Shown: positions 1-64,000 of the stretch, piece by piece
How positions within the stretch are numbered: the stretch's first letter is position 1
Layout of the letters: every line of letters begins with the position of its first letter
Assembly (NCBI RefSeq): GCF_053078305.1
Contig: NZ_CP166879.1
Length of the DNA: 64,000 bases
Direction: 5' to 3' (one strand)
Made by a program: the position numbers and the translations under genes
Notes under the pieces: model-generated
Database searches by the model: none
The model's input: the letters and a program-made list of their open reading frames with translations, nothing else
Told to the model about the DNA's origin: nothing

Positions 1-260
1 ATGGTTTCAACCATGTACCGGATGTGTTCTGCCATGCGCTCCTGAAACTCAACATCGTCATCAAACGCACGGGTAATGGCTTTTTTGCTGGCCCCGTGGC
101 GTTGCAAATGATCGATGCATAGCGATTCAAACAGGTGCTGGGGCAGGCCTTTTTCCATGTCGTCTGCCAGTTCTGCCTCTTTCTCTTCACGGGCGATCTG
201 CTGGTAGTGACGCGCCCAGCTCTGAGCCTCAAGACGATCCTGAATGTAATAAGCGTTCAT
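1..260 (-). CDS. gam: Host-nuclease inhibitor Gam (GamS form), 5' part only; gene continues beyond window start
   Basis: Minus-strand ATG at 260; translated N-terminus [34 protein letters not shown]... matches lambda GamS as recalled. Open-ended ORF, not in the supplied ORF track. Confidence 0.8.
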
Positions 261-335
261 GGCTGAACTCCTGAAAATGGCTGTGAAAAAATCGCCCGCG
301 GAATGCCAGGCTGATTCGGAAAACAGGAAAGGGGA

Positions 336-626
336 TTAGTGATTCAGACCGTTGCCGCGTCCGTCGAGAAAAACTTCCACGAGCAAGTCACGGGTATAAG
401 TGCGCTCAATGCCGCGATGCAGATAAAGTCGTCCGCGTAAATTAGCTGATGCAGTCCAGGTACCATCTTTGCGTTTGACCAGCATTCCTGGCATGACCGC
501 ACCGCGATTAACGGTCTGCGTTCCGTAATGTTGATGAACCATAAAAACTCCTGCCCGTAAGCTGGGCTGCTGAACATATAAAGACTTCTGCGCGTATTCA
601 GGCGGTGGATGGCCGCCGGTTGTCAT
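336..626 (-). CDS. Hypothetical early-left (pL-side) protein
   Basis: 96-aa ORF between gam and the OL-like operator region; coding-like composition; no family recognised. Confidence 0.3.
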   Translation of the reverse strand: MTTGGHPPPEYAQKSLYVQQPSLRAGVFMVHQHYGTQTVNRGAVMPGMLVKRKDGTWTASANLRGRLYLHRGIERTYTRDLLVEVFLDGRGNGLNH

Positions 627-823
627 AACTAAGCCGCCTCGTTGAAGCGACTAAGGTATGAAATGTTGAGTTGATTTCAGCTGGTCACACCGACGTTCAC
701 GCGTCCGTTTCATCCCTCGCACTCCCCGAAGCCTGCTGAAATTCAAGCTGCGGATCTAAGCGGTCATCGCAACGGTGAATCAGGTGGTTGCCGTATCGTT
801 GTGTTGTTGCGATATGGTGATAA

Positions 824-863
824 TAGCTATTGCTATTGGTAATATCAATACTTATTGCTATTA
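824..863. promoter_or_regulatory. Putative OL operator cluster (GCTATTGCTAT-type repeats)
   Basis: Motif tagctattgctattggtaatatcaatacttattgctatta closely mirrors the cI-cro intergenic motif at 3496-3529. Confidence 0.4.
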
Positions 864-986
864 GTTGATGTGTTTTGATATTAAATGTTTGATAGCAAAA
901 AGAATTAATTTTGTGACTTGCATCGCATAGCGATAACTGAAGTGAGGTCGTGGTGGTTTTTTGAACGGTGTGTGATGAGGGGAGGG

Positions 987-1012
987 CAAAAGAAAACCCG
1001 GCAAGGCCGGGT
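987..1012 (-). terminator. Intrinsic terminator downstream of the 1047-2623 operon
   Basis: On the minus strand: CCCGGC-ctt-GCCGGG hairpin followed by ttttcttttg. Confidence 0.45.
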
Positions 1013-1046
1013 TGTTGATAAGGTATGTCACATACAATAATAAATT

Positions 1047-1889
1047 TTAGACTTGAGGAAGTATTTTTTTTGCAAAATCAATAGTTTCTTTGTGGCTGGA
1101 TGCAGGTATATGATTTATTTTCTTAGCATCCATAGTTCTCTTTATGATGTCAATAACTTTGCTTTGGCCTGAGTTTGGTGATTCAGGGGTTTCAATTGTG
1201 AATAGAATGTCATCAAGTGAAAGCAGGTTTTCTTCTGCTGCTCGAGTTATTCTCATCACCCAAGTATCACTATGCTCCATCATTTTTCCGGGTTCAGTTT
1301 GAGTGAATGCCAGAGGTTTGATGGCACATTGGATCCTGTCGTGCTTCTTGGCGACCAATGGCATTGAGAACTTTGCGAAATACCCATCAATAGTTGCTTG
1401 TTTGAAGACGTTCTTCAATCCATCTATTCTATCGATACTGCGTTTTAGCTCTCTAGCTAGGACATCTTCACGGCGCTCTTTTGTGTAGTCAGCGTGGTTT
1501 ACATATTTATTGTAAATGCGAGCCAACTCTTCTTTCGGGTTTTCACTGAGGATAACTCTCGTAGAGCTGAACTGAAAAATTGATTCTTTTTTGTTTGTAA
1601 AATATCTGAAGAATTGTGCAAGTTGTTGATGTCCAACAATCTGGGTAGCATGCATTTTTGCGAACTGGAGTTCTCTTTGTATTGAGTCTTTTGCTACGGG
1701 AAAAATGCAATCATCATGGAAGAAATTCTTTACACGAGAGTCATTTCGCTTTGTGAGATGGAAGTCAAAGTAATTTTCTTTTGGCGCGCACAGAAGTACG
1801 CCTATGTTTGCGAACTCTTCAGTCTCCGCATAAGGCGCATAGCGAACGATGCTATATAGGCATGGAGTTGTCATTCTATTGCGCTCCAA
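1047..1889 (-). CDS. DUF3037-like protein (tentative); second gene of immunity-region cargo pair
   Basis: 280-aa ORF; N-terminal motif YSIVRYAPYAETEEFANIGV recalled as typical of DUF3037; overlaps the upstream gene by 19 nt (operon). Confidence 0.5.
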   Translation of the reverse strand: MERNRMTTPCLYSIVRYAPYAETEEFANIGVLLCAPKENYFDFHLTKRNDSRVKNFFHDDCIFPVAKDSIQRELQFAKMHATQIVGHQQLAQFFRYFTNKKESIFQFSSTRVILSENPKEELARIYNKYVNHADYTKERREDVLARELKRSIDRIDGLKNVFKQATIDGYFAKFSMPLVAKKHDRIQCAIKPLAFTQTEPGKMMEHSDTWVMRITRAAEENLLSLDDILFTIETPESPNSGQSKVIDIIKRTMDAKKINHIPASSHKETIDFAKKILPQV

Positions 1890-2623
1890 AATTCATCACA
1901 ATCACCTTTGCCTAGCGTAGTGCAGACAAAAGGTAAAAACTCATCATCTACTATCCACTCCTCTGGAATTTCGTCAAGGATAGCAGGAAGTTTGTGTAAA
2001 CTGTCAACGACCCTCTGGCGGTACTCTACGCGATCCACTAAATCATACTGCCATTTGCGGTTACCCGGGCCGTACACGTGTACAGAAAAATCTTCAGGCC
2101 CAGCATTCTGATCAAATGATAGATTATGGTCAATCAGATAATACTTATCGTTACTGATGTCATAAAGGATATTGACGTTTCCGCCTTTATCAGTAAGCGT
2201 TCTGTCTGCATTTAATATCCACTTATCAAAAGCATAGATTAATTTTTGCTGTTCGACTGGGATGATCATTTCGTTTCTTGACTGCGTAAACGTTAACGCG
2301 ATTGCACCGTCTATGAACAATGAAGCAAAAGCATACCCTGTACAAATTTGTTGCTGCAGATCAGGTGTGTACTCTACAAGTTCCTCTGGTACAAATACGA
2401 TTTTAAAGTCAGGTAAAGGAAGGCCGATATCATTAGCCAGGCACGCCGAAATGAACTCAGCTAAGAGATTTTTCGGGGGCATTGATGGTTTAGATTTCAA
2501 AACATACAACTGCCCATCATCACATTTGCAAAGAAATGGCTGAGTGGAACCTTCATTGATGCGACGTATTACTTCAACGACATTAGGTATTGCACTACTG
2601 CTGCTTGCTTCGCGCTCCATCAC
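1871..2623 (-). CDS. Small kinase-like protein (HipA-like / atypical Ser-Thr kinase fold, tentative)
   Basis: 250-aa ORF; beta3-like QLYVLKSKP with conserved Lys and catalytic-loop-like YYLIDHNLSFDQN; lies directly downstream of cI on the same strand, the position rexAB occupies in lambda. Confidence 0.45.
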   Translation of the reverse strand: MMEREASSSSAIPNVVEVIRRINEGSTQPFLCKCDDGQLYVLKSKPSMPPKNLLAEFISACLANDIGLPLPDFKIVFVPEELVEYTPDLQQQICTGYAFASLFIDGAIALTFTQSRNEMIIPVEQQKLIYAFDKWILNADRTLTDKGGNVNILYDISNDKYYLIDHNLSFDQNAGPEDFSVHVYGPGNRKWQYDLVDRVEYRQRVVDSLHKLPAILDEIPEEWIVDDEFLPFVCTTLGKGDCDEFWSAIE

Positions 2624-2758
2624 TAACCCTTACGTGATTCAAGTCTTCCACCTCATTACTCCGCATCTCAAAGAGCGGTTCTACACAGCGTGTTTAAAGA
2701 AAAACAACAGGCTTCATTGCTGTAGCTGTTTTTCCGTAATGTCACTTTTGGTCTCGTT

Positions 2759-3451
2759 TTAACCATGCTTCCTGTACGTCTGAGGCATGCTCCCGATGAC
2801 CTTACCGAAGATGAATACACGGTTCATCTCGTCTTTCTCGATTGGGTCCCATGGTGAATAGCTCTTGTTGTCAGAGATAACCAGCAGCTTATCCTTCATC
2901 ATTTGAAGGCGCTTAACATGGGCCGTATCGTCGTAAAGGAACGCATAAATCCCGTCGCCGTCGAAAGATTTGATGGCGATATCGACGAACAGCAAGTCAC
3001 CCGGTTCGATCGTTCCTGACATGCTGTCACCGCGTACGTTAATGATGCGGATATTTTCTGCCTTCCTGCCATCGAACATGTGACGAGCATCGTCAAACGA
3101 GTACTCAACCGAGCGTAGGACTTCTACAAACTCACGGTTGATGACACCCGGCCCAGCACTGACTTCTATATCAAGAACGTCAATCTTGAAGTATTTGGAA
3201 TGGTTGACAGTAGGCTTCCCTGATTGTTGACCGTCATTTCTCATCGGGCCTATGCCTGATGAGAGCCACTCTGTTCGAACACCCAATGCATTAGCTATTT
3301 CAACAATTTTTGTTGAGCCGCGCGCGTTGCCGCTTGTCAGTCTCCAGATTGTGGGTTGAGCTACGCCAGACGCCTTTGCAAGAGCGCCTTGAGACATTCC
3401 AGATTGTTCCATCGCTAGGTTTAAGCGATCAGCAAGAGTTTCTTTTTTCAT
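2759..3451 (-). CDS. cI: CI-type prophage repressor (HTH plus LexA-like S24 peptidase domain)
   Basis: N-terminal HTH (MSQGALAKASGVAQPTIWRL), Ala-Gly cleavage site (VSAGPG), GDSM Ser motif and downstream KR Lys. ATG at 3451 preferred over the TTG at 3487 used by the ORF track. Confidence 0.85.
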   Translation of the reverse strand: MKKETLADRLNLAMEQSGMSQGALAKASGVAQPTIWRLTSGNARGSTKIVEIANALGVRTEWLSSGIGPMRNDGQQSGKPTVNHSKYFKIDVLDIEVSAGPGVINREFVEVLRSVEYSFDDARHMFDGRKAENIRIINVRGDSMSGTIEPGDLLFVDIAIKSFDGDGIYAFLYDDTAHVKRLQMMKDKLLVISDNKSYSPWDPIEKDEMNRVFIFGKVIGSMPQTYRKHG

Positions 3452-3495
3452 AAGTTTTAATTTATACGCTTGCGTATTGATGGTCAAAACACGTT

Positions 3496-3529
3496 TTGCT
3501 ATTGCTATGGTTAATACGCATTGCTATTA
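3496..3529. promoter_or_regulatory. Putative OR operator cluster in the divergent cI/cro promoter region
   Basis: ttgctattgctatggttaatacgcattgctatta lies between divergent cI and cro and matches the OL-like motif at 824-863. Confidence 0.45.
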
Positions 3530-3558
3530 TTTATTTGTTGTAATACCAATAGGAATTG

Positions 3559-3789
3559 ATGATGACAAATCAAACCATTCAACTCGCAATCAGTATTACA
3601 GGTAGTCAAAAACGACTGGCAGATCTATGCGGTGTAGCCCAGCCCACTGTTTGGCGTTGGCTACACGGTGGCGGAATTGATGCCCGCTATGTAATGAAAA
3701 TTGTCTCAGCCACTGGTGGAAAGATTAAGCCAGCAGATATTCGTCCCGACCTCGCACCATTGTTTAACGCGAGTAATTCTGCCGCCTAA
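3559..3789 (+). CDS. cro: Cro-like HTH regulator
   Basis: Small HTH protein (RLADLCGVAQPTVWRW) transcribed divergently from cI. Confidence 0.6.
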   Translation: MMTNQTIQLAISITGSQKRLADLCGVAQPTVWRWLHGGGIDARYVMKIVSATGGKIKPADIRPDLAPLFNASNSAA

Positions 3790-3813
3790 TCTGCGGCGTT
3801 AACTGATAAGGCA

Positions 3814-4359
3814 ATGATTATGCAACCACTTACATACCAACAGACTAGCGGATTTAGCCCGACTGCGGTGATAAATCGTTCTCAAACAAAACAGGCGCCA
3901 GGCCACGAAAAAATCCGTGATGCCGTCCGCGCCTGGTCGGCTGCAGATAATCAGGATGTTGTTGCCGCACTCATTGTGAATGAGTATCGGGAGCAGGGCG
4001 GCGGCACCATCGATTTCCCTGATGATGTCAGCCGTGCACGCCAGAAGCTGTTCCGCTTCCTCGATAACAAATTCGATTCTGAAAAATACCGAAATAACGT
4101 GCGTGAACTGACCCCGGCAATTCTGGCGGTACTACCGCTGGAATATCGCGGCCACCTGGTTGTGCAGGATAGCTTCATGGCTCGGCTGGCTGAAATGGAA
4201 AAGGAACTCAGTGAGGCAAAACAGGCTGTCATTCTCAACGCACCACGCCACCAGAAACTGAAGGAGATGAGTGAAGGCATTGTGTCGATGTTTCGTGTGG
4301 ACCCGGATCTGGCTGGTCCACTGATGGCGATGGTCACCACCATGCTGGGGGTAATATGA
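3814..4359 (+). CDS. Hypothetical early regulator in the cII position
   Basis: 181-aa ORF between cro and the replication genes; assignment by position only. Confidence 0.35.
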   Translation: MIMQPLTYQQTSGFSPTAVINRSQTKQAPGHEKIRDAVRAWSAADNQDVVAALIVNEYREQGGGTIDFPDDVSRARQKLFRFLDNKFDSEKYRNNVRELTPAILAVLPLEYRGHLVVQDSFMARLAEMEKELSEAKQAVILNAPRHQKLKEMSEGIVSMFRVDPDLAGPLMAMVTTMLGVI

Positions 4360-4445
4360 CAGGTTCAGAAATGGCGAAAGCCGGTCTGCGCGAACATAAC
4401 CGACTTTCAGGTGCAAATCGTAACACACTCATTGCGGGAGGAATT

Positions 4446-5375
4446 ATGGCAAACACTGCTGAGATATTCAATTTTCCAGTGCCGGATGTGGCACAAAAGG
4501 AGCCGCGCGTGGCAGATCTCGATGATGGTTATACGCGCATTGCAAATGAGTTGCTGGAAGCTGTAATGCTGGCCGGATTAACACAGCACCAGCTTCTGGT
4601 CTTCCTGGCTGTCATGCGCAAAACATATGGCTTTAATAAAAAACTGGATTGGGTGAGCAACGAGCAACTTTCCGAATTGACCGGGATATTGCCGCACAAG
4701 TGTTCTGCTGCAAAAAGCGTTCTGGTAAAGCGTGGGATTCTTATTCAGAGCGGGCGGAATATCGGCATCAATAATGTGGTCAGTGAATGGTCAACATTAC
4801 CCGAATCAGGTAAGAAAAATAAAGTTTACCTGAAAGAGGTAAATTTACCTGAATTAGGTAAGAAAAGTTTACCCAAATCAGGTAAAGGCACTTACCCGAA
4901 TCAGGTAAACACAAAAGACAAACTAACAAAAGACAATATAAAACCTTTTTCGTCCGAGAATTCTGACGAATCCTCTGACCAGCCAGAAAATGCCCTTCCT
5001 GTGGTGAAACCGGATGCTGCGATTCAGAGCGGCAGCAAGTGGGGGACAGCAGAAGACCTGACCGCCGCAGAGTGGATGTTTGACATGGTGAAGACCATCG
5101 CGCCATCAGCCAGAAAACCGAATTTTGCAGGGTGGGCTAACGATATCCGCCTGATGCGTGAACGTGACGGACGTAACCACCGCGACATGTGCGTGCTGTT
5201 CCGCTGGGCATGCCAGGACAACTTCTGGTCCGGTAACGTGCTAAGTCCGGCCAAACTCCGCGACAAGTGGACCCAACTCGAAATCAACCGTAACAAGCAA
5301 CAGGCAGGCGTGACAGCTAGCAAACCAAAACTCGACCTGACAAACACAGACTGGATTTACGGGGTGGATCTATGA
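4446..5375 (+). CDS. O: Replication initiator O-like protein (contains ori iterons)
   Basis: RBS ggagg before ATG 4446 (ORF track starts at 4356); gene contains the iteron array and precedes P; lambdoid architecture. Confidence 0.8.
   Translation: MANTAEIFNFPVPDVAQKEPRVADLDDGYTRIANELLEAVMLAGLTQHQLLVFLAVMRKTYGFNKKLDWVSNEQLSELTGILPHKCSAAKSVLVKRGILIQSGRNIGINNVVSEWSTLPESGKKNKVYLKEVNLPELGKKSLPKSGKGTYPNQVNTKDKLTKDNIKPFSSENSDESSDQPENALPVVKPDAAIQSGSKWGTAEDLTAAEWMFDMVKTIAPSARKPNFAGWANDIRLMRERDGRNHRDMCVLFRWACQDNFWSGNVLSPAKLRDKWTQLEINRNKQQAGVTASKPKLDLTNTDWIYGVDL
4796..4911. repeat. Lambdoid origin of replication: five ~19-bp iterons (TTACCyGAAwyAGGTAA) followed by an AT-rich tract
   Basis: Direct repeats ttacccgaatcaggtaag / tttacctgaaagaggtaaa / tttacctgaattaggtaag / tttacccaaatcaggtaaa / cttacccgaatcaggtaaa inside the O gene. 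Confidence 0.85.
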
Positions 5376-6073
5376 AAAACATCGCCGCACAGATGATTAA
5401 CTTTGACCGTGAGCAGATGCGTCGGATCGCCAACAACATGCCGGAACAGTACGACGAAAAGCCGCAGGTACAGCAGGTAGCGCAGATCATCAATGGTGTG
5501 TTCAGCCAGTTACTGGCAACTTTCCCGGCGAGCCTGGCTAACCGGGACCAGAACGAACTGAACGAAATCCGCCGCCAGTGGGTTCTGGCTTTCCGGGAAA
5601 ACGGGATCACCACAATGGAACAGGTTAACGCAGGAATGCGCGTAGCCCGTCGGCAGAATCGACCATTCCTGCCATCACCCGGGCAGTTTGTTGCCTGGTG
5701 CCGGGAAGAAGCATCCGTTACTGCCGGGCTGCCAAACGCCAGCGAGCTGGTTGATATGGTTTACGAGTATTGCCGGAAGCGTGGCCTGTATCCGGATGCA
5801 GAGTCTTATCCATGGAAATCAAACGCGCACTACTGGTTGGTTACCAACCTGTATCAGAACATGCGGGCCAATGCGTTGACTGACGCGGAATTACGGCGCA
5901 AGGCTGCCGATGAACTGTCCTGTATGACCGTGCGAATTAACCGTGGTGAGGCTATACCTGAACCAGTAAAACAACTTCCTGTCATGGGCGGTAGACCTCT
6001 AAATCGTGCACAGGCTCTGGCGAAGATCGCAGAAATCAAAGCTAAGTTTGGGCTGAAAGGAGCAAGTGTATGA
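5372..6073 (+). CDS. P: Replication protein P (DnaB helicase loader)
   Basis: 233-aa protein near-identical to lambda P as recalled (MKNIAAQMINFDREQMRRIANNMPEQYDEKPQ...). Confidence 0.9.
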   Translation: MKNIAAQMINFDREQMRRIANNMPEQYDEKPQVQQVAQIINGVFSQLLATFPASLANRDQNELNEIRRQWVLAFRENGITTMEQVNAGMRVARRQNRPFLPSPGQFVAWCREEASVTAGLPNASELVDMVYEYCRKRGLYPDAESYPWKSNAHYWLVTNLYQNMRANALTDAELRRKAADELSCMTVRINRGEAIPEPVKQLPVMGGRPLNRAQALAKIAEIKAKFGLKGASV

Positions 6074-6243
6074 CGGGCAAAGAGGCAATTATTCATTATC
6101 TGGAGACGCACAAGAGCTTCTGTGCGCCGGACGTTGTTGCGACAACAGGTGTGACATTAACCAGCATAAATCAGGCTGCGGCAAAAATGGCGCGGGCAGG
6201 AATCCTGGTCATTGATGGTAAGGTCTGGCGAACGTTTGTTTAA
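6070..6243 (+). CDS. ren: Ren-like protein, short (57 aa)
   Basis: MTGKEAIIHYLETHKSFCAPDV... resembles the lambda Ren N-terminus; ATGA overlap with the P stop; below the ORF-track length cutoff. Confidence 0.5.
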   Translation: MTGKEAIIHYLETHKSFCAPDVVATTGVTLTSINQAAAKMARAGILVIDGKVWRTFV

Positions 6244-6389
6244 CGGTTAGCTACTCAGGATGATAGGGCGGGGCAAGTGAGTATGAAGCGGATTTTCAGG
6301 AATGCCGTCAGAGTTTGGAAATAAAGTGGGTTTTCTAGTGGCAAGAGACTTGATAATATTTAGTTCTTTAAATCCAAGGAGATAGGGTT

Positions 6390-6884
6390 ATGAGAAAATT
6401 TATTTTAGCCTTTGTCATAAGTGCCTCGTTTACAGCAAATGCTGGTGTAGAGAAGTTAGGGCCGTGGATAACAAAGTCTGAGATAAATAAAATGACTGAC
6501 CAGACTGACTTTGTGGCTCTTAATTTATCACCAGATTCATATAACAAAGCAGGTACTGATCGTGCAACTTCACTGGTGTTGCGTTGTAGTGATAACAAAA
6601 CAGATGCCTATTTATCATTCAATGATTATATGGGTTCGGACAACCCAAGAATTACAGTGCGGTTAGATGGCGGAAAGCCGGTCAAGAGTGTTTGGGGAGG
6701 TGGGGAAGGCGGTGATTCTGCATTTGCTCCACAACCAATACAATTTATAAAGACCTTGGCTAAGCATAAAAAAGCTATTTTTGGGTTTGAACCTTATGGA
6801 TCAACTATGCAAGTAGTTGAGTTTGACTTGTCTGAGATTGATAAGGTTGTGGAAAAAATTTCACAGTCTTGCAATTGGAAATGA
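6390..6884 (+). CDS. Secreted hypothetical protein (signal peptide), AT-rich moron
   Basis: N-terminal signal peptide MRKFILAFVISASFTANA; low-GC codon usage compared with flanking phage genes. Confidence 0.5.
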   Translation: MRKFILAFVISASFTANAGVEKLGPWITKSEINKMTDQTDFVALNLSPDSYNKAGTDRATSLVLRCSDNKTDAYLSFNDYMGSDNPRITVRLDGGKPVKSVWGGGEGGDSAFAPQPIQFIKTLAKHKKAIFGFEPYGSTMQVVEFDLSEIDKVVEKISQSCNWK

Positions 6885-6904
6885 CAAAAAAATTTCATAT
6901 GAAC

Positions 6905-6930
6905 CCAGTTGGCGCTGGGTTTTTTATTTC
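6905..6930 (+). terminator. Intrinsic terminator after the secreted-protein gene
   Basis: cccag-ttggcg-ctggg hairpin followed by ttttttatttc. Confidence 0.4.
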
Positions 6931-7237
6931 AGTAGCCAATAATGCATTCAAAATCTCTTACTTGAGAAACGGCCTATTTGAGATTTCAGTCGTGGCAGGA
7001 TGATCAGTTGATTCGAGTATTGACGCATTTGCGTCATAATAGATTGCAGTAATTTCATTGCACTACGTGAACTGGTCATGACTCGTCACCGATTTTGTAG
7101 GATGCTTAGAAGGAAAACTATTGAATGCCACTGCAGCAGCACAACAGCTGGAGGTAAAATGAAGAACAAATTGACGGGAATTAGCATAGATACAAATCAA
7201 AGCTCTTAGAGGGCTTTTATTCTATGATAAATGGACT

Positions 7238-7582
7238 TTGTTTGAGAGTGATATTATGAAACCGAAGAAACTAAGAGCTGAGCAGCAGTACCATTTAGAC
7301 CTTGAATTAGTAAAGAAGAAGCCAGCGAACCGCACCGAGGCAAAAGCCCATTTGGCGGCACAATTACGGATTAGCAAGTACAAGACGCAGGCCTCTTCCA
7401 AAATTCGCGTTGGTAGTTTCAAGGGAAGAAAGAAGGTGCATTTTAGCCAGGCGGAAGAAGATGCTAGGAAGGCAATGGCTAAAGCTAATGCAGTTAGGTT
7501 TTCAGAAGGTGAGGTTGAATCCGTTGATACAGAAAGAATATCAGAAAGTAACAAACGCTGGCGCGGGAGAACCGCTGACTAA
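7238..7582 (+). CDS. Basic hypothetical protein (Lys/Arg-rich)
   Basis: 114-aa ORF; probable start at MKPKKL (7256); no family recognised. Confidence 0.35.
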   Translation: MFESDIMKPKKLRAEQQYHLDLELVKKKPANRTEAKAHLAAQLRISKYKTQASSKIRVGSFKGRKKVHFSQAEEDARKAMAKANAVRFSEGEVESVDTERISESNKRWRGRTAD

Positions 7583-7686
7583 TGTCTGATTTAGATATTG
7601 CAGCAAAGCTGTATGAAGAAAACACATTCATGGGCAGATGTGACATTACAGGGAGTTTTAGTTTTCAATTGCTGAAGACATCGAAT

Positions 7687-7710
7687 CATATTCATATTCA
7701 TATTCATATT
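7687..7710. repeat. Hexanucleotide microsatellite (CATATT)x4 in the 5' region of gene 7728-8273
   Basis: Four perfect tandem CATATT units ending 17 nt upstream of the ATG at 7728. Confidence 0.9.
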
Positions 7711-7727
7711 GTTTTGAGGGGTAATTT

Positions 7728-8273
7728 ATGGATGCAGGGATAGCCTCAGTTGTCGCCGCAATTATTGCCGCAGCTGCAGCTGGAGTGGGGCTTGTTATCA
7801 CTAAGGAGAATAAAACATCTGAGTTTCGGCAAGCGTGGATAGATGGTTTAAGGGAAGAGTTAGCCGAATTGATGGAGAACTTTTTACAATTACGCACGAC
7901 TCCGCCTGAGAAGCTCCCTGAGGTGGCTGGAAAAATTTATTTTCTTTCCGCAAAAGTGAAGCTTAGGTTATCCAGTAAAAACTTAACTAATGAAGAGTCT
8001 CAGCTTTTGAAAATCATTGAGGATTACATTTTAAAAATGGATCGCTCATCTAACATTACAGATGTGGTCAGACAGTATTTTGAATATAGTTCCAGTGTTC
8101 TTAAAACTGAGTGGGAGAGAGTGAAGCGAGGCGAGAAAAAATACAGAGTCGCTATCACGGTTTCGTACTCAATATTGGTTTTTTTGGGGCTCTATTTTGC
8201 TTCACGTTTCATTCCAGCGATAAGTGAAAAAATCTTAGAAATTATAGAGTTTTTAAATTATTCGTTGTTCTGA
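7728..8273 (+). CDS. Hypothetical membrane protein (hydrophobic segments near both termini)
   Basis: 181-aa ORF; hydrophobic N-terminal (IASVVAAIIAAAAAGVGLVI) and C-terminal (VAITVSYSILVFLGLYFA) segments; RBS gagggg. Confidence 0.5.
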   Translation: MDAGIASVVAAIIAAAAAGVGLVITKENKTSEFRQAWIDGLREELAELMENFLQLRTTPPEKLPEVAGKIYFLSAKVKLRLSSKNLTNEESQLLKIIEDYILKMDRSSNITDVVRQYFEYSSSVLKTEWERVKRGEKKYRVAITVSYSILVFLGLYFASRFIPAISEKILEIIEFLNYSLF

Positions 8274-8464
8274 TGACAAGCTTTGATTTTCCATAATCAA
8301 CTTGTCATAATTAAGTCACCGGAGCCTGAACAACTCCGGTGACTTCTGCGCTAAACGGGGACGTTTATGCGCACATACAATCCAAACTCTCTTCTCCCTT
8401 CACAGATGCAGAAATGTACCTGCGATTTTTTGCATCCAGCGTTTGACCTCTGCGGAGGTGAATC

Positions 8465-8920
8465 GTGAACCTCCTACAAGATGGCATCAAATTGCATCGC
8501 GGTAACTTCACCGCTATCGGCCAGCAGATCCAGCCTTATCTGGAGAACGGAAAATGCTTTCGCATGGTGCTTAAACCGTGGCGTGAGAAACGCAGTCTTT
8601 CCCAGAATGCACTCAGCCACATGTGGTACAGCGAAATCAGTGAATACCTCATCAGCAGGGGGAAATCGTTCGCTACTTCAGCATGGGTAAAAGATGCTCT
8701 CAAACACACATACCTCGGTTATGAAACCAAGGACCTGGTTGATGTCGTAACCGGCGAAATCACTACTATCCAGTCGTTACGCCATACCTCCGATCTTGAT
8801 ACCGGAGAGATGTATGTCTTCCTGTGTAAGGTTGAAGCCTGGGCGGTGAATATTGGCTGCCACCTGACTATTCCGCAGAGCTGCGAGTTCCAGCTGCTGC
8901 GCGACAAGCAGGAGGCGTAA
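8465..8920 (+). CDS. ybcN: NinB/YbcN-like nin-region protein
   Basis: 151-aa ORF at the head of the DLP12-type order ybcN-ninE-ybcO-rusA-ylcG-Q; contains an S-Q-N motif. Confidence 0.5.
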
Positions 8921-9090
8921 TGGCTACACCGCTTATTCGTGTCATGAACGGACACATCTACAGAGTACCAAATCGTCGTAAGCGTAAACCGGAGCTGAAG
9001 CCTTCCGAAATACCAACACTGCTCGGATATACCGCCAGCCTGGTTGATAAAAAATGGTTGCGACTGGCAGCAAGGAGGAATCATGGCTGA
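8920..9090 (+). CDS. ninE: NinE-like small basic protein
   Basis: 56-aa ORF ([30 protein letters not shown]...); ATG overlaps the preceding stop; below the ORF-track cutoff. Confidence 0.5.
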   Translation: MATPLIRVMNGHIYRVPNRRKRKPELKPSEIPTLLGYTASLVDKKWLRLAARRNHG

Positions 9091-9373
9091 TTTGAGAAAA
9101 GCAGCGCGTGGTCGGGAATGCCAGGTAAGAATCCCTGGCGTATGTAATGGCAACCCTGAAACGTCTGTACTGGCACATATCCGGCTGACTGGATTGTGCG
9201 GCACCGGTACCAAACCGCCAGACCTGATTGCCACCATTGCATGTTCTGCCTGCCACGACGAAATCGACCGCCGCACACATTTTGTCGATGCTGCATATGC
9301 AAAAGAATGCGCGCTGGAAGGTATGGCGAGAACACAGGTTATCTGGCTGAAAGAGGGGGTTATTAAGGCGTGA
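9083..9373 (+). CDS. ybcO: YbcO-like DUF1364 protein (putative nuclease, Cys-rich)
   Basis: [35 protein letters not shown]... matches DLP12 YbcO as recalled; real start is the internal ATG of ORF 9044-9373. Confidence 0.75.
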
Positions 9374-9732
9374 ATACCTACAGCATCACATTACCCTGGC
9401 CTCCGAGCAATAATCGCTATTACCGCCATAATCGCGGGCGCACGCACGTCAGCGCAGAGGGGCAGGCATACCGCGATAACGTCGCCCGAATCATTAAAAA
9501 CGCAATGCTGGATATCGGCCTGGCTATGCCTGTGAAAATCCGCATTGAGTGCCACATGCCGGATCGCCGTCGCCGTGACCTGGATAATCTGCAAAAAGCC
9601 GCTTTTGACACACTCACTAAAGCAGGTTTCTGGCTGGATGATGCTCAAGTCGTTGATTACCGCGTTGTGAAGATGCCTGTTACCAAAGGTGGGAGGCTGG
9701 AACTGACCATCACCGAAATGGGGAATGAATGA
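9370..9732 (+). CDS. rusA: Holliday-junction resolvase RusA
   Basis: 120-aa protein [31 protein letters not shown]... matches E. coli RusA as recalled. Confidence 0.9.
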
Positions 9733-9869
9733 TGTTTGAGTTTTATATGGCAGAACTTCTTCGCCACCGCTGGGGGCGTCTGCGCTTATATCGTTTCCCC
9801 GGTTCTGTTTTGACCGATTACCGAATACTGAAGAGTTACGCCAAAACCCTGACAGGAGCAGGAGTATGA
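9729..9869 (+). CDS. ylcG: YlcG-like small protein
   Basis: 46-aa [29 protein letters not shown]... immediately after rusA, as in DLP12. Confidence 0.5.
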
Positions 9870-9954
9870 AGTCAGAGATAACAATCAACTAATACTGTTT
9901 TGTTGATTTTTGCTTGTAATTGGCGTTCTGGTCTGATTTTTGTGGAGTAAGTTG

Positions 9955-10338
9955 ATGCGTGATATTCAGATGGTTCTTGAGCGTTGGGGAGCGTGGGCGG
10001 CTAATAATCATGAAGATGTGACCTGGTCGTCCATTGCCGCCGGTTTTAAGGGATTAATTCCTTCAAAAGTAAAATCTCGCCCGCAATGTTGTGACGATGA
10101 CGCGATGATCATTTGCGGGTGCATGGCCCGTCTGAAAAAGAACAACAGCGATTTGCACGATTTATTAGTAGATTATTATGTAGTCGGTATGACATTCATG
10201 TCACTGGCAGGTAAGCATTGCTGCTCTGATGGTTATATCGGGAAAAGGTTACAGAAGGCTGAGGGTATAATTGAAGGGATGTTAATGGCATTAGATATCC
10301 GGTTAGAGATGGATATCGTTGTTAATAACTCTAATTAA
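9955..10338 (+). CDS. quuD: Late-gene antiterminator Q (QuuD / phage-21-type)
   Basis: [34 protein letters not shown]... matches the DLP12/21-type Q as recalled; ORF track starts 15 nt upstream. Confidence 0.8.
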
Positions 10339-10527
10339 TATGCCAGTTGTTTACTAAAAGTTATTAAAAATGGGGCGTTGCAACGCCCCCCAAAATAAAG
10401 GGTAATATATAACAGAAGGTTTATATAGTTAGAAGCAAGGTTGTGCTCCTAAAGGAAGTGGCTTGAGGGAGCCACTTATATGTTGGGGAGGCAAAGCCTC
10501 CCGCAACATATCTTTTTCGTAATCAGA

Positions 10528-11626
10528 TTAGAACTGGTAAACCAGACCTACAGCAACGATGTCATCAGTGCTTACACCGAGTGCTTTAGTGAAGTCATTT
10601 TTGTCAAGCAGGTTGATTTTGTAATCAACGAAAGTAGACATATTTTTGTTGAAGTAATAGGTTGCACCTACATCAACATATTTGACTAAGTCCTGATCGC
10701 CCCATACTCCAAGATCCTTACCTTTAGATTGCAGGTAAGCAACGGACGGACGCAGACCGAAATCGAACTGATATTGTGCAACAGCTTCGAAGTTTTGAGC
10801 TTTATTAGCAACGAAGTGATCAGCAAATACAGTCATATTCTGGGTTTCAGAATAGGTAGTGGCCAGGTAAATGTTGTTAGCGTCATATTTCAGACCTGCG
10901 GCCCAAACTTCTGCATTTTTACCGGAAGCAAATACTTCAGGAAGAACTTTCCCTGCATTAACTTGAGTGTCGGTACGATCAGATTTCGCATAAGTTGCAC
11001 CGATACCGAATCCTTCGTATTCATAGGTAGCAGAGAAACCGAAGCCATCACCGTTACCTTCGGTGTAGTTATCGAAATCGCTACGATCGTTTTTGCCTTG
11101 GTACTGAGCAGCAAAGTTCAGACCATCAACCAGACCAAAGAAGTCGTTGTTACGATAGGTTGCAACACCAGTGGTACGACCAGTCATGAACACATCTGTT
11201 TGGGTCCAGGGTATCGCCACCGAATTCTGGCAGAACGTCAGTCCACGCACCGATGTCGTATGCTACACCGTAGTTACGGCCGTAATCGATTGAGCCGTAG
11301 TCACCGAATTTCAGGCCTGCAAATGCAAGACGGGTTTTGTCTTTGGAGGAACCTTGAGATTCAGCGCGGTTGCCTTTGAATTCATATTCCCACTGACCGA
11401 AACCAGTCAGCTGATCGTTGATTTGGGTTTCGCCTTTGAAGCCCAGACGAACATAAGTAGTATCACCATCATCTGCATCGTTAGAGGAAAAGTAGTGCTT
11501 GGCATTAACTTTCCCGTACAGATCCAGCTTGTTACTGTCTTTATTATAAATTTCAGCTGCCTGAGCAGACATCGCCATCAGTACTGATGCAGCTACAGCA
11601 GAAATTGCCACTGTTAATTTTTTCAT
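10528..11626 (-). pseudogene. nmpC: OmpC/NmpC-family porin moron, disrupted by a frameshift near 11150-11250
   Basis: Two overlapping minus-strand ORFs (10528-11250, 11150-11626) jointly encode a porin with signal peptide and C-terminal VYQF; the 1099-nt span is 1 nt off a multiple of three; an extra C in gataccCtggaccc near 11215 is suspected. Confidence 0.7.
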
Positions 11627-12214
11627 CGTGAGCCCTTTTTTTTGAACTATTATTAAAAAATGATGTCACTGCGAGATAAATATTCATCTAATCAATGTGA
11701 TTATTTCAAGATGTAAGTTTTAGTTTCTCATTTAATTTGTGAGGTAGATCTCTATTTTTATCTGAGCTTTTTCTATCGAAACCTATTTATGGCTCTTATT
11801 TGAACAAAAATAAACCTATTAGCTAATTTATATTAATGGCTGTTATTTATGGAGGTTCTATAATTCGGCGGTTTAATTTAAATCAACTAAAAATAACGCC
11901 GGAAATTATTTATTGGATATTTGTTGAGGTTTTCTTATGTATTTGTGGTGGTGTTTTGAACACTCGGTAGCATTCTCATAAATATCATTCAGTGGTTTAC
12001 GTACGTAAAAAATTGGTTATGCTGTTAAGAGTGGTTACTTCGTCACACAGCTTAAACCCGCCGTCGAGCTGGTTTTTCCATTTTTTGAGTCTCGATATTA
12101 GCTGATAACTCAATACCTGAGTTATTCACTGACTCCGAGTCTGTTACGTTTCTGCTTTTTTGCGATACGTTGTATTCCCTCAATTTACACCCGCTTTGTC
12201 TGCGAGGTGGGGTT

Positions 12215-12430
12215 ATGAAATCCATGGATAAGTTAACAACGGGTGTCGCCTATGGCACCTCAGCAGGTAGTGCCGGTTACTGGTTTTTACAGCTGCTCGA
12301 TAAAGTCACGCCCTCACAGTGGGCAGCAATAGGTGTGCTGGGTAGCTTGGTATTTGGCCTGCTGACGTACCTGACAAACCTTTATTTCAAGATTAAAGAA
12401 GATAAGCGCAAGGCTGCGAGAGGTGAATAA
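12215..12430 (+). CDS. S: Class II holin/pinholin (S21-type) with dual-start motif
   Basis: [29 protein letters not shown]... matches phage-21 S as recalled; Met-Lys-Ser-Met dual start. Confidence 0.8.
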
Positions 12431-12927
12431 TGCCTCCATCATTACGAAAAGCCGTTGCTGCTGCTATTGGTGGCGGAGCAATTGCTATAGCATCAGTGTT
12501 AATCACTGGCCCAAGTGGTAACGATGGTCTGGAAGGTGTCAGCTACATACCATACAAAGATATTGTTGGTGTATGGACTGTATGTCACGGGCATACAGGA
12601 AAAGACATCATGCTCGGTAAAACGTATACCAAAGCAGAATGCAAAGCACTCTTGAATAAAGACCTTGCCACTGTCGCCAGACAAATTAACCCGTACATCG
12701 AAGTCGATATACCGGAAACAACGCGCGGCGCTCTTTACTCATTCGTTTACAACGTGGGTGCTGGCAATTTCAGAACATCGACGCTTCTTCGCAAAATAAA
12801 CCAGGGCGATATCAAAGGCGCATGTGATCAGCTACGTCGCTGGACATATGCTGGCGGTAAGCAATGGAAAGGTCTCATGACTCGTCGTGAGATTGAGCGT
12901 GAAATCTGTTTGTGGGGTCAGCAATGA
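12430..12927 (+). CDS. R: SAR endolysin (signal-anchor-release lysozyme, R21-type)
   Basis: Hydrophobic N-terminal SAR domain ([20 protein letters not shown]) followed by a lysozyme-like domain. Confidence 0.85.
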
Positions 12928-13385
12928 ACAGAGTAACCGCGATTATCTCCGCTCTGGTTATCTGCATCATCGTCTGCCTGTCATGGGCTGTTAATCATTA
13001 CCGTGATAACGCCATTACCTACAAAGCCCAGCGCGACAAAAATGCCAAAGAACTGAAGCTGGCGAACGCGGCAATTACTGACATGCAGATGCGTCAGCGT
13101 GATGTTGCTGCGCTCGATGCAAAATACACGAAGGAGTTAGCTGATGCGAAAGCTGAAAATGATGCTCTGCGTGATGATGTTGCCGCTGGTCGTCGTCGGT
13201 TGCACATCAAAGCAGTCTGTCAGTCAGTGCGTGAAGCCACCACCGCCTCCGGCGTGGATAATGCAGCCTCCCCCCGACTGGCAGACACCGCTGAACGGGA
13301 TTATTTCACCCTCAGAGAGAGGCTGATCACTATGCAAAAACAACTGGAAGGAACCCAGACGTATATTAATGAGCAGTGCAGATAG
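12924..13385 (+). CDS. Rz: Spanin inner-membrane subunit Rz
   Basis: [39 protein letters not shown]... matches lambda Rz as recalled. Confidence 0.85.
13144..13326 (+). CDS. Rz1: Spanin outer-membrane lipoprotein Rz1, embedded in Rz in the +1 frame
   Basis: [24 protein letters not shown]...PPPPPAW... with lipobox and proline-rich stretch; matches lambda Rz1 as recalled. Confidence 0.8.
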
Positions 13386-13416
13386 AGCTGCCCATATCGA
13401 TGGGCAACTCATGCAA

Positions 13417-13701
13417 TTATTGTGAGCAATACACACGCGCTTCCAGCGGAGTATAAATGCCTAAAGTAATAAAACCGAGCAATCCATTTACGAATGTTTG
13501 CTGGGTTTCTGTTTTAACAACATTTTCTGCACCACCACAAATTTTTGCTGCATCGACAGTTTTCTTCTGCCCAATTCCCGAAACGAAGAAATGATGGGTG
13601 ATGGTTTCCTTTGGTGTTACTGCTGTAGGTTTGTTTCCAACAGTAAACGTCTGTTGAGCACATCCTGTAATAAGCATTGCCAGAGCGGCAGAAAACAACA
13701 T
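13417..13701 (-). CDS. bor: Bor lipoprotein (serum-resistance-associated)
   Basis: Lipobox LITGC and ...ETITHHFFVSGIGQKKTVDAAKICGGAENVVKTETQQTF... match lambda Bor as recalled; the lambda N-terminal MKK is absent because the A-run is one nt shorter. Confidence 0.85.
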   Translation of the reverse strand: MLFSAALAMLITGCAQQTFTVGNKPTAVTPKETITHHFFVSGIGQKKTVDAAKICGGAENVVKTETQQTFVNGLLGFITLGIYTPLEARVYCSQ

Positions 13702-13876
13702 TTTTTCATCTTATTATCCTGCATTGTTAAAAACGGCAGAATCCTATGTGACAACAATTAAACGATAGTTAAATGGATTGATGAAAATTAAAACTATATA
13801 GGTGGATGCTCAGCCTATTGGAGGAGGGGGGGCACTCAGAATCCTGTGGAATGAAATAAACCGCTCTATCTGTCCA

Positions 13877-14101
13877 TTACCCTTTTAGCTGCGCTGTATC
13901 GTCGCCGTATTCCCGCATTAACCATGACCGTAGCCCGACGGGGAATTCCTTCTGCGTGAGTGTGCGGGAATAATCAAAAACGATGCACACCGGGTTTTTA
14001 CCGCGTTTATGGTTCGCGGGGGTGTCCCTCATGCTCGCCAGTCCTGTGCGGGGGTGGAAGAAACAGGACGTGTATTCAGGTCTGTGTGACTGTGGTCGCA
14101 A
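13877..14101 (-). CDS. Hypothetical protein between bor and cos
   Basis: 74-aa ORF; positional analogue of lambda/DLP12 ORFs downstream of bor; no motif recognised. Confidence 0.3.
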   Translation of the reverse strand: MRPQSHRPEYTSCFFHPRTGLASMRDTPANHKRGKNPVCIVFDYSRTLTQKEFPVGLRSWLMREYGDDTAQLKG

Positions 14102-14149
14102 GACTTTTGTCGTTCAGCTATTAAATCCCATTACGAAGTAGACCAGAAC

Positions 14150-14375
14150 GGCCAACGGGTCCTTTCCGGCGATCCGACAGGTTACGGGGCGGCGACCTCG
14201 CGGGTTTTCGCTATTTATGAAAATTTTCCGGTTTAAGGCGTTTCCGTTCTTCTTCGTCGTAACTTAATGTTTTTATTTAAAATACCCCCTGAAAAGAAAG
14301 GAAACGACAGGTGCTGAAAGCGAGCTTTTTGGCCTCTGTCGTTTCCTTTCTCTGTTTTTGTCCGTGGAATGAACA
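14150..14375 (+). promoter_or_regulatory. Helper prophage cos site (cosQ-cosN-cosB); cosN cohesive-end sequence GGGCGGCGACCT at 14187-14198
   Basis: gttacggggcggcgacctcgcgggttttcgctatttatgaaaattttccgg matches the lambda cos region as recalled and sits directly upstream of Nu1. Confidence 0.85.
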
Positions 14376-14895
14376 ATGGAAGTCAACAAAAAGCAGCTGG
14401 CTGACATTTTCGGTGCGAGTATCCGTACCATTCAGAACTGGCAGGAACAGGGAATGCCCGTTCTGCGAGGCGGTGGCAAGGGTAATGAGGTGCTTTATGA
14501 CTCTGCTGCCGTTATAAAATGGTATGCCGAAAGGGATGCTGAAATTGAGAACGAAAAGCTGCGCCGGGAGGTTGAAGAACTGCGGCAGGCCAGCGAGGCA
14601 GATCTCCAGCCAGGGACTATTGAGTACGAACGCCATCGACTTACGCGTGCGCAGGCCGACGCACAGGAACTGAAGAATGCCAGAGACTCCGCTGAAGTGG
14701 TGGAAACCGCATTCTGTACTTTCGTGCTGTCGCGGATCGCAGGTGAAATTGCCAGTATTCTCGACGGGATCCCCCTGTCGGTGCAGCGGCGTTTTCCGGA
14801 ACTGGAAAACCGACATGTTGATTTCCTGAAACGGGATATCATCAAAGCCATGAACAAAGCAGCCGCGCTGGATGAACTGATACCGGGGTTGCTGA

Positions 14896-14921
<26 letters not shown>
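14376..14921 (+). CDS. Nu1: Terminase small subunit Nu1
   Basis: 181-aa protein near-identical to lambda Nu1 as recalled (MEVNKKQLADIFGASIRTIQNWQEQGMPVLRGGGKGNEVLYDSAAV...). Confidence 0.95.
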
Positions 14922-17850
<2,929 letters not shown>

Positions 17851-17977
17851 TTATGTCTATCATCTCCCCGTAGTTGTCCGCATCGTTCGCCAACTCCACT
17901 GAAACCCTTGCTGCGGCTGGAATGTCGTTTTCCATACTTTTGATGACCGTTCATCACACTTCCAGGTTTTCGCGGTT

Positions 17978-18031
17978 TTGTGTATTGCAATGTGTATTGC
18001 AAATTGGCGATCGGGATGGGTGTGTATTGCA
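17978..18031. repeat. Three copies of TGTGTATTGCAA upstream of the island integrase (attL-proximal, putative integrase binding sites)
   Basis: Copies at 17978-17989, 17990-18001 and 18020-18031; the same motif occurs in tandem at 29588-29610 near the other island end. Confidence 0.7.
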
Positions 18032-18050
18032 AATCTCTTGAGGGCTGTTA

Positions 18051-19292
18051 ATGGCTATTGAAAACAAACTCAGTGACAAACTGTTAAAGAGTCTTGTCGG
18101 AAAACGGCAGGACAAACAAAAAACAATAGCGGATGGGCGCGGGTTGTCTGTGCGTGTAAGCATGGTTGGGGGGATCAGCTTTGTTTTTTACTATCGTCTT
18201 GGTGGCAGGGAATCCCCTCCGGTATGGCTTACACTTGGGCGCTATCCTGATATGTCTCTTGCAACAGCCAGGCGCATGCGTGATCAGTGCCGTGAGTGGC
18301 TGGCTGAAAATCTGGACCCCCGCAGGCAAATAAAACTTGCCGCCGAAAAAACCATGCAACCAGTGACCGTAAGGGATGCGCTGTTTTACTGGTACGACAA
18401 TCACGCCACAACAGCCAGAAAAGAGCATGAATATTTAATAAAACGATTTGAAAAGCATATCTTCCCCTATATCGGTGATATGGCTATAGAACAGTGCAAA
18501 TTACACACATGGCTTGCCGTCTTTGACAGGATCAAAAAAAATGCGCCTGTTATGTCTGGTGCAATTTTTCTTGATATCAAACAGGCGTTGCGTTTTTGTC
18601 GCGTCAGGCAATACATCGCGTGCGATCCCTTTGGCGATATTAACGTAAGTTATGTCGGGCGCTCATCCGGTATAAGGGATCGCGTTCTTAATATCAATGA
18701 AACAGCGGATGTATGGTCTTATGCTTACGGTAATAATTTGCTGACACTGTCATCAATACATAACAGAAGAATAATGGTTATCTGCCTGGTGTTTGGTTGC
18801 CGTCAGCAGGAGGCGAGGTTATCCACATGGGACGAATGGGATTTAAAAAACTGGGTATGGACAGTCCCAAAAGAGCACAGCAAAAACAAGGAGGCCATAG
18901 TAAGGCCTGTTCCTGACGGCATAAAACAATGGCTCGTTAATCTTTACGCAGAAACAAAAAATCGCGGTTATGTTGTCGGTTGTGCTTTGCAAAGGGCGAC
19001 AATAACAGGGGCTGCAAACAGAATATGCAGGCGTCTTGGTCATGATATTAATGGCTTGTGGTGCATACATGATTTCAGGCGCACATTTTCCACTGCGCTT
19101 AATGATATGGGGGCGGATCCTTATATTGTCGAACTTCTTTTAGGTCATAAAGTGAAAGGGGTTGCCGGTGTTTACAATAAAAGCAGGCATATAAAGAAAA
19201 AACTTGAGGTGCTTAATATGTGGGTTAATTACCTTAATACGATAGCAGGATTTAACAACAACGTTATCGAGCTTAATAAAGAGGTGGTGTGA
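18051..19292 (+). CDS. int: Tyrosine integrase (P4-type, N-terminal arm-binding DUF4102-like domain)
   Basis: 413-aa ORF; N-terminal region resembles P4-family integrases; C-terminal catalytic motifs HDFRRTF, LLGH and VYNKS (Tyr). Confidence 0.9.
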   Translation: MAIENKLSDKLLKSLVGKRQDKQKTIADGRGLSVRVSMVGGISFVFYYRLGGRESPPVWLTLGRYPDMSLATARRMRDQCREWLAENLDPRRQIKLAAEKTMQPVTVRDALFYWYDNHATTARKEHEYLIKRFEKHIFPYIGDMAIEQCKLHTWLAVFDRIKKNAPVMSGAIFLDIKQALRFCRVRQYIACDPFGDINVSYVGRSSGIRDRVLNINETADVWSYAYGNNLLTLSSIHNRRIMVICLVFGCRQQEARLSTWDEWDLKNWVWTVPKEHSKNKEAIVRPVPDGIKQWLVNLYAETKNRGYVVGCALQRATITGAANRICRRLGHDINGLWCIHDFRRTFSTALNDMGADPYIVELLLGHKVKGVAGVYNKSRHIKKKLEVLNMWVNYLNTIAGFNNNVIELNKEVV

Positions 19293-19293
19293 T

Positions 19294-19551
19294 ATGGCAA
19301 TTTATTCTCTTGTTGATGAAAACGATTTGCGCACAATGAAGGACATTGATCGGTTCATTCGTGAAAAAGAGTGCATAGCACTTACCACGCTGGCAAACTC
19401 AACACGCTGGAAAATGGAGCAGGCAGGTAAATTCCCGCGACGTATCAAGATCGGTGAACGTGCGGCAGGGTATCGACTTTCAGAGGTTCAGGCATGGATC
19501 CGTGGTGAGTGGCATCCTGGATGGAAACCTGGAAAAACAAAACAGCAATAA
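19294..19551 (+). CDS. alpA: AlpA-family excisionase/transcriptional regulator
   Basis: 85-aa HTH protein (ALTTLANSTRWKMEQAGKFPRRIKIGERAAGYRLSEVQAWI) immediately downstream of int. Confidence 0.7.
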   Translation: MAIYSLVDENDLRTMKDIDRFIREKECIALTTLANSTRWKMEQAGKFPRRIKIGERAAGYRLSEVQAWIRGEWHPGWKPGKTKQQ

Positions 19552-19605
19552 CCAGTAAATAACGCCCCTCATCAAGAGGGGTTTTTGTCTATAGGGTAAA
19601 ACGCG

Positions 19606-20184
19606 ATGAATAAAAATATTGCCGTGACGGGCAAGGGGTACGCTCGTCCAGTGAAAAAATTCTGTGATATTCGTGATCTTGTCGTTCTGCGCTTTGATGG
19701 TGTGAGCGTTCGCGTGGTGTATGTGAACGGCGATCCGTGGTTTGTTGCCGTTGACGTGTGCGCTGCGCTGGAAATTGTTGATCACAAGGTTGCGTTACGC
19801 CGTCTCGATGATGATGAAAAGGGGGAGTGTTTAATACCCACCCCAGGTGGAAATCAAACAATGCGAACGGTATGCGAGTCAGGGTTCTACAAACTAATCG
19901 CCAGAAGTCGGAAAGCTGTTACTCCTGGCACGTTCGCCCGTCGTTTCAGTAACTGGGTATTCAGAAATGTGATACCAGGTATCAGAAAAACGGGGGCTTA
20001 TGGTATCCCGTGGGGGGCATTACAGGATTTTTCCCGCCGTAAAGAGCAATATCAAATAAGTGCCAGCGAGAAGGGGAGGGAGCTACAGGCATGTAAGCGC
20101 AAAAAACGTGAACTGGAGGAAGAAGAAAAAAGGCTGATACGTGAATATCAGCCTGAGTTTTACTTTGGTGAGCGTATTCAGTAA
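19606..20184 (+). CDS. Bro-N domain protein (prophage antirepressor-like)
   Basis: N-terminal Bro-N-like region (VRVVYVNGDPWFVAVDVCAALEI...FYKLIARSRKA) with a charged coiled C-terminus. Confidence 0.6.
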   Translation: MNKNIAVTGKGYARPVKKFCDIRDLVVLRFDGVSVRVVYVNGDPWFVAVDVCAALEIVDHKVALRRLDDDEKGECLIPTPGGNQTMRTVCESGFYKLIARSRKAVTPGTFARRFSNWVFRNVIPGIRKTGAYGIPWGALQDFSRRKEQYQISASEKGRELQACKRKKRELEEEEKRLIREYQPEFYFGERIQ

Positions 20185-20521
20185 CCACACGCGGTGCTGA
20201 TTATACGGTACATCGTGTTAACCGAGAAGCTACCCACCAGCAAGGCAAAATCTTCTGCTAAAAAATGACATATGGCCAGTCGTCCGGAAAGCATGAAATT
20301 TTACAAAAATGGAAAATGAAGATTTTTATTGTGCTGGTGGGTAAAAACAAAAAGCGCCCCGTTGCCGGAGCGCCCTTGTGAACAATTAACCTGCTGCGAA
20401 AAAATTGGATCAGTGCAGGGAAATTATATCAACTGTGTGAAGAAGCGCCACAATTGCCAGTTTAGCTTTGCGGCGAACGCGTCAATAAAGAATATTCTTT
20501 CTTTAAATTCTGTTTGTGTAT

Positions 20522-20551
20522 TTTTTCGTAGTTTTTCGTAGTTTTTCGTAA
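20522..20551. repeat. Tandem decamer repeat (TTTTTCGTAG)x3 in island intergenic region
   Basis: ttttttcgtagtttttcgtagtttttcgtaagg; a related palindromic motif cgaaattttcgtag occurs at 29194-29207. Confidence 0.8.
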
Positions 20552-20647
20552 GGAGAAAGAGCGGCGCGTATGCACCGCTAAGGAGTTTATTTTCATGACT
20601 TATGCAGCTTTCAATCTTAGCACCGCCGTAGCTGGTGGACAAGGCTA

Positions 20648-20875
20648 TCAGCCAGGCGGTCGGTTTTTAGTGGCTTTTAACCGCCGTGGGTATTTCTCGA
20701 CAAAATCTTCAAGGGCAAATTTTTCTGGTGGCACTAAGCGCGGCGCTGGTGGTGGTATTTTTGTTCTGGTTAGTTCTTCCTCAAGTCTGGCGCAGGCTTC
20801 TAACTGCCTTTGCCGGATGATTTCATCATCTTGCGTTTGCGTGTCTTGTATTGGTGATAGTGTGTTGTTGGTCAT
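20648..20875 (-). CDS. Hypothetical protein (island, leftward operon)
   Basis: 75-aa acidic ORF downstream of the RHH gene on the minus strand; weak RBS. Confidence 0.35.
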   Translation of the reverse strand: MTNNTLSPIQDTQTQDDEIIRQRQLEACARLEEELTRTKIPPPAPRLVPPEKFALEDFVEKYPRRLKATKNRPPG

Positions 20876-20932
20876 GATACTGCCCTGTAAAGCAATGCGC
20901 CGGAGTACCTCACGCCACGGCGCTGATAGTGA

Positions 20933-21238
20933 TTATTCTGATTCTTGGGTCTTGCGACGCTGGAGTTCTTCGCGTGCAACGGTGACAAGTTGCCCGATTT
21001 CTTCCGCTGCTTTGATGCCGATTTGTTCGACCTTAGCCAGAGCATCCAGTGAAGACACAAGGGGATTTTCTCCGCTGCCTTCTGCCTGGCGGCGGGCGAT
21101 TTCACCGCGCATGGCGGTTACTATGAATCCGGCGTTGCTTTCACCGTCCAGTTTTACGGATTCCATGCCTTCAATAACATCATGCGGGATCCGAGCTGTC
21201 AGTGATTGTGATTTTGCGTTTTTTGAACCTGTAGCCAT
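20933..21238 (-). CDS. Ribbon-helix-helix (CopG/Arc-like) putative regulator, divergent from the island rightward operon
   Basis: SLTARIPHDVIEGMESV resembles an RHH beta-strand plus helix; ATG 21238 with RBS gaggat preferred over the TTG at 21253. Confidence 0.45.
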   Translation of the reverse strand: MATGSKNAKSQSLTARIPHDVIEGMESVKLDGESNAGFIVTAMRGEIARRQAEGSGENPLVSSLDALAKVEQIGIKAAEEIGQLVTVAREELQRRKTQESE

Positions 21239-21797
21239 CTGTAATCCTCTCAATGAAAGTGTAAGACAATATACACATAAAAAGTCTTACATAAAAGCAT
21301 TGACATGTAAGCCACCTATAAATAAAGTTACTTACACCTTGTTAATGCAAGGTGCAGAAACGACGAAACCCGGCAGTGCGCTAACACTAACCGGGCTTCT
21401 AACCACCAACGATAGAAAGCGTATCGAGGTAGCTATGAGAAATCATACCACACACCCGCAAGGGCGGGACTCGCACAACCTGAATAAATACATCTGGCGT
21501 TTTCTGGCCCGAAAAAACCAGTTGATCGCCAGTGTCGAAAATAGCTATGATTCCCGCGCACCTCATAAAACGGGTGCCGGGATTGGCGTCCTGGGCAAAA
21601 CTGAAGCGCATAACACGCGCCCCGCGTGTTTTTTTGTGCCGCATAGTCACACCTTATCAATGGTGGGCTGTACGGGGGCGGAGCAATCCGCGCCGGTTTC
21701 TTCAGTGTCCGGTTACGCCAACCCTGTACAGTCCGCCACCAGCGAAATTGGCGTTTCCGGTGGCGGTTATCTTAACCACACTGAGGAGGCTGCCAAC

Positions 21798-21989
21798 ATG
21801 GCTACTATCCCTACCCTTGTACATTCTCAAACCGCCTTTCTCTGGCGCTTTATCATCTTTGGCGCGTCAGACCATCAAATCATCCACGTCACCGCCTGGA
21901 CGGAACGCGAAGCGCGTAGCCGTTGCCCGTCCGGTTGTGTTGCTGTATTCGCCGCCCGTATTCGTCAGGAGGTGTGCCATGTGCAATAA
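21798..21989 (+). CDS. Icd-like small protein (host cell-division inhibitor family, tentative)
   Basis: 63-aa ORF with strong RBS gaggagg; MATIPTLVHSQTAFLWRFIIFGASDHQIIHV... recalled as resembling Icd-like proteins of P4-type islands; it is the only plausible part of ORF 20595-21989. Confidence 0.4.
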   Translation: MATIPTLVHSQTAFLWRFIIFGASDHQIIHVTAWTEREARSRCPSGCVAVFAARIRQEVCHVQ

Positions 21990-22431
21990 AACCACACCGG
22001 ACGCAGCCGCCGCGCTCACTACACTGATGCACGCGCTGATTGATATTTCTGTTATTGCTGACAGGGCGCATAAGCACGCCACCAGTGAAACAGAATATGC
22101 CGGGGCTTTCGTTCCTCATTCGCTGGCGGTTATGCAACTTAGTGCTGATATGGCGCTGAATGAGGCCAAAGCTATCCTGATTTCTGATTGTGAAAATGGG
22201 GGGGGGGTTATGCGTGATGATCGTTTTAATGCCCTGAAACAGGAGTTTGATGGTGCGCCTGATGATGCAGGTGATGCGCTTTCGTCAATATCCGAACTGA
22301 TAAGAGTGGCCTTTTTCTTACTTGGCACGAAAGAATATAAATCAACTGGAATAGACGTACTGAATATTACTGCTGATTATGCGGAATATATGGCAGAAGT
22401 GGATTTAAGAAAGATAACGGACAGGGGGTAA
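21979..22431 (+). CDS. Hypothetical protein (island early operon)
   Basis: RBS aggagg before ATG 21979; the upstream part of ORF 21532-22431 is rejected as a spurious extension. Confidence 0.5.
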   Translation: MCNKTTPDAAAALTTLMHALIDISVIADRAHKHATSETEYAGAFVPHSLAVMQLSADMALNEAKAILISDCENGGGVMRDDRFNALKQEFDGAPDDAGDALSSISELIRVAFFLLGTKEYKSTGIDVLNITADYAEYMAEVDLRKITDRG

Positions 22432-22432
22432 T

Positions 22433-22666
22433 ATGCGTGATATTTACCACGAAACAATAGACCGCGCATTTAGTGCCCTTGCTTACGCTGAAGGTATGTA
22501 CGAAATATTGCAAATGTGTCTGGAAACATTTGGCGATAATGAGCGTGATGTAAAGAAGGCGCGGATTATTAAATCACTGATAACTCTCCTTGAACCTGTA
22601 ATAACAGAGTTGCAGGAAATAGACTTATTGCACGACAGATATAACGAACAGCACACCGGAGAATAA
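22433..22666 (+). CDS. Hypothetical protein
   Basis: 77-aa ORF tightly packed after the preceding gene (start 2 nt after its stop). Confidence 0.45.
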   Translation: MRDIYHETIDRAFSALAYAEGMYEILQMCLETFGDNERDVKKARIIKSLITLLEPVITELQEIDLLHDRYNEQHTGE

Positions 22667-22671
22667 AAATA

Positions 22672-22971
22672 ATGAAACTTAAATATCCTGGCTTAACTGC
22701 CAGTGGCAACACTCACCCTAAATTTACGCGCGGTGATATTTACCGCGACCAGTACGGCGGCACGGTAATGATTAAGGGCGTGGCGGGACGGTGCGTAACT
22801 TACCGCCGTGAAGGCTACGAATATGATTGCGTGATGCCTGTTTATCAGTTCCGGCGTGATTTTTCTCTGGTACAGACCGCGCCGCATAACGTGCCCACCA
22901 GCAACGCCAGGGCACGGGCAAACATCCAGAAGCTGAAAACCATGATTAACGGATTCAGGGGTAAAAAATGA
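22672..22971 (+). CDS. Hypothetical protein
   Basis: 99-aa ORF; 3' end overlaps the rep start by 4 nt. Confidence 0.45.
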   Translation: MKLKYPGLTASGNTHPKFTRGDIYRDQYGGTVMIKGVAGRCVTYRREGYEYDCVMPVYQFRRDFSLVQTAPHNVPTSNARARANIQKLKTMINGFRGKK

Positions 22972-24377
22972 AACTGGCACCGAACGTAAAACGATTACCG
23001 AAAGATAAATACACCGAAGCGGTTATTTTTGCGGGTATTGATGCTCACTCATTCGCAGAGCATTACATCATTGCACAGGCCAAAAAAGCAGGCGATCCAG
23101 TCCCTCCCGTTTATCTGGGGCGTTATCAGTTAAGCGAACTGGATAACCTCCAGATTGTTGATGATGGGCGATACAGGGCGACGGTGATACGCGCCGGAAA
23201 TATTGAAGAGCCGCAGCTGTTAACCATCGCCACGAAACTGGCGAGCGCCGGAGTCCAGGAGGCGCGGCTACTTTCTGAAAATTTCGAATTGCTGGAGGAA
23301 TGGAGCGACCAGCTTCCACGGCTTAGGGAGGCATGGGAACGCGGGGAAAGCCTGGTCATGAAAAAAATTCCCCAGCGAAAAACCACGCTACCGATGAGCG
23401 TTGGATCTACCGGATACGACACACAGCTTGATTACGTGGTAAAGGGGATTATTCCGGCATCGTCGCTTTGCAGCATATACGGGGCGAGCGGTTCCTATAA
23501 ATCATTCCTTGCCGGATCGTGGGCGTGTCACGTTTCCACGGGCCGCCAGTGGGGAGGCCGCAGGGTGGCGCATGGCGCTGTTCTCTATGTGGTTGGTGAA
23601 GGCGGTATCGGCGTTCCGCGTCGTGTAAAAGCCTGGGAGGTTGTGCACGGTGAGCAGGTGAAAAATCTGTATCTGGTAAACCGTCCCATCTTTCCGGCTG
23701 TCCCGCTTGATGTTGATGAACTGGTTATTGCTGCCAGTCAGGTGGAGAGGGAAACGGGTAAACCTGTTCGCATGATTATTCTGGACACGCTGGCGCGTTG
23801 CTTTGGCGGCAATGATGAAAATGACTCCCGCGACATGGGGGCATTTATCCGTGGTTGTGACGAGCTTAAACGGCGCACAGGGGCTACGGTGCTGGTGGTT
23901 CACCATTCCGGCAAGGATGAAACAAAGGGGGCGCGTGGTTCCAGTGCATTTCGTGCATCACTGGACGCTGAATACCGGATACGCAGGGAGGACGCAGGAA
24001 GCGAAGCGCTGGTTATCTCATGCACCAAAATGAAGGACGCGGAGGAACTCAAAGAGGCTGCCTATGATTTGCGGGTGGTGGAGCTTTTTACCGACGCTGA
24101 CGGGGAGTTAATTACGTCGCTGGTGGTGGTGGATAAGCCGCGCCCTCCCGTTGAACTGGAGCGCATCGAGGAGGCAGGCAACAAGACGGAAAACCATACC
24201 GCGCTATGGGGGTGCATCCGTTCACGCACACAGAACGGCGACAAGTGCACGATCCCGCTGTTACGTGACGATATGAAAAAGCTGGGGTATGACACAAAAC
24301 ACCTTAAACGATGGTTAGCCAAACTGGAAAAAGACGACGTGATCTACATTGACGGTGATGATGTAGGACCACTGTAA
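22968..24377 (+). CDS. rep: Replication initiator/helicase (RepA-like AAA_25 RecA-fold ATPase with N-terminal primase-C-like region)
   Basis: Walker A-like SIYGASGSYKSFLA, Walker B-like RMIILDTLAR, and TVLVVHHSGKD; followed directly by an iteron array. Confidence 0.75.
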   Translation: MKLAPNVKRLPKDKYTEAVIFAGIDAHSFAEHYIIAQAKKAGDPVPPVYLGRYQLSELDNLQIVDDGRYRATVIRAGNIEEPQLLTIATKLASAGVQEARLLSENFELLEEWSDQLPRLREAWERGESLVMKKIPQRKTTLPMSVGSTGYDTQLDYVVKGIIPASSLCSIYGASGSYKSFLAGSWACHVSTGRQWGGRRVAHGAVLYVVGEGGIGVPRRVKAWEVVHGEQVKNLYLVNRPIFPAVPLDVDELVIAASQVERETGKPVRMIILDTLARCFGGNDENDSRDMGAFIRGCDELKRRTGATVLVVHHSGKDETKGARGSSAFRASLDAEYRIRREDAGSEALVISCTKMKDAEELKEAAYDLRVVELFTDADGELITSLVVVDKPRPPVELERIEEAGNKTENHTALWGCIRSRTQNGDKCTIPLLRDDMKKLGYDTKHLKRWLAKLEKDDVIYIDGDDVGPL

Positions 24378-24582
24378 AAAGTGGGCATTAAAAGTGGGAA
24401 AGGTGGGCGATTTAACGTAATTTTAACAAAATCACCCACTTTCCCACGTGTATATATCCCAAAAAGTGGGCACTAAAAAAATACCTATGAAACAAGATGA
24501 TATAAATCCCAAACTTCCCACGTTGGACGAAGTGGGAAAACGTAAAAAGTGGGCGAAAAAAGTGGGTAGAGGTGGGCAAATG
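24375..24582. repeat. Island origin of replication: iteron array with GTGGG core (AAAGTGGGCA/AAGTGGGAAA, direct and inverted copies)
   Basis: About 8 direct and 3 inverted copies of (A)AGTGGG(C/A) within ~200 bp immediately 3' of rep. Confidence 0.7.
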
Positions 24583-24831
24583 ACTCAAAAACACAGAGAC
24601 AGAACAGAGCCAAAATATAAAGCGTTAGACATGACAGAGCACGCTTTAAAGGTGGCAATCAGGGTAATAGACCGCCACACGCGGGAAGGATACGCGAAGG
24701 AACATCCCGACCTGATAAGCGCATTCATGACCACAGCGGCGGCAAACTTTGCCACGCTGACAGAACGGGAGATAGCCGAAGCGGAACAGGTAACAACCAT
24801 CAACGTTAAAACCGGAGAGGTGGAATCATGA
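24580..24831 (+). CDS. Hypothetical protein
   Basis: In-frame ATG just after the iteron array; the upstream part of ORF 24448-24831 overlaps the iterons and is unlikely to be coding. Confidence 0.4.
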   Translation: MTQKHRDRTEPKYKALDMTEHALKVAIRVIDRHTREGYAKEHPDLISAFMTTAAANFATLTEREIAEAEQVTTINVKTGEVES

Positions 24832-25238
24832 CAGCACAGATAGCCGCTTACGGGCGGCTGGTGGACGACCCGCAGGTAAAACAAACCAGCAAGGGCACAC
24901 CGATGACGCTGGCGCGTATGGCGGTATCTCTGCCATGCAGCCAGGCACAGGACGGGCAGGCTACGTTATGGCTATCAGTGATGGCATTTGGTAAGCAGGC
25001 CGACTTCCTGGCTAAACATCAAAAAGGCGATGTTGCCAGCGTATCCGGCACGATGCAGGTAAGCCAGTGGACCAGACAGAACGGGGAAACGCGGCAGGGT
25101 TATCAGGTTATTGCAGACAGTGTAATCAGTGCCCGTGCTGCCCGTCCTGGCGGGAGCAGACGTACAACCACAGGCACACAGGGTAATCAGCCACCAGCGG
25201 GAGGCGATGACCCTTACGGTGACGGTATTCCGTTCTGA
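24828..25238 (+). CDS. ssb: Single-stranded DNA-binding protein (SSB-like)
   Basis: OB-fold signature (LWLSVMAFGKQADFL...KGDVASVSGTM) and acidic C-terminal tail DDPYGDGIPF. Confidence 0.7.
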   Translation: MTAQIAAYGRLVDDPQVKQTSKGTPMTLARMAVSLPCSQAQDGQATLWLSVMAFGKQADFLAKHQKGDVASVSGTMQVSQWTRQNGETRQGYQVIADSVISARAARPGGSRRTTTGTQGNQPPAGGDDPYGDGIPF

Positions 25239-25248
25239 GGGGGTGACG

Positions 25249-25521
25249 ATGGTACATGACCGCATAGCGGAGGAACTCGAGGCAAAAGGCTTTTACCGGA
25301 GGGCGGCGGCGCGATGGGGTGAAGTTATGCAGCTGGTGGAGACAGACAAGGAACGGCATCAGGTTACGATGCGACGGCTGGAATGTTCCAGGAAGGCACA
25401 GAGGCCACCGGAGCCGCCGGATAACTTCGGAGACCTGAAAAAAGCAGTAGATCGCACTTATGCCGAAATGGGTATGGATGGTGTAAGCGATGAAATATGG
25501 CGTAATTACCCAGACAGCTAA
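25249..25521 (+). CDS. PerC-family transcriptional activator-like protein
   Basis: AEELEAKGFYRRAAARWGEVMQLVETDKERHQV resembles the PerC/Pch signature; RBS gagggg; real start internal to ORF 25129-25521. Confidence 0.5.
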   Translation: MVHDRIAEELEAKGFYRRAAARWGEVMQLVETDKERHQVTMRRLECSRKAQRPPEPPDNFGDLKKAVDRTYAEMGMDGVSDEIWRNYPDS

Positions 25522-25527
25522 TCAACA

Positions 25528-25549
25528 GCCGGAGAAATCCGGCTTTTTT
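25528..25549 (+). terminator. Intrinsic terminator (GCCGGAGAAATCCGGC + T6)
   Basis: Perfect hairpin plus T-run directly after the PerC-like gene; the identical hairpin recurs at 27802-27824. Confidence 0.7.
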
Positions 25550-25561
25550 GTACCCAAAAAA

Positions 25562-25598
25562 AGCCCGATAAGTACAGGAGGCATCTTATCGGGCTTTT
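25562..25598 (+). terminator. Second tandem intrinsic terminator
   Basis: agcccgataag...cttatcgggct hairpin followed by tttt. Confidence 0.55.
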
Positions 25599-25676
25599 GC
25601 ATATGAGGTTTTTTTGGTGCACTGACACACATGATCGGGGTAATCATTTCATAATTTGCAACACAACTCAACATCA

Positions 25677-25737
25677 TTGCACAAAATGCAATCCTGATTA
25701 TAATCAGAGCTGGATGAACATCCAGTTCTGATTTTTT
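25677..25737 (+). promoter_or_regulatory. Sigma70-like promoter followed by a hairpin and U-run, upstream of the island capsid/packaging operon
   Basis: TTGCAC (25677-25682), 16-nt spacer, TATAAT (25699-25704); hairpin ctggatg-aa-catccag (25710-25725) then ttctgatttttt. Confidence 0.5.
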
Positions 25738-25760
25738 AAGTCAAAGAGGAATTTCTTACT

Positions 25761-25967
25761 ATGGCTGAAGAGAAAAAAGGCGGTGTTTCGGTGTACATAA
25801 GCCCCGAAATCGTGGAGGTGCTCAAGCAGCGCCACAAAAAAAACTATGAGGCTGGCGTAGCGGCTGGACTGGATCCGCTGATGACGCCGGAGCCGTCGAT
25901 AGGTTCACTTGTGCGCTCTTATTTACTTGCGGCGCTTGGGATGCATAAAAATTATGGTGGTGAATAA
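25761..25967 (+). CDS. Hypothetical small protein (first gene of island morphogenetic operon)
   Basis: 68-aa ORF with RBS agagga; stop overlaps the capsid gene start. Confidence 0.4.
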   Translation: MAEEKKGGVSVYISPEIVEVLKQRHKKNYEAGVAAGLDPLMTPEPSIGSLVRSYLLAALGMHKNYGGE

Positions 25968-27022
25968 TGACAGTAAAAGCAATGGCACTTACAACTAACC
26001 AGCTTTTCGCGTACCTGAATCGCGGGGATATTGCAGAATTTAAATTCAGTCCGCTGTTTACCACGCTGTTTTTCCCGAACGTGGCGACCTTCAACACCCA
26101 GAACATCATGCTGGACACCCTGGACATTGAAGAGGTTACGATGTCAGCGTTCTGTTCGCCTATGGTGGGTAGTCAGGTCCAGCGCGATAAAGGGTACGAA
26201 ACCAGCACGATTAAACCAGGCTACATGAAACCCAAACACGAAATCGATCCAACAAAAACCATCATGCGCATGGCTGGAGAAGATCCGGCACAGCTTAACG
26301 ACCCTACCTACCGCCGTATGCGCCTGATTACTGGCAACATGCGCCGCCAGATAAACGCCATTAAAGCGCGCGTGGAATGGCTGGCGGTGAATGCGATAAC
26401 GACCGGAAAAAACATCATTGAGGGCGAAGGCATAGAACGCTATGAAATCGACTGGAAAATACCGGAAAACTGCATCATAGAGCAGGCCAAGGGTAAAAAA
26501 TGGTCCGAGCATGATAAAGATATTTACGATCCAATCTATGACATCGAACTATACGCAGATCAGGCAGGTTGCCCCGCCAACGTCATGATTATGGGCGCTG
26601 AGGTATGGCGCACGTTACGCAGCTTTAAAAAATTCCGCGAACTGTACGATCTTTCCCGTGGTTCAGAATCCGCCGCAGAACTGGCCTGTAAAAACCTGGG
26701 TGAAGTAGTGAGCTTTAAAGGCTATCTGGGCGATATTGCCCTTATCGTCTATTCCGGCAAATACACTGACAGCGACGGTACCGAAAAATATTTCCTTGAG
26801 CCTGATTTGCTGGTCCTGGGTAACACCAACAATAAAGGGCTGGTGGCCTATGGTGCGATTATGGATCAGGAAGCGGTAAGAACGGGCGCAACGCAAAACA
26901 TGTTCTACCCGAAAAACTGGATTGAAGACGGCGATCCGGCGATTGAGTACGTTCAGACGCACAGCGCACCGCAGCCGGTACCGGCAGATATTCGCAAATT
27001 TGTTACCGTCAAAATTGCTTAA
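25967..27022 (+). CDS. Major capsid protein homologue (diverged lambda gpE-like, HK97 fold)
   Basis: Collinear with the helper E at 32160-33185: FKFSPLFTTLFF / FKFDPLFLRLFF, KPGYMKPKHEIDP / TPGYVKPKHEVNP, DPTYRRMRLITGNMRRQINAI / DPAYRRRRIIMQNMRDEELAI. Confidence 0.8.
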   Translation: MTVKAMALTTNQLFAYLNRGDIAEFKFSPLFTTLFFPNVATFNTQNIMLDTLDIEEVTMSAFCSPMVGSQVQRDKGYETSTIKPGYMKPKHEIDPTKTIMRMAGEDPAQLNDPTYRRMRLITGNMRRQINAIKARVEWLAVNAITTGKNIIEGEGIERYEIDWKIPENCIIEQAKGKKWSEHDKDIYDPIYDIELYADQAGCPANVMIMGAEVWRTLRSFKKFRELYDLSRGSESAAELACKNLGEVVSFKGYLGDIALIVYSGKYTDSDGTEKYFLEPDLLVLGNTNNKGLVAYGAIMDQEAVRTGATQNMFYPKNWIEDGDPAIEYVQTHSAPQPVPADIRKFVTVKIA

Positions 27023-27033
27023 CGGGGGATTCT

Positions 27034-27369
27034 ATGGACACTCCATACATTGAGTTATTTGCAGGCAGTCAGCAGGTATCCACGACGCTGGTACATTTTG
27101 CCGCTGATGCTGGCGTTATTCAGGAATTTACCCCGCTGATGCTGGCGGACAATGGCGAGTTTAAGCCGTGGGATGGTCAGGAATCTGGCAAGGCTGTTTA
27201 TCTGACCTCGTACCCCGTGGACACGTCAAAGCAGAAATCAGCACAGTGTTACAAGACGGGGATATTTAATATCGCCGCCGTAAACTGGCCTGAGAGCGCC
27301 GACACTGACGCGAAAAAATGCGCCGCCTTTGCGGGTTCTGGCGTATCCGTTCAGCCGCTGGCGCGATAA
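27034..27369 (+). CDS. Head decoration protein homologue (diverged lambda gpD-like)
   Basis: 111 aa; TPLMLADNGEFKPWDG...AAFAGSGVSV parallels the helper D (31766-32104) [17 protein letters not shown]...[11 protein letters not shown]. Confidence 0.7.
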   Translation: MDTPYIELFAGSQQVSTTLVHFAADAGVIQEFTPLMLADNGEFKPWDGQESGKAVYLTSYPVDTSKQKSAQCYKTGIFNIAAVNWPESADTDAKKCAAFAGSGVSVQPLAR

Positions 27370-27381
27370 GCAGGGGAAACG

Positions 27382-27795
27382 ATGGCAACGAATGAAAGCA
27401 TCATGGCGCTACCGCTGGCGAGTAAATTTAAAGCAGAAGCGCGGGCAATGGCTGACAGAGGTTTATCAACCTACGAGGCCGTATATCAACTCAACAAACT
27501 GGAAGAGCAGGACAAGCCGCGCGCTGATGCGATTATGGCGCTTCATGAACATAACGACTATCAGCCGCTGTTACGTGCAATGGCAAACGTGCCATGTATT
27601 AGCGTCGATAATGCTCGTGAAATCCTGAACATGACCATAGAGCAGGAGCGCCCAAAGGTTGCGCCGGAGCTTACCGCAGCCTTTGAAAACTTTATGGACA
27701 TGCACAGCCCGAAAGCCGTATCACCCGGCATGGCATACGACGGCAGAAACCAGGGCGATGAAGGCGACGTCGATCGCATACTGAAAACCATCTGA
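27382..27795 (+). CDS. Hypothetical protein (island morphogenetic operon)
   Basis: 137-aa ORF followed by a strong terminator; no family recognised. Confidence 0.45.
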   Translation: MATNESIMALPLASKFKAEARAMADRGLSTYEAVYQLNKLEEQDKPRADAIMALHEHNDYQPLLRAMANVPCISVDNAREILNMTIEQERPKVAPELTAAFENFMDMHSPKAVSPGMAYDGRNQGDEGDVDRILKTI

Positions 27796-27801
27796 CATAA
27801 G

Positions 27802-27824
27802 GCCGGAGAAATCCGGCTTTTTTT
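27802..27824 (+). terminator. Intrinsic terminator (GCCGGAGAAATCCGGC + T7)
   Basis: Same hairpin as at 25528; ends the capsid operon just before the island cos. Confidence 0.7.
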
Positions 27825-27825
27825 A

Positions 27826-27895
27826 CGGGTCCTTTCCGGCATATGGACCCGTTACGGGGCGGCGACCTCGCGGTTTTTCGCTATTTATGAGCTTT
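27826..27895 (+). promoter_or_regulatory. Island cos site: cosN identical to the helper (GGGCGGCGACCT at 27857-27868), with a distinct downstream cosB-like region
   Basis: gggtcctttccggc...gttacggggcggcgacctcgcggtttttcgctatttatga aligns with the helper cos at 14155-14222, then diverges before terS. Confidence 0.7.
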
Positions 27896-28001
27896 TTTCG
27901 GGTGCTGGTGGTGGTTTTGTTTTTCGCTCTATCTCTATGAATAAAAAGGGAAAGATAAAACCAATACACCAACCTGAAACATTACTTAAGTGGGGATATT
28001 G

Positions 28002-28544
28002 ATGAAATCGCACCTGATGAACAAAAAAAACATGGCGCAAAGCTGCCGTGTAAGTGCGACAGCGTTCGACAAGTGGGGAGTGACTCCCGTTGAACGTAAA
28101 GGACGCGAGGCTTTTTACGATGTTGCCAGCGTGATAGACAATCGGGTAAGCAATGCAATTAACCAGGTTACAAACGACAAAGGCGAGATTGATGATGATG
28201 AACTCTTACGAGTCAGGATCAGATTACTGACCGCCCAGGCTGAGGCGCAGGAACTTAAAAACGAGCGCGATCGCGGTGACGTAATTGATACTGAGTTTTG
28301 CCTGTACGCGCTTTCAAAGCTGGCGAGTCAGATTTCTTCAATCATGGACAGTTTGCCGCTTACCATGCAAAGGCGCTTCCCGCAGATTACTCCCGCTATG
28401 CTGGATGGGCTTAAAAGGGAAGTGGTTAAAGCCTGTAATGCCAGTGCCACAGTTGCCGACAACCTCCCGAAGATACTGGCTGATTACCTGATGGAAACTA
28501 CCGGAGACGTACCGGAGAAGTTGCTACAGAAGAAAGGCGAGTAA
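28002..28544 (+). CDS. Terminase small subunit homologue (Nu1-like, divergent N-terminal DNA-binding region)
   Basis: C-terminal two-thirds collinear with Nu1 (LTAQAEAQELKNERDRGDVIDTEFCLYALSKLASQISSIMDSLPLTMQRRFPQI vs LTRAQADAQELKNARDSAEVVETAFCTFVLSRIAGEIASILDGIPLSVQRRFPEL); N-terminal ~50 aa diverged. Start 28002 chosen by RBS. Confidence 0.75.
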   Translation: MKSHLMNKKNMAQSCRVSATAFDKWGVTPVERKGREAFYDVASVIDNRVSNAINQVTNDKGEIDDDELLRVRIRLLTAQAEAQELKNERDRGDVIDTEFCLYALSKLASQISSIMDSLPLTMQRRFPQITPAMLDGLKREVVKACNASATVADNLPKILADYLMETTGDVPEKLLQKKGE

Positions 28545-28689
28545 CAGACGCGCAATTATTGAACAAAAGTAAGGCCCGACATGAAATCACCCAAAAATGC
28601 CTTTTTCATGCGTTTGTATGTCTGACCTTTTACGGTTTCGATATTATAAAAAACAAATAGTTACGCTCGAGAGGTACCGACACGCATTT

Positions 28690-28775
28690 TTCAGGAAAAT
28701 TTTCATAAACAGATAAAAACCGCGAGGTCGCCGCCCCGTAACGGGCCATAATTCCAGGAAGGACCCGACGACACC
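28690..28775 (-). promoter_or_regulatory. Second cos-like site in inverted orientation (cosN at 28725-28736, minus strand), helper-like flank
   Basis: Minus-strand read gttacggggcggcgacctcgcggtttttatctgtttatgaaaattttcc shares ttatgaaaattttcc with the helper cosB side; no terminase gene lies downstream in this orientation. Confidence 0.6.
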
Positions 28776-28800
28776 AGGCTATCAGAACGATGAGGGCACA

Positions 28801-29082
28801 ATGACAGAAGCCGAACTACTGGGATTAATCCGCTACGTTACCGGAATCAGCCAGCAGCATGACGAACAGGCCACGCAGCCGGACAGCGTGACCGCTGAAA
28901 ATTATGCGCGTGTTGTTGCTGAGGTGATGCGCCGTGATGGTATCCAGCTTAATGATGCAGATATGCGCGACATACGGATCCGCGTTCTTGAAATGCTGGC
29001 CTACCGTCGCCGCGTGCAGACGTACAGGGAAAAAGCAAAAATAACGTACCAGTGGAAGAAGCCGGAGCGATTACGGCGGTAA
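28801..29082 (+). CDS. Hypothetical protein
   Basis: 93-aa ORF near the right island end; no family recognised. Confidence 0.4.
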   Translation: MTEAELLGLIRYVTGISQQHDEQATQPDSVTAENYARVVAEVMRRDGIQLNDADMRDIRIRVLEMLAYRRRVQTYREKAKITYQWKKPERLRR

Positions 29083-29477
29083 CTTGCTGATATTCCCGAT
29101 AACGCAAAATTGCGCTCTGTCCTAACCCGTTGATATTTTCGGGAACAGCCAACGGCTGAGGCCGGAACAACGATTATCTTTCAGATAGTCAGAGCTACGA
29201 AATTTTCGTAGTTTAATTACTCGCCAGTTTATCGTTAACTCGTTGATATTTTCGGTAACCTCAATTTGAGGAGATCGGAAACATAACCCTTCACATTCTG
29301 AATGGTTATAATGACCACTCAGACCATCAAGGCAACCATAACGAACATCGTTACGGTTGGAGCTTTTACCCCACTGGGGGGAAGGTGCACATCTGGATCA
29401 TCATTACCGTGATCAAGGGTATGTAAAACCCACCAGCCTGATTAACTGTTAACCGGAAAAAAGCCAGGTAGCCAATC

Positions 29478-29501
29478 TCGATATGGGGATCCCCATATCG
29501 A
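29478..29501. repeat. Perfect 24-bp palindrome TCGATATGGGGATCCCCATATCGA
   Basis: Exact inverted repeat centred on GGATCC within the ~600-bp non-coding right arm of the island. Confidence 0.9.
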
Positions 29502-29587
29502 CATTAACGCCCCCTAGAACTGCGCATATCTGCATATAAAAACATCCACCAGCTTTATGACGGATGCCGCTCATCTGATAAATAATC

Positions 29588-29610
29588 GTGTATTGCAATG
29601 TGTATTGCGA
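29588..29610. repeat. Two tandem copies of (T)GTGTATTGC(A/G)A near the island right end (attR-proximal)
   Basis: gtgtattgcaatgtgtattgcga; same motif as the attL-proximal triplet at 17978-18031. Confidence 0.7.
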
Positions 29611-29688
29611 CTCCTTTAAACGATAGGTTTGAGCATTCGTAATGTACTGTTTTTAAATTTTATTTTTTCCTGTCTTTTCATAAAAGCC

Positions 29689-40153: not shown

Positions 40154-40897
40154 ATGACACAGACAGAATCAGCGATTCTGGCGCACGCCCGGCGATGTGC
40201 GCCAGCGGAGTCGTGCGGCTTCGTGGTAAGCACGCCGGAGGGGGAAAGATATTTCCCCTGCGTGAATATCTCCGGTGAGCCGGAGGCGTATTTCCGTATG
40301 TCGCCGGAGGACTGGCTGCAGGCAGAAATGCAGGGTGAGATTGTGGCACTGGTCCACAGCCACCCCGGTGGTCTGCCCTGGCTGAGTGAGGCCGACCGGC
40401 GGCTGCAGGTGCAGAGTGATTTGCCGTGGTGGCTGGTCTGCCGGGGGACGATTCATAAGTTCCGCTGTGTGCCGCATCTCACCGGGCGGCGCTTTGAGCA
40501 CGGGGTGACGGACTGTTACACGCTGTTCCGGGATGCTTATCATCTGGCGGGGATTGAGATGCCGGATTTTCATCGCGGGGATGACTGGTGGCGTCACGGT
40601 CAGAATCTCTATCTGGATAATCTGGAGGCCACAGGGCTGTATCAGGTGCCGTTGTCATCAGCACAACCGGGCGATGTGCTGCTGTGCTGTTTTGGTTCAT
40701 CGGTGCCGAATCATGCCGCCATTTACTGTGGTGATGGCGAGCTGCTGCACCATATTCCTGAACAACTGAGCAAACGAGAGAGGTATACCGACAAATGGCA
40801 GCGACGCACACACTCCCTCTGGCGTCACCGGGCATGGCGCGCATCTGCCTTTACGGGGATTTGCAACGATTTGGCCGCCGCATCGACCTTCGTGTGA
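40154..40897 (+). CDS. K: Tail assembly protein K (JAB/MPN + NlpC/P60 domains)
   Basis: MTQTESAILAHARRCAPAESCGFVVSTPEGERYFP... with HSHPGG JAMM motif; overlaps the start of I. Confidence 0.85.
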   Translation: MTQTESAILAHARRCAPAESCGFVVSTPEGERYFPCVNISGEPEAYFRMSPEDWLQAEMQGEIVALVHSHPGGLPWLSEADRRLQVQSDLPWWLVCRGTIHKFRCVPHLTGRRFEHGVTDCYTLFRDAYHLAGIEMPDFHRGDDWWRHGQNLYLDNLEATGLYQVPLSSAQPGDVLLCCFGSSVPNHAAIYCGDGELLHHIPEQLSKRERYTDKWQRRTHSLWRHRAWRASAFTGICNDLAAASTFV

Positions 40898-41466
40898 AAA
40901 CGGGGGCTGAAGCCATCCGCGCACTGGCCACACAGCTCCCGGTGTTTCGTCAGAAACTGAGCGACGGCTGGTATCAGGTACGGATTGCCGGGCGGGACGT
41001 CAGCACGTCCGGGTTAACGGCGCAGTTACATGAGACTCTGCCTGATGGCGCTGTGATTCATATTGTTCCCAGAGTCGCCGGGGCCAAGTCAGGTGGCGTA
41101 TTCCAGATTGTCCTGGGGGCTGCCGCCATTGCCGGATCATTCTTTACCGCCGGAGCCACCCTTGCAGCATGGGGGGCAGCCATTGGGGCCGGTGGTATGA
41201 CCGGCATCCTGTTTTCTCTCGGTGCCAGTATGGTGCTCGGTGGTGTGGCGCAGATGCTGGCACCGAAAGCCAGAACTCCCCGTACACAGACAACGGATAA
41301 CGGCAAACAGAACACCTATTTCTCCTCACTGGATAACATGGTTGCCCAGGGCAATGTTCTGCCGGTTCTGTACGGTGAAATGCGCGTGGGGTCACGCGTG
41401 GTTTCTCAGGAGATCAGCACGGCAGACGAAGGGGACGGTGGTCAGGTTGTGGTGATTGGTCGCTGA
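40795..41466 (+). CDS. I: Tail assembly protein I
   Basis: 223-aa protein MAATHTLPLASPGMARICLYGDLQRFGRRIDLRVKTGAEA... matches lambda gpI as recalled. Confidence 0.9.
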   Translation: MAATHTLPLASPGMARICLYGDLQRFGRRIDLRVKTGAEAIRALATQLPVFRQKLSDGWYQVRIAGRDVSTSGLTAQLHETLPDGAVIHIVPRVAGAKSGGVFQIVLGAAAIAGSFFTAGATLAAWGAAIGAGGMTGILFSLGASMVLGGVAQMLAPKARTPRTQTTDNGKQNTYFSSLDNMVAQGNVLPVLYGEMRVGSRVVSQEISTADEGDGGQVVVIGR

Positions 41467-41523
41467 TGCAAAATGTTTTATGTGAAACCGCCTCCGGGCG
41501 GTTTTATCGTTTATGGAGCATGA

Positions 41524-44925
<3,402 letters not shown>

Positions 44926-44991
44926 ATTTTATAACCCATAACGGGCGTCAGAAATGACGCCTTTTTTATTGCAGAAAAGCGAGAGGTAATT

Positions 44992-45591
44992 ATGCGTAAA
45001 CTTTATGCCGCCATTTTGTCCGCAGCCATTTGTCTGGCCGTATCCGGTGCGCCTGCATGGGCGTCTGAACATCAGTCCACGCTGAGCGCGGGGTATCTTC
45101 ATGCCTCGACGAACGTTCCCGGCAGCGATGATCTGAACGGGATTAACGTGAAATACCGTTATGAGTTTACGGACACACTGGGGATGGTGACGTCATTCAG
45201 CTATGCAGGAGACAAGAATCGCCAGCTGACCCATTACAGCGATACCCGCTGGCATGAAGATTCCGTGCGTAACCGCTGGTTCAGCGTGATGGCGGGGCCG
45301 TCTGTGCGCGTGAATGAATGGTTCAGCGCGTATGCGATGGCGGGTGTGGCTTACAGCCGTGTGTCGACTTTCTCCGGGGATTATCTTCGCGTAACTGACA
45401 ACAAGGGGAAAACGCACGATGTACTGACCGGAAGTGATGACGGTCGCCACAGCAACACGTCTCTGGCGTGGGGAGCTGGCGTGCAGTTTAACCCGACCGA
45501 ATCCGTGGCCATTGATATTGCTTATGAAGGCTCCGGCAGTGGCGACTGGCGCACTGACGGTTTCATCGTGGGTGTCGGTTATAAGTTCTGA
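44992..45591 (+). CDS. lom: Outer-membrane protein Lom (Ail/Lom family)
   Basis: Signal peptide plus beta-barrel Ail/Lom-like sequence; position after J as in lambda. Confidence 0.9.
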   Translation: MRKLYAAILSAAICLAVSGAPAWASEHQSTLSAGYLHASTNVPGSDDLNGINVKYRYEFTDTLGMVTSFSYAGDKNRQLTHYSDTRWHEDSVRNRWFSVMAGPSVRVNEWFSAYAMAGVAYSRVSTFSGDYLRVTDNKGKTHDVLTGSDDGRHSNTSLAWGAGVQFNPTESVAIDIAYEGSGSGDWRTDGFIVGVGYKF

Positions 45592-45649
45592 TTAGCCAGG
45601 TAACACAGTGTTATGACAGCCCGCCGGTTCAGGCGGGCTTTTTTGTGGG

Positions 45650-48600
45650 GTGAATATGGCAGTAAAGATTTCAGGTGTACTGAAAGACGGCACAGGAAAA
45701 CCGGTACAGAACTGCACAATCCAGCTGAAAGCAAAACGTAACAGCACCACGGTGGTGGTGAACACGCTGGCCTCAGAAAATCCGGATGAAGCCGGGCGTT
45801 ACAGCATGGACGTTGAGTACGGTCAGTACAGCGTTATTCTGTTGGTGGAAGGATTCCCGCCGTCACATGCCGGGACCATCACCGTGTATGAAGATTCTCA
45901 ACCCGGTACGCTGAATGATTTTCTCGGTGCCATGACGGAGGATGATGCCCGTCCGGAGGCACTGCGCCGTTTTGAACTGATGGTGGAAGAGGTGGCGCGT
46001 AACGCGTCCGTAGTGGCACAGAACACGGCAGCCGCGAAGAAGTCAGCCGGCGATGCCAGCACATCTGCCCGTGAGGCGGCAACCCATGCGACTGATGCTG
46101 CAGATTCAGCACGTGCAGCCAGCACGTCAGCCGGACAGGCCGCTTCGTCGGCTCAGTCAGCGTCTTCCAGCGCAGGAACGGCATCAACAAAGGCCACTGA
46201 AGCCTCAAAAAGTGCTGCCGCTGCAGAGTCCTCAAAAAGCGTGGCAGCTACCAGTGCCGGTGCGGCGAAAACGTCAGAAACGAATGCCGCAGCGTCAGAA
46301 CAATCAGCCGCCACTTCTGCATCCACCGCGACCACGAAAGCGTCAGAAGCTGCCACCTCAGCCCGGGATGCGGCGGCCTCAAAAGAGGCAGCGAAATCAT
46401 CAGAAACGAACGCATCCTTGAGCGCCAGTAGCGCAGCTTCCTCGGCAACGGCGGCAGGAAATTCCGCGAAGGCGGCAAAAACGTCCGAGACGAACGCCAG
46501 GTCTTCTGAGACGGCAGCGGGACAGAGCGCCTCAGCTGCGGCAGGCTCAAAAACAGCGGCTGCGTCGTCTGCCAGTGCCGCGTCAACAAGTGCCGGGCAG
46601 GCCTCAGCCAGTGCCACCGCCGCCGGAAAATCGGCAGAAAGCGCCGCATCATCCGCTTCAACAGCCACAACGAAGGCTGGCGAAGCCACTGAGCAGGCCA
46701 CGGCAGCAGCGAGGTCAGCTTCCGCAGCGAAGACATCCGAAACGAACGCGAAAGCGTCGGAAACCCGTGCAGAATCCTCAAAAACGGCAGCGGCATCGTC
46801 CGCCAGTTCGGCGGCGTCATCGGCATCATCGGCGTCTGCTTCAAAAGATGAGGCGACCAGACAGGCGTCAGCAGCGAAGGGCAGCGCCACGACGGCATCC
46901 ACGAAGGCGACAGAGGCTGCTGGTAGTGCGAAGGCAGCAGCTCAGAGCAAAAGTACGGCGGAATCTGCAGCAACGCGCGCTGAGACAGCGGCAAAACGGG
47001 CAGAGGATATTGCATCCGCCGTGGCACTTGAGGATGCGAGCACGACGAAAAAGGGGATAGTACAGCTCAGTAGTGCGACTAACAGCACTTCCGAGTCACT
47101 GGCGGCAACACCAAAAGCCGTTAAGGCCGCGTATGACCTGGCTAACGGGAAATACACCGCACAGGATGCAACGACAGCACAGAAAGGGATAATCCAGCTA
47201 AGCAGCGCGACCAACAGCACGTCTGAAACGCTGGCGGCAACGCCAAAGGCAGTAAAAGCAGCCAATGACAATGCTGAGAAACGTCTGCAGAAAGATCAGA
47301 ACGGTGCGGATATCCCTGGCAAAGACACCTTTACGAAAAATATTGGTGCCTGCCGTGCCTTCGGTGGGTCAGTAAGCACAACAACAGGAAACTGGACGAC
47401 TGCACAGTTTATCGAGTGGCTGGATTCTCAGGGAGCATTTAACCATCCATACTGGATGTGCAAGGGTTCCTGGTCTTATGGCAATAATAAAATCATTACT
47501 GATACTGGCTGCGGTAATATTCATCTCGCCGGAGCTGTCATTGAAGTAATGGGGATAAAGTCAGCGATGACGATCCGCATTACCACTCCGACCACATCCA
47601 GCGGTGGCGGAACAACCAACGCCCAGTTTACCTATATTAATCACGGAACAGATTATTCACCTGGCTGGCGAAGGGACTATAACTCCAGAAATAAGCCAAC
47701 GGCATCAGAGATCGGGGCGCTACCGTCAGGTGGAACAGCAGTATCATCAGTTAATCTGGCTTCAAAAGGTCGGGTAGCCGCGCTGACAGACAATACGCAG
47801 GGGGCAGCAGGTCTTGAGTTATACGAGGTGTATAACAACGGATATCCAACAACGTATGGAAATATCATTCACCTGAAAGGGATGACAGCCGTTGGCGAAG
47901 GTGAGTTACTCATCGGCTGGAGTGGTACAAGCGGTGCTCATGCTCCGGCATTTATTCGTTCACGACGGGATACGACCGACGCAAACTGGTCGCCGTGGGC
48001 GCAGCTTTACACCTCGGCTCATCCTCCTGCAGAGTTTTATCCAGTCGGTGCACCAATCCCGTGGCCATCAGATACCGTTCCGTCTGGTTATGCCCTGATG
48101 CAGGGGCAGACTTTTGACAAATCTGCATACCCGAAACTTGCAGCCGCTTATCCGTCAGGCGTGATCCCTGATATGCGTGGCTGGACGATTAAGGGCAAAC
48201 CTGCCAGTGGTCGGGCCGTATTGTCTCAGGAACAGGACGGCATTAAATCGCACACCCACAGCGCCAGCGCATCCAGTACGGATTTGGGGACGAAAACCAC
48301 ATCGTCGTTTGATTACGGCACTAAATCCACGAATAACATCGGGGCGCATACGCACAGTGTGAGCGGTACAGCCGCAAGTGCCGGAAACCATACTCATAGT
48401 GTCACAGGCGCATCAGCAGTCAGCCAGTGGTCACAAAATGGGTCAGTACATAAGGTAGTGTCTGCGGCCAGTGTGAATACAAGTGCTGCAGGAGCGCACA
48501 CTCATAGTGTCAGCGGCACAGCTGCATCTGCAGGTGCTCACGCACATACTGTCGGTATTGGTGCTCATACGCACTCGGTTGCGATTGGCTCACATGGACA

Positions 48601-48682
48601 CACCATCACCGTTAACGCTGCTGGTAACGCGGAAAACACCGTCAAAAACATCGCATTTAACTATATTGTGAGGCTTGCATAA
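45650..48682 (+). CDS. stf: Side tail fiber protein Stf (long form) with Ala/Ser/Thr-rich repeat region
   Basis: N-terminus (MN)[35 protein letters not shown]... and C-terminal His-rich HTHS/GAHAH repeats match lambda-type Stf as recalled; probable start at 45656. Confidence 0.85.
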
Positions 48683-49266
48683 TGGCATTCAGAATGAGTG
48701 AACAACCACGGACCATAAAAATTTATAATCTGCTGTCCGGAACTAATGAATTTATTGGTGAAGGTGATGCATATATTCCGCCTCATACAGGTCTGCCAGC
48801 AAACAGTACCGATATTGCACCGCCAGATATTCCGGCTGGTTTCGTGGCTGTTTTCAACAGTGATGAGTCATCGTGGCATCTCGTTGAAGATCATCGGGGT
48901 AAAACGGTTTATGACGTGGCTTCCGGCGACGCGTTATTTATTTCTGAACTCGGCTCATTACCGGAAAATGTCACCTGGTTATCCCCGGAAGGGGAGTTTC
49001 AGAAGTGGAACGGCACAGCCTGGGTGAAGGATACGGAAGCAGAAAAACTGTTCCGGATCCGGGAGGCGGAAGAAACAAAAAACAGCCTGATGCAGGTAGC
49101 CAGTGAGCATATAGCGCCGCTTCAGGATGCTGTGGATCTGGAGATCGCAACGGAGAAAGAAACCTTGTTGCTGGAAGCCTGGAAAAAGTATCGGGTGTTG
49201 CTGAACCGTGTTGATACATCAACTGCACCTGATATTGAGTGGCCTACGAACCCTGTCAGGGAGTAA
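48682..49266 (+). CDS. tfa: Tail fiber assembly protein Tfa
   Basis: 194-aa protein [41 protein letters not shown]... matches lambda Tfa as recalled. Confidence 0.9.
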
Positions 49267-49320
49267 TCATTGGGATTATGCCGCAGCACGTCTTAAGCAA
49301 GAACGTGCTGCGGTTGGATG

Positions 49321-49989
49321 CTATTTTTTCCCTGAAGCGGAAAACATTACTACAGTACCTTGAACCTTGGTTTTAACATTCTCGAAATGCTCTGAGAGTA
49401 TATGTGTTAAGCCTTCTTCGGAATCTTTTGTGTTTGAAAAGATGCCTTTCTGATTGTAAATGCGCATCAGTTTTTGACCGAAGCTATTGTGCACAACTCC
49501 ATCGCCAAGAATTGTGGCTCCGTATAGAGTTCCATCGTCAGTTAAGGCCTGCGCCGCATTGCGTATTACACAGCTTTTTGTAGATATATTTCCAGGCAGG
49601 CAGTGAAGAAGGTAAAACATGGAAATGGAATCAAATTGACCATGTAACGCCGCGGGATAAGGTTCAAAAACATCATGGTTAATTTTATGTTTAATTTTTG
49701 ATTCCCCAGCCCTTGTAGATGCCGCGTTCAGGCTAGCTTCGTTCAAATCCATTAAAGATATCAGACTACTCTCAGGTACGTGAGTAAGGTAAAACCCAGT
49801 TCCAACACCAATATCCAGATGGTTGTTACCTAAATGTTCCAGAAAGTGTGGAAGAAGGTGTTCCTTTGTAGGACATCCCCATGCAAGCCGATTTGATACT
49901 CCCAAAACCCACCAGTCATAAAGCTTTAGGGTAAGTGGTGTGTAAATTTTAGCCCCATCATCTGTGTTTTTTTTCATTAATTTCACCAT
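49321..49989 (-). CDS. Class I SAM-dependent methyltransferase (ybcY-like moron)
   Basis: SAM-binding motif I HLDIGVGTGFYL; AT-rich; lies between tfa and a tfa fragment as ybcY does in DLP12. Confidence 0.7.
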   Translation of the reverse strand: MVKLMKKNTDDGAKIYTPLTLKLYDWWVLGVSNRLAWGCPTKEHLLPHFLEHLGNNHLDIGVGTGFYLTHVPESSLISLMDLNEASLNAASTRAGESKIKHKINHDVFEPYPAALHGQFDSISMFYLLHCLPGNISTKSCVIRNAAQALTDDGTLYGATILGDGVVHNSFGQKLMRIYNQKGIFSNTKDSEEGLTHILSEHFENVKTKVQGTVVMFSASGKK

Positions 49990-50045
49990 GTTATAGTTTT
50001 ATTTGTGAATTAAATCAATTATGGCGATGAATTACAAGGGGTTAA

Positions 50046-50351
50046 ATGCTGCCGCAGCATAGCGATATTGAAATAGCATGGTATGCTTCGATACAGCAGG
50101 AGCCGAATGGCTGGAAGACCGTCACCACACAGTTCTACATCCAGGAATTCAGTGAGTATATTGCGCCACTGCAGGATGCTGTAGATCTGGAAATCGCAAC
50201 GGAGGAAGAAAGATCGTTGCTGGAGGCATGGAATAAATATCGGGTATTGTTGAATCGAGTTGATACATCAGTAGCTCTGGGTATGAAGCTGTTTGTAACT
50301 CATGTTACAGTAACAGCCATTACTATCTCGAAGGTGCAAAATGTATATTGA
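50046..50351 (+). pseudogene. Tail fiber assembly gene fragment (tfaX-like, C-terminal homology only)
   Basis: [37 protein letters not shown] repeats the tfa C-terminus (compare 49105-49240); no tfa N-terminal domain. Confidence 0.6.
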
Positions 50352-50534
50352 TTTGATATTTTATAAATTTACTTCGAATCTGGCACGTCAACTTTTGATT
50401 AAAGTAATATCAGTTTTCGGCGAAAAAAGGACCGTGTACATGAGACGATTTCATACAAGAATAACAAAAATATGAATATGCTCCCAATGCAATATATGTT
50501 TTGCATTGGGAACAAATAGCGGAATATTTTGAAA

Positions 50535-52019
50535 TTATTGTATTTCTGCTTCAGAATTTCCTGGGCAGTATATATTTTCTGGTTTTTGTGGAGTGATCAG
50601 GTGATGTACAACTGCTTTATCTACACATAAATTAACTCCGGTGAGAGCTAATGTATGCCCATCACCATTTATTGTTAGTAACGGGCTGGAAAATTTCTCT
50701 GCCATCTTACGGGCATTAATCCAGGGCGTTGTTGGGTCGTATTTGTGTGCTACAAACAGTAAACCAGAGGGCAGAACAGTATTTTTCAGGCGAGTTTTGT
50801 TCAGGTCGCTATGTATTGGCCATAATTCACAAAAATCAGGTGAATCGGAACGTCCATTGTCAAAGTTAATAGCCGGGAAGGCATTCGCAAGAGCGTCTTT
50901 TCGGGATTTTCGCTCTTCTGGTGTTAATTGCTCATCCCCCTGATCTACACAGAGGATTACCCCCGAAGCATCGCTTGACTCTTCTGAGGCTATCGGAGCA
51001 CTGAGCGCAGTTTCAATTTCATTACTGACAATCCCCTGAGAGAACTGGCGTATGGCAGTTGCAAGGGTTGGCCATGATGAACGCCATAGCAGAAGGTCTG
51101 TTGTTAATGATATGAGTTCATCTGAAGATATATTTTCTCCCTTACTGTCTAATAAAGGTTTGTGATGTAATTTTGATAATAGCTCATGGAACTGAGTTAT
51201 TGCCTTATCTCTGTCTGAAGAAAGCGGGCAACTTTTTGTACGCGCACACCAGGATGCAAAGCGATCAAACGTTTCCTGATAACTCTGTGCCTGTTTGAGT
51301 TGCCATGTGAAGTTGTCCTCCAGGTCATCGATATCGACGACTCCATCAAGAACGATAGATCTTACGTTGTAGGGAAAACGTTCTGCATATAAGGCTGCAA
51401 TTTGAGTTCCATACGAATACGCCACGGCTGTCAGTTGTTTATCCCCCAAGGCTTGCCTAATACGATCAATATCGTATACAGCCTCGTTAGAGCCGATATG
51501 GCGAATGACTTCGGCTCCGGTATTATGGATACAGGCATTAATTTTATTTAATACTTGTTGCTTTTCGGTTATGTTTTCCTGAGTCTCTGTATCTGATTGC
51601 CGGCAGTTTATTGTCGGAGTGGACTGTCCGACGCCTCGAGGATCAAATCCAATAATATCCCATGACTCACGAAGATTTGTGACTGGCCAGTCAAAGTTAA
51701 TATAAGGATTTATGCCTGGTAACCCGGGACCACCACTTATTATCAGGATACTTCCTTTATGCTTGCTTTTTGCCGGCAATTTTGTCAACGCTAGTTTGAC
51801 TTGTGATTTTTTTTCATAAGAAGCATCTCCGCCTGTGTCTGTATATTTTAATGGAACAGACAAATAACCACATAGTAAGTCAGGAGACGGTTTTTCCTCA
51901 CCAAACCAGTGGTTGAATTGACTGGCCATACAGGATTGCCACTGTATCTGCTGGGCAGATACGGTTACTGGTAGAAGTAACGTTAAAACAACTTTGAAAT
52001 GAGTAATTATTTTTCGCAT
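50535..52019 (-). CDS. Secreted alpha/beta-hydrolase-fold protein (S33-peptidase-like, tentative)
   Basis: Signal peptide MRKIITHFKVVLTLLLPVTVSA; nucleophile-elbow-like AYSYGTQ; 494 aa; AT-rich cargo. Confidence 0.55.
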   Translation of the reverse strand: MRKIITHFKVVLTLLLPVTVSAQQIQWQSCMASQFNHWFGEEKPSPDLLCGYLSVPLKYTDTGGDASYEKKSQVKLALTKLPAKSKHKGSILIISGGPGLPGINPYINFDWPVTNLRESWDIIGFDPRGVGQSTPTINCRQSDTETQENITEKQQVLNKINACIHNTGAEVIRHIGSNEAVYDIDRIRQALGDKQLTAVAYSYGTQIAALYAERFPYNVRSIVLDGVVDIDDLEDNFTWQLKQAQSYQETFDRFASWCARTKSCPLSSDRDKAITQFHELLSKLHHKPLLDSKGENISSDELISLTTDLLLWRSSWPTLATAIRQFSQGIVSNEIETALSAPIASEESSDASGVILCVDQGDEQLTPEERKSRKDALANAFPAINFDNGRSDSPDFCELWPIHSDLNKTRLKNTVLPSGLLFVAHKYDPTTPWINARKMAEKFSSPLLTINGDGHTLALTGVNLCVDKAVVHHLITPQKPENIYCPGNSEAEIQ

Positions 52020-52205
52020 TGTGTCTCTGAATATCGGAATAAAGATAAGATTTGAATATATTGAGGTCTTGTGTTGCGGTAAGAGATTACACGTTATGAC
52101 ATAGGTTAAATGCTTACAAAATTAGTGGATATTGCCTACTTGTAACTGTAAACAAATTCCCCGGGGTTATACAATACCACCGGGGAGAAAATCTGGTTAA
52201 CTTCG

Positions 52206-53159
52206 TTAAAAGGTGTACTTAAGACCAGCAGTAGTGATGAAGTTATAGTTTTCTATGCCTGCACCATTTTTGCTGTAGTCTGAAGTGTTATCATTGTGAT
52301 CATAAAGTGAAGTATTACCTTTTTTATTCGTAACCCGATTCCATGCGCCTTCAACATAAACCTTTGCGTTAGGTGTTACGTAATAACCTGCATTGACTGC
52401 AACAGAATAGTAATTTTGGTCTTTGACTTTACTGCGATAAGTGATTCTTTTTCCTGGGTCATAGTGCTCATCGTTATCAGATGCTTCCACCCAGCCGCTG
52501 TATTTAAATGTGCCACCTAGCTCAAAATCTTCATAACGATAACTTCCAGTCAAGCCAATGTAGGGCATTTTAAAACGTTGTTTGTAGCCGATTGCTCTTT
52601 CTCCATTCGGGAAGGAGCCGATATCATCTCTGAATCCCTCCTCAGAACTGTAGATATAGGAACCACCTCTGGCTGTAAAGCTATAACGGCTTTCCTGATA
52701 TCCGGCCATGAGTCCCAGGCGGTAATTGGGTTCGTTGAGGAGCCAGCCTTTGATATTCAGATCAAATTCGTTGGCATAATTGAGTTGTGTATCAGGGTGC
52801 CTACTTTCATCTGTCCAGGTTCCGGGGTTACTGGAATCCATCCAGTCCTGATCGACCATATTGCCACCTCGGCTGCCGAGAGTAGTCCAGCCCGCAGCCC
52901 CAATAGATATCTGGGGCATCAAATCCCAATTAATTGCACCTTTAATAATTGCAGCGTTATTGAATTTCCAGTCGAGTTGACTGACTTTTCGGCCTCCTTC
53001 TTCAGCTAGATAAACGCGCTCTTTTGTTTTTCCGCTCAGAGTTCCAAGACTAATGTCCGCATTTATGTTGTCAGGAGTAAACGATATAGTCTCGGTAGAA
53101 GCAAAAGAGCTGATCGCAATAGGGGTTGTCAGAACTATTCCCAGAAGTTTCGCCCGCAT
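52206..53159 (-). CDS. ompT: Omptin-family outer-membrane protease (OmpT-like)
   Basis: 317-aa protein MRAKLLGIVLTTPIAISSFASTETISFTPDNINADISLG... near-identical to E. coli OmpT as recalled. Confidence 0.9.
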   Translation of the reverse strand: MRAKLLGIVLTTPIAISSFASTETISFTPDNINADISLGTLSGKTKERVYLAEEGGRKVSQLDWKFNNAAIIKGAINWDLMPQISIGAAGWTTLGSRGGNMVDQDWMDSSNPGTWTDESRHPDTQLNYANEFDLNIKGWLLNEPNYRLGLMAGYQESRYSFTARGGSYIYSSEEGFRDDIGSFPNGERAIGYKQRFKMPYIGLTGSYRYEDFELGGTFKYSGWVEASDNDEHYDPGKRITYRSKVKDQNYYSVAVNAGYYVTPNAKVYVEGAWNRVTNKKGNTSLYDHNDNTSDYSKNGAGIENYNFITTAGLKYTF

Positions 53160-53531
53160 AAAAGTTCTCCATTCAATCGTTTTAATGATTGAATATGTAT
53201 TTTTTATATCTAACTTAATGAGTCAATCACATATTGCTCCACTGTTTATATTTTGTTTAGTATTGAATGATTATCACAATGCGCTATCTGTTTTTGGTTT
53301 AATTATCTGTTATTGTTTTATGTTGCGGTTTTACTGTGTGGTTTTTTATGCTTTTGTGGTGTTTTTATCTATTTAAGCGCCATGCCTTTAAAGGCATATA
53401 AGCGAAAATAGCATGAGGTTTATCCTCAATTGCTATGTTTTTTAGTACAAAAAAGAGGGACAAAACTGAGACACACATAGCTTTGTACTGGATTGCAAGG
53501 CTTTGTGCTCTTCGATAGTGGTTAAGGCGGA

Positions 53532-54725
53532 TTACTCCACCTTCCCATCAAGCCAGTCCGCCCACCATTGCATCATTTCTCTGCGCTTATCGAGATACTG
53601 AGCATGGTTGTAAATTCCACGTACAGATCCGCCGTTGGCATGTGCCAGTTGCACTTCAATGGCGTCGGCAGGCCATTCGTGCTCGTTCATAATCGTGCTG
53701 AATTCATGCCTGAATCCGTGACCGCTTTCCAGACCTTCATAGCCGATTTGTTTGATCACAAGTAGCACCGCGTTCTCGCAGATTGGCTTCTTCTTATCGT
53801 TGCGCCCGGAAAAAACAAACTCTGATACTGGTTTAGTGATTGAGCTTAGTGTAGTGAGAAGTTCAACCACCTGGTCTGACATCGGGACAACATGAATTTT
53901 GCGTCCCTTCATCACATTGGCGTCGATGGTGATAATCCTGTTTTCAAAATCGACGTTCTTCCATAGCATGGAACGAAGCTCTTTTGTTCTGAGGGCTGTG
54001 TAGCGTAAAACTTTGGTCGCAATGAGCGATACGATGCTTCCTGAAAATGTTGCCAGTGCTTTGTTAAATGCCGGGATCTGGTCTGCAGGAAGAAACGGGA
54101 AGTTTTTCTTGCGGTATCCCTTCATGGCGTCAGCAAGGTCAGGTGCCGGGTTATATTTAGCCCTACCAGTGACAATAGCGTAACGGAAAACCTCGCCGCA
54201 TCTTCTGCGGGCTTTGTTGGCTCGCTCCATTGCACCGCGATCTTCAAATCTGCGGATTACTTCCAGCAGTTGCATCGGCTCAATATCCTGAATTTCAAGG
54301 CCGCCGATGATAGGTAAAATGTCGTCATCAAACATTTTTGCAAGTTCAGTTGCATAGCCTACTGACCAGACTTGCTTCTTGTGCTCGTACCATTCCTTGT
54401 AAATCGCACTAAAGGAATTGTTGTTAGACGAAGCCTTTTTCGCTTTTACCGGATCGATGCCAACCGAGATGTCTTTCCTCGCGGTCCATGCTTTATCTCT
54501 TGCCTCCTGCAAAGTCATAAGCGGATATTTTCCTACGGTCAGGATTTTCTCCTTACCGTCAATCTTGTAGCGAAGCTGCCATACCTTTTTCCCTGACACA
54601 GGGACATAAAGGTACAGGCCATTACCATCGAGTAGGCGGTATGGTTTTTCTTTCGGCTTTGCTGCTTCAATCTGCTTAACGGTGAGCATGGGTAAAAATC
54701 CGGTGGGTAAAATTATTTTATCCAC
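53532..54725 (-). CDS. intS: Tyrosine integrase, IntS (CPS-53)-type, adjacent to argW
   Basis: 397-aa ORF; sequence from LTVKQIEAAKPKEKPYRLLDGNGLYLYVPVSGKK... matches K-12 IntS as recalled. Confidence 0.85.
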   Translation of the reverse strand: MDKIILPTGFLPMLTVKQIEAAKPKEKPYRLLDGNGLYLYVPVSGKKVWQLRYKIDGKEKILTVGKYPLMTLQEARDKAWTARKDISVGIDPVKAKKASSNNNSFSAIYKEWYEHKKQVWSVGYATELAKMFDDDILPIIGGLEIQDIEPMQLLEVIRRFEDRGAMERANKARRRCGEVFRYAIVTGRAKYNPAPDLADAMKGYRKKNFPFLPADQIPAFNKALATFSGSIVSLIATKVLRYTALRTKELRSMLWKNVDFENRIITIDANVMKGRKIHVVPMSDQVVELLTTLSSITKPVSEFVFSGRNDKKKPICENAVLLVIKQIGYEGLESGHGFRHEFSTIMNEHEWPADAIEVQLAHANGGSVRGIYNHAQYLDKRREMMQWWADWLDGKVE

Positions 54726-54840
54726 TTTTTACCCGTCATGGAGTGCGGCTGTCAACGATCTGAAGCGAACCATGACGAACTGTGAATCTACGGAAGGCTT
54801 GATATTCAGGGGATTTTGCGGACTGGTACGGATGGAGGCG

Positions 54841-54915
54841 AACTGATAAATGGTGTCCCCTGCAGGAATCGAACCTGCAATTAGCCCTTAGGAGGGGCTC
54901 GTTATATCCATTTAA
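54841..54915 (-). tRNA. argW: tRNA-Arg (CCU anticodon), argW
   Basis: Minus-strand sequence GTCCTCTTAGTTAAATGGATATAACGAGCCCCTCCTAAGGGCTAATTGCAGGTTCGATTCCTGCAGGGGACACCA; cloverleaf with CCT anticodon and CCA end. Confidence 0.9.

Positions 54916-64000: not shown

Follow-up and report, generated by a model that had tools for sequence, protein, structure and literature searches.

To our knowledge, Rpp, which needs the helper TerS, is the only known mechanism by which Gram-negative cos-type phage-inducible chromosomal islands (PICIs) capture a lambda-like terminase. Rpp (RppA/RppC) of EcCICFT073-type islands redirects the helper terminase to cos1 (Fillol-Salom 2019, PMC6739421; PMC9026076). Already published are the island family, the presence of two cos sites in it and the embedding of islands in helper late genes (PMC6092414, PMC6739421, PMC10111431). 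Specifically, Fillol-Salom et al. 2018 (PMC6092414) described EcCICFT073 with two cos sites and stated that the islands of strains IHE3034 and 18098 “encode TerS”; the latter two islands did not transfer after mitomycin C induction of the native strains. Among helper-embedded PICIs, the model 11capE lacks terS, and its description left terS/cos specificity unanalysed (Barcia-Cruz et al. 2023, PMC10111431). In the phages themselves, the terminases of lambda and 21 fail to package DNA with an N15 cos, and a chimeric TerS with the N15 DNA-binding domain (DBD) and the lambda C-terminus functions with lambda TerL (Feiss 2015, PMC4669245). The TerL-binding tails of lambda and 21 TerS are functionally incompatible (for the roles of the small-terminase domains, we follow Murialdo & Feiss 2022, PMC9026076). 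In a literature search, we found no study that characterises a TerS of the Nu1 type from such islands.

Here, we describe an island with such a TerS in a window of 64,000 nt (the whole stretch of DNA analysed, from contig NZ_CP166879.1 of assembly GCF_053078305.1) of the E. coli chromosome near argW/yfdC. The window contains a lambda-type prophage, the D, E and tail genes of which start at ~31.7 kb. The Nu1 of this helper is 99-100% identical to Nu1 of other lambda-type prophages, and we take it to be lambda Nu1. The helper portal gene (B) is split by an 11.8-kb island in the same orientation as the portal gene and bounded by 13-bp att cores (Table 1). The island has the traits of EcCICFT073-type PICIs, i.e. 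a size of about 10-15 kb, int, an alpA-like gene, a replication module and a capsid/decoration cluster followed by cos sites, and is syntenic gene for gene with EcCICFT073 and with the IHE3034 island, which is a 90% nucleotide relative. It is an EcCICFT073-family PICI and, as in HE-PICIs, lies inside and co-oriented with a prophage late gene, here the portal gene of the lambda-type helper. Assignment of the ORFs of the whole island to families gave no TerL, portal, protease, tail or lysis genes, which bears out an earlier claim, made in a preliminary description of this DNA, that the island has no large terminase gene. Because TerL, portal and protease genes are all absent, we rejected its identity as a cf-PICI. 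NCBIfam gave no matches for the island TerS and the 93-aa, 137-aa and 68-aa proteins. The setting is recurrent: all 21 integrase relatives for which upstream sequence is available adjoin a portal N-fragment, and islands with the same integrase are mostly located within lambda-type prophages, the Nu1 and gpA of which are 99-100% identical to those of the present helper. Among 5,426 complete E. coli genomes, more than 1,400 (about one quarter) carry the element, and the island-type TerS lineage is also found on related islands of Enterobacter and Citrobacter.

Table 1. Features of the helper prophage and of the embedded island; positions are those of the window.
Feature	Position	Strand	Remarks
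Helper cos	14156-14375	+	cosQ, cosN and lambda-type cosB with 3 CGTTTCC boxes
Helper cosN, GGGCGGCGACCT	14187-14198	+	exact match to cos1 cosN
Helper Nu1	14376-14921	+	
Helper gpA/TerL	14896-16821	+	sole large terminase of the window
Helper portal (B), N-part	17021 to ~17855		
Island att cores, 13 bp	17843-17855 and 29683-29695		
Island integrase	18051-19292		
AlpA/Xis-like, Bro-N, 464-aa regulator-like and DUF4222 proteins			follow the integrase gene
RepA-type helicase	22968-24377		
SSB, then 68-aa ORF			before the capsid gene
gpE-like major capsid protein	25967-27022		
gpD-like decoration protein	27034-27369		
137-aa protein	27382-27795		likeness to scaffold-like C-terminus of head proteases
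Intrinsic-terminator-like hairpin and U-run	27799-27825	+	ends 137-aa gene, directly before cos1
cos1 cosQ-type box, CGGGTCCTTTCC	27826-27837	+	12 nt, identical to helper 14156-14167
cos1 cosN, GGGCGGCGACCT	27857-27868	+	identical to helper cosN
cosN-proximal segment	27869-27890	+	common to lambda-like phages; 21/22 positions as in helper
R3-position block, TGGTGGTGGTTTTGTT	27906-27921	+	bp 50-65 from cosN; candidate primary TerS-binding site
Inverted R-like block, CAATACACCAACCTGAA on +, GGTTGGTGT on -	27962-27978	-	candidate R2-equivalent
Island terS	28002-28544	+	180-aa Nu1-family small terminase, ATG start
cos2 cosB, phage-21 type	28571-28686	-	R1 28571-28586, R2 28614-28629, I1 28651-28665, R3 28671-28686
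cos2 cosN (inverted)	28725-28736	-	180 nt past terS stop codon
cos2 cosQ-type box, TCGGGTCCTTCC on - strand	28757-28768	-	
93-aa ORF	28801-29082		downstream of packaging region
Helper portal (B), C-part	from ~29683		

The first cos site of the island, cos1, combines a helper-like cosQ and cosN with a private cosB. The cosN sequence GGGCGGCGACCT is present in three copies in the window (0.17 expected by chance), and the exact match between island and helper cosN stated in the preliminary description is correct. The ~45 nt of identical flank also reported there is a region of similarity, in that 51 of 59 positions are identical between 27826-27884 of the island and 14156-14214 of the helper, including the cosQ box, but the identity is not unbroken and the longest exact run across cosN is 24 nt. 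Phage 21 has an identical box, annotated there as R4 (terminal cos cleavage). From ~bp 35 past cosN, the island is unlike the helper cosB, as had been proposed: the lambda R box CGTTTCC does not occur in 27869-28001 of the island, while the helper cosB has three, and the distance from cosN to the ATG is 145 nt in the island and 189 nt in the helper (14187 to 14376).

We compared relatives with a TerS 82-100% identical to the island TerS (83 loci, with 80 from IMG/VR and the others from E. coli genomes). The 145-nt spacing between cosN and the terS ATG is kept in almost all 83 loci, with three offset by 1-3 nt. R-like motifs, which the preliminary description suggested looking for in 27870-28000, are indeed present as a conserved block and an inverted copy of it. 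The TGGTGGTGGTTTTGTT block is nearly invariant in 54 distinct island sequences (pi 0.06 vs 0.25 at 4-fold sites of terS), has the position of R3 in lambda and N15 and resembles the GGTTGTTGT box of N15 and of L105, the resident helper prophage of another genome. The R3 box of N15 is GAGGTTGTTGTT at bp 48-59, and the island has the related, non-identical GGTGGTGGTTTT at bp 51-62. The inverted block is located ~55 bp beyond the R3-position box and upstream of the terS ATG, at bp 106-122 from cosN, and is invariant at 15 of 19 positions (pi 0.07). L105, which has an N15-type TerS, the same cos layout and GGTTGTTGT boxes, has an inverted box at the matching position. An N15-style rR2 was sought inside the island terS and none was found. 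Based on these comparisons, the island cosB is a derived N15 sub-type that is closer to the L105/Monarch layout.

The gene immediately downstream of cosN-cosB, where a lambda-like small terminase is expected, encodes a Nu1 homologue, as the preliminary description had recognised: BLASTP aligns it over its full length with helper Nu1 (36% identity, E 1e-34), and it matches Pfam PF07471 (Phage_Nu1; E 2.2e-22, residues 33-149) and PHROG 57 (E 9e-52). The likely start is the ATG at 28002 rather than the GTG at 27990 and gives 180 aa as annotated in relatives. The protein begins with a predicted winged HTH of the N15 type, continues with a conserved central core and ends in a C-terminal tail that is specific to the islands and has a 12-aa extension. 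Each of the 83 loci has the ORF intact at 180 aa; it is under purifying selection (pi 0.02-0.07 at codon positions 1+2 vs 0.20-0.28 at 4-fold sites), and residues 1-50 hardly vary.

The best phage match of the island TerS is N15 gp1 (46% overall), and the DBD (residues 1-50) is 59% identical to that of N15 gp1 vs 39% to that of helper Nu1. Its recognition helix reads SATAFDKWG, that of N15 SVQAFDKWG. An AF2 model of TerS has a strand-helix-helix-wing-helix arrangement followed by long helices, with a pLDDT of ~80 in residues 1-50. The top Foldseek matches to this model are MerR-type wHTH proteins (probability 0.96-0.98, with weak E values of at least 0.05), and phmmer against the PDB retrieved neither the Nu1 DBD nor Rpp/RppC. 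The “swapped” N-terminus of the preliminary description is not an unrelated domain; by sequence, the DBD belongs to the known N15 specificity class, of which it is a diverged representative, and is not novel. Helix and box also vary together: SVQAFDKW is paired with GGTTGTTGT in N15 and L105, and SATAFDKW or GVTAFDKW with GGTGGTGGT in the E. coli and Enterobacter islands, in which T replaces the Q of the N15/L105 helix. This covariation, based on only four lineages, supports the view that the conserved blocks are TerS sites and that the specificity of the islands is privately derived from that of N15.

The remainder of the protein does not follow the simple pattern of a divergent N-terminus and a conserved, gpA-contacting C-terminus that had been put forward. 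Compared to helper Nu1, the central core (residues 72-130) is 54% identical and, thus, more conserved than the DBD; however, the linker is 19% and the TerL-binding tail (last ~40 residues) 31% identical. For comparison, this tail is 78% identical between lambda and N15 and 31% between lambda and 21. The part conserved with Nu1 is, as judged from the alignment, the oligomerisation core and not the gpA-binding tail. Because the tail identity equals that of the incompatible lambda/21 pair, the argument from a conserved gpA contact is weak. The tail has the Nu1-like hydrophobic spacing LK.E..KA.N...LP..L..Y. The C-terminal half is 44% identical to that of N15, and no phage TerS in the collection is closer to it than 48%. 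The same tail is found in islands of prophages with a TerL that is 99% or only 70% lambda-like in its first 300 residues, arguing against tight co-adaptation of TerS and TerL. CosN variants among the islands did not covary with the TerS tail. A rule according to which the island cosN is always that of the resident helper fails; the two are identical in five of eight embedded pairs.

The preliminary description overlooked cos2, an inverted second site downstream of terS, which is a potential TerS-independent route with other helpers. The cos1 and cos2 sites form an inverted repeat of 72 nt with 82% identity (27826-27897/28696-28767). The cos2 cosB is complete, is 80% identical to the phage 21 cos over the annotated R3, I1, R2 and R1 and retains CATGTCGG-type boxes. 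Because cos2 is of the 21 type and the resident helper of the lambda type, cos2 is not matched to the present helper; it could provide a second entry point for helpers of 21 specificity that would not need the island TerS. About 40% of the relatives have cos2, always inverted and at a fixed position; the others lack it or have a truncated cos2. At least three R-box flavours are present in the cos2 cosB of relatives (CATGTCGG, as in the present window, CATGTCGTTTCT and CAGATCC(G/T)TTCT), all in an R3-I1-R2(inverted)-R1 layout.

The slot between the two cos sites also varies in content. In EcCICFT073, rppA (144 aa) occupies the terS slot between cos1 and the inverted cos2, with the same flanks, and RppA has no sequence similarity to the island TerS (BLASTP, E 1.3). 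In islands at the phoQ site, a 194-aa TerS (P0100), in which a phage-21-type DBD is fused to the island-type C-terminal half, lies behind a 21-type cosB1. Thus, terS, rpp and the chimeric terS with the 21 DBD are alternative cassettes. The presence of rppA, a proven packaging redirector, in the slot of the sister island supports a redirection role for the occupant in the present island.

Based on these comparisons, we suggest that the island probably redirects helper packaging, as the preliminary description had proposed; its own cosB, the matching TerS, the lack of a TerL and the rppA slot all support this proposal, while the gpA-contact argument once offered for it does not carry much weight. 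Redirection is the natural reading of helper-like cosQ and cosN sequences joined to a private cosB and accompanied by a matching TerS but no TerL, and what is directly established, i.e. anatomy, homology, site constraint, allelism with rpp and TerL absence, makes us favor, on balance, a model in which 27826-28768 is a packaging-specificity cassette that redirects the helper terminase to island DNA. In this model, cos1 would offer the helper-like cosQ/cosN together with a short cosB that is private to the island, resembles those of N15 and Monarch in kind and has a GGTGGTGGT box and its inverted copy. The winged HTH of TerS, with the helix SATAFDKW, is predicted to bind GGTGGTGGT-type boxes. 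Because there is no TerL on the island, TerS would have to place helper gpA on cosN, and island concatemers would be cut and packaged rightwards from cos1. Helper Nu1, with its lambda specificity, should not use the island cosB; this exclusion of Nu1 from cosB1 is what the published genetics of lambda and 21 versus N15 lead us to infer. Most likely, helper TerL would be recruited directly by the island TerS tail; above all, it is this step, the weakest of the preferred route, that we infer. Several observations count against the model. In addition to the divergent tail, its occurrence with differing TerLs and the mismatch between cos2 and the resident helper, no sigma-70 promoter for terS was found in a scan of 27600-29200, in which both terminator calls were cosN palindromes, and a terminator-like hairpin, which is kept in relatives (RNA fold -16.9 kcal/mol, z -3.5), directly precedes cos1. 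Also, the TerS-bearing islands of IHE3034 and 18098 were not seen to transfer.

As a serious, although less likely, alternative, TerS could act in an Rpp-like manner by forming mixed oligomers with helper Nu1 via the central core, such that Nu1 would supply the gpA-binding tail, the island subunits would recognise the island cosB and packaging of helper DNA would meanwhile be blocked. The core is the part best conserved with Nu1 while the tail has diverged, one and the same tail is paired with diverse helper TerLs, and the RppA encoded in the equivalent slot of the sister island heterodimerises with helper TerS (PMC6739421). However, Rpp has lost the TerL-binding region, whereas the island TerS keeps a full-length tail with Nu1-like spacing that is under purifying selection, and the two proteins lack sequence similarity.

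Two further scenarios were considered. PICIs commonly interfere with their helpers, and TerS could mainly serve this purpose as a decoy on the helper cos or by titrating gpA, with the island being packaged via the helper-type cos2 or by helpers with an N15-type terminase. An N15-type TerS is able to recognise lambda cos, and the P0100 chimera keeps the island half even though its 21-type DBD has the specificity of a helper. Nevertheless, the strongly conserved private cosB blocks, at a fixed spacing from cosN, are hard to explain in this way, and ~60% of the relatives are without cos2; we consider mainly interference to be quite unlikely. Finally, the region could be the inert relic of a captured N15/Monarch-type cos-terS segment. 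The resident phage L105 has the same cos-terS layout, and transfer of TerS-bearing islands was not observed (PMC6092414), but an ORF intact in every locus compared and under purifying selection, conserved non-coding boxes and the presence of the element in roughly one in four complete E. coli genomes make a relic highly improbable.

The cos1-terS-cos2 segment is not fixed in its orientation. In some genomes, the cosN-cosB1-terS-cosB2-cosN segment is flipped relative to the genes for the capsid, decoration, 137-aa and 93-aa proteins, and the flip junctions fall exactly at cosN. Flipped cassettes are present in L086 and three similar contigs; in 2014C-4587, JNE181771 and 2013C-4282 (complete); in PM4-5 and LZHX12; and in JNE151685. 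They amount to about six complete E. coli genomes, whereas some 500 have two cos sites that are arranged in the usual order. Counterparts with 98.8% identity to flipped cassettes are found in normal orientation in other strains, so that at least three independent inversion events have taken place. With six complete genomes and at least three sequence lineages, we rejected assembly artefacts as the source. In addition, the cosQ flank of some cos1 sites is of the cos2 type, a sign that the two repeats have exchanged sequence. Inversion could occur by recombination across the 26-72-nt inverted repeat, or it could result from a terminase double cut and religation. In the latter case, the fragment released by cuts at the two cosN sites would have the same 12-nt cohesive end on either side and could be religated in either orientation, and the helper terminase, without a recombinase, could flip terS and swap which cosB is turned towards which cosQ. 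That the segment between the inverted cosN sites is in this sense an exchangeable and invertible packaging-specificity cassette is a speculative idea that we regard as unlikely. If it were true, the phage would drive a switch in helper range and in TerS expression, and the two-cosN geometry would allow whole cassettes with rpp, N15-type terS or chimeric terS of the 21 type to move, together with the respective cosB, between islands and phages.

Returning to the redirection model, a very common sister lineage of the rpp-bearing islands has a complete TerS and a private N15-derived cosB in the rpp slot. As far as our literature search showed, four findings are new: the private specificity of the TerS-type cassette, derived from that of N15; the allelism of this cassette with rpp; the interchangeable cos2 cosB; and the inversions at cosN. 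If the island TerS works with helper TerL, the cassette would be the cos-phage counterpart of SaPI TerS hijacking and a natural experiment on how small terminases combine DNA specificity and TerL binding anew. Together, the exchange of cassettes in one slot, the interchangeable cos2 cosB and the cosN inversions suggest a modular tracking of helper packaging specificities, and this modularity bears on which phages are able to spread the islands and their cargo.

How does the island compare with the known systems? SaPIs of the SaPI1/SaPIbov1 type encode TerS-SP, which, like the island TerS, is homologous to the helper TerS but differs from it in DNA specificity, is encoded without a TerL and is presumed to use that of the helper. 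However, SaPIs use headful packaging from pac, their TerS has an unrelated fold, and they also have Ppi, which acts against helper TerS; no Ppi-like function was identified on the island. The fit to SaPI hijacking is one of anatomy only (own TerS, own cosB, no TerL). SaPIbov5, P4 and the HE-PICI 11capE also have a cosN that matches that of the helper and need the helper terminase, but they rely wholly on helper TerS and a helper-type cos and, thus, resemble cos2 and not cos1 with terS. With the helper-embedded PICIs (PMC10111431), the island shares the location inside a helper late gene, here portal B, in the same orientation.

For DNA recognition, the closest known systems are N15 and Monarch (PMC4669245), with which the island shares the DBD class, the FDKWG helix core, a G/T-rich box in the place of R3 and a short cosB. 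In contrast to N15, the island box is GGTGGTGGT and not GGTTGTTGT, the helix has two substitutions (VQ to AT), the inverted box is upstream of the ATG while rR2 of N15 is inside terS (bp 249-260), and there is no TerL partner gene. Another close system is Rpp, which is found in the same island family and slot, with a helper-like cosQ/cosN, a private cosB and an adjoining wHTH specificity protein. Unlike the island TerS, the Rpp proteins have 139-154 aa, another oligomerisation domain and no TerL-binding region, and they require helper TerS. By contrast, the island TerS is a 180-aa full-length Nu1 homologue (PF07471) with a Nu1-like C-terminal half.

In other E. coli genomes (L086, L089 and L090), the terS cassette bounded by the two cosN sites is flipped relative to the remainder of the island. 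The breakpoints of this inversion are at cosN, and the inverted segment is equivalent to 27857-28736 of the window. The inverted arrangement is present in six complete genomes from at least three lineages, and cassettes that are near-identical to the inverted ones have the normal orientation elsewhere.

A 194-aa TerS (P0100; L085-L088 and L090) is a natural chimera in which a DNA-binding half of the phage 21 type is joined to a C-terminal half of the island type; it is preceded by a 21-type cosB, and the islands encoding it are located at the phoQ site, as is EcCICFT073. The right half of cosN also varies between islands (GGGCGGCGACCT, GGGCGTCAGGCG, GGGCGGAAGGCG and GGGCGGCAGACG; cos1 of relatives, L055-L074 and others), and no matching change of the TerS tail accompanies the variants. 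In three of eight helper-embedded pairs, the island cosN differs from that of the helper.

A scan for sigma-70 promoters gave no hit for terS. Because a strong terminator-like hairpin is located upstream of cos1 (see table), expression of terS may depend on antitermination or read-through of helper late transcription.

Coordinates of island features in the window
Feature	Position	Description
Island	17856-29682	Located within the lambda-type prophage's portal gene B, same orientation
att cores (13 bp each)	17843-17855 and 29683-29695	AAGGCGATTTATG and AAAGCCATGTATG
Arm-type repeats	17980-18032 and 29588-98	GTGTATTGCAA
464-aa ORF	20595-21989	Similarity of the C-terminal half to families of phage repressors and regulators
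137-aa protein	27382-27795	PHROG 1999
Terminator-like hairpin	27799-27825	Between 137-aa gene and cos1

The 137-aa protein matches PHROG 53 (head maturation proteases) at the scaffold-like C-terminus, positions 494-567. Taken together with the capsid and decoration genes that the island carries, this match hints that the island encodes a scaffold. Some relatives have an AlpA-like gene of 127 aa in place of the 137-aa gene. The 464-aa ORF is missing at the corresponding position in the EcCICFT073 and IHE3034 islands and may represent cargo or a regulator.

Related islands in Enterobacter/Citrobacter-type contigs (L093-L095) encode a 170-aa TerS with the same type of DNA-binding domain, followed downstream by FRG and DUF3892 accessory genes; these islands appear to be located before a truncated lambda-like capsid gene E, and then FI, FII, Z, U and V. 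IMG/VR UViG_2617271340 (L005, L006, L096 and L097) has two copies of the TerS described here, with a 1-nt difference between them in cosB1, and two identical integrases, of which one adjoins a lambda-type portal and the other a portal with 58% identity, with a TerL of 70% identity. Probably, two islands are embedded in this genome, each in a different prophage.

Among the IMG/VR integrase relatives having upstream sequence, all 21 have a portal N-fragment next to the integrase, and the portals beside integrase relatives include some with only 56-63% identity. Insertion within, and co-oriented with, portal gene B corresponds to the HE-PICI (helper-embedded PICI) configuration that has already been published (PMC10111431).

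Follow-up and report, generated by a model that had tools for sequence, protein, structure and literature searches.

The DNA analysed here, referred to throughout as the window, is a stretch of 64,000 nucleotides (64 kb) that holds a lambda-like prophage with its Nu1 (14376-14921) and A (14896-16821) genes and a cos site just before them. The portal gene of this prophage, a homolog of lambda B, is split: its reading frame is interrupted at about 17855 and continues from about 29695, the split centring on an imperfect 13-bp core. Between these points lies an island of ~11.8 kb (17856-29695, plus strand) of the EcCICFT073 family of phage-inducible chromosomal islands (PICIs), the limits of which were set by the junctions and by the GTGTATTGCAA arm repeats at the island ends. 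The island has the arrangement of helper-embedded PICIs, which lie within one of the late genes of a lambdoid prophage and share a short block of att identity with it, and PICI insertion sites in gene B have already been reported (PMC10111431). The portal-integrase junction was found in 63 of 5426 complete E. coli genomes.

The genes of the island run in one direction and code for an integrase, an AlpA-like regulator, a primase, an SSB, a 137-aa protein, and homologs of two lambda proteins, capsid protein E and decoration protein D; with its cos packaging and a size within the ~10-20 kb range it has the make-up of an EcCICFT073-type Gram-negative PICI. The 137-aa gene is followed by a forward cos site (cos1), a Nu1-like terS, an inverted cos site (cos2), and a 93-aa open-reading frame (ORF93), a gene order shared by the relatives in RefSeq, which occupy other chromosomal sites. 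The terS gene (28002-28544, plus strand), located between cos1 and cos2, encodes a Nu1 homolog of 180 aa (phrog_57, E = 3.7e-51) with 40% identity to lambda Nu1 and 35% to phage 21 gp1. Over the ~45 residues of its C-terminus the identities are 38.6% to lambda and 33.3% to phage 21, values that do not discriminate and are too close for the large-terminase partner of the island TerS to be assigned from this region. ORF93 (28801-29082, plus strand) is a conserved gene with no assigned function (phrog_1561; 173 relatives in IMG/VR), the start of which lies 65 nt past the cosN 12-mer of cos2.

The capsid and decoration homologs, of 351 and 111 aa, are encoded within 25967-27795; in EcCICFT073, loss of the capsid homolog by deletion was without phenotype (PMC6092414). 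The similarity of the 137-aa protein, encoded in the same interval, to head maturation protease profiles (phrog_53, E = 1.5e-9) is to their C-terminal part and points to a Nu3-like scaffold.

Anatomy of the inverted cos site

The inverted site, cos2, spans ~28548-28766 on the minus strand, as defined by alignment to phage cos sites and by its counterpart in EcCICFT073, and comprises a complete cosQ-cosN-cosB series. It is convergent with the cos1-terS cassette of the island, tail to tail, with its cosB end adjoining the 3′ end of terS. A preliminary description of this DNA had proposed a second, inverted cos-like site at 28690-28775. The site is real, with an exact cosN, a full cosQ-cosN-cosB arrangement and homology to phage cos sites, and the reverse complement of 28690-28766 reads exactly as had been given, but those coordinates understate the element, as similarity to real phage cos sites continues for ~140 bp beyond the left edge, to ~28548.

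The cosQ heptamer GGGTCCT (28760-28766) lies 23 nt from the cosN 12-mer, a spacing that is equal at cos2, cos1, and the prophage cos; cosQ of the lambda family is a conserved 7-bp element (PMC4669245). The cohesive-end sequence of cosN, GGGCGGCGACCT (28725-28736), is an exact match to the 12-mer of the lambda/21/phi80 group. Within cosB, the positions of R3, I1, R2, and R1 were taken from the annotation of the phage 21 record, and all cos2 elements given here refer to the minus strand of the window. A gap-free alignment to phage 21 places a predicted TerS-binding element equivalent to R3, GCGTGTCGGTACCTCT, at 28670-28685, with a core (CGTGTCGGTAC) identical to that of phage 21 R3, followed by a predicted IHF site, TAACTATTTGTTT (28651-28663), identical to phage 21 I1 at 12 of 13 positions. 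The R2-equivalent, AAGGTCAGACATACAAA (28613-28629), located by the same alignment, is opposite to R3 and R1, and the R1-equivalent, TTTCATGTCGGGCCTT (28571-28586), is identical to R1 of phage 21. The site thus has the full, complex cosB layout of the lambda family: R3, an IHF site, an inverted R2, and R1. As no alignment gap occurs between cosN and R2, the cosN-to-R3 spacing of phage 21 is preserved.

When compared with the phage 21 consensus TTTCATGTCGGNCCTT, R1 and the R3 core are identical to phage 21 and R2 is weaker, matching 13 of 16 consensus positions. Three changes separate it from phage 21 R2, one of them within the GTCGG core, and these could weaken binding; the R2 of a sister island, unlike that of the window, retains the phage 21 sequence. 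At its far end, the phage homology gives out shortly ahead of the point at which the start codon of the phage terS falls; the 3′ flank of the convergent island terS is found there instead. The possibility that the inverted repeats R1 and R2 of cos2 serve as a terminator for terS was rejected, since no terminator-like site was present there: a scan of 27700-29700 found no intrinsic terminator (hairpin and T run, plus strand) past 28544, and returned only pseudo-hairpins internal to cosN and one minus-strand site at 29541-29568.

Comparison with the other cos sites of the window

Three copies of the cosN 12-mer were found in the window, at 14187 (plus strand), 27857 (plus strand), and 28725 (minus strand), belonging to the prophage cos, cos1, and cos2, respectively. 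The number expected by chance, with one mismatch allowed, is 0.17, and no shuffled sequence reached three. A resemblance to cos that arose by chance or degeneration, and that has no biological meaning, is therefore an explanation of practically no weight; beyond the short length of the segment first noted there is nothing in its favor, and it is opposed by the three exact 12-mers, by ~190 bp of gap-free homology to phage cos, by conservation across dozens of islands, and by the experimentally demonstrated function of a homolog (PMC6092414).

Site cos1 (27827-27990, plus strand), with cosQ at 27827-27833 and cosN at 27857-27868, has an island-specific cosB that contains GGTGGTGGTTTTG; this cosB1, type 0, does not vary among the 28 TerS-type islands. 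Together, cos1 and cos2 form a 72-nt inverted repeat (27826-27897 and 28696-28767) that is 82% complementary, with 798 nt between the arms. The earlier estimate that the two inverted cosN copies are about 870 bp apart was accurate, the starts of the 12-mers being separated by 868 nt.

The cos of the embedding prophage (14157-14375, plus strand; cosQ at 14157-14163) shares with cos2 the cosQ heptamer, the 23-nt spacing, cosN, an identical stretch between cosN and R3, and the R3-I1-R2-R1 architecture. They differ in the specificity class of the R elements, which are of the lambda type (CGTTTCC) in the prophage and carry ATGTCGG in cos2. The flank of cos2 that had been read as a helper-like cosB, ttatgaaaattttcc, is this stretch between cosN and R3 and not cosB proper, and the supposed resemblance of the cos2 cosB to that of the helper in the window does not hold, as the R sites of cos2 are of the phage 21 family and those of the prophage of the lambda type.

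Relationship of cos2 to phage cos sites

In a BLAST comparison with phage genomes, window positions 28571-28742 (minus strand) aligned to bases 1-165 of phage 21 and its relatives at 79.5-84% identity (E = 1e-31 to 4e-44), and homology to annotated phage cos sites extended over ~190 bp without a gap. From cosN to R1, cos2 is 79.5% identical to phage 21 and 83.7% identical to the cos sites of O157 and Nord58 prophages, which are located between the lysis genes and terS/terL and are thus working phage cos sites. The cosB of cos2 (cosB2) is 76-82% identical to the cosBs of the 21 family, which are 83.5-85% identical among themselves; genuine 21-family cos sites differ from one another by 13-15% over the span from cosN to R1. 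In complete E. coli genomes, the closest match was a sister island beside clpS (90%), followed by genuine prophage cos sites (83.7%). No sequenced phage was found to match the window cosB2 above ~84%, and two exact-pattern scans of IMG/VR did not find this exact variant in an extant phage, returning two island copies in a single genome. A scan with the 16-mer R1 was uninformative, since the matches listed were mostly chance environmental ones.

The genomic setting of cos2 differs from that of the 21-like cos sites (phage 21, the CFT073 prophage phi4 at icd, O157:H7, and Nord58), which are followed by terS and terL; cos2 is followed by neither, and its cosQ flank is island-specific, unlike that of the phage 21 family. 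Phages lambda and 21 have cosQ and cosN in common and are discriminated more than 1000-fold in packaging through recognition of cosB by TerS, while termination of packaging is independent of cosB (Feiss and colleagues, PMC4669245), and the TerS of phage 21 binds cosB-21 specifically (PMC9026076). By its R elements, the cosB of cos2 appears to belong to the phage 21 specificity class, and a 21-type TerS (gp1) would be expected to use it.

Since the prophage is of the lambda type, cos2 has no matching helper within the window. This bears on two of the functions first suggested for the site. Packaging of the island in either orientation was one of these, and packaging in the opposite direction is reasonable; efficient use of cos2 by the resident lambda-type prophage is not expected. 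A decoy that damages packaging of the embedding prophage fits poorly with the >1000-fold discrimination between lambda and 21 (PMC4669245).

The cos2 of EcCICFT073 and cos sites of other satellites

The site in the window is the counterpart of the published cos2 of EcCICFT073, and the kind of feature is already known; Fillol-Salom et al. named cos1 and cos2 in that island (2018 ISME J, PMC6092414; 2019 Mol Cell, PMC6739421). The cos.2 sequence published there (Figure S5) is the inverted site of EcCICFT073, and its cosQ flank is identical to that of the window. The order in EcCICFT073 is capsid gene c1499, decoration gene c1500, a 137-aa gene, forward cosN, rppA, inverted cosN, a homolog of ORF93, and phoQ, so that the two islands are alike in order, in the orientation of cos2, in the 35-nt cosQ flank (TCGTCGGGTCCTTCCTGGAATTATGGCCCGTTACG), and in cosN. 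They differ at three points: the cosB of cos2 is of the PhiR12-phage type in EcCICFT073 and of the phage 21 family in the window; the slot between the cos sites holds Rpp in the former and a full Nu1-like TerS in the latter; and EcCICFT073 lies beside phoQ, whereas the window island lies within a prophage portal gene.

In EcCICFT073, transfer by lambda and phi80 requires cos1 (PMC6092414, PMC6739421), and deletion of both cos sites abolishes island transfer (PMC6092414). A cloned cos2 supports plasmid transfer and deletion of cos2 raises lambda-mediated transfer, a site functional yet dispensable (PMC6092414), and Rpp stimulates cos1 only and not cos2 (PMC6739421). Those authors could identify no phage cosB in either cos of EcCICFT073 (PMC6092414, PMC6739421). 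In our comparison, its cos2 shared 96.8% identity over 158 bp with the cos of PhiR12 phages, where the matching sequence lies between Rz and Nu1. The icd prophage of CFT073, phi4, which is the natural helper of EcCICFT073, has a cos identical to that of phage 21 (L003, 39745-39935), and the PhiR12-type cos2 of the prototype is thus mismatched to its natural helper. No further papers on cos2 were found by full-text literature search.

Phage-type cos sequences in satellites have other precedents. In 11capE (Mageeney et al. 2023, PMC10111431), a PICI that likewise interrupts a lambdoid prophage in one of its late genes, a 258-bp segment of the cos region is common to satellite and helper at 90% identity (PMC10111431), a precedent for a phage-type cos in a PICI. 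It differs from the window island in having no terS and in being inserted in capsid gene E rather than the portal gene, and the phage-type cos of the window island, unlike that of 11capE, mismatches the embedding helper and is a second, inverted site beside a private one. The staphylococcal cos islands SaPIbov4 and SaPIbov5 are also satellites with helper-type cos sites, two putative ones in SaPIbov4 (PMC6092414), but their sequences are unrelated, their helpers are HNH-dependent cos phages, and their hosts are Gram-positive.

Conservation of cos2 and exchange of its cosB

Using ORF93 as an anchor, 80 related loci were retrieved from IMG/VR. With the window and CFT073 included, 50 islands had a lambda-type cos1, and 46 of these carried the inverted cosN at the same distance from ORF93; the remaining four were L044, truncated inside cosN, and L047, L049, and L054, without cos2 altogether. 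The 32 further loci had a different module and no lambda-type cosN. Absence or degeneration of the inverted copy in related islands, which the preliminary description had named as evidence against its proposal, is not the case for most relatives, and a recombination scar, as it had also suggested, fits badly with a site that 46 of the 50 islands keep in place with cosQ spacing and cosN intact and full R3-I1-R2-R1 layouts.

In L044, a TerS-type island (IMGVR_UViG_2721755653_000003, ~3400-3500), cosQ and GGGCGGCG are joined directly to the terS stop region, indicating that the whole cosB2 cassette was deleted. Among ORF93 islands without a lambda cosN (L020, L025, L026, and L006), a GC-rich sequence, CACGGGGCGGGCGGCGCGG, occurs in forward orientation ~200 nt upstream of ORF93 and may represent another type of cos.

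Six sequence types of the cos2 cosB were distinguished, each with its own triad of R3, inverted R2, and R1 at lambda-like positions. Among islands that agree in TerS and cosB1, three of these types occur, and identical TerS proteins are found with two of them. Islands with another cosB2 type are 85-100% identical to the window through cos1, terS, and ORF93 and 44-64% identical only in 28550-28700. The DNA-binding domain of TerS and cosB1 stay constant while the type of cosB2 changes; the candidate reading in which the island TerS binds cosB2 was rejected because this domain is invariant across the three types. The comparison suggests that cos2 is not a target of the island's own specificity factor, TerS; for Rpp, lack of action on cos2 was shown experimentally (PMC6739421).

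On its cosQ side, cos2 is 100% identical between islands and 60-69% identical to phages; with the cosQ side island-specific and the cosB side phage-like, the boundary of exchange lies at cosN itself. Types 3 and 4 of cosB2 gave partial phage matches only (75-82%), and types 1 and 5 had no cosB counterpart among cultured phages, so that the case for cosB2 having been copied from phages is strong for two of the six types only. Variation within types amounted to 11-24 variable positions in 253, too few for a test of purifying selection. The relatives embedded in portal genes are all in lambda-type prophages, and most islands with this integrase and portal-gene insertion have no cos2 or a truncated one; a cos2 matched to the embedding helper was for this reason rejected, and embedding leaves cos2 unexplained.

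Several of these results would also be expected if cos2 were a tolerated by-product, in which left ends of phage DNA cut at cosN anneal or recombine with the island cos during co-infection and repeatedly deposit cosB segments that last because they are near-neutral. The exchange boundary exactly at cosN, the loss or truncation of cos2 in several relatives, the EcCICFT073 experiment in which deletion of cos2 did not reduce transfer and in fact raised it (PMC6092414), the degradation of the window R2 relative to phage 21, and within-type polymorphism too low to demonstrate purifying selection are all consistent with such an origin. A near-neutral deposit is difficult to reconcile with a cos2 whose position is common to 46 of 50 cos1 islands, with intact cosQ, cosN, and spacing, or with a full and self-consistent R triad in every cosB type, and a site that lowers transfer by some helpers should vanish quickly unless something pays for it. 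We consider this explanation unlikely, although it deserves to be weighed.

Inversion between the two cos sites

Both orientations of the 512-518-bp segment between the two cosN are found in a subfamily that has no intact rpp or terS. The inverted segments are 98-99.6% identical as reverse complements and the flanks are 95-99% identical in direct orientation, and the existence of both orientations shows that the two inverted cos sites do recombine in nature. Islands L009, L046, and L073, when compared to L019, L045, L068, and L072, have opposite segment orientations, with two phage-like cosB modules back to back. None of the 24 TerS-type islands sampled was inverted, and the Rpp-type islands sampled had a uniform orientation in all but one.

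The inverted cosQ-cosN repeats could in principle exist for the sake of flipping, as the ends of an invertible cassette that switches the direction of cosB or the expression of terS, and the two orientations of the 512-518-bp segment in the Rpp-less subfamily are what such a cassette would produce. We regard this as very improbable given the single orientation of 24 of 24 TerS-type islands and of all but one of the Rpp-type islands sampled; a flip would moreover place terS antisense to a one-directional operon, and inversion is expected as a side effect of any inverted repeat.

A proposed role for cos2 in packaging

Given the cosB of cos2 and its variation between islands, the interpretation that we favor, at slightly better than even confidence, is that cos2 is a second packaging signal that 21-class helper terminases read directly, while cos1 and TerS serve for other helpers. 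We infer both the use of cos2 by 21-class terminases and the benefit in helper range. Once excised and replicated, the island would be packaged by two routes. If the large terminase subunit of the helper is compatible with the island TerS, packaging would start at cos1 and proceed rightwards. With a 21-class helper, the helper TerS would bind R3, R2, and R1 of cos2 and IHF would bind I1, the terminase would nick the cosN of cos2 and package leftwards, and it would stop at the next cos2 in the concatemer, since no cosQ-cosN in the right orientation comes earlier. The inverted arrangement may be what lets two cos sites coexist stably: inverted sites could only invert the segment between them, and with directly repeated sites, judging from packaging polarity, termination at the wrong site would delete the terS segment.

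Direct use by 21-class helpers is the most economical reading in view of the discrimination of cosB by TerS and of termination that is independent of cosB (PMC4669245). The rise in lambda-mediated transfer upon deletion of cos2 in EcCICFT073 is consistent with the site being costly with non-matching helpers. The weakened R2 of the window and the relatives without cos2 keep our confidence in this packaging role only a little above an even chance, and they leave a minor share to the tolerated by-product.

A further reading is an interference device, in which cos2 soaks up or misdirects the 21-class terminase and lowers helper yield, with island transfer secondary. The full phage cos binding array is present in cos2, PICIs of the EcCICFT073 family already hinder helper packaging through Rpp (PMC6739421), and, because the two cos sites converge, cutting at both would be expected to release a dead-end fragment of 870 bp. 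A terminase that initiates at cos2 would, however, package island DNA, which makes interference hard to separate from the packaging role itself; with >1000-fold cosB specificity (PMC4669245) it would be powerless on the lambda-type prophage of the window, and no such phenotype has been attributed to cos2 in the searchable literature. Interference as the main function therefore seems improbable to us, more so than the by-product. Bidirectional lateral transduction from the inverted cos pair was also considered and was dropped when no supporting evidence was found; according to published work, cos phages do not carry out lateral transduction (PMC12829572).

Extending the packaging role of cos2 to the family, we tentatively propose that these islands carry two addresses: a private cos1, readable only through their own TerS or Rpp, and a public cos2 with an interchangeable cosB cassette, copied from a recently met class of lambdoid phage and swapped at the cosN cut. 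A public cos2 might then address at least five or six phage classes, with inversion as the occasional price of coexistence, a generalization that we put forward as plausible though somewhat short of an even chance. If correct, it would explain the cos2 of EcCICFT073, and helper range would become readable from sequence.

The publications of 2018-2019 that described a second cos in E. coli PICIs did not settle what it is for; the cos2 of EcCICFT073 is dispensable for lambda- and phi80-mediated transfer, is insensitive to Rpp, and improves transfer when deleted. The bona fide phage cosB and its variation as a cassette between near-identical islands provide a testable reason for such a site, namely a second class of helper phage; if this is true, the phages able to spread an island, with its virulence or defence cargo, would be predictable from two cosB sequences. 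For the window by itself the gain is small, a further instance of an established feature in an established kind of satellite. Both the cos2 class of feature and PICIs embedded in late genes of prophages (PMC10111431) have been described before; the phage-type identity of the cos2 cosB, the cassette-like replacement between islands, and the natural inversions were not found in the searchable literature and appear, within it, to be new.

Other features of the island

Just downstream of the primase gene (24374-24566), three to four direct repeats of AAAAAGTGGGCA are present at a spacing of ~84 bp; these look like iterons of the island replication origin. A 45-nt direct repeat (TAACCCGTTGATATTTTCGG...) lies at 29123-29167 and 29236-29280, in the non-coding stretch that follows ORF93 up to the right island end, the copies being 73% identical and 113 bp apart. 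Four copies of the island, at ~11.8 kb each, amount to ~47 kb, which is near the size of the lambda genome.

The window is 99.99% identical, over the compared positions 22396-29723, to a contig of IMG genome 2617271340 (IMGVR_UViG_2617271340_000001; L005, L090). This genome contains a second copy of the island that is 99.7% identical and has the same cos2 type, and the right flank of this second copy is another lambdoid head-gene region, 84.5% identical to window positions 33806-34468.

Follow-up and report, generated by a model that had tools for sequence, protein, structure and literature searches.

The gene-free end of a phage satellite integrated in this DNA contains an array of repeat units homologous to an element that lies within the rha/roi genes of phages. 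This end, positions 29083 to 29691 of the window (the whole 64-kb stretch of DNA that was analysed), is the attR-proximal non-coding right arm of a helper-embedded PICI satellite and consists of three parts: repeat units (29078 to 29286), a conserved end block and an integrase-specific arm. Each unit joins a perfect consensus for integration host factor (IHF) to a palindrome that is maintained by compensatory changes, and two Chi octamers lie further along the arm. From this anatomy we infer that the arm works as DNA and not as a gene. Our preferred reading, tentative and short of probable, is a DNA-level platform that would bind IHF and possibly Rha/Roi-type phage proteins and that would present Chi sites to RecBCD.

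Studies of PICIs and other phage satellites have centred on their proteins. The arm is built from a cis-element that it has in common with rha/roi genes of lambdoid phages, including those of Stx phages. The conserved non-coding end of these satellites appears to be undescribed in the searchable literature, as do the unit arrays and the satellite Chi excess; searches with the motif strings returned no paper apart from one unrelated eukaryotic study. The homology with rha/roi, the two Chi sites and the separate module next to the portal gene all go beyond the preliminary description of this region.

The satellite and its non-coding right arm

The satellite interrupts a lambdoid prophage within its portal gene, whose two halves (17021–17902 and 29629–30462) lie on the plus strand, as do the satellite genes; the junction sequences are gtgaaggcgat/ttatg at ~17850 and aaagccat/gtatgcc at ~29690. 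Insertion within a lambdoid late gene and in the orientation of that gene is a trait of helper-embedded PICIs (HE-PICIs), the class to which the satellite belongs, and further likenesses are int and alpA at the left end and a Bro zone with C4/isrK RNAs (Tommasini, Mageeney & Williams 2023, PMC10111431). The portal gene is likewise split by a satellite in E. coli A0 34/86 and FDAARGOS_1287. The left part of the element encodes, in order, int, alpA, Bro-N, the isrK/C4 RNAs, a RepA-type helicase, iterons, SSB and PerC, and the right part lambda E/D-like capsid genes, a Nu1-like TerS, two cos sites, a 93-aa ORF and the non-coding arm. These assignments are backed by Pfam and PHROG matches and by Rfam matches to C4 and isrK. 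The Rfam scan of the whole window returned only C4, isrK, IS009 and one tRNA, all outside the non-coding arm.

The second cos site has a phage-21-like cosB (28571–28742) and is missing from the A0 34/86 and FDAARGOS_1287 satellites; two cos sites are also known from EcCICFT073 (PMC6092414). By analogy, arms of the L009/L010 type and the shared cos-rpp-like layout suggest that the EcCICFT073/lambda system has the same end region. The arm itself was ruled out as a part of cos, as both cosN sites lie outside it and the satellites without cos2 retain the array. It was also ruled out as a replication origin, since the iterons (three copies of AAAAAGTGGGCATTAAAA at 24376–24561) directly follow the helicase gene.

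The 93-aa ORF upstream of the arm has no Pfam match. Its 992 homologues are nearly all from Escherichia and all labelled ‘hypothetical’, and no relatives were found on the contigs of species representatives scanned with it. The protein was considered as a candidate to bind the arm, but its AF2 model, all-helical (pLDDT 76) and with no significant fold match in the PDB, was uninformative in this respect.

From the stop codon of this ORF at 29082 to the island/portal junction at ~29691 the gene-free stretch measures 609 bp, so the preliminary description of an island right arm of about 600 bp was correct. That description had also reported no ORF of at least 60 aa, and none lies wholly within the arm; a 73-aa minus-strand ORF (28949–29170) overlaps just its first 88 bases, and a 49-aa minus-strand ORF is located at 29449–29598. 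Local blastn of the arm within the window gave nothing above chance besides the integrase arm motif. An origin from the cos-Nu1 region of the helper, considered on account of a 16/20 match to the 5′ end of Nu1, was dropped after this local blastn. Resemblances to nut/boxA, ops/RfaH and Xer/dif, judged by eye, were dropped because the matching bases vary in relatives. The string TTTTCGTAGTTT is common to the arm and to 20523–20544, where three tandem copies precede the Bro-zone RNAs; this 12-nt match (E = 1.9) is at chance level.

Table 1. Positions of the satellite, its cos sites and the elements of its right arm in the window.
Feature	Position	Strand	Remarks
Helper-embedded PICI-type satellite	17851..29691	+	~11.8 kb; splits portal gene of lambdoid prophage
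cosN of cos1	27857..27872	-	Normal orientation, upstream of satellite TerS gene
cosN of cos2	28721..28736	+	Inverted relative to cos1; between TerS and 93-aa ORF
93-aa ORF	28801..29082	+	Always precedes non-coding arm; phrog_1561
Unit A (degenerate)	29078..29112	+	R1 16.5 bits, E = 0.027
Unit A, IHF consensus TATCAGCAAGTTA	29080-29092	-	Pattern match
Unit B	29121..29173	+	R1 63.7 bits, E = 6e-15
Unit B, IHF consensus TATCAACGGGTTA, A-tract before	29123-29135	-	Pattern match
Unit C	29234..29286	+	R1 65.2 bits
Unit C, IHF consensus TATCAACGAGTTA	29236-29248	-	Pattern match
Palindrome CTACGAAA-T-TTTCGTAG, 8-nt arms	29195..29211		Conserved in many satellite arms
Three conserved hairpin-type palindromes	29283-29309, 29333-29359, ~29362-29385		Alignment
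Conserved terminal block of satellite backbone	29423..29513		Alignment of 29 distinct arms
Chi octamer GCTGGTGG	29430..29437	-	Core of terminal block
Integrase-specific arm of attR (P-arm side of attP)	29514..29691		Common to other portal-gene satellites only, ~94% identity
Second Chi octamer	29546..29553	-	Same orientation; inside weak hairpin of integrase-specific arm
Doubled motif tGTGTATTGCAATGTGTATTGC	29587..29608	+	Presumed integrase arm-type sites, HE-PICI clade

Repeat units and the rha/roi element of phages

A complete unit spans ~53 nt, in which the IHF consensus on the minus strand (WATCARNNNNTTR plus an A-tract) adjoins a two-tier palindrome. The TTGATATTTTCGG motif of the preliminary description is the core of this unit. 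The two copies of cgttgatattttcgg listed there are indeed present, at 29128–29142 and 29241–29255, one and two nucleotides below the positions given for them; overall, some coordinates of that description were 1–5 nt off. The similarity around cgttgatattttcgg extends to 45 nt at 73% identity (29123–29167 and 29236–29280), and a third, degenerate copy (29080–29103) overlaps the last codons and the stop codon of the 93-aa ORF. The stems vary between copies with their complementarity retained. Unit B folds into an outer (TTTCGG/CCGGAA) and an inner (CAGCC/GGCTG) helix, the inner palindrome of unit C (CCTCAATTTGAGG) is of the type found inside the roi genes of HK620, Stx and other lambdoid phages, and the small palindrome of unit A (CGCAAAATTGCG) resembles the unit inside P22 rha.

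The window contains nine perfect IHF-consensus matches, three of which fall on one strand within 170 bp of the arm. Across 43 satellite arms, the box (WATCARNNNNTTR plus A-tract) occurs in 54/54 distinct units, a count that is partly by construction as unit extraction required TAA and TGA, and the stricter WATCAA occurs in 37. The box of the covariance model (R1) aligns to the annotated IHF site at phi80 attP. The proposal that the symmetric and repeated motifs resemble protein-binding DNA is thus borne out in that the repeated motif is a perfect IHF consensus, and judging from this match the units are predicted to be strong IHF binding sites. The adjoining palindromes, which stand at a fixed distance from the box, covary among the satellite units: 86% of cells are paired, 8 of the 11 pairs have changed on both sides and none of 500 shuffles was as good. 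Copy number per PICI right arm ranges from zero to six, and given this range and the arms without any unit, the function of the units, if any, is dispensable or dosage-insensitive.

In E. coli, RIB/RIP elements (BIME-1) reportedly combine an IHF site with REP palindromes on its flanks and follow the 3′ ends of transcription units. The arm is similar in having a repeated IHF site with adjacent GC-rich palindromes after the last gene of an operon. However, RIB/RIP elements are dispersed over the chromosome with one family of palindromes, whereas the arm units are limited to satellites and rha/roi genes and their palindromes are variable. The REP core GCCKGATGCGRCGY is absent from 29083–29513 at up to three mismatches, and the wider arm has one chance-level match with three mismatches at 29559; REP/BIME membership was rejected for want of the REP consensus.

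In 177 kb searched with R1, matches were confined to right arms and to the plus strand. The model also matches single copies within rha/roi genes, including PhiR49_2 roi (55 bits), P22 rha (36 bits) and HK022 roi (23 bits), and outside satellites the unit is found as one copy inside the Phage_pRha-coding part of such genes. Unit C (29243–29284) matches by blastn genes annotated as ‘Roi’, ‘Rha family transcriptional regulator’ and ‘DNA-binding protein’. A phage-derived copy of the unit C type matched 55 phage records, in which the annotated genes are all roi, anti-repressor, KilA or DNA-binding protein. Blastn of units A and B against phages gave no match, the queries being too short and diverged. 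The rha/roi-type proteins with the unit carry Phage_pRha, a domain that a Pfam scan of eleven island proteins did not find.

The phage and satellite copies share the ~53-nt element, the IHF consensus, the fixed distance from consensus to palindrome and the palindrome types CCTCAATTTGAGG, CCCCATTGGGG, CTGCAATGCAG and GCGCAAAAATGCGC. They differ in setting: phages have one copy per genome within the Phage_pRha coding sequence, whereas the arm copies are non-coding (with stop codons in the roi frame, in our reading of unit C), occur in tandem (up to six), show a longer outer helix with a better A-tract, and are found at the satellite end behind the unrelated ORF of 93 aa, where they are oriented against local transcription. 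The coding copies are 82% paired with 6 of 11 pairs compensated, and again none of 500 shuffles was as good. The peptide over the palindrome varies (PQIE, PPMG, PPTV, PPME, PALQ) while the palindrome is kept by compensation, and therefore the element is selected at the nucleic-acid level in phages too, inside a coding sequence.

In phages, rha has reportedly been studied in phi80 and P22, and HK022 Roi is said to bind inside its own gene beside an IHF site. The phi80 record annotates rha with ‘DNA synthesis inhibition in IHF- hosts’, and a title known through citing papers ties Roi to IHF mutants (Clerget & Boccard 1996, J Bacteriol 178:4077). The shared element thus offers a testable link between satellites and poorly understood phage regulators whose sole known phenotype is IHF-dependent.

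In the platform reading, 29078–29286 would be an array of three ~53-nt modules, each a predicted IHF site abutting a short palindrome. Such tandem non-coding units, whose palindromes are of several kinds, would be kept by the satellite because they form a nucleoprotein platform. IHF would bend the DNA at every unit, and the palindromes would offer docking sites to Rha/Roi-type proteins of incoming or resident phages, which would make the array a decoy or sensor of these regulators. Operators, one of the roles suggested in the preliminary description, are effectively also what units derived from rha/roi may be. No rha/roi gene or unit was found in the helper prophage of the window (R1 was used for the unit), nor rha/roi in the annotated helper of the A0 34/86 satellite, and therefore a decoy for the resident helper would be unnecessary in these cases. 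As a separate observation, the variety of palindromes could stem from different rha/roi alleles and not from selection in the satellite, which would count against the platform.

A more specific proposal, which we regard as speculative and doubtful, is that enterobacterial PICIs carry a non-coding ‘anti-helper’ locus: a tandem panel of operators with IHF sites copied from the rha/roi genes of many different lambdoid phages, with a different phage allele matched by each unit. Through DNA decoys or antisense RNA, the panel would sequester or silence Rha/Roi-type regulators, as inhibitors of phage DNA synthesis, and the satellite would sense any helper or keep it productive; shuffling would add units to the panel and remove them. 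If true, it would be a protein-free counterpart of the protein-based interference genes of satellites. If nothing binds, the region would be ordinary mosaic spacer DNA.

The orientation of the units also allows a reading at the level of RNA, which we consider rather unlikely, with the units as a structured 3′ UTR or antisense element transcribed as the tail of the satellite late operon. The hairpins might shield the operon mRNA from 3′ exonucleases in a REP-like manner, or their loops might pair with rha/roi transcripts of the helper and silence an inhibitor of phage DNA synthesis. Unit A overlaps the stop codon of the 93-aa ORF and no terminator lies between this ORF and the units, so that the units would be transcribed with the late operon; indeed, no terminator-like site occurs on the plus strand before the junction. 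Every unit lies on the plus strand and runs antisense to the frame in which rha/roi is read. The arm folds far better than shuffled sequence (z = -6.0), and wobbles on the plus strand of the satellite units are far more often G.T than A.C (37 vs 6, p = 1.6e-6), which favours plus-strand folding. However, the minus strand folds equally well (z = -5.9), folding energies per unit show no strand bias (29 vs 25 units, p = 0.34), and the wobble excess falls almost wholly in three outer-helix positions that are also the A/T tract of the IHF site. The asymmetric IHF consensus is present in all units, although an antisense role against conserved rha/roi would conserve the box too. The common satellite box (ATATTTTCGG) departs from the commonest roi sequence (ATTCTTCCAC) at several positions, which weakens complementarity. 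The lack of an Rfam family match and of rha/roi in the two helpers named above also argues against this reading. Taken alone, the excess of G.T over A.C agrees better with folding of the plus strand, as RNA or as single-stranded DNA, than with the duplex DNA of the platform.

Another explanation, unlikely in our judgement, is that the units are functionless debris, namely rha/roi leftovers captured with phage cos ends and multiplied by unequal crossing-over, in an arm that would be no more than tolerated spacer in which cargo and IS elements can land. The rha gene of P22 and phi80 is located between the lysis genes and cos/pac, and the satellite read on its minus strand has the same order, units and then cos2. 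The arms are mosaics with breakpoints at the units, and individual arms contain an insertion with an IS3-family orfA-like reading frame (L014, identified by eye from its translation), an apparent reverse-strand coding sequence (L026, by eye) or a deletion reaching into phoQ (L064). These features, and the copy number of the units, are what debris would leave. On the other hand, decay would not trim many independent fragments to a common ~50 nt, arranged head to tail in one orientation with a linker of their own. Besides the units, no other rha/roi sequence was found in the arm. The intact IHF consensus in all distinct non-coding units, the longer outer helix and better A-tract relative to the coding copies, and the occurrence of the arm in about 1,180 of 5,426 complete E. 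coli genomes also argue against debris.

Integrase arm, terminal palindromes and Chi sites

Homology between satellites with different integrases always ends at 29513 (two query ends, 954 and 431, agree), and 29514–29691 is a separate, integrase-specific module. These last 180 bp are the integrase's own arm with its presumed arm-type sites. As in other HE-PICI attP arms, a doubled tgTGTATTGCantgTGTATTGCa motif is found at the published distances: the doubled TGTATTGC motif was placed 81 bp upstream and 132 bp downstream of the attP centre (PMC10111431), and the copies here, at 29587–29608 and 17979–18000, fit these distances from the junctions at ~29690 and ~17850 and form a 21-nt exact repeat. 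One extra single copy lies at 18021–18032.

IHF sites are standard in the attP arms of tyrosine integrases (H1, H2 and H′ of lambda), and the arm adjoins attR, which would allow the units and palindromes to be an accessory part of attP/attR that shapes the excisive or integrative intasome. The published HE-PICI analysis, which covers the integrase-proximal ~130 bp only, leaves a need for IHF open: it saw no IHF-like motif near the core, its single sentence on IHF calls the arm motif unlike IHF sites, and it has no mention of hairpins, non-coding DNA, the unit array, the terminal block or Chi (PMC10111431). We nevertheless find an accessory role very unlikely. In lambda-type attP, IHF sites lie within ~150 bp of the crossover and are integrase-specific, whereas the IHF-type units lie 400–610 bp away, with ~440 bp to the nearest perfect consensus (that of unit C), and no perfect consensus occurs in 29514–29691 or 17851–18050. 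The units vary in number and spacing and are common to satellites whose integrases are unrelated and whose target sites differ (phoQ, clpS, allC, portal), whereas all sequence to the right of 29513 changes with the integrase. Being distant, shared among unrelated integrases and present in zero to six copies, they therefore belong to the satellite backbone and not to the attP of one integrase. On the same grounds, the earlier suggestion of an attP-proximal recombination enhancer is not supported in that form, although it was close in spirit as to accessory DNA near attP, the arm carrying the integrase-clade motif.

The 24-bp palindrome of the preliminary description, TCGATATGGGGATCCCCATATCGA, is perfect and located exactly at 29478–29501, against a chance expectation of ~0.004 per 64 kb (64000 x 4^-12). 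In the alignment of 29 distinct arms, most relatives retain just its 14-bp core ATGGGGATCCCCAT, which has GATC at its centre; the flanking 5 bp to either side vary, and changes confined to one half are frequent. That the palindrome is the centre of a small regulatory RNA gene, or of operators for a satellite repressor, would be highly improbable. Conservation of the core in sequence is operator-like, and one relative with a symmetric variant (GGTGATCACC) still has GATC in the middle; the core could yet serve as an operator. However, the outer positions are not conserved, and no second copy lies near any satellite promoter in the window. The small RNA gene proposed earlier is not supported either: Rfam gave nothing at E <= 1 over 27500–31000, promoter-like sites in the arm are at the level of shuffled sequence, the arm has no promoter-plus-terminator pair, neither a promoter nor a terminator lies around the palindrome, and the two strands fold equally well. 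Intrinsic terminators were rejected, as the hairpins of the arm lack U-tracts and no terminator was found on the plus strand.

The palindrome earlier given as cgaaattttcgtag is real in a different form and position, CTACGAAA-T-TTTCGTAG (Table 1), and the L008 arm has a compensated version of it (TGCGAAA/TTTCGCA). Some compensated changes, such as ACCCC/GGGG vs CCACC/GGTGG, are also seen among relatives in the three hairpin-type palindromes that follow unit C.

Against the platform reading, the terminal block is conserved well past its Chi octamer, and two arms keep the block with Chi lost. A minus-strand Chi exactly at this place is present in 29 of 31 distinct arms with the block, and at least one Chi anywhere in 33 of 43 arms. 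The window has 17 Chi octamers, 15 in the satellite and none in ~38 kb of helper. The satellite, at 1.27 Chi per kb, lies about six-fold above what we take to be the E. coli average; it has no gam, whereas the lambdoid helper encodes Gam. The same contrast between a Chi-rich satellite and a Chi-free helper is repeated in four other satellites.

Chi is active when oriented towards the DNA end at which RecBCD enters, and a cos end at ~27865 or ~28729 would lie to the left of both arm octamers. Judged from position and strand, both are in the active orientation for RecBCD moving rightwards from a cos-cut end. Chi is said to protect linear and rolling-circle DNA from RecBCD and is reportedly over-represented in phages without RecBCD inhibitors. 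The arrangement here is similar, with exact and dense Chi in a gam-less element, none in the Gam-encoding helper and arm sites that face the cos end; no link between Chi and PICIs was found in the searchable literature. In the platform reading, the end block and the integrase arm would give one Chi each, facing RecBCD from the cos-cut end, and these may spare the DNA of the satellite, an element that lacks its own Gam, and keep this DNA proficient for recombination. The ~1.3 Chi per kb of the satellite, against zero in the helper, would suggest how satellite DNA survives RecBCD without an inhibitor of its own. The hairpin around the second octamer (29541–29568) also scores as a terminator-like site on the minus strand.

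A satellite in the portal gene and its two-part right arm

The window carries a lambdoid prophage in which Nu1 and A are followed by a split portal gene (see table). An 11.8-kb satellite separates the portal halves, and the portal reading ...VKA/MYAAT... is regained on joining gtgaaggcgat (to ~17850) with gtatgccgcc (from ~29692). The satellite encodes, in order, a tyrosine integrase, AlpA, a Bro-N protein, and isrK and C4 RNAs, then a RepA-type helicase, putative iterons, SSB and PerC, and finally lambda E- and D-like capsid genes, a scaffold-like protein, a Nu1-type TerS, two inverted cos sites and a 93-aa ORF. It is a helper-embedded PICI of the type described by Tommasini, Mageeney and Williams (PMC10111431). 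Related satellites occupy the identical portal site in E. coli A0 34/86 and FDAARGOS_1287.

The 609 bp following the stop of the 93-aa ORF (29082) are non-coding, with no ORF of at least 60 aa inside, as the preliminary description stated. The perfect 24-bp palindrome lies exactly where it was placed (expected ~0.004 times per 64 kb by our own calculation). The repeated cgttgatattttcgg does occur twice, both copies belonging to a 45-nt repeat, although it had been placed 1-2 nt too high, and the third palindrome is present but takes the form CTACGAAA-T-TTTCGTAG. The arm folds ~6 standard deviations better than shuffles on both strands. Chance does not explain these features.

Coordinates of features in the window
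Feature	Position	Remark
Nu1	14376-14921	
A	14896-16821	
Portal gene halves	17021-17902; 29629-30462	
Twin copy of GTGTATTGCAATGTGTATTGC motif	17980-18000	
TTTTTCGTAG repeats	20523-20552	three tandem copies
Hairpin	20560-20579	
464-aa ORF	20595-21989	low complexity
106-aa ORF	20933-21253	minus strand
isrK RNA	21558-21634	
C4 RNA	21656-21743	one Chi, 21736-21743
AAAAAGTGGGCATTAAAA repeats	24376-24561	three copies, spacing 83-85 bp
GCCGGAGAAATCCGGCTTTTTT, 22-nt hairpin	25528-25549; 27802-27823	identical copies
cosN sites	27857-27872; 28721-28736	
Non-coding arm	29083 to ~29691	
Backbone segment	29083-29513	
cgttgatattttcgg	29128-29142; 29241-29255	
Third palindrome	29195-29211	
GATC (Dam) sites	29395-29416; 29486-29491	
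Terminal block	29423-29513	
Chi sites of arm	29430-29437; 29546-29553	both on minus strand
24-bp palindrome	29478-29501	
Integrase arm	29514-29691	
Doubled GTGTATTGCAATGTGTATTGC	29588-29608	
In-frame TTG reading	29629-29691	

Homology to satellites located beside phoQ, clpS or allC, in which both the integrase and the packaging module (TerS, TerL, or a 146-aa ORF) are different, stops at 29513 every time, and the sequence from 29514 to the junction is common to other portal-gene satellites only (~94% identity). The doubled motif GTGTATTGCAATGTGTATTGC is found in this integrase module, and the spacing of the pair agrees with distances published for HE-PICI attP (PMC10111431). The homology break, the restricted sharing and the motif distances together identify the outer part as the integrase's arm, already known. 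The inner part is a segment of the satellite backbone, which is preceded by the 93-aa ORF in every case, is present in ~1,180 of 5,426 complete E. coli genomes, and was not found in bona fide phages except for the repeat unit. An integrase-specific version of the recombination enhancer proposed in the preliminary description is very improbable.

The repeat unit and the phage rha/roi genes

The inner segment contains tandem units of ~53 nt, each an IHF consensus box with an abutting palindrome. The box reads AAAATATCAACGGGTTA or AAAATATCAACGAGTTA on the minus strand, with a perfect WATCARNNNNTTR plus A-tract, and three of the nine perfect WATCARNNNNTTR matches of the window fall within 29080-29248 on one strand. 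The comparison covered 43 distinct right arms, taken both from E. coli genomes and from 80 IMG/VR loci found via the 93-aa ORF. The arms have 0-6 units, adjacent ones lying 43-54 nt apart, and the IHF consensus is kept in 54 of 54 distinct units, partly by construction because the extraction fixed six consensus bases. Every box adjoins a two-tier hairpin, the inner stem of which varies among units with complementarity kept (AGCC/GGCT, CCTCAA/TTGAGG, CCTGCA/TGCAGG, CCCCCA/TGGGGG, TTCGCC/GGCGAA, and others). A near gap-free alignment of 24 satellite units has 86% of cells paired and both-sided changes in 8 of 11 pairs; the covariation score was matched by none of 500 shuffles, and pairing falls to 57% when the partner is shifted by one column. 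Across the 177 kb searched (window, helper and chromosome), R1, a covariance model of the unit, matched right arms alone, and always on the plus strand.

When IMG/VR was scanned for the box pattern, many of the loci recovered lacked the 93-aa ORF, and each of these had one R1 copy (50-60 bits) inside an opposite-strand reading frame encoding ...GVIRLPQIEDCGRINGLGLNQ... The proteins encoded across this copy are Rha/Roi (Phage_pRha, plus ANT in HK022 Roi), and R1 scored 55 bits in PhiR49_2 roi, 36 bits in P22 rha, and 23 bits in HK022 roi. The unit was detected by blastn in 55 phage records, all annotated ones under roi, anti-repressor, KilA or DNA-binding protein. The palindrome is compensated in the coding copies as well (82% paired, 6 of 11 pairs, 0 of 500 shuffles as good) while the peptide encoded there varies alongside (PQIE, PPMG, PPTV, PPME, PALQ), and therefore the nucleic-acid element itself is under selection in phages. 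Judged by sequence, the unit is derived from, or common to, phage rha/roi genes. It agrees with the rha/roi element in sequence and structure but lies outside a pRha gene, and is thus a non-coding, tandem, new form of a known element. Despite a similar design and position, it does not belong to the REP/RIB elements.

The biological link of rha/roi to IHF is independent of the consensus match. In the phi80 record, rha carries the annotation 'DNA synthesis inhibition in IHF- hosts'; an attP IHF site is annotated there too, and the R1 box aligns to it. The HK022 Roi protein reportedly binds within its own gene at a site closely linked to an IHF site, with IHF stabilising the binding. A 1996 paper by Clerget and Boccard connects Roi with IHF mutants in its title.

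Our preferred reading, tentative and at somewhat less than an even chance, sees the array as a platform at the level of DNA, which would bind IHF, could bind Rha/Roi-type proteins, and would act as a decoy or sensor, while Chi sites would spare the Gam-less satellite from RecBCD. The array would be considerably more interesting if helper Rha/Roi regulators were indeed the targets. Weighing against the platform are the lack of rha/roi in the resident helpers (window and A0 34/86), the variable number of units, and an excess of G.T over A.C pairs (37 vs 6) on the plus strand of satellite units, which is the pattern of a folded plus-strand RNA. This excess fits an alternative in which the units form the 3' end of the late-operon transcript, antisense to rha/roi, and they must be transcribed with that operon because no terminator intervenes. 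However, the excess is limited to the outer helix, a stretch that also serves as the IHF A/T tract, and per-unit folding energies have no strand bias; we consider a function as RNA unlikely. Mosaicism and insertions in some arms, as well as the location of rha in P22 and phi80, directly upstream of cos, fit with units that are neutral debris, an improbable explanation that leaves the uniform trimming, tandem order and intact consensus unaccounted for.

Chi sites and the terminal block

The best-conserved core of the terminal block, CCACCAGC, is a Chi site, and a second copy is located in the arm. Chi in the arm orientation falls exactly at the block in 29 of the 31 distinct arms with a block, and 33 of 43 arms have at least one Chi. 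The octamer GCTGGTGG occurs 17 times in the window (2.4 expected), with 15 copies in the satellite (20234-29553; 1.27 per kb), two in the chromosomal flank, and none in ~38 kb of helper (1-17850 and 29692-50000). This satellite density is approximately six times the E. coli average. Four other satellites have 0.7-1.3 Chi per kb versus zero in their helpers, and the A0 34/86 helper encodes Gam. Chi activity depends on the direction in which RecBCD travels, and by this rule RecBCD moving rightwards from a cos-cut end would meet both arm sites in the active orientation. RecBCD moving leftwards from cos would meet plus-strand Chi at 27904, 26839, 25332 and further left. Plus-strand Chi predominate to the left of cos, and both sites to its right are minus-strand, so Chi face the cos ends. 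The integrase arm, the HE-PICI configuration (PMC10111431) and two cos sites are already published, and the searchable literature has no mention of rha/roi-type unit arrays, the conserved terminal block, or Chi enrichment in PICIs.

The 24-bp palindrome is inside the terminal block, where only ATGGGGATCCCCAT is general among arms and one-sided changes are common; one arm (L054) has the symmetric variant GGTGATCACC. That the palindrome marks a small RNA gene or operator, two of the options that the preliminary description offered for the region as a whole, is most improbable.

Several GATC sites are located in the right half of the arm, one at the exact centre of this palindrome and kept in the L054 variant. 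The right arms L042, L054 and L009 of related satellites contain an extra module of four GTGACA repeats ~11 bp apart (for example at L042 arm positions 60-100), with a canonical terminator, GACGTGGCCAACGTCATTTTTT, behind it; the window's arm has no such module.

Other features of the satellite

The two cosN sites flank the satellite TerS gene in inverted orientation. The cosB of cos2 is phage-21-like (81% identity to M81255 161-331), and cos2 is missing from the portal-site relatives in A0 34/86 and FDAARGOS_1287. A pair of cos sites has already been published for EcCICFT073. The terminator-like hairpin GCCGGAGAAATCCGGCTTTTTT follows both the PerC gene and the scaffold-like gene, the latter copy directly upstream of cos1. 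The AAAAAGTGGGCATTAAAA repeats, directly 3' of the RepA-type helicase gene, are probably the replication origin iterons of the satellite.

The TTTTTCGTAG repeats are located in the Bro zone, directly 5' of a hairpin, and TTTTCGTAGTTT from these repeats equals one half of the third arm palindrome, a 12-nt match at chance level (E = 1.9). The 464-aa ORF looks spurious; its region contains isrK and C4 as well as the 106-aa ORF, which by eye is like YlcI/YnfO annotated at the corresponding position of A0 34/86. A TTG start within the satellite arm is in frame ahead of the C-terminal portal fragment (MSIRNVLFLNFIFSCLFIKA followed by MYAAT...), and therefore, as long as the satellite stays integrated, the cell could make a shortened portal protein whose N-terminus is encoded by the satellite.

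Follow-up and report, generated by a model that had tools for sequence, protein, structure and literature searches.

A second tail fiber assembly gene fragment behind a YbcY-family methyltransferase cassette: a probable old recombination scar at the cargo end of a lambda-like prophage

The window (the whole stretch of 64,000 nucleotides that was analyzed) carries on its plus strand a full-length side tail fiber gene, stf (45650–48682; 1010 aa), with Pfam matches to phage_tail_N (positions 1–134 of 134), Phage_fiber_2, and Collar. The gene order is the same as in the genome record of PhiR26_1, where Stf is annotated. The start of the next gene, tfa (48682–49266, plus strand), overlaps the stf stop at 48682. 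Its intact 194-aa product, a tail fiber assembly chaperone, matches Caudo_TAP (PF02413) over positions 1–130 of 131 (E = 1.3e-44) and phrog_105 'tail fiber assembly' (E = 3e-100), and is a full-length member of the Tfa family. Tfa proteins combine a conserved C-terminal helical domain with a variable N-terminal fiber-binding domain (PMC9608196). RNA fold energies revealed a strong hairpin at 49280–49314, in the gap where tfa and the methyltransferase gene converge (plus strand, −28.5 kcal/mol and z = −5.1; minus strand, −23.9 kcal/mol and z = −4.9). It lies 7 nt past the methyltransferase stop without an adjacent U-tract, and its fold energy suggests that it is presumably a terminator. In PhiR49_2, this hairpin is kept with a tfa 3′ remnant, and dinI comes next in place of the methyltransferase gene; these comparisons indicate that the hairpin is part of the tfa module.

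The gene beyond the hairpin (49321–49989, minus strand) encodes, as the preliminary description had proposed for the interval between two tfa copies, a SAM-dependent methyltransferase. The 222-aa ORF is intact, belongs to class I and to the YbcY family, and matches Pfam Methyltransf_12, 23, 25, and 11. The match to the phrog_2132 profile begins at residue 5, the homologues are mostly 218 aa long, and the true start is probably Met5, with its ATG at 49977. A divergent spacer with sigma-70-like hexamers (49990–50045) separates this gene from a tfaX-like ORF of 101 aa (50046–50351, plus strand), which an AAGGGG motif, a plausible ribosome-binding site, precedes by 6–11 nt. The AT-rich spacer that follows the tfa-like part of this ORF (50271–50534; G+C 0.32) is specific to the hydrolase-type right flank, the K-12 sequence being unrelated here and including appY, and a terminator scan placed a terminator-like hairpin within it (50479–50514, minus strand). 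Two cargo genes come next on the minus strand. One encodes a TAP-like alpha/beta hydrolase of 494 aa (50535–52019; Pfam Abhydrolase_1 and Abhydrolase_4; PADLOC PDLC01094, E = 4.5e-57), which occupies the position of appY in K-12 and is annotated in ev243, PhiR26_1, and Turner; the other is ompT (52206–53159; 317 aa), annotated as such in a near-identical genome, in K-12, and in phage records.

Sequence from the tfa 3′ end had been described as recurring, in diverged form, past the methyltransferase gene, and a repeat search did recover a direct repeat of 132 nt (49090–49221 and 50139–50270; 83% identical, spacing 1049), with one pair only. The coordinates first proposed, 49105–49240 and 50150–50285, captured this repeat, but their right ends were placed about 15–20 nt too far to the right; beyond the repeat, 49222–49247 and 50271–50296 share just 42% identity. 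Codon-by-codon comparison delimited an in-frame homologous core of 40 codons (49102–49221 and 50151–50270, both on the plus strand), read in a frame common to both ORFs, in which 18 of 120 nt differ (85% nucleotide identity). Copy 1 corresponds to tfa codons ~141–180, within the conserved C-terminal region, and copy 2 is a tfa 3′ fragment and a mosaic of two alleles that change at ~50227. The repeat is far above chance, the BLAST E value of this pair in a 99.8%-identical genome being 2e-34. Moreover, copy 2 alone matches Caudo_TAP (E = 8.9e-18, profile positions 75–121 of 131), which, with the 40 in-frame codons, answers in the affirmative the question of whether the second copy derives from tfa.

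The two copies are separated by 12.5 synonymous and 5.5 non-synonymous differences (dS 0.68, dN 0.062, dN/dS 0.09), and codon position 3 holds 13 of the 18 differences (p = 0.0009). This mostly synonymous pattern suggests that copy 2 came from another tfa allele and diverged while it was still coding. The earlier proposal of a duplication of the resident tfa does not agree with these values, which indicate instead that copy 2 is derived from a different, once-functional allele. No intact tfa allele closer than ~87–92% to the tfaX fragment was found among the sequences compared. At most 12 consecutive nt are identical between the copies, and the product expected from recombination between them (tfa 5′ part, mid-repeat, tfaX right flank) occurred in 0 of 5426 genomes. 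The copies thus appear too diverged to recombine together, so that the arrangement could remain stable and spread through most E. coli.

The second copy had also been presented as a simply N-terminally truncated tfa, a view that the composition of the ORF does not bear out. Residues 1–35 correspond to orfX, a small ORF with no relation to tfa, then Tfa residues ~137–178 follow, and the last 24 residues are unrelated to either. The match to phrog_2341 covers residues 1–87, that to phrog_3893 only residues 3–37, and those to tail-fiber-assembly phrogs only residues 29–77, while a 79-aa Citrobacter orfX aligns with the N-terminus as far as QEL/FS. A phrog_3893-type 5′ end is thus fused to an internal piece of Tfa whose C-terminal end is missing. 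The ORF is not a full-length Tfa, since its Caudo_TAP match is confined to the stretch given above and the variable N-terminal fiber-binding domain is missing; the last ~15 Tfa codons are absent as well, and PGAP labels it a partial tail fiber assembly protein pseudogene. The identity of copy 2 to K-12 tfaX is 98.7% over its first 77 nt and 67% over the next 43 nt, where the amino acids are nevertheless unchanged. The orfX-tfa junction was present in 3434 of the 5426 genomes; the retention of an in-frame fusion in so many genomes would fit some function, but descent from a recent common ancestor is just as good an explanation.

Together with the divergent spacer, a putative promoter region, and the initial ~35 codons of orfX, the methyltransferase ORF makes up a cassette of ~0.83 kb (~49315–50145, minus strand) of the moron type. 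The segment 49309–50132 recurs at 91.6% identity in Citrobacter freundii contigs with tfa on neither side, the homology to Ayreon stops at the identical point, 50132, and in Enterobacter homologues are found beside other prophage ends. The G+C content of the cassette is ~0.40, versus ~0.50 for tfa and 0.52–0.65 for stf. It thus has the boundaries recurring in unrelated contexts and the distinct base composition that are expected of a moron. The cassette is present in 3797 of 5426 complete E. coli genomes, and the flanking cassette diverges by ~1–3% among strains. Ayreon was considered as an 'empty site' predating the methyltransferase gene and was rejected; the last 12 methyltransferase codons, conserved in the family, are still there, which makes it a deletion derivative. 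Another candidate that was set aside is a Hin/Gin-type crossover site at the methyltransferase 3′ end (49355–49380), paired with 49782–49805, which was no better than dozens of chance inverted repeats, in a window where no invertase is found; about one chance occurrence of its core, AACCNNGGTT, is expected per 64 kb by estimate.

A consensus scan of the divergent spacer returned TTAACC-16-CATAAT on the minus strand (50045–50018), although such matches occur at chance density. In K-12, the homologous ybcY/tfaX spacer was bound by the RpoD holoenzyme and by H-NS in genomic SELEX (PMC3946193). The scan match and the K-12 binding data suggest that the cassette may have its own promoter, reading the methyltransferase gene in the direction opposite to tfa. 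As regards function, ybcY and tfaX appear in the literature in promoter-mapping and gene-context mentions only, and a search for a defense role with PADLOC gave nothing significant for either the methyltransferase or tfaX.

The methyltransferase has a Rossmann-like methyltransferase domain with a glycine-rich SAM motif, as in class I enzymes, and its AlphaFold model has a pLDDT of 86.9. The structural matches retrieved by Foldseek with this predicted model were all small-molecule or lipid methyltransferases. The top match was PmtA (TM 0.61–0.63, 15–17% identity), other small-molecule methyltransferases scoring equally, and the score against the PmtA NCBIfam equivalog, 16.3 bits, did not reach the cut-off of 390. 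Compared with PmtA, UbiG, JHAMT, DhpI, and BelI/CysG, the YbcY-type enzyme is only 12–21% identical, and all NCBIfam scores are far under their cut-offs. The preliminary description had asked whether the substrate is DNA or a small molecule; the family and predicted-fold matches favor the latter and point to an enzyme of the small-molecule or lipid type rather than a DNA methyltransferase.

Many independent junctions with other phages and prophages lie within the tfa 3′ end. The homology of Ayreon to this part of the window starts at 49121, the junction lies at 49147 in ev243 and PhiR49_2, which have a different fiber and two small ORFs, and that of E2348/69 lies at 49150. In the other copy, K-12 and CREC-629 continue towards or through the tfa stop, and the change of allele between the K-12 and window tfaX at ~50227 coincides with the change from appY to the hydrolase as cargo. 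In addition, the same methyltransferase-tfaX block stands behind different fiber modules in the genomes of ev243, 2G7b, Turner, and PhiR26_1. These comparisons indicate that recombination has repeatedly joined modules at the tfa 3′ end, and that fibers are exchanged beside a stable cargo block and not the reverse. The idea of a footprint of tail fiber module exchange among lambdoid phages is supported. However, nothing indicates that such an exchange imported the methyltransferase, as had been supposed, since the cassette is discrete, occurs in Citrobacter without tfa, and in ev243 and Turner forms part of a block shared behind different fibers.

The locus is therefore probably the end of the right arm ('b region') at which a lambda-like prophage carries its cargo, and it would bear an old recombination scar rather than a recent duplication. 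Tfa would act as the working chaperone for Stf, and the hairpin would close the tail operon. Directly after it stands a self-contained cassette, in which the YbcY-family methyltransferase gene would be read from its own promoter and which ends in an orfX stub. Illegitimate recombination at, or close to, a CAGT/AGTGAG microhomology common to both partners (~50145–50151) may have linked this stub, with the frame kept, to 3′ sequence from another tfa allele, giving a chimeric tfaX that is probably non-functional. The DNA for the Tfa C-terminal region is conserved even where tfa genes differ elsewhere, so that this 3′ piece could serve as a homologous 'linker' at which lambdoid phages exchange fiber modules to its left and cargo modules to its right, leaving relic copies behind. 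We infer the order of these events, which is not readable from the extant sequences.

Other origins of the repeat were weighed against this scenario. A local tandem duplication of the resident tfa 3′ end, produced on insertion of the methyltransferase gene and with copy 2 then decaying neutrally, would agree with two copies that lie only 1049 bp apart in direct orientation and in a common frame. Neutral decay, however, predicts a dN/dS near 1 and no codon bias, neither of which was seen, and dS is far above the divergence of the cassette among strains. Two alleles are combined within copy 2 itself, the cassette is found without tfa flanks, and ev243 carries a tfaX copy with no full tfa upstream; this reading, already largely refuted, is very unlikely. 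We give just as little credence to the idea that the repeat represents two copies of a small-RNA gene, conserved for its RNA function, although Rfam IS009 (RF02111) does match both. Copy 1 aligns with the full model (49025–49223) at 218.5 bits, against a gathering score of 117, but this match lies entirely within the tfa ORF on its coding strand, and the substitutions track codon periodicity. In copy 2 (50069–50272), several pairs of the model are broken, the score of 107.3 bits is under the gathering threshold, and the left ~70 nt of the match are orfX sequence with low posterior probability. The IS009 'RNA' coincides with tfa coding sequence, and these hits were taken as coding-sequence matches. 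It is scarcely credible that an invertible switch with two sets of fibers and chaperones, of the Mu G, P1 C, or e14 P type, left these two copies behind. A Pin-type serine invertase is indeed found between tfa and the methyltransferase gene in Turner and PhiR68_2, but it is oriented away from the canonical layout. In the window, the copies are direct rather than inverted, the interval from stf to int contains no invertase gene, copy 2 has no second stf 3′ end, and the only inverted repeats of the region are at chance level.

The products of the locus were considered in the same manner. Methyltransferases carried by phages are frequently DNA methyltransferases, and a weak PADLOC match (E = 7e-4, 16.6 bits) to the methyltransferase region of mad2 goes in the same direction. 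An orphan or restriction-modification enzyme shielding the phage DNA nevertheless seems highly improbable here: no DNA methyltransferase family was matched in Pfam or NCBIfam, the sequence is without a (D/N/S)PP(Y/F/W) or PCQ motif, no such enzyme was among the top structural matches, and the chromosomal homologues in Enterobacter and Salmonella (56–69% identity) stand alone without nuclease partners. TfaX could instead be a functional small protein, either a second chaperone subunit or a decoy against the fiber assembly of other lambdoid phages. The in-frame fusion behind its AAGGGG motif, a family of its own in phage genomes (phrog_2341), the frequency of the junction, and the RpoD-binding site within the K-12 spacer all favor such a role. 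Its conservation, however, is no higher than that of the surrounding non-coding DNA. An in-frame TGA interrupts the Tfa part in K-12, tfaX is wholly deleted in E2348/69, and the window allele lacks the fiber-binding domain and the final Tfa residues and is called a pseudogene by PGAP; a functional TfaX is thus unlikely. More specifically, TfaX made in the lysogen might co-assemble with Tfa from other lambdoid phages, whether incoming or co-resident, and spoil the assembly of their side tail fibers. The open frame is the one observation in favor of this proposal, which is most improbable; if true, it would account for an in-frame relic with a ribosome-binding site beside two host-beneficial cargo genes.

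Under the preferred reading of an old scar, the arrangement is an already known and ordinary mosaic one, which about two-thirds of E. coli genomes carry, K-12 among them. The K-12 annotation names its genes tfaD, ybcY, and tfaX, and in the thousands of RefSeq genomes in which the arrangement is annotated, PGAP flags the second copy as a partial tail fiber assembly gene. It provides a worked example of how lambdoid phages may re-assort fiber and cargo modules at the conserved tfa 3′ end, with relics remaining. Both 'tfaX' and Rfam IS009 would be by-products of tfa coding sequence, and their reading as independent genes calls for further evidence. YbcY, predicted from its sequence and model to be a small-molecule-type enzyme, is worth biochemical attention. 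Even in E2348/69, where the prophage remnant is reduced to int′-tfa′-ybcY-ompT, the methyltransferase gene is still intact, so that it can reasonably be regarded as a candidate domesticated gene of benefit to the host.

The closest known counterpart is the tfaD-ybcY-tfaX(-appY-ompT) region of DLP12 in K-12, which has the same order and orientation and is 96.6% identical over 1448 bp. The aligned stretch starts around tfa codon ~50, ends midway through tfaX, and takes in the hairpin and the cassette as well as the orfX::tfa junction. The likeness to DLP12, here attached to intact stf and tfa genes, had been recognized in the preliminary description and is borne out by this comparison. In K-12, tfaD is fused to terminase remnants, whereas stf and tfa are both full length in the window, and ybcY has lost 2 bp in an A-run at its start, whereas the window methyltransferase gene is intact. 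The 3′ part of the window tfaX is another allele, without the tfa end and without the in-frame TGA, and the downstream cargo is the alpha/beta hydrolase instead of appY. The window prophage is inserted at tRNA-Arg(CCT) with an IntS-type integrase, and DLP12 at argU. No shared 14-mers marking a second tRNA-Arg 3′ end were found within the 64-kb window, so the other prophage end would lie outside it or the core would be shorter.

Among phages, PhiR26_1, PhiR29/30, 2G7b, ev243 (Nesevirus), Turner, Kati, and PhiR68_2 all carry the methyltransferase-tfaX(-hydrolase or appY)-ompT block between the tail fiber genes and int. PhiR26_1 is 98% identical across 48682–50640, with the block behind a full-length stf and tfa as in the window. 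In ev243, an unrelated fiber module is joined to the block, pin and ynaE are inserted between tfa and the hairpin in Turner and PhiR68_2, and the methyltransferase gene is deleted in Ayreon. Phage lambda has the J-lom-stf-tfa order and the lambda-type Tfa (Caudo_TAP, phrog_105) in common with the window, but neither a methyltransferase gene nor a second tfa fragment follows its tfa, which alone was matched (85%). The methyltransferase gene is in keeping with the moron concept for lambdoid cargo, being low in G+C, opposite in orientation, provided with a promoter-like spacer, and placed directly after the hairpin that would end the operon.

The right arm of the prophage carries J (41527-44925), lom (44992-45591), a full-length stf (45650-48682) and a full-length tfa (48682-49266; Caudo_TAP profile positions 1-130 of 131), followed by a hairpin (49280-49314; -28.5 kcal/mol, z -5.1), a minus-strand gene for a 222-aa methyltransferase (49321-49989) and a 101-aa tfaX-like ORF (50046-50351). 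Beyond them, all on the minus strand, lie the genes for a 494-aa alpha/beta hydrolase (50535-52019), OmpT (52206-53159) and an integrase (53532-54725), and tRNA-Arg(CCT) (54851-54925). The G+C content is about 0.50 in tfa, drops to about 0.40 in the methyltransferase cassette and reaches 0.32 in the spacer that follows tfaX. ompT and the hydrolase gene thus have the tail-fibre genes on one side and, on the other, an integrase gene of the IntS type directly adjoining the tRNA gene. The J-stf-cargo-int order is that of the ev243 and Turner phage genome records, which means that attP must lie 5' of int; a search of the window for another copy of the tRNA end found none. Further right, the backbone ORFs have what we take to be the sizes and order of K-12 yfdC, mlaA, fadL, and fadI.

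The hydrolase, prophage cargo adjoining ompT, looks secreted (Abhydrolase_1 with a TAP-like C-terminus). Its entire length is covered by a match (E 4.5e-57) to PDLC01094 ('TAP-like protein'), a candidate-defence model of PADLOC, and it belongs to phrog_20134, a family without assigned function. Internal direct repeats of a kind typical of fibres were also seen in stf (47031-47269 and 48249-48574): a repeat of 107 nt (74% identity, spacing 132) and several His-rich 'HTHS' units of 21-40 nt. RefSeq also has a 45-aa 'hypothetical protein' (WP_001309429.1, 49239-49376) on the opposite strand, running across the tfa stop and the hairpin into the 3' end of the methyltransferase gene; this annotation is in all likelihood spurious.

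The largest direct repeat found in a search of 47000-52000 pairs 49090-49221 with 50139-50270 (132 nt, 83% identical, 1049 bp spacing). Read codon by codon, the homologous core is bounded by Ser codons: it starts with the one at 49102 (copy 1, in tfa) or 50151 (copy 2, in the tfaX-like ORF) and closes with the one whose last base is 49221 or 50270. Both ORFs read these 40 codons in frame, the copies differ at 18 of 120 nt, and the flanks are unrelated on both sides. The repeat of the preliminary description is thus real, but its coordinates were set about 15-20 nt too far right. A chance origin is excluded by the BLAST match of the pair (E 2e-34) and by the match of copy 2 alone to Pfam Caudo_TAP (E 8.9e-18, only profile positions 75-121 of 131).

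Copy 2 had been regarded as tfa-derived, which holds, and as a duplication of the resident tfa, which the divergence does not support. The core differences comprise 12.5 synonymous and 5.5 non-synonymous changes (dS 0.68, dN 0.062, dN/dS 0.09), and 13 of the 18 are at third codon positions (binomial p 0.0009). The copies therefore diverged while both encoded Tfa, and copy 2 therefore descended from another tfa allele. Both copies match Rfam RF02111 (IS009), at 49025-49223 with 218 bits, above the gathering score, and at 50069-50272 with 107 bits, below it. The match lies on the tfa coding strand and its variation shows codon periodicity; we take it as a match to coding sequence and not as evidence for a repeated RNA gene. 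IS009 in effect models the tfa 3' coding region, so that genome scans will call an 'sRNA' at every lambda-type tfa.

The tfaX-like ORF is chimeric. Over the first ~35 residues it is a member of phrog_3893, an unrelated small-ORF family (orfX) represented in Citrobacter freundii by a 79-aa ORF divergent from the methyltransferase gene; residues 29-77 match tail-fibre-assembly families, and no family match was obtained for the last 24. In the DNA alignment, the two parts meet at about 50139-50151, and a few bases there are common to the orfX-type sequence …CAGGAACTGAGC… and to tfa …CAGGTAGCCAGTGAG…, so that the fusion looks like illegitimate joining at microhomology. We give a low prior to the chimeric TfaX being functional.

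The methyltransferase gene is, judging from its boundaries, a discrete cassette: 49309-50132 recurs in Citrobacter contigs (91.6% identity) with no tfa on either side, and homology to phage Ayreon also ends at 50132. The left boundary, 49312-49320, lies directly past the stop codon of the methyltransferase gene (49321-49323). It is the tfa module that the hairpin moves with, and not the cassette; in PhiR49_2, a tfa remnant and the hairpin are followed by dinI in place of the methyltransferase. Ayreon (L005, 4226-4229) lacks a clean stretch of ~660 bp, corresponding to 49357-50015, and was considered as an unoccupied site. This was rejected, because it retains, with the promoter/orfX stub, the last 12 methyltransferase codons, which homologues with identities as low as 56% have in common; Ayreon is thus a deletion derivative. 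Instead of a full tfa, a tfa 3' fragment directly adjoins its stf.

The earlier reading of the region as a footprint of module exchange was right in general terms. Homology breaks at 49121 in Ayreon and in the CREC-629 locus, at 49147 in ev243 and PhiR49_2, where a full tfa is absent and two small ORFs come after a different fibre, and at 49150 in E2348/69; further breakpoints are located at ~50145 (orfX::tfa), ~50227 (allele switch), and 50270/50275 (fragment end). The breakpoints are independent, and the tfa 3' end is a recurrent joint. According to published structural work (PMC9608196, citing a phage Mu Tfa study), Tfa-type chaperones are modular: fibre binding is the task of a variable N-terminal domain, and trimerisation is driven by a helical C-terminal domain that is conserved. 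The repeated segment falls in the conserved C-terminal part, and its conservation across otherwise different tfa genes is why homologous exchange can take place there and why its relics stay recognisable. Fibre modules on the left and cargo modules on the right may thus be shuffled at the tfa 3' linker. The two window copies themselves are not substrates for each other: they share no identical run longer than 12 nt, and their predicted recombinant occurs in none of 5426 genomes. That such an exchange brought in the methyltransferase, as proposed earlier, is unsupported, because the same methyltransferase-tfaX block stands behind three different fibre configurations and is thus a stable partner. 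In Turner (L017, 2854-4510) and PhiR68_2 (L018), a PinQ/PinR-type serine invertase and a ynaE-family gene lie between tfa and the hairpin-methyltransferase block, an arrangement presumably like that of the K-12 Rac prophage; no invertible segment was evident in either.

Family matches of the methyltransferase are confined to generic class I profiles (Methyltransf_12/23/25/11 and phrog_2132, which has no assigned function), and no NCBIfam methyltransferase score came near any cut-off. Because homologues are mostly 218 aa long and both profile and homologue alignments start at Met5, the start codon is probably the ATG at 49977, which is preceded by GGTGA. Chromosomal homologues in Enterobacter and Salmonella are solitary, without a nuclease partner; others lie at prophage ends, adjoining tail-fibre, DinI or Mig-14 genes. 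Our own call is that the enzyme would act on a small molecule or lipid. The divergent spacer of K-12 binds RpoD holoenzyme and H-NS (PMC3946193), and the methyltransferase is probably expressed from the corresponding spacer. All that is left of the prophage at the DLP12 site of E2348/69 (L021, 2383-5360) is tRNA-Arg, int', tfa', a methyltransferase gene that is intact, and ompT, which suggests that the latter two are kept while phage genes decay; the same remnant context is described for CFT073, UTI89, and 536 (bioRxiv 10.1101/594564).

The likeness to DLP12 had been correctly recognised: the K-12 record lists tfaD, ybcY (a pseudogene), tfaX, appY, and ompT in this order, and is 96.6% identical to the window over 1448 bp (48828-50275). 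In the window, this block is attached to intact stf and tfa genes, as had been described. K-12 ybcY (L002) owes its inactivation to the loss of 2 bp at an A run just past the probable start codon (window 49970-49980), whereas the window copy is intact; this homopolymer could be a recurrent on/off site. Copy 2 is a mosaic, being 98.7% identical to K-12 tfaX over its first 77 nt but only 67% over the next 43 nt, with the same amino acids. Downstream of this switch, K-12 has appY and the window has the hydrolase gene in its position. The fragment ends after VDTSVA in the window, unlike in K-12 and CREC-629 (a second locus type, adjoining potB), where it extends towards or through the tfa stop. 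A set of 5426 complete E. coli genomes includes 1120 with at least 80% of 48600-50600, 3797 with the methyltransferase cassette, and 3434 with the cassette/tfa-fragment junction, and RefSeq labels the genes 'class I SAM-dependent methyltransferase' and 'tail fiber assembly protein, incomplete, missing N-terminus'. The feature is a mosaic scar that is already known and annotated, and very widespread. The same block lies between fibre genes and int in PhiR26_1, PhiR29/30, 2G7b, ev243, Turner, Kati, and PhiR68_2, and PhiR26_1 shares with the window the order stf-tfa-methyltransferase-tfaX-hydrolase-ompT at 98% identity.
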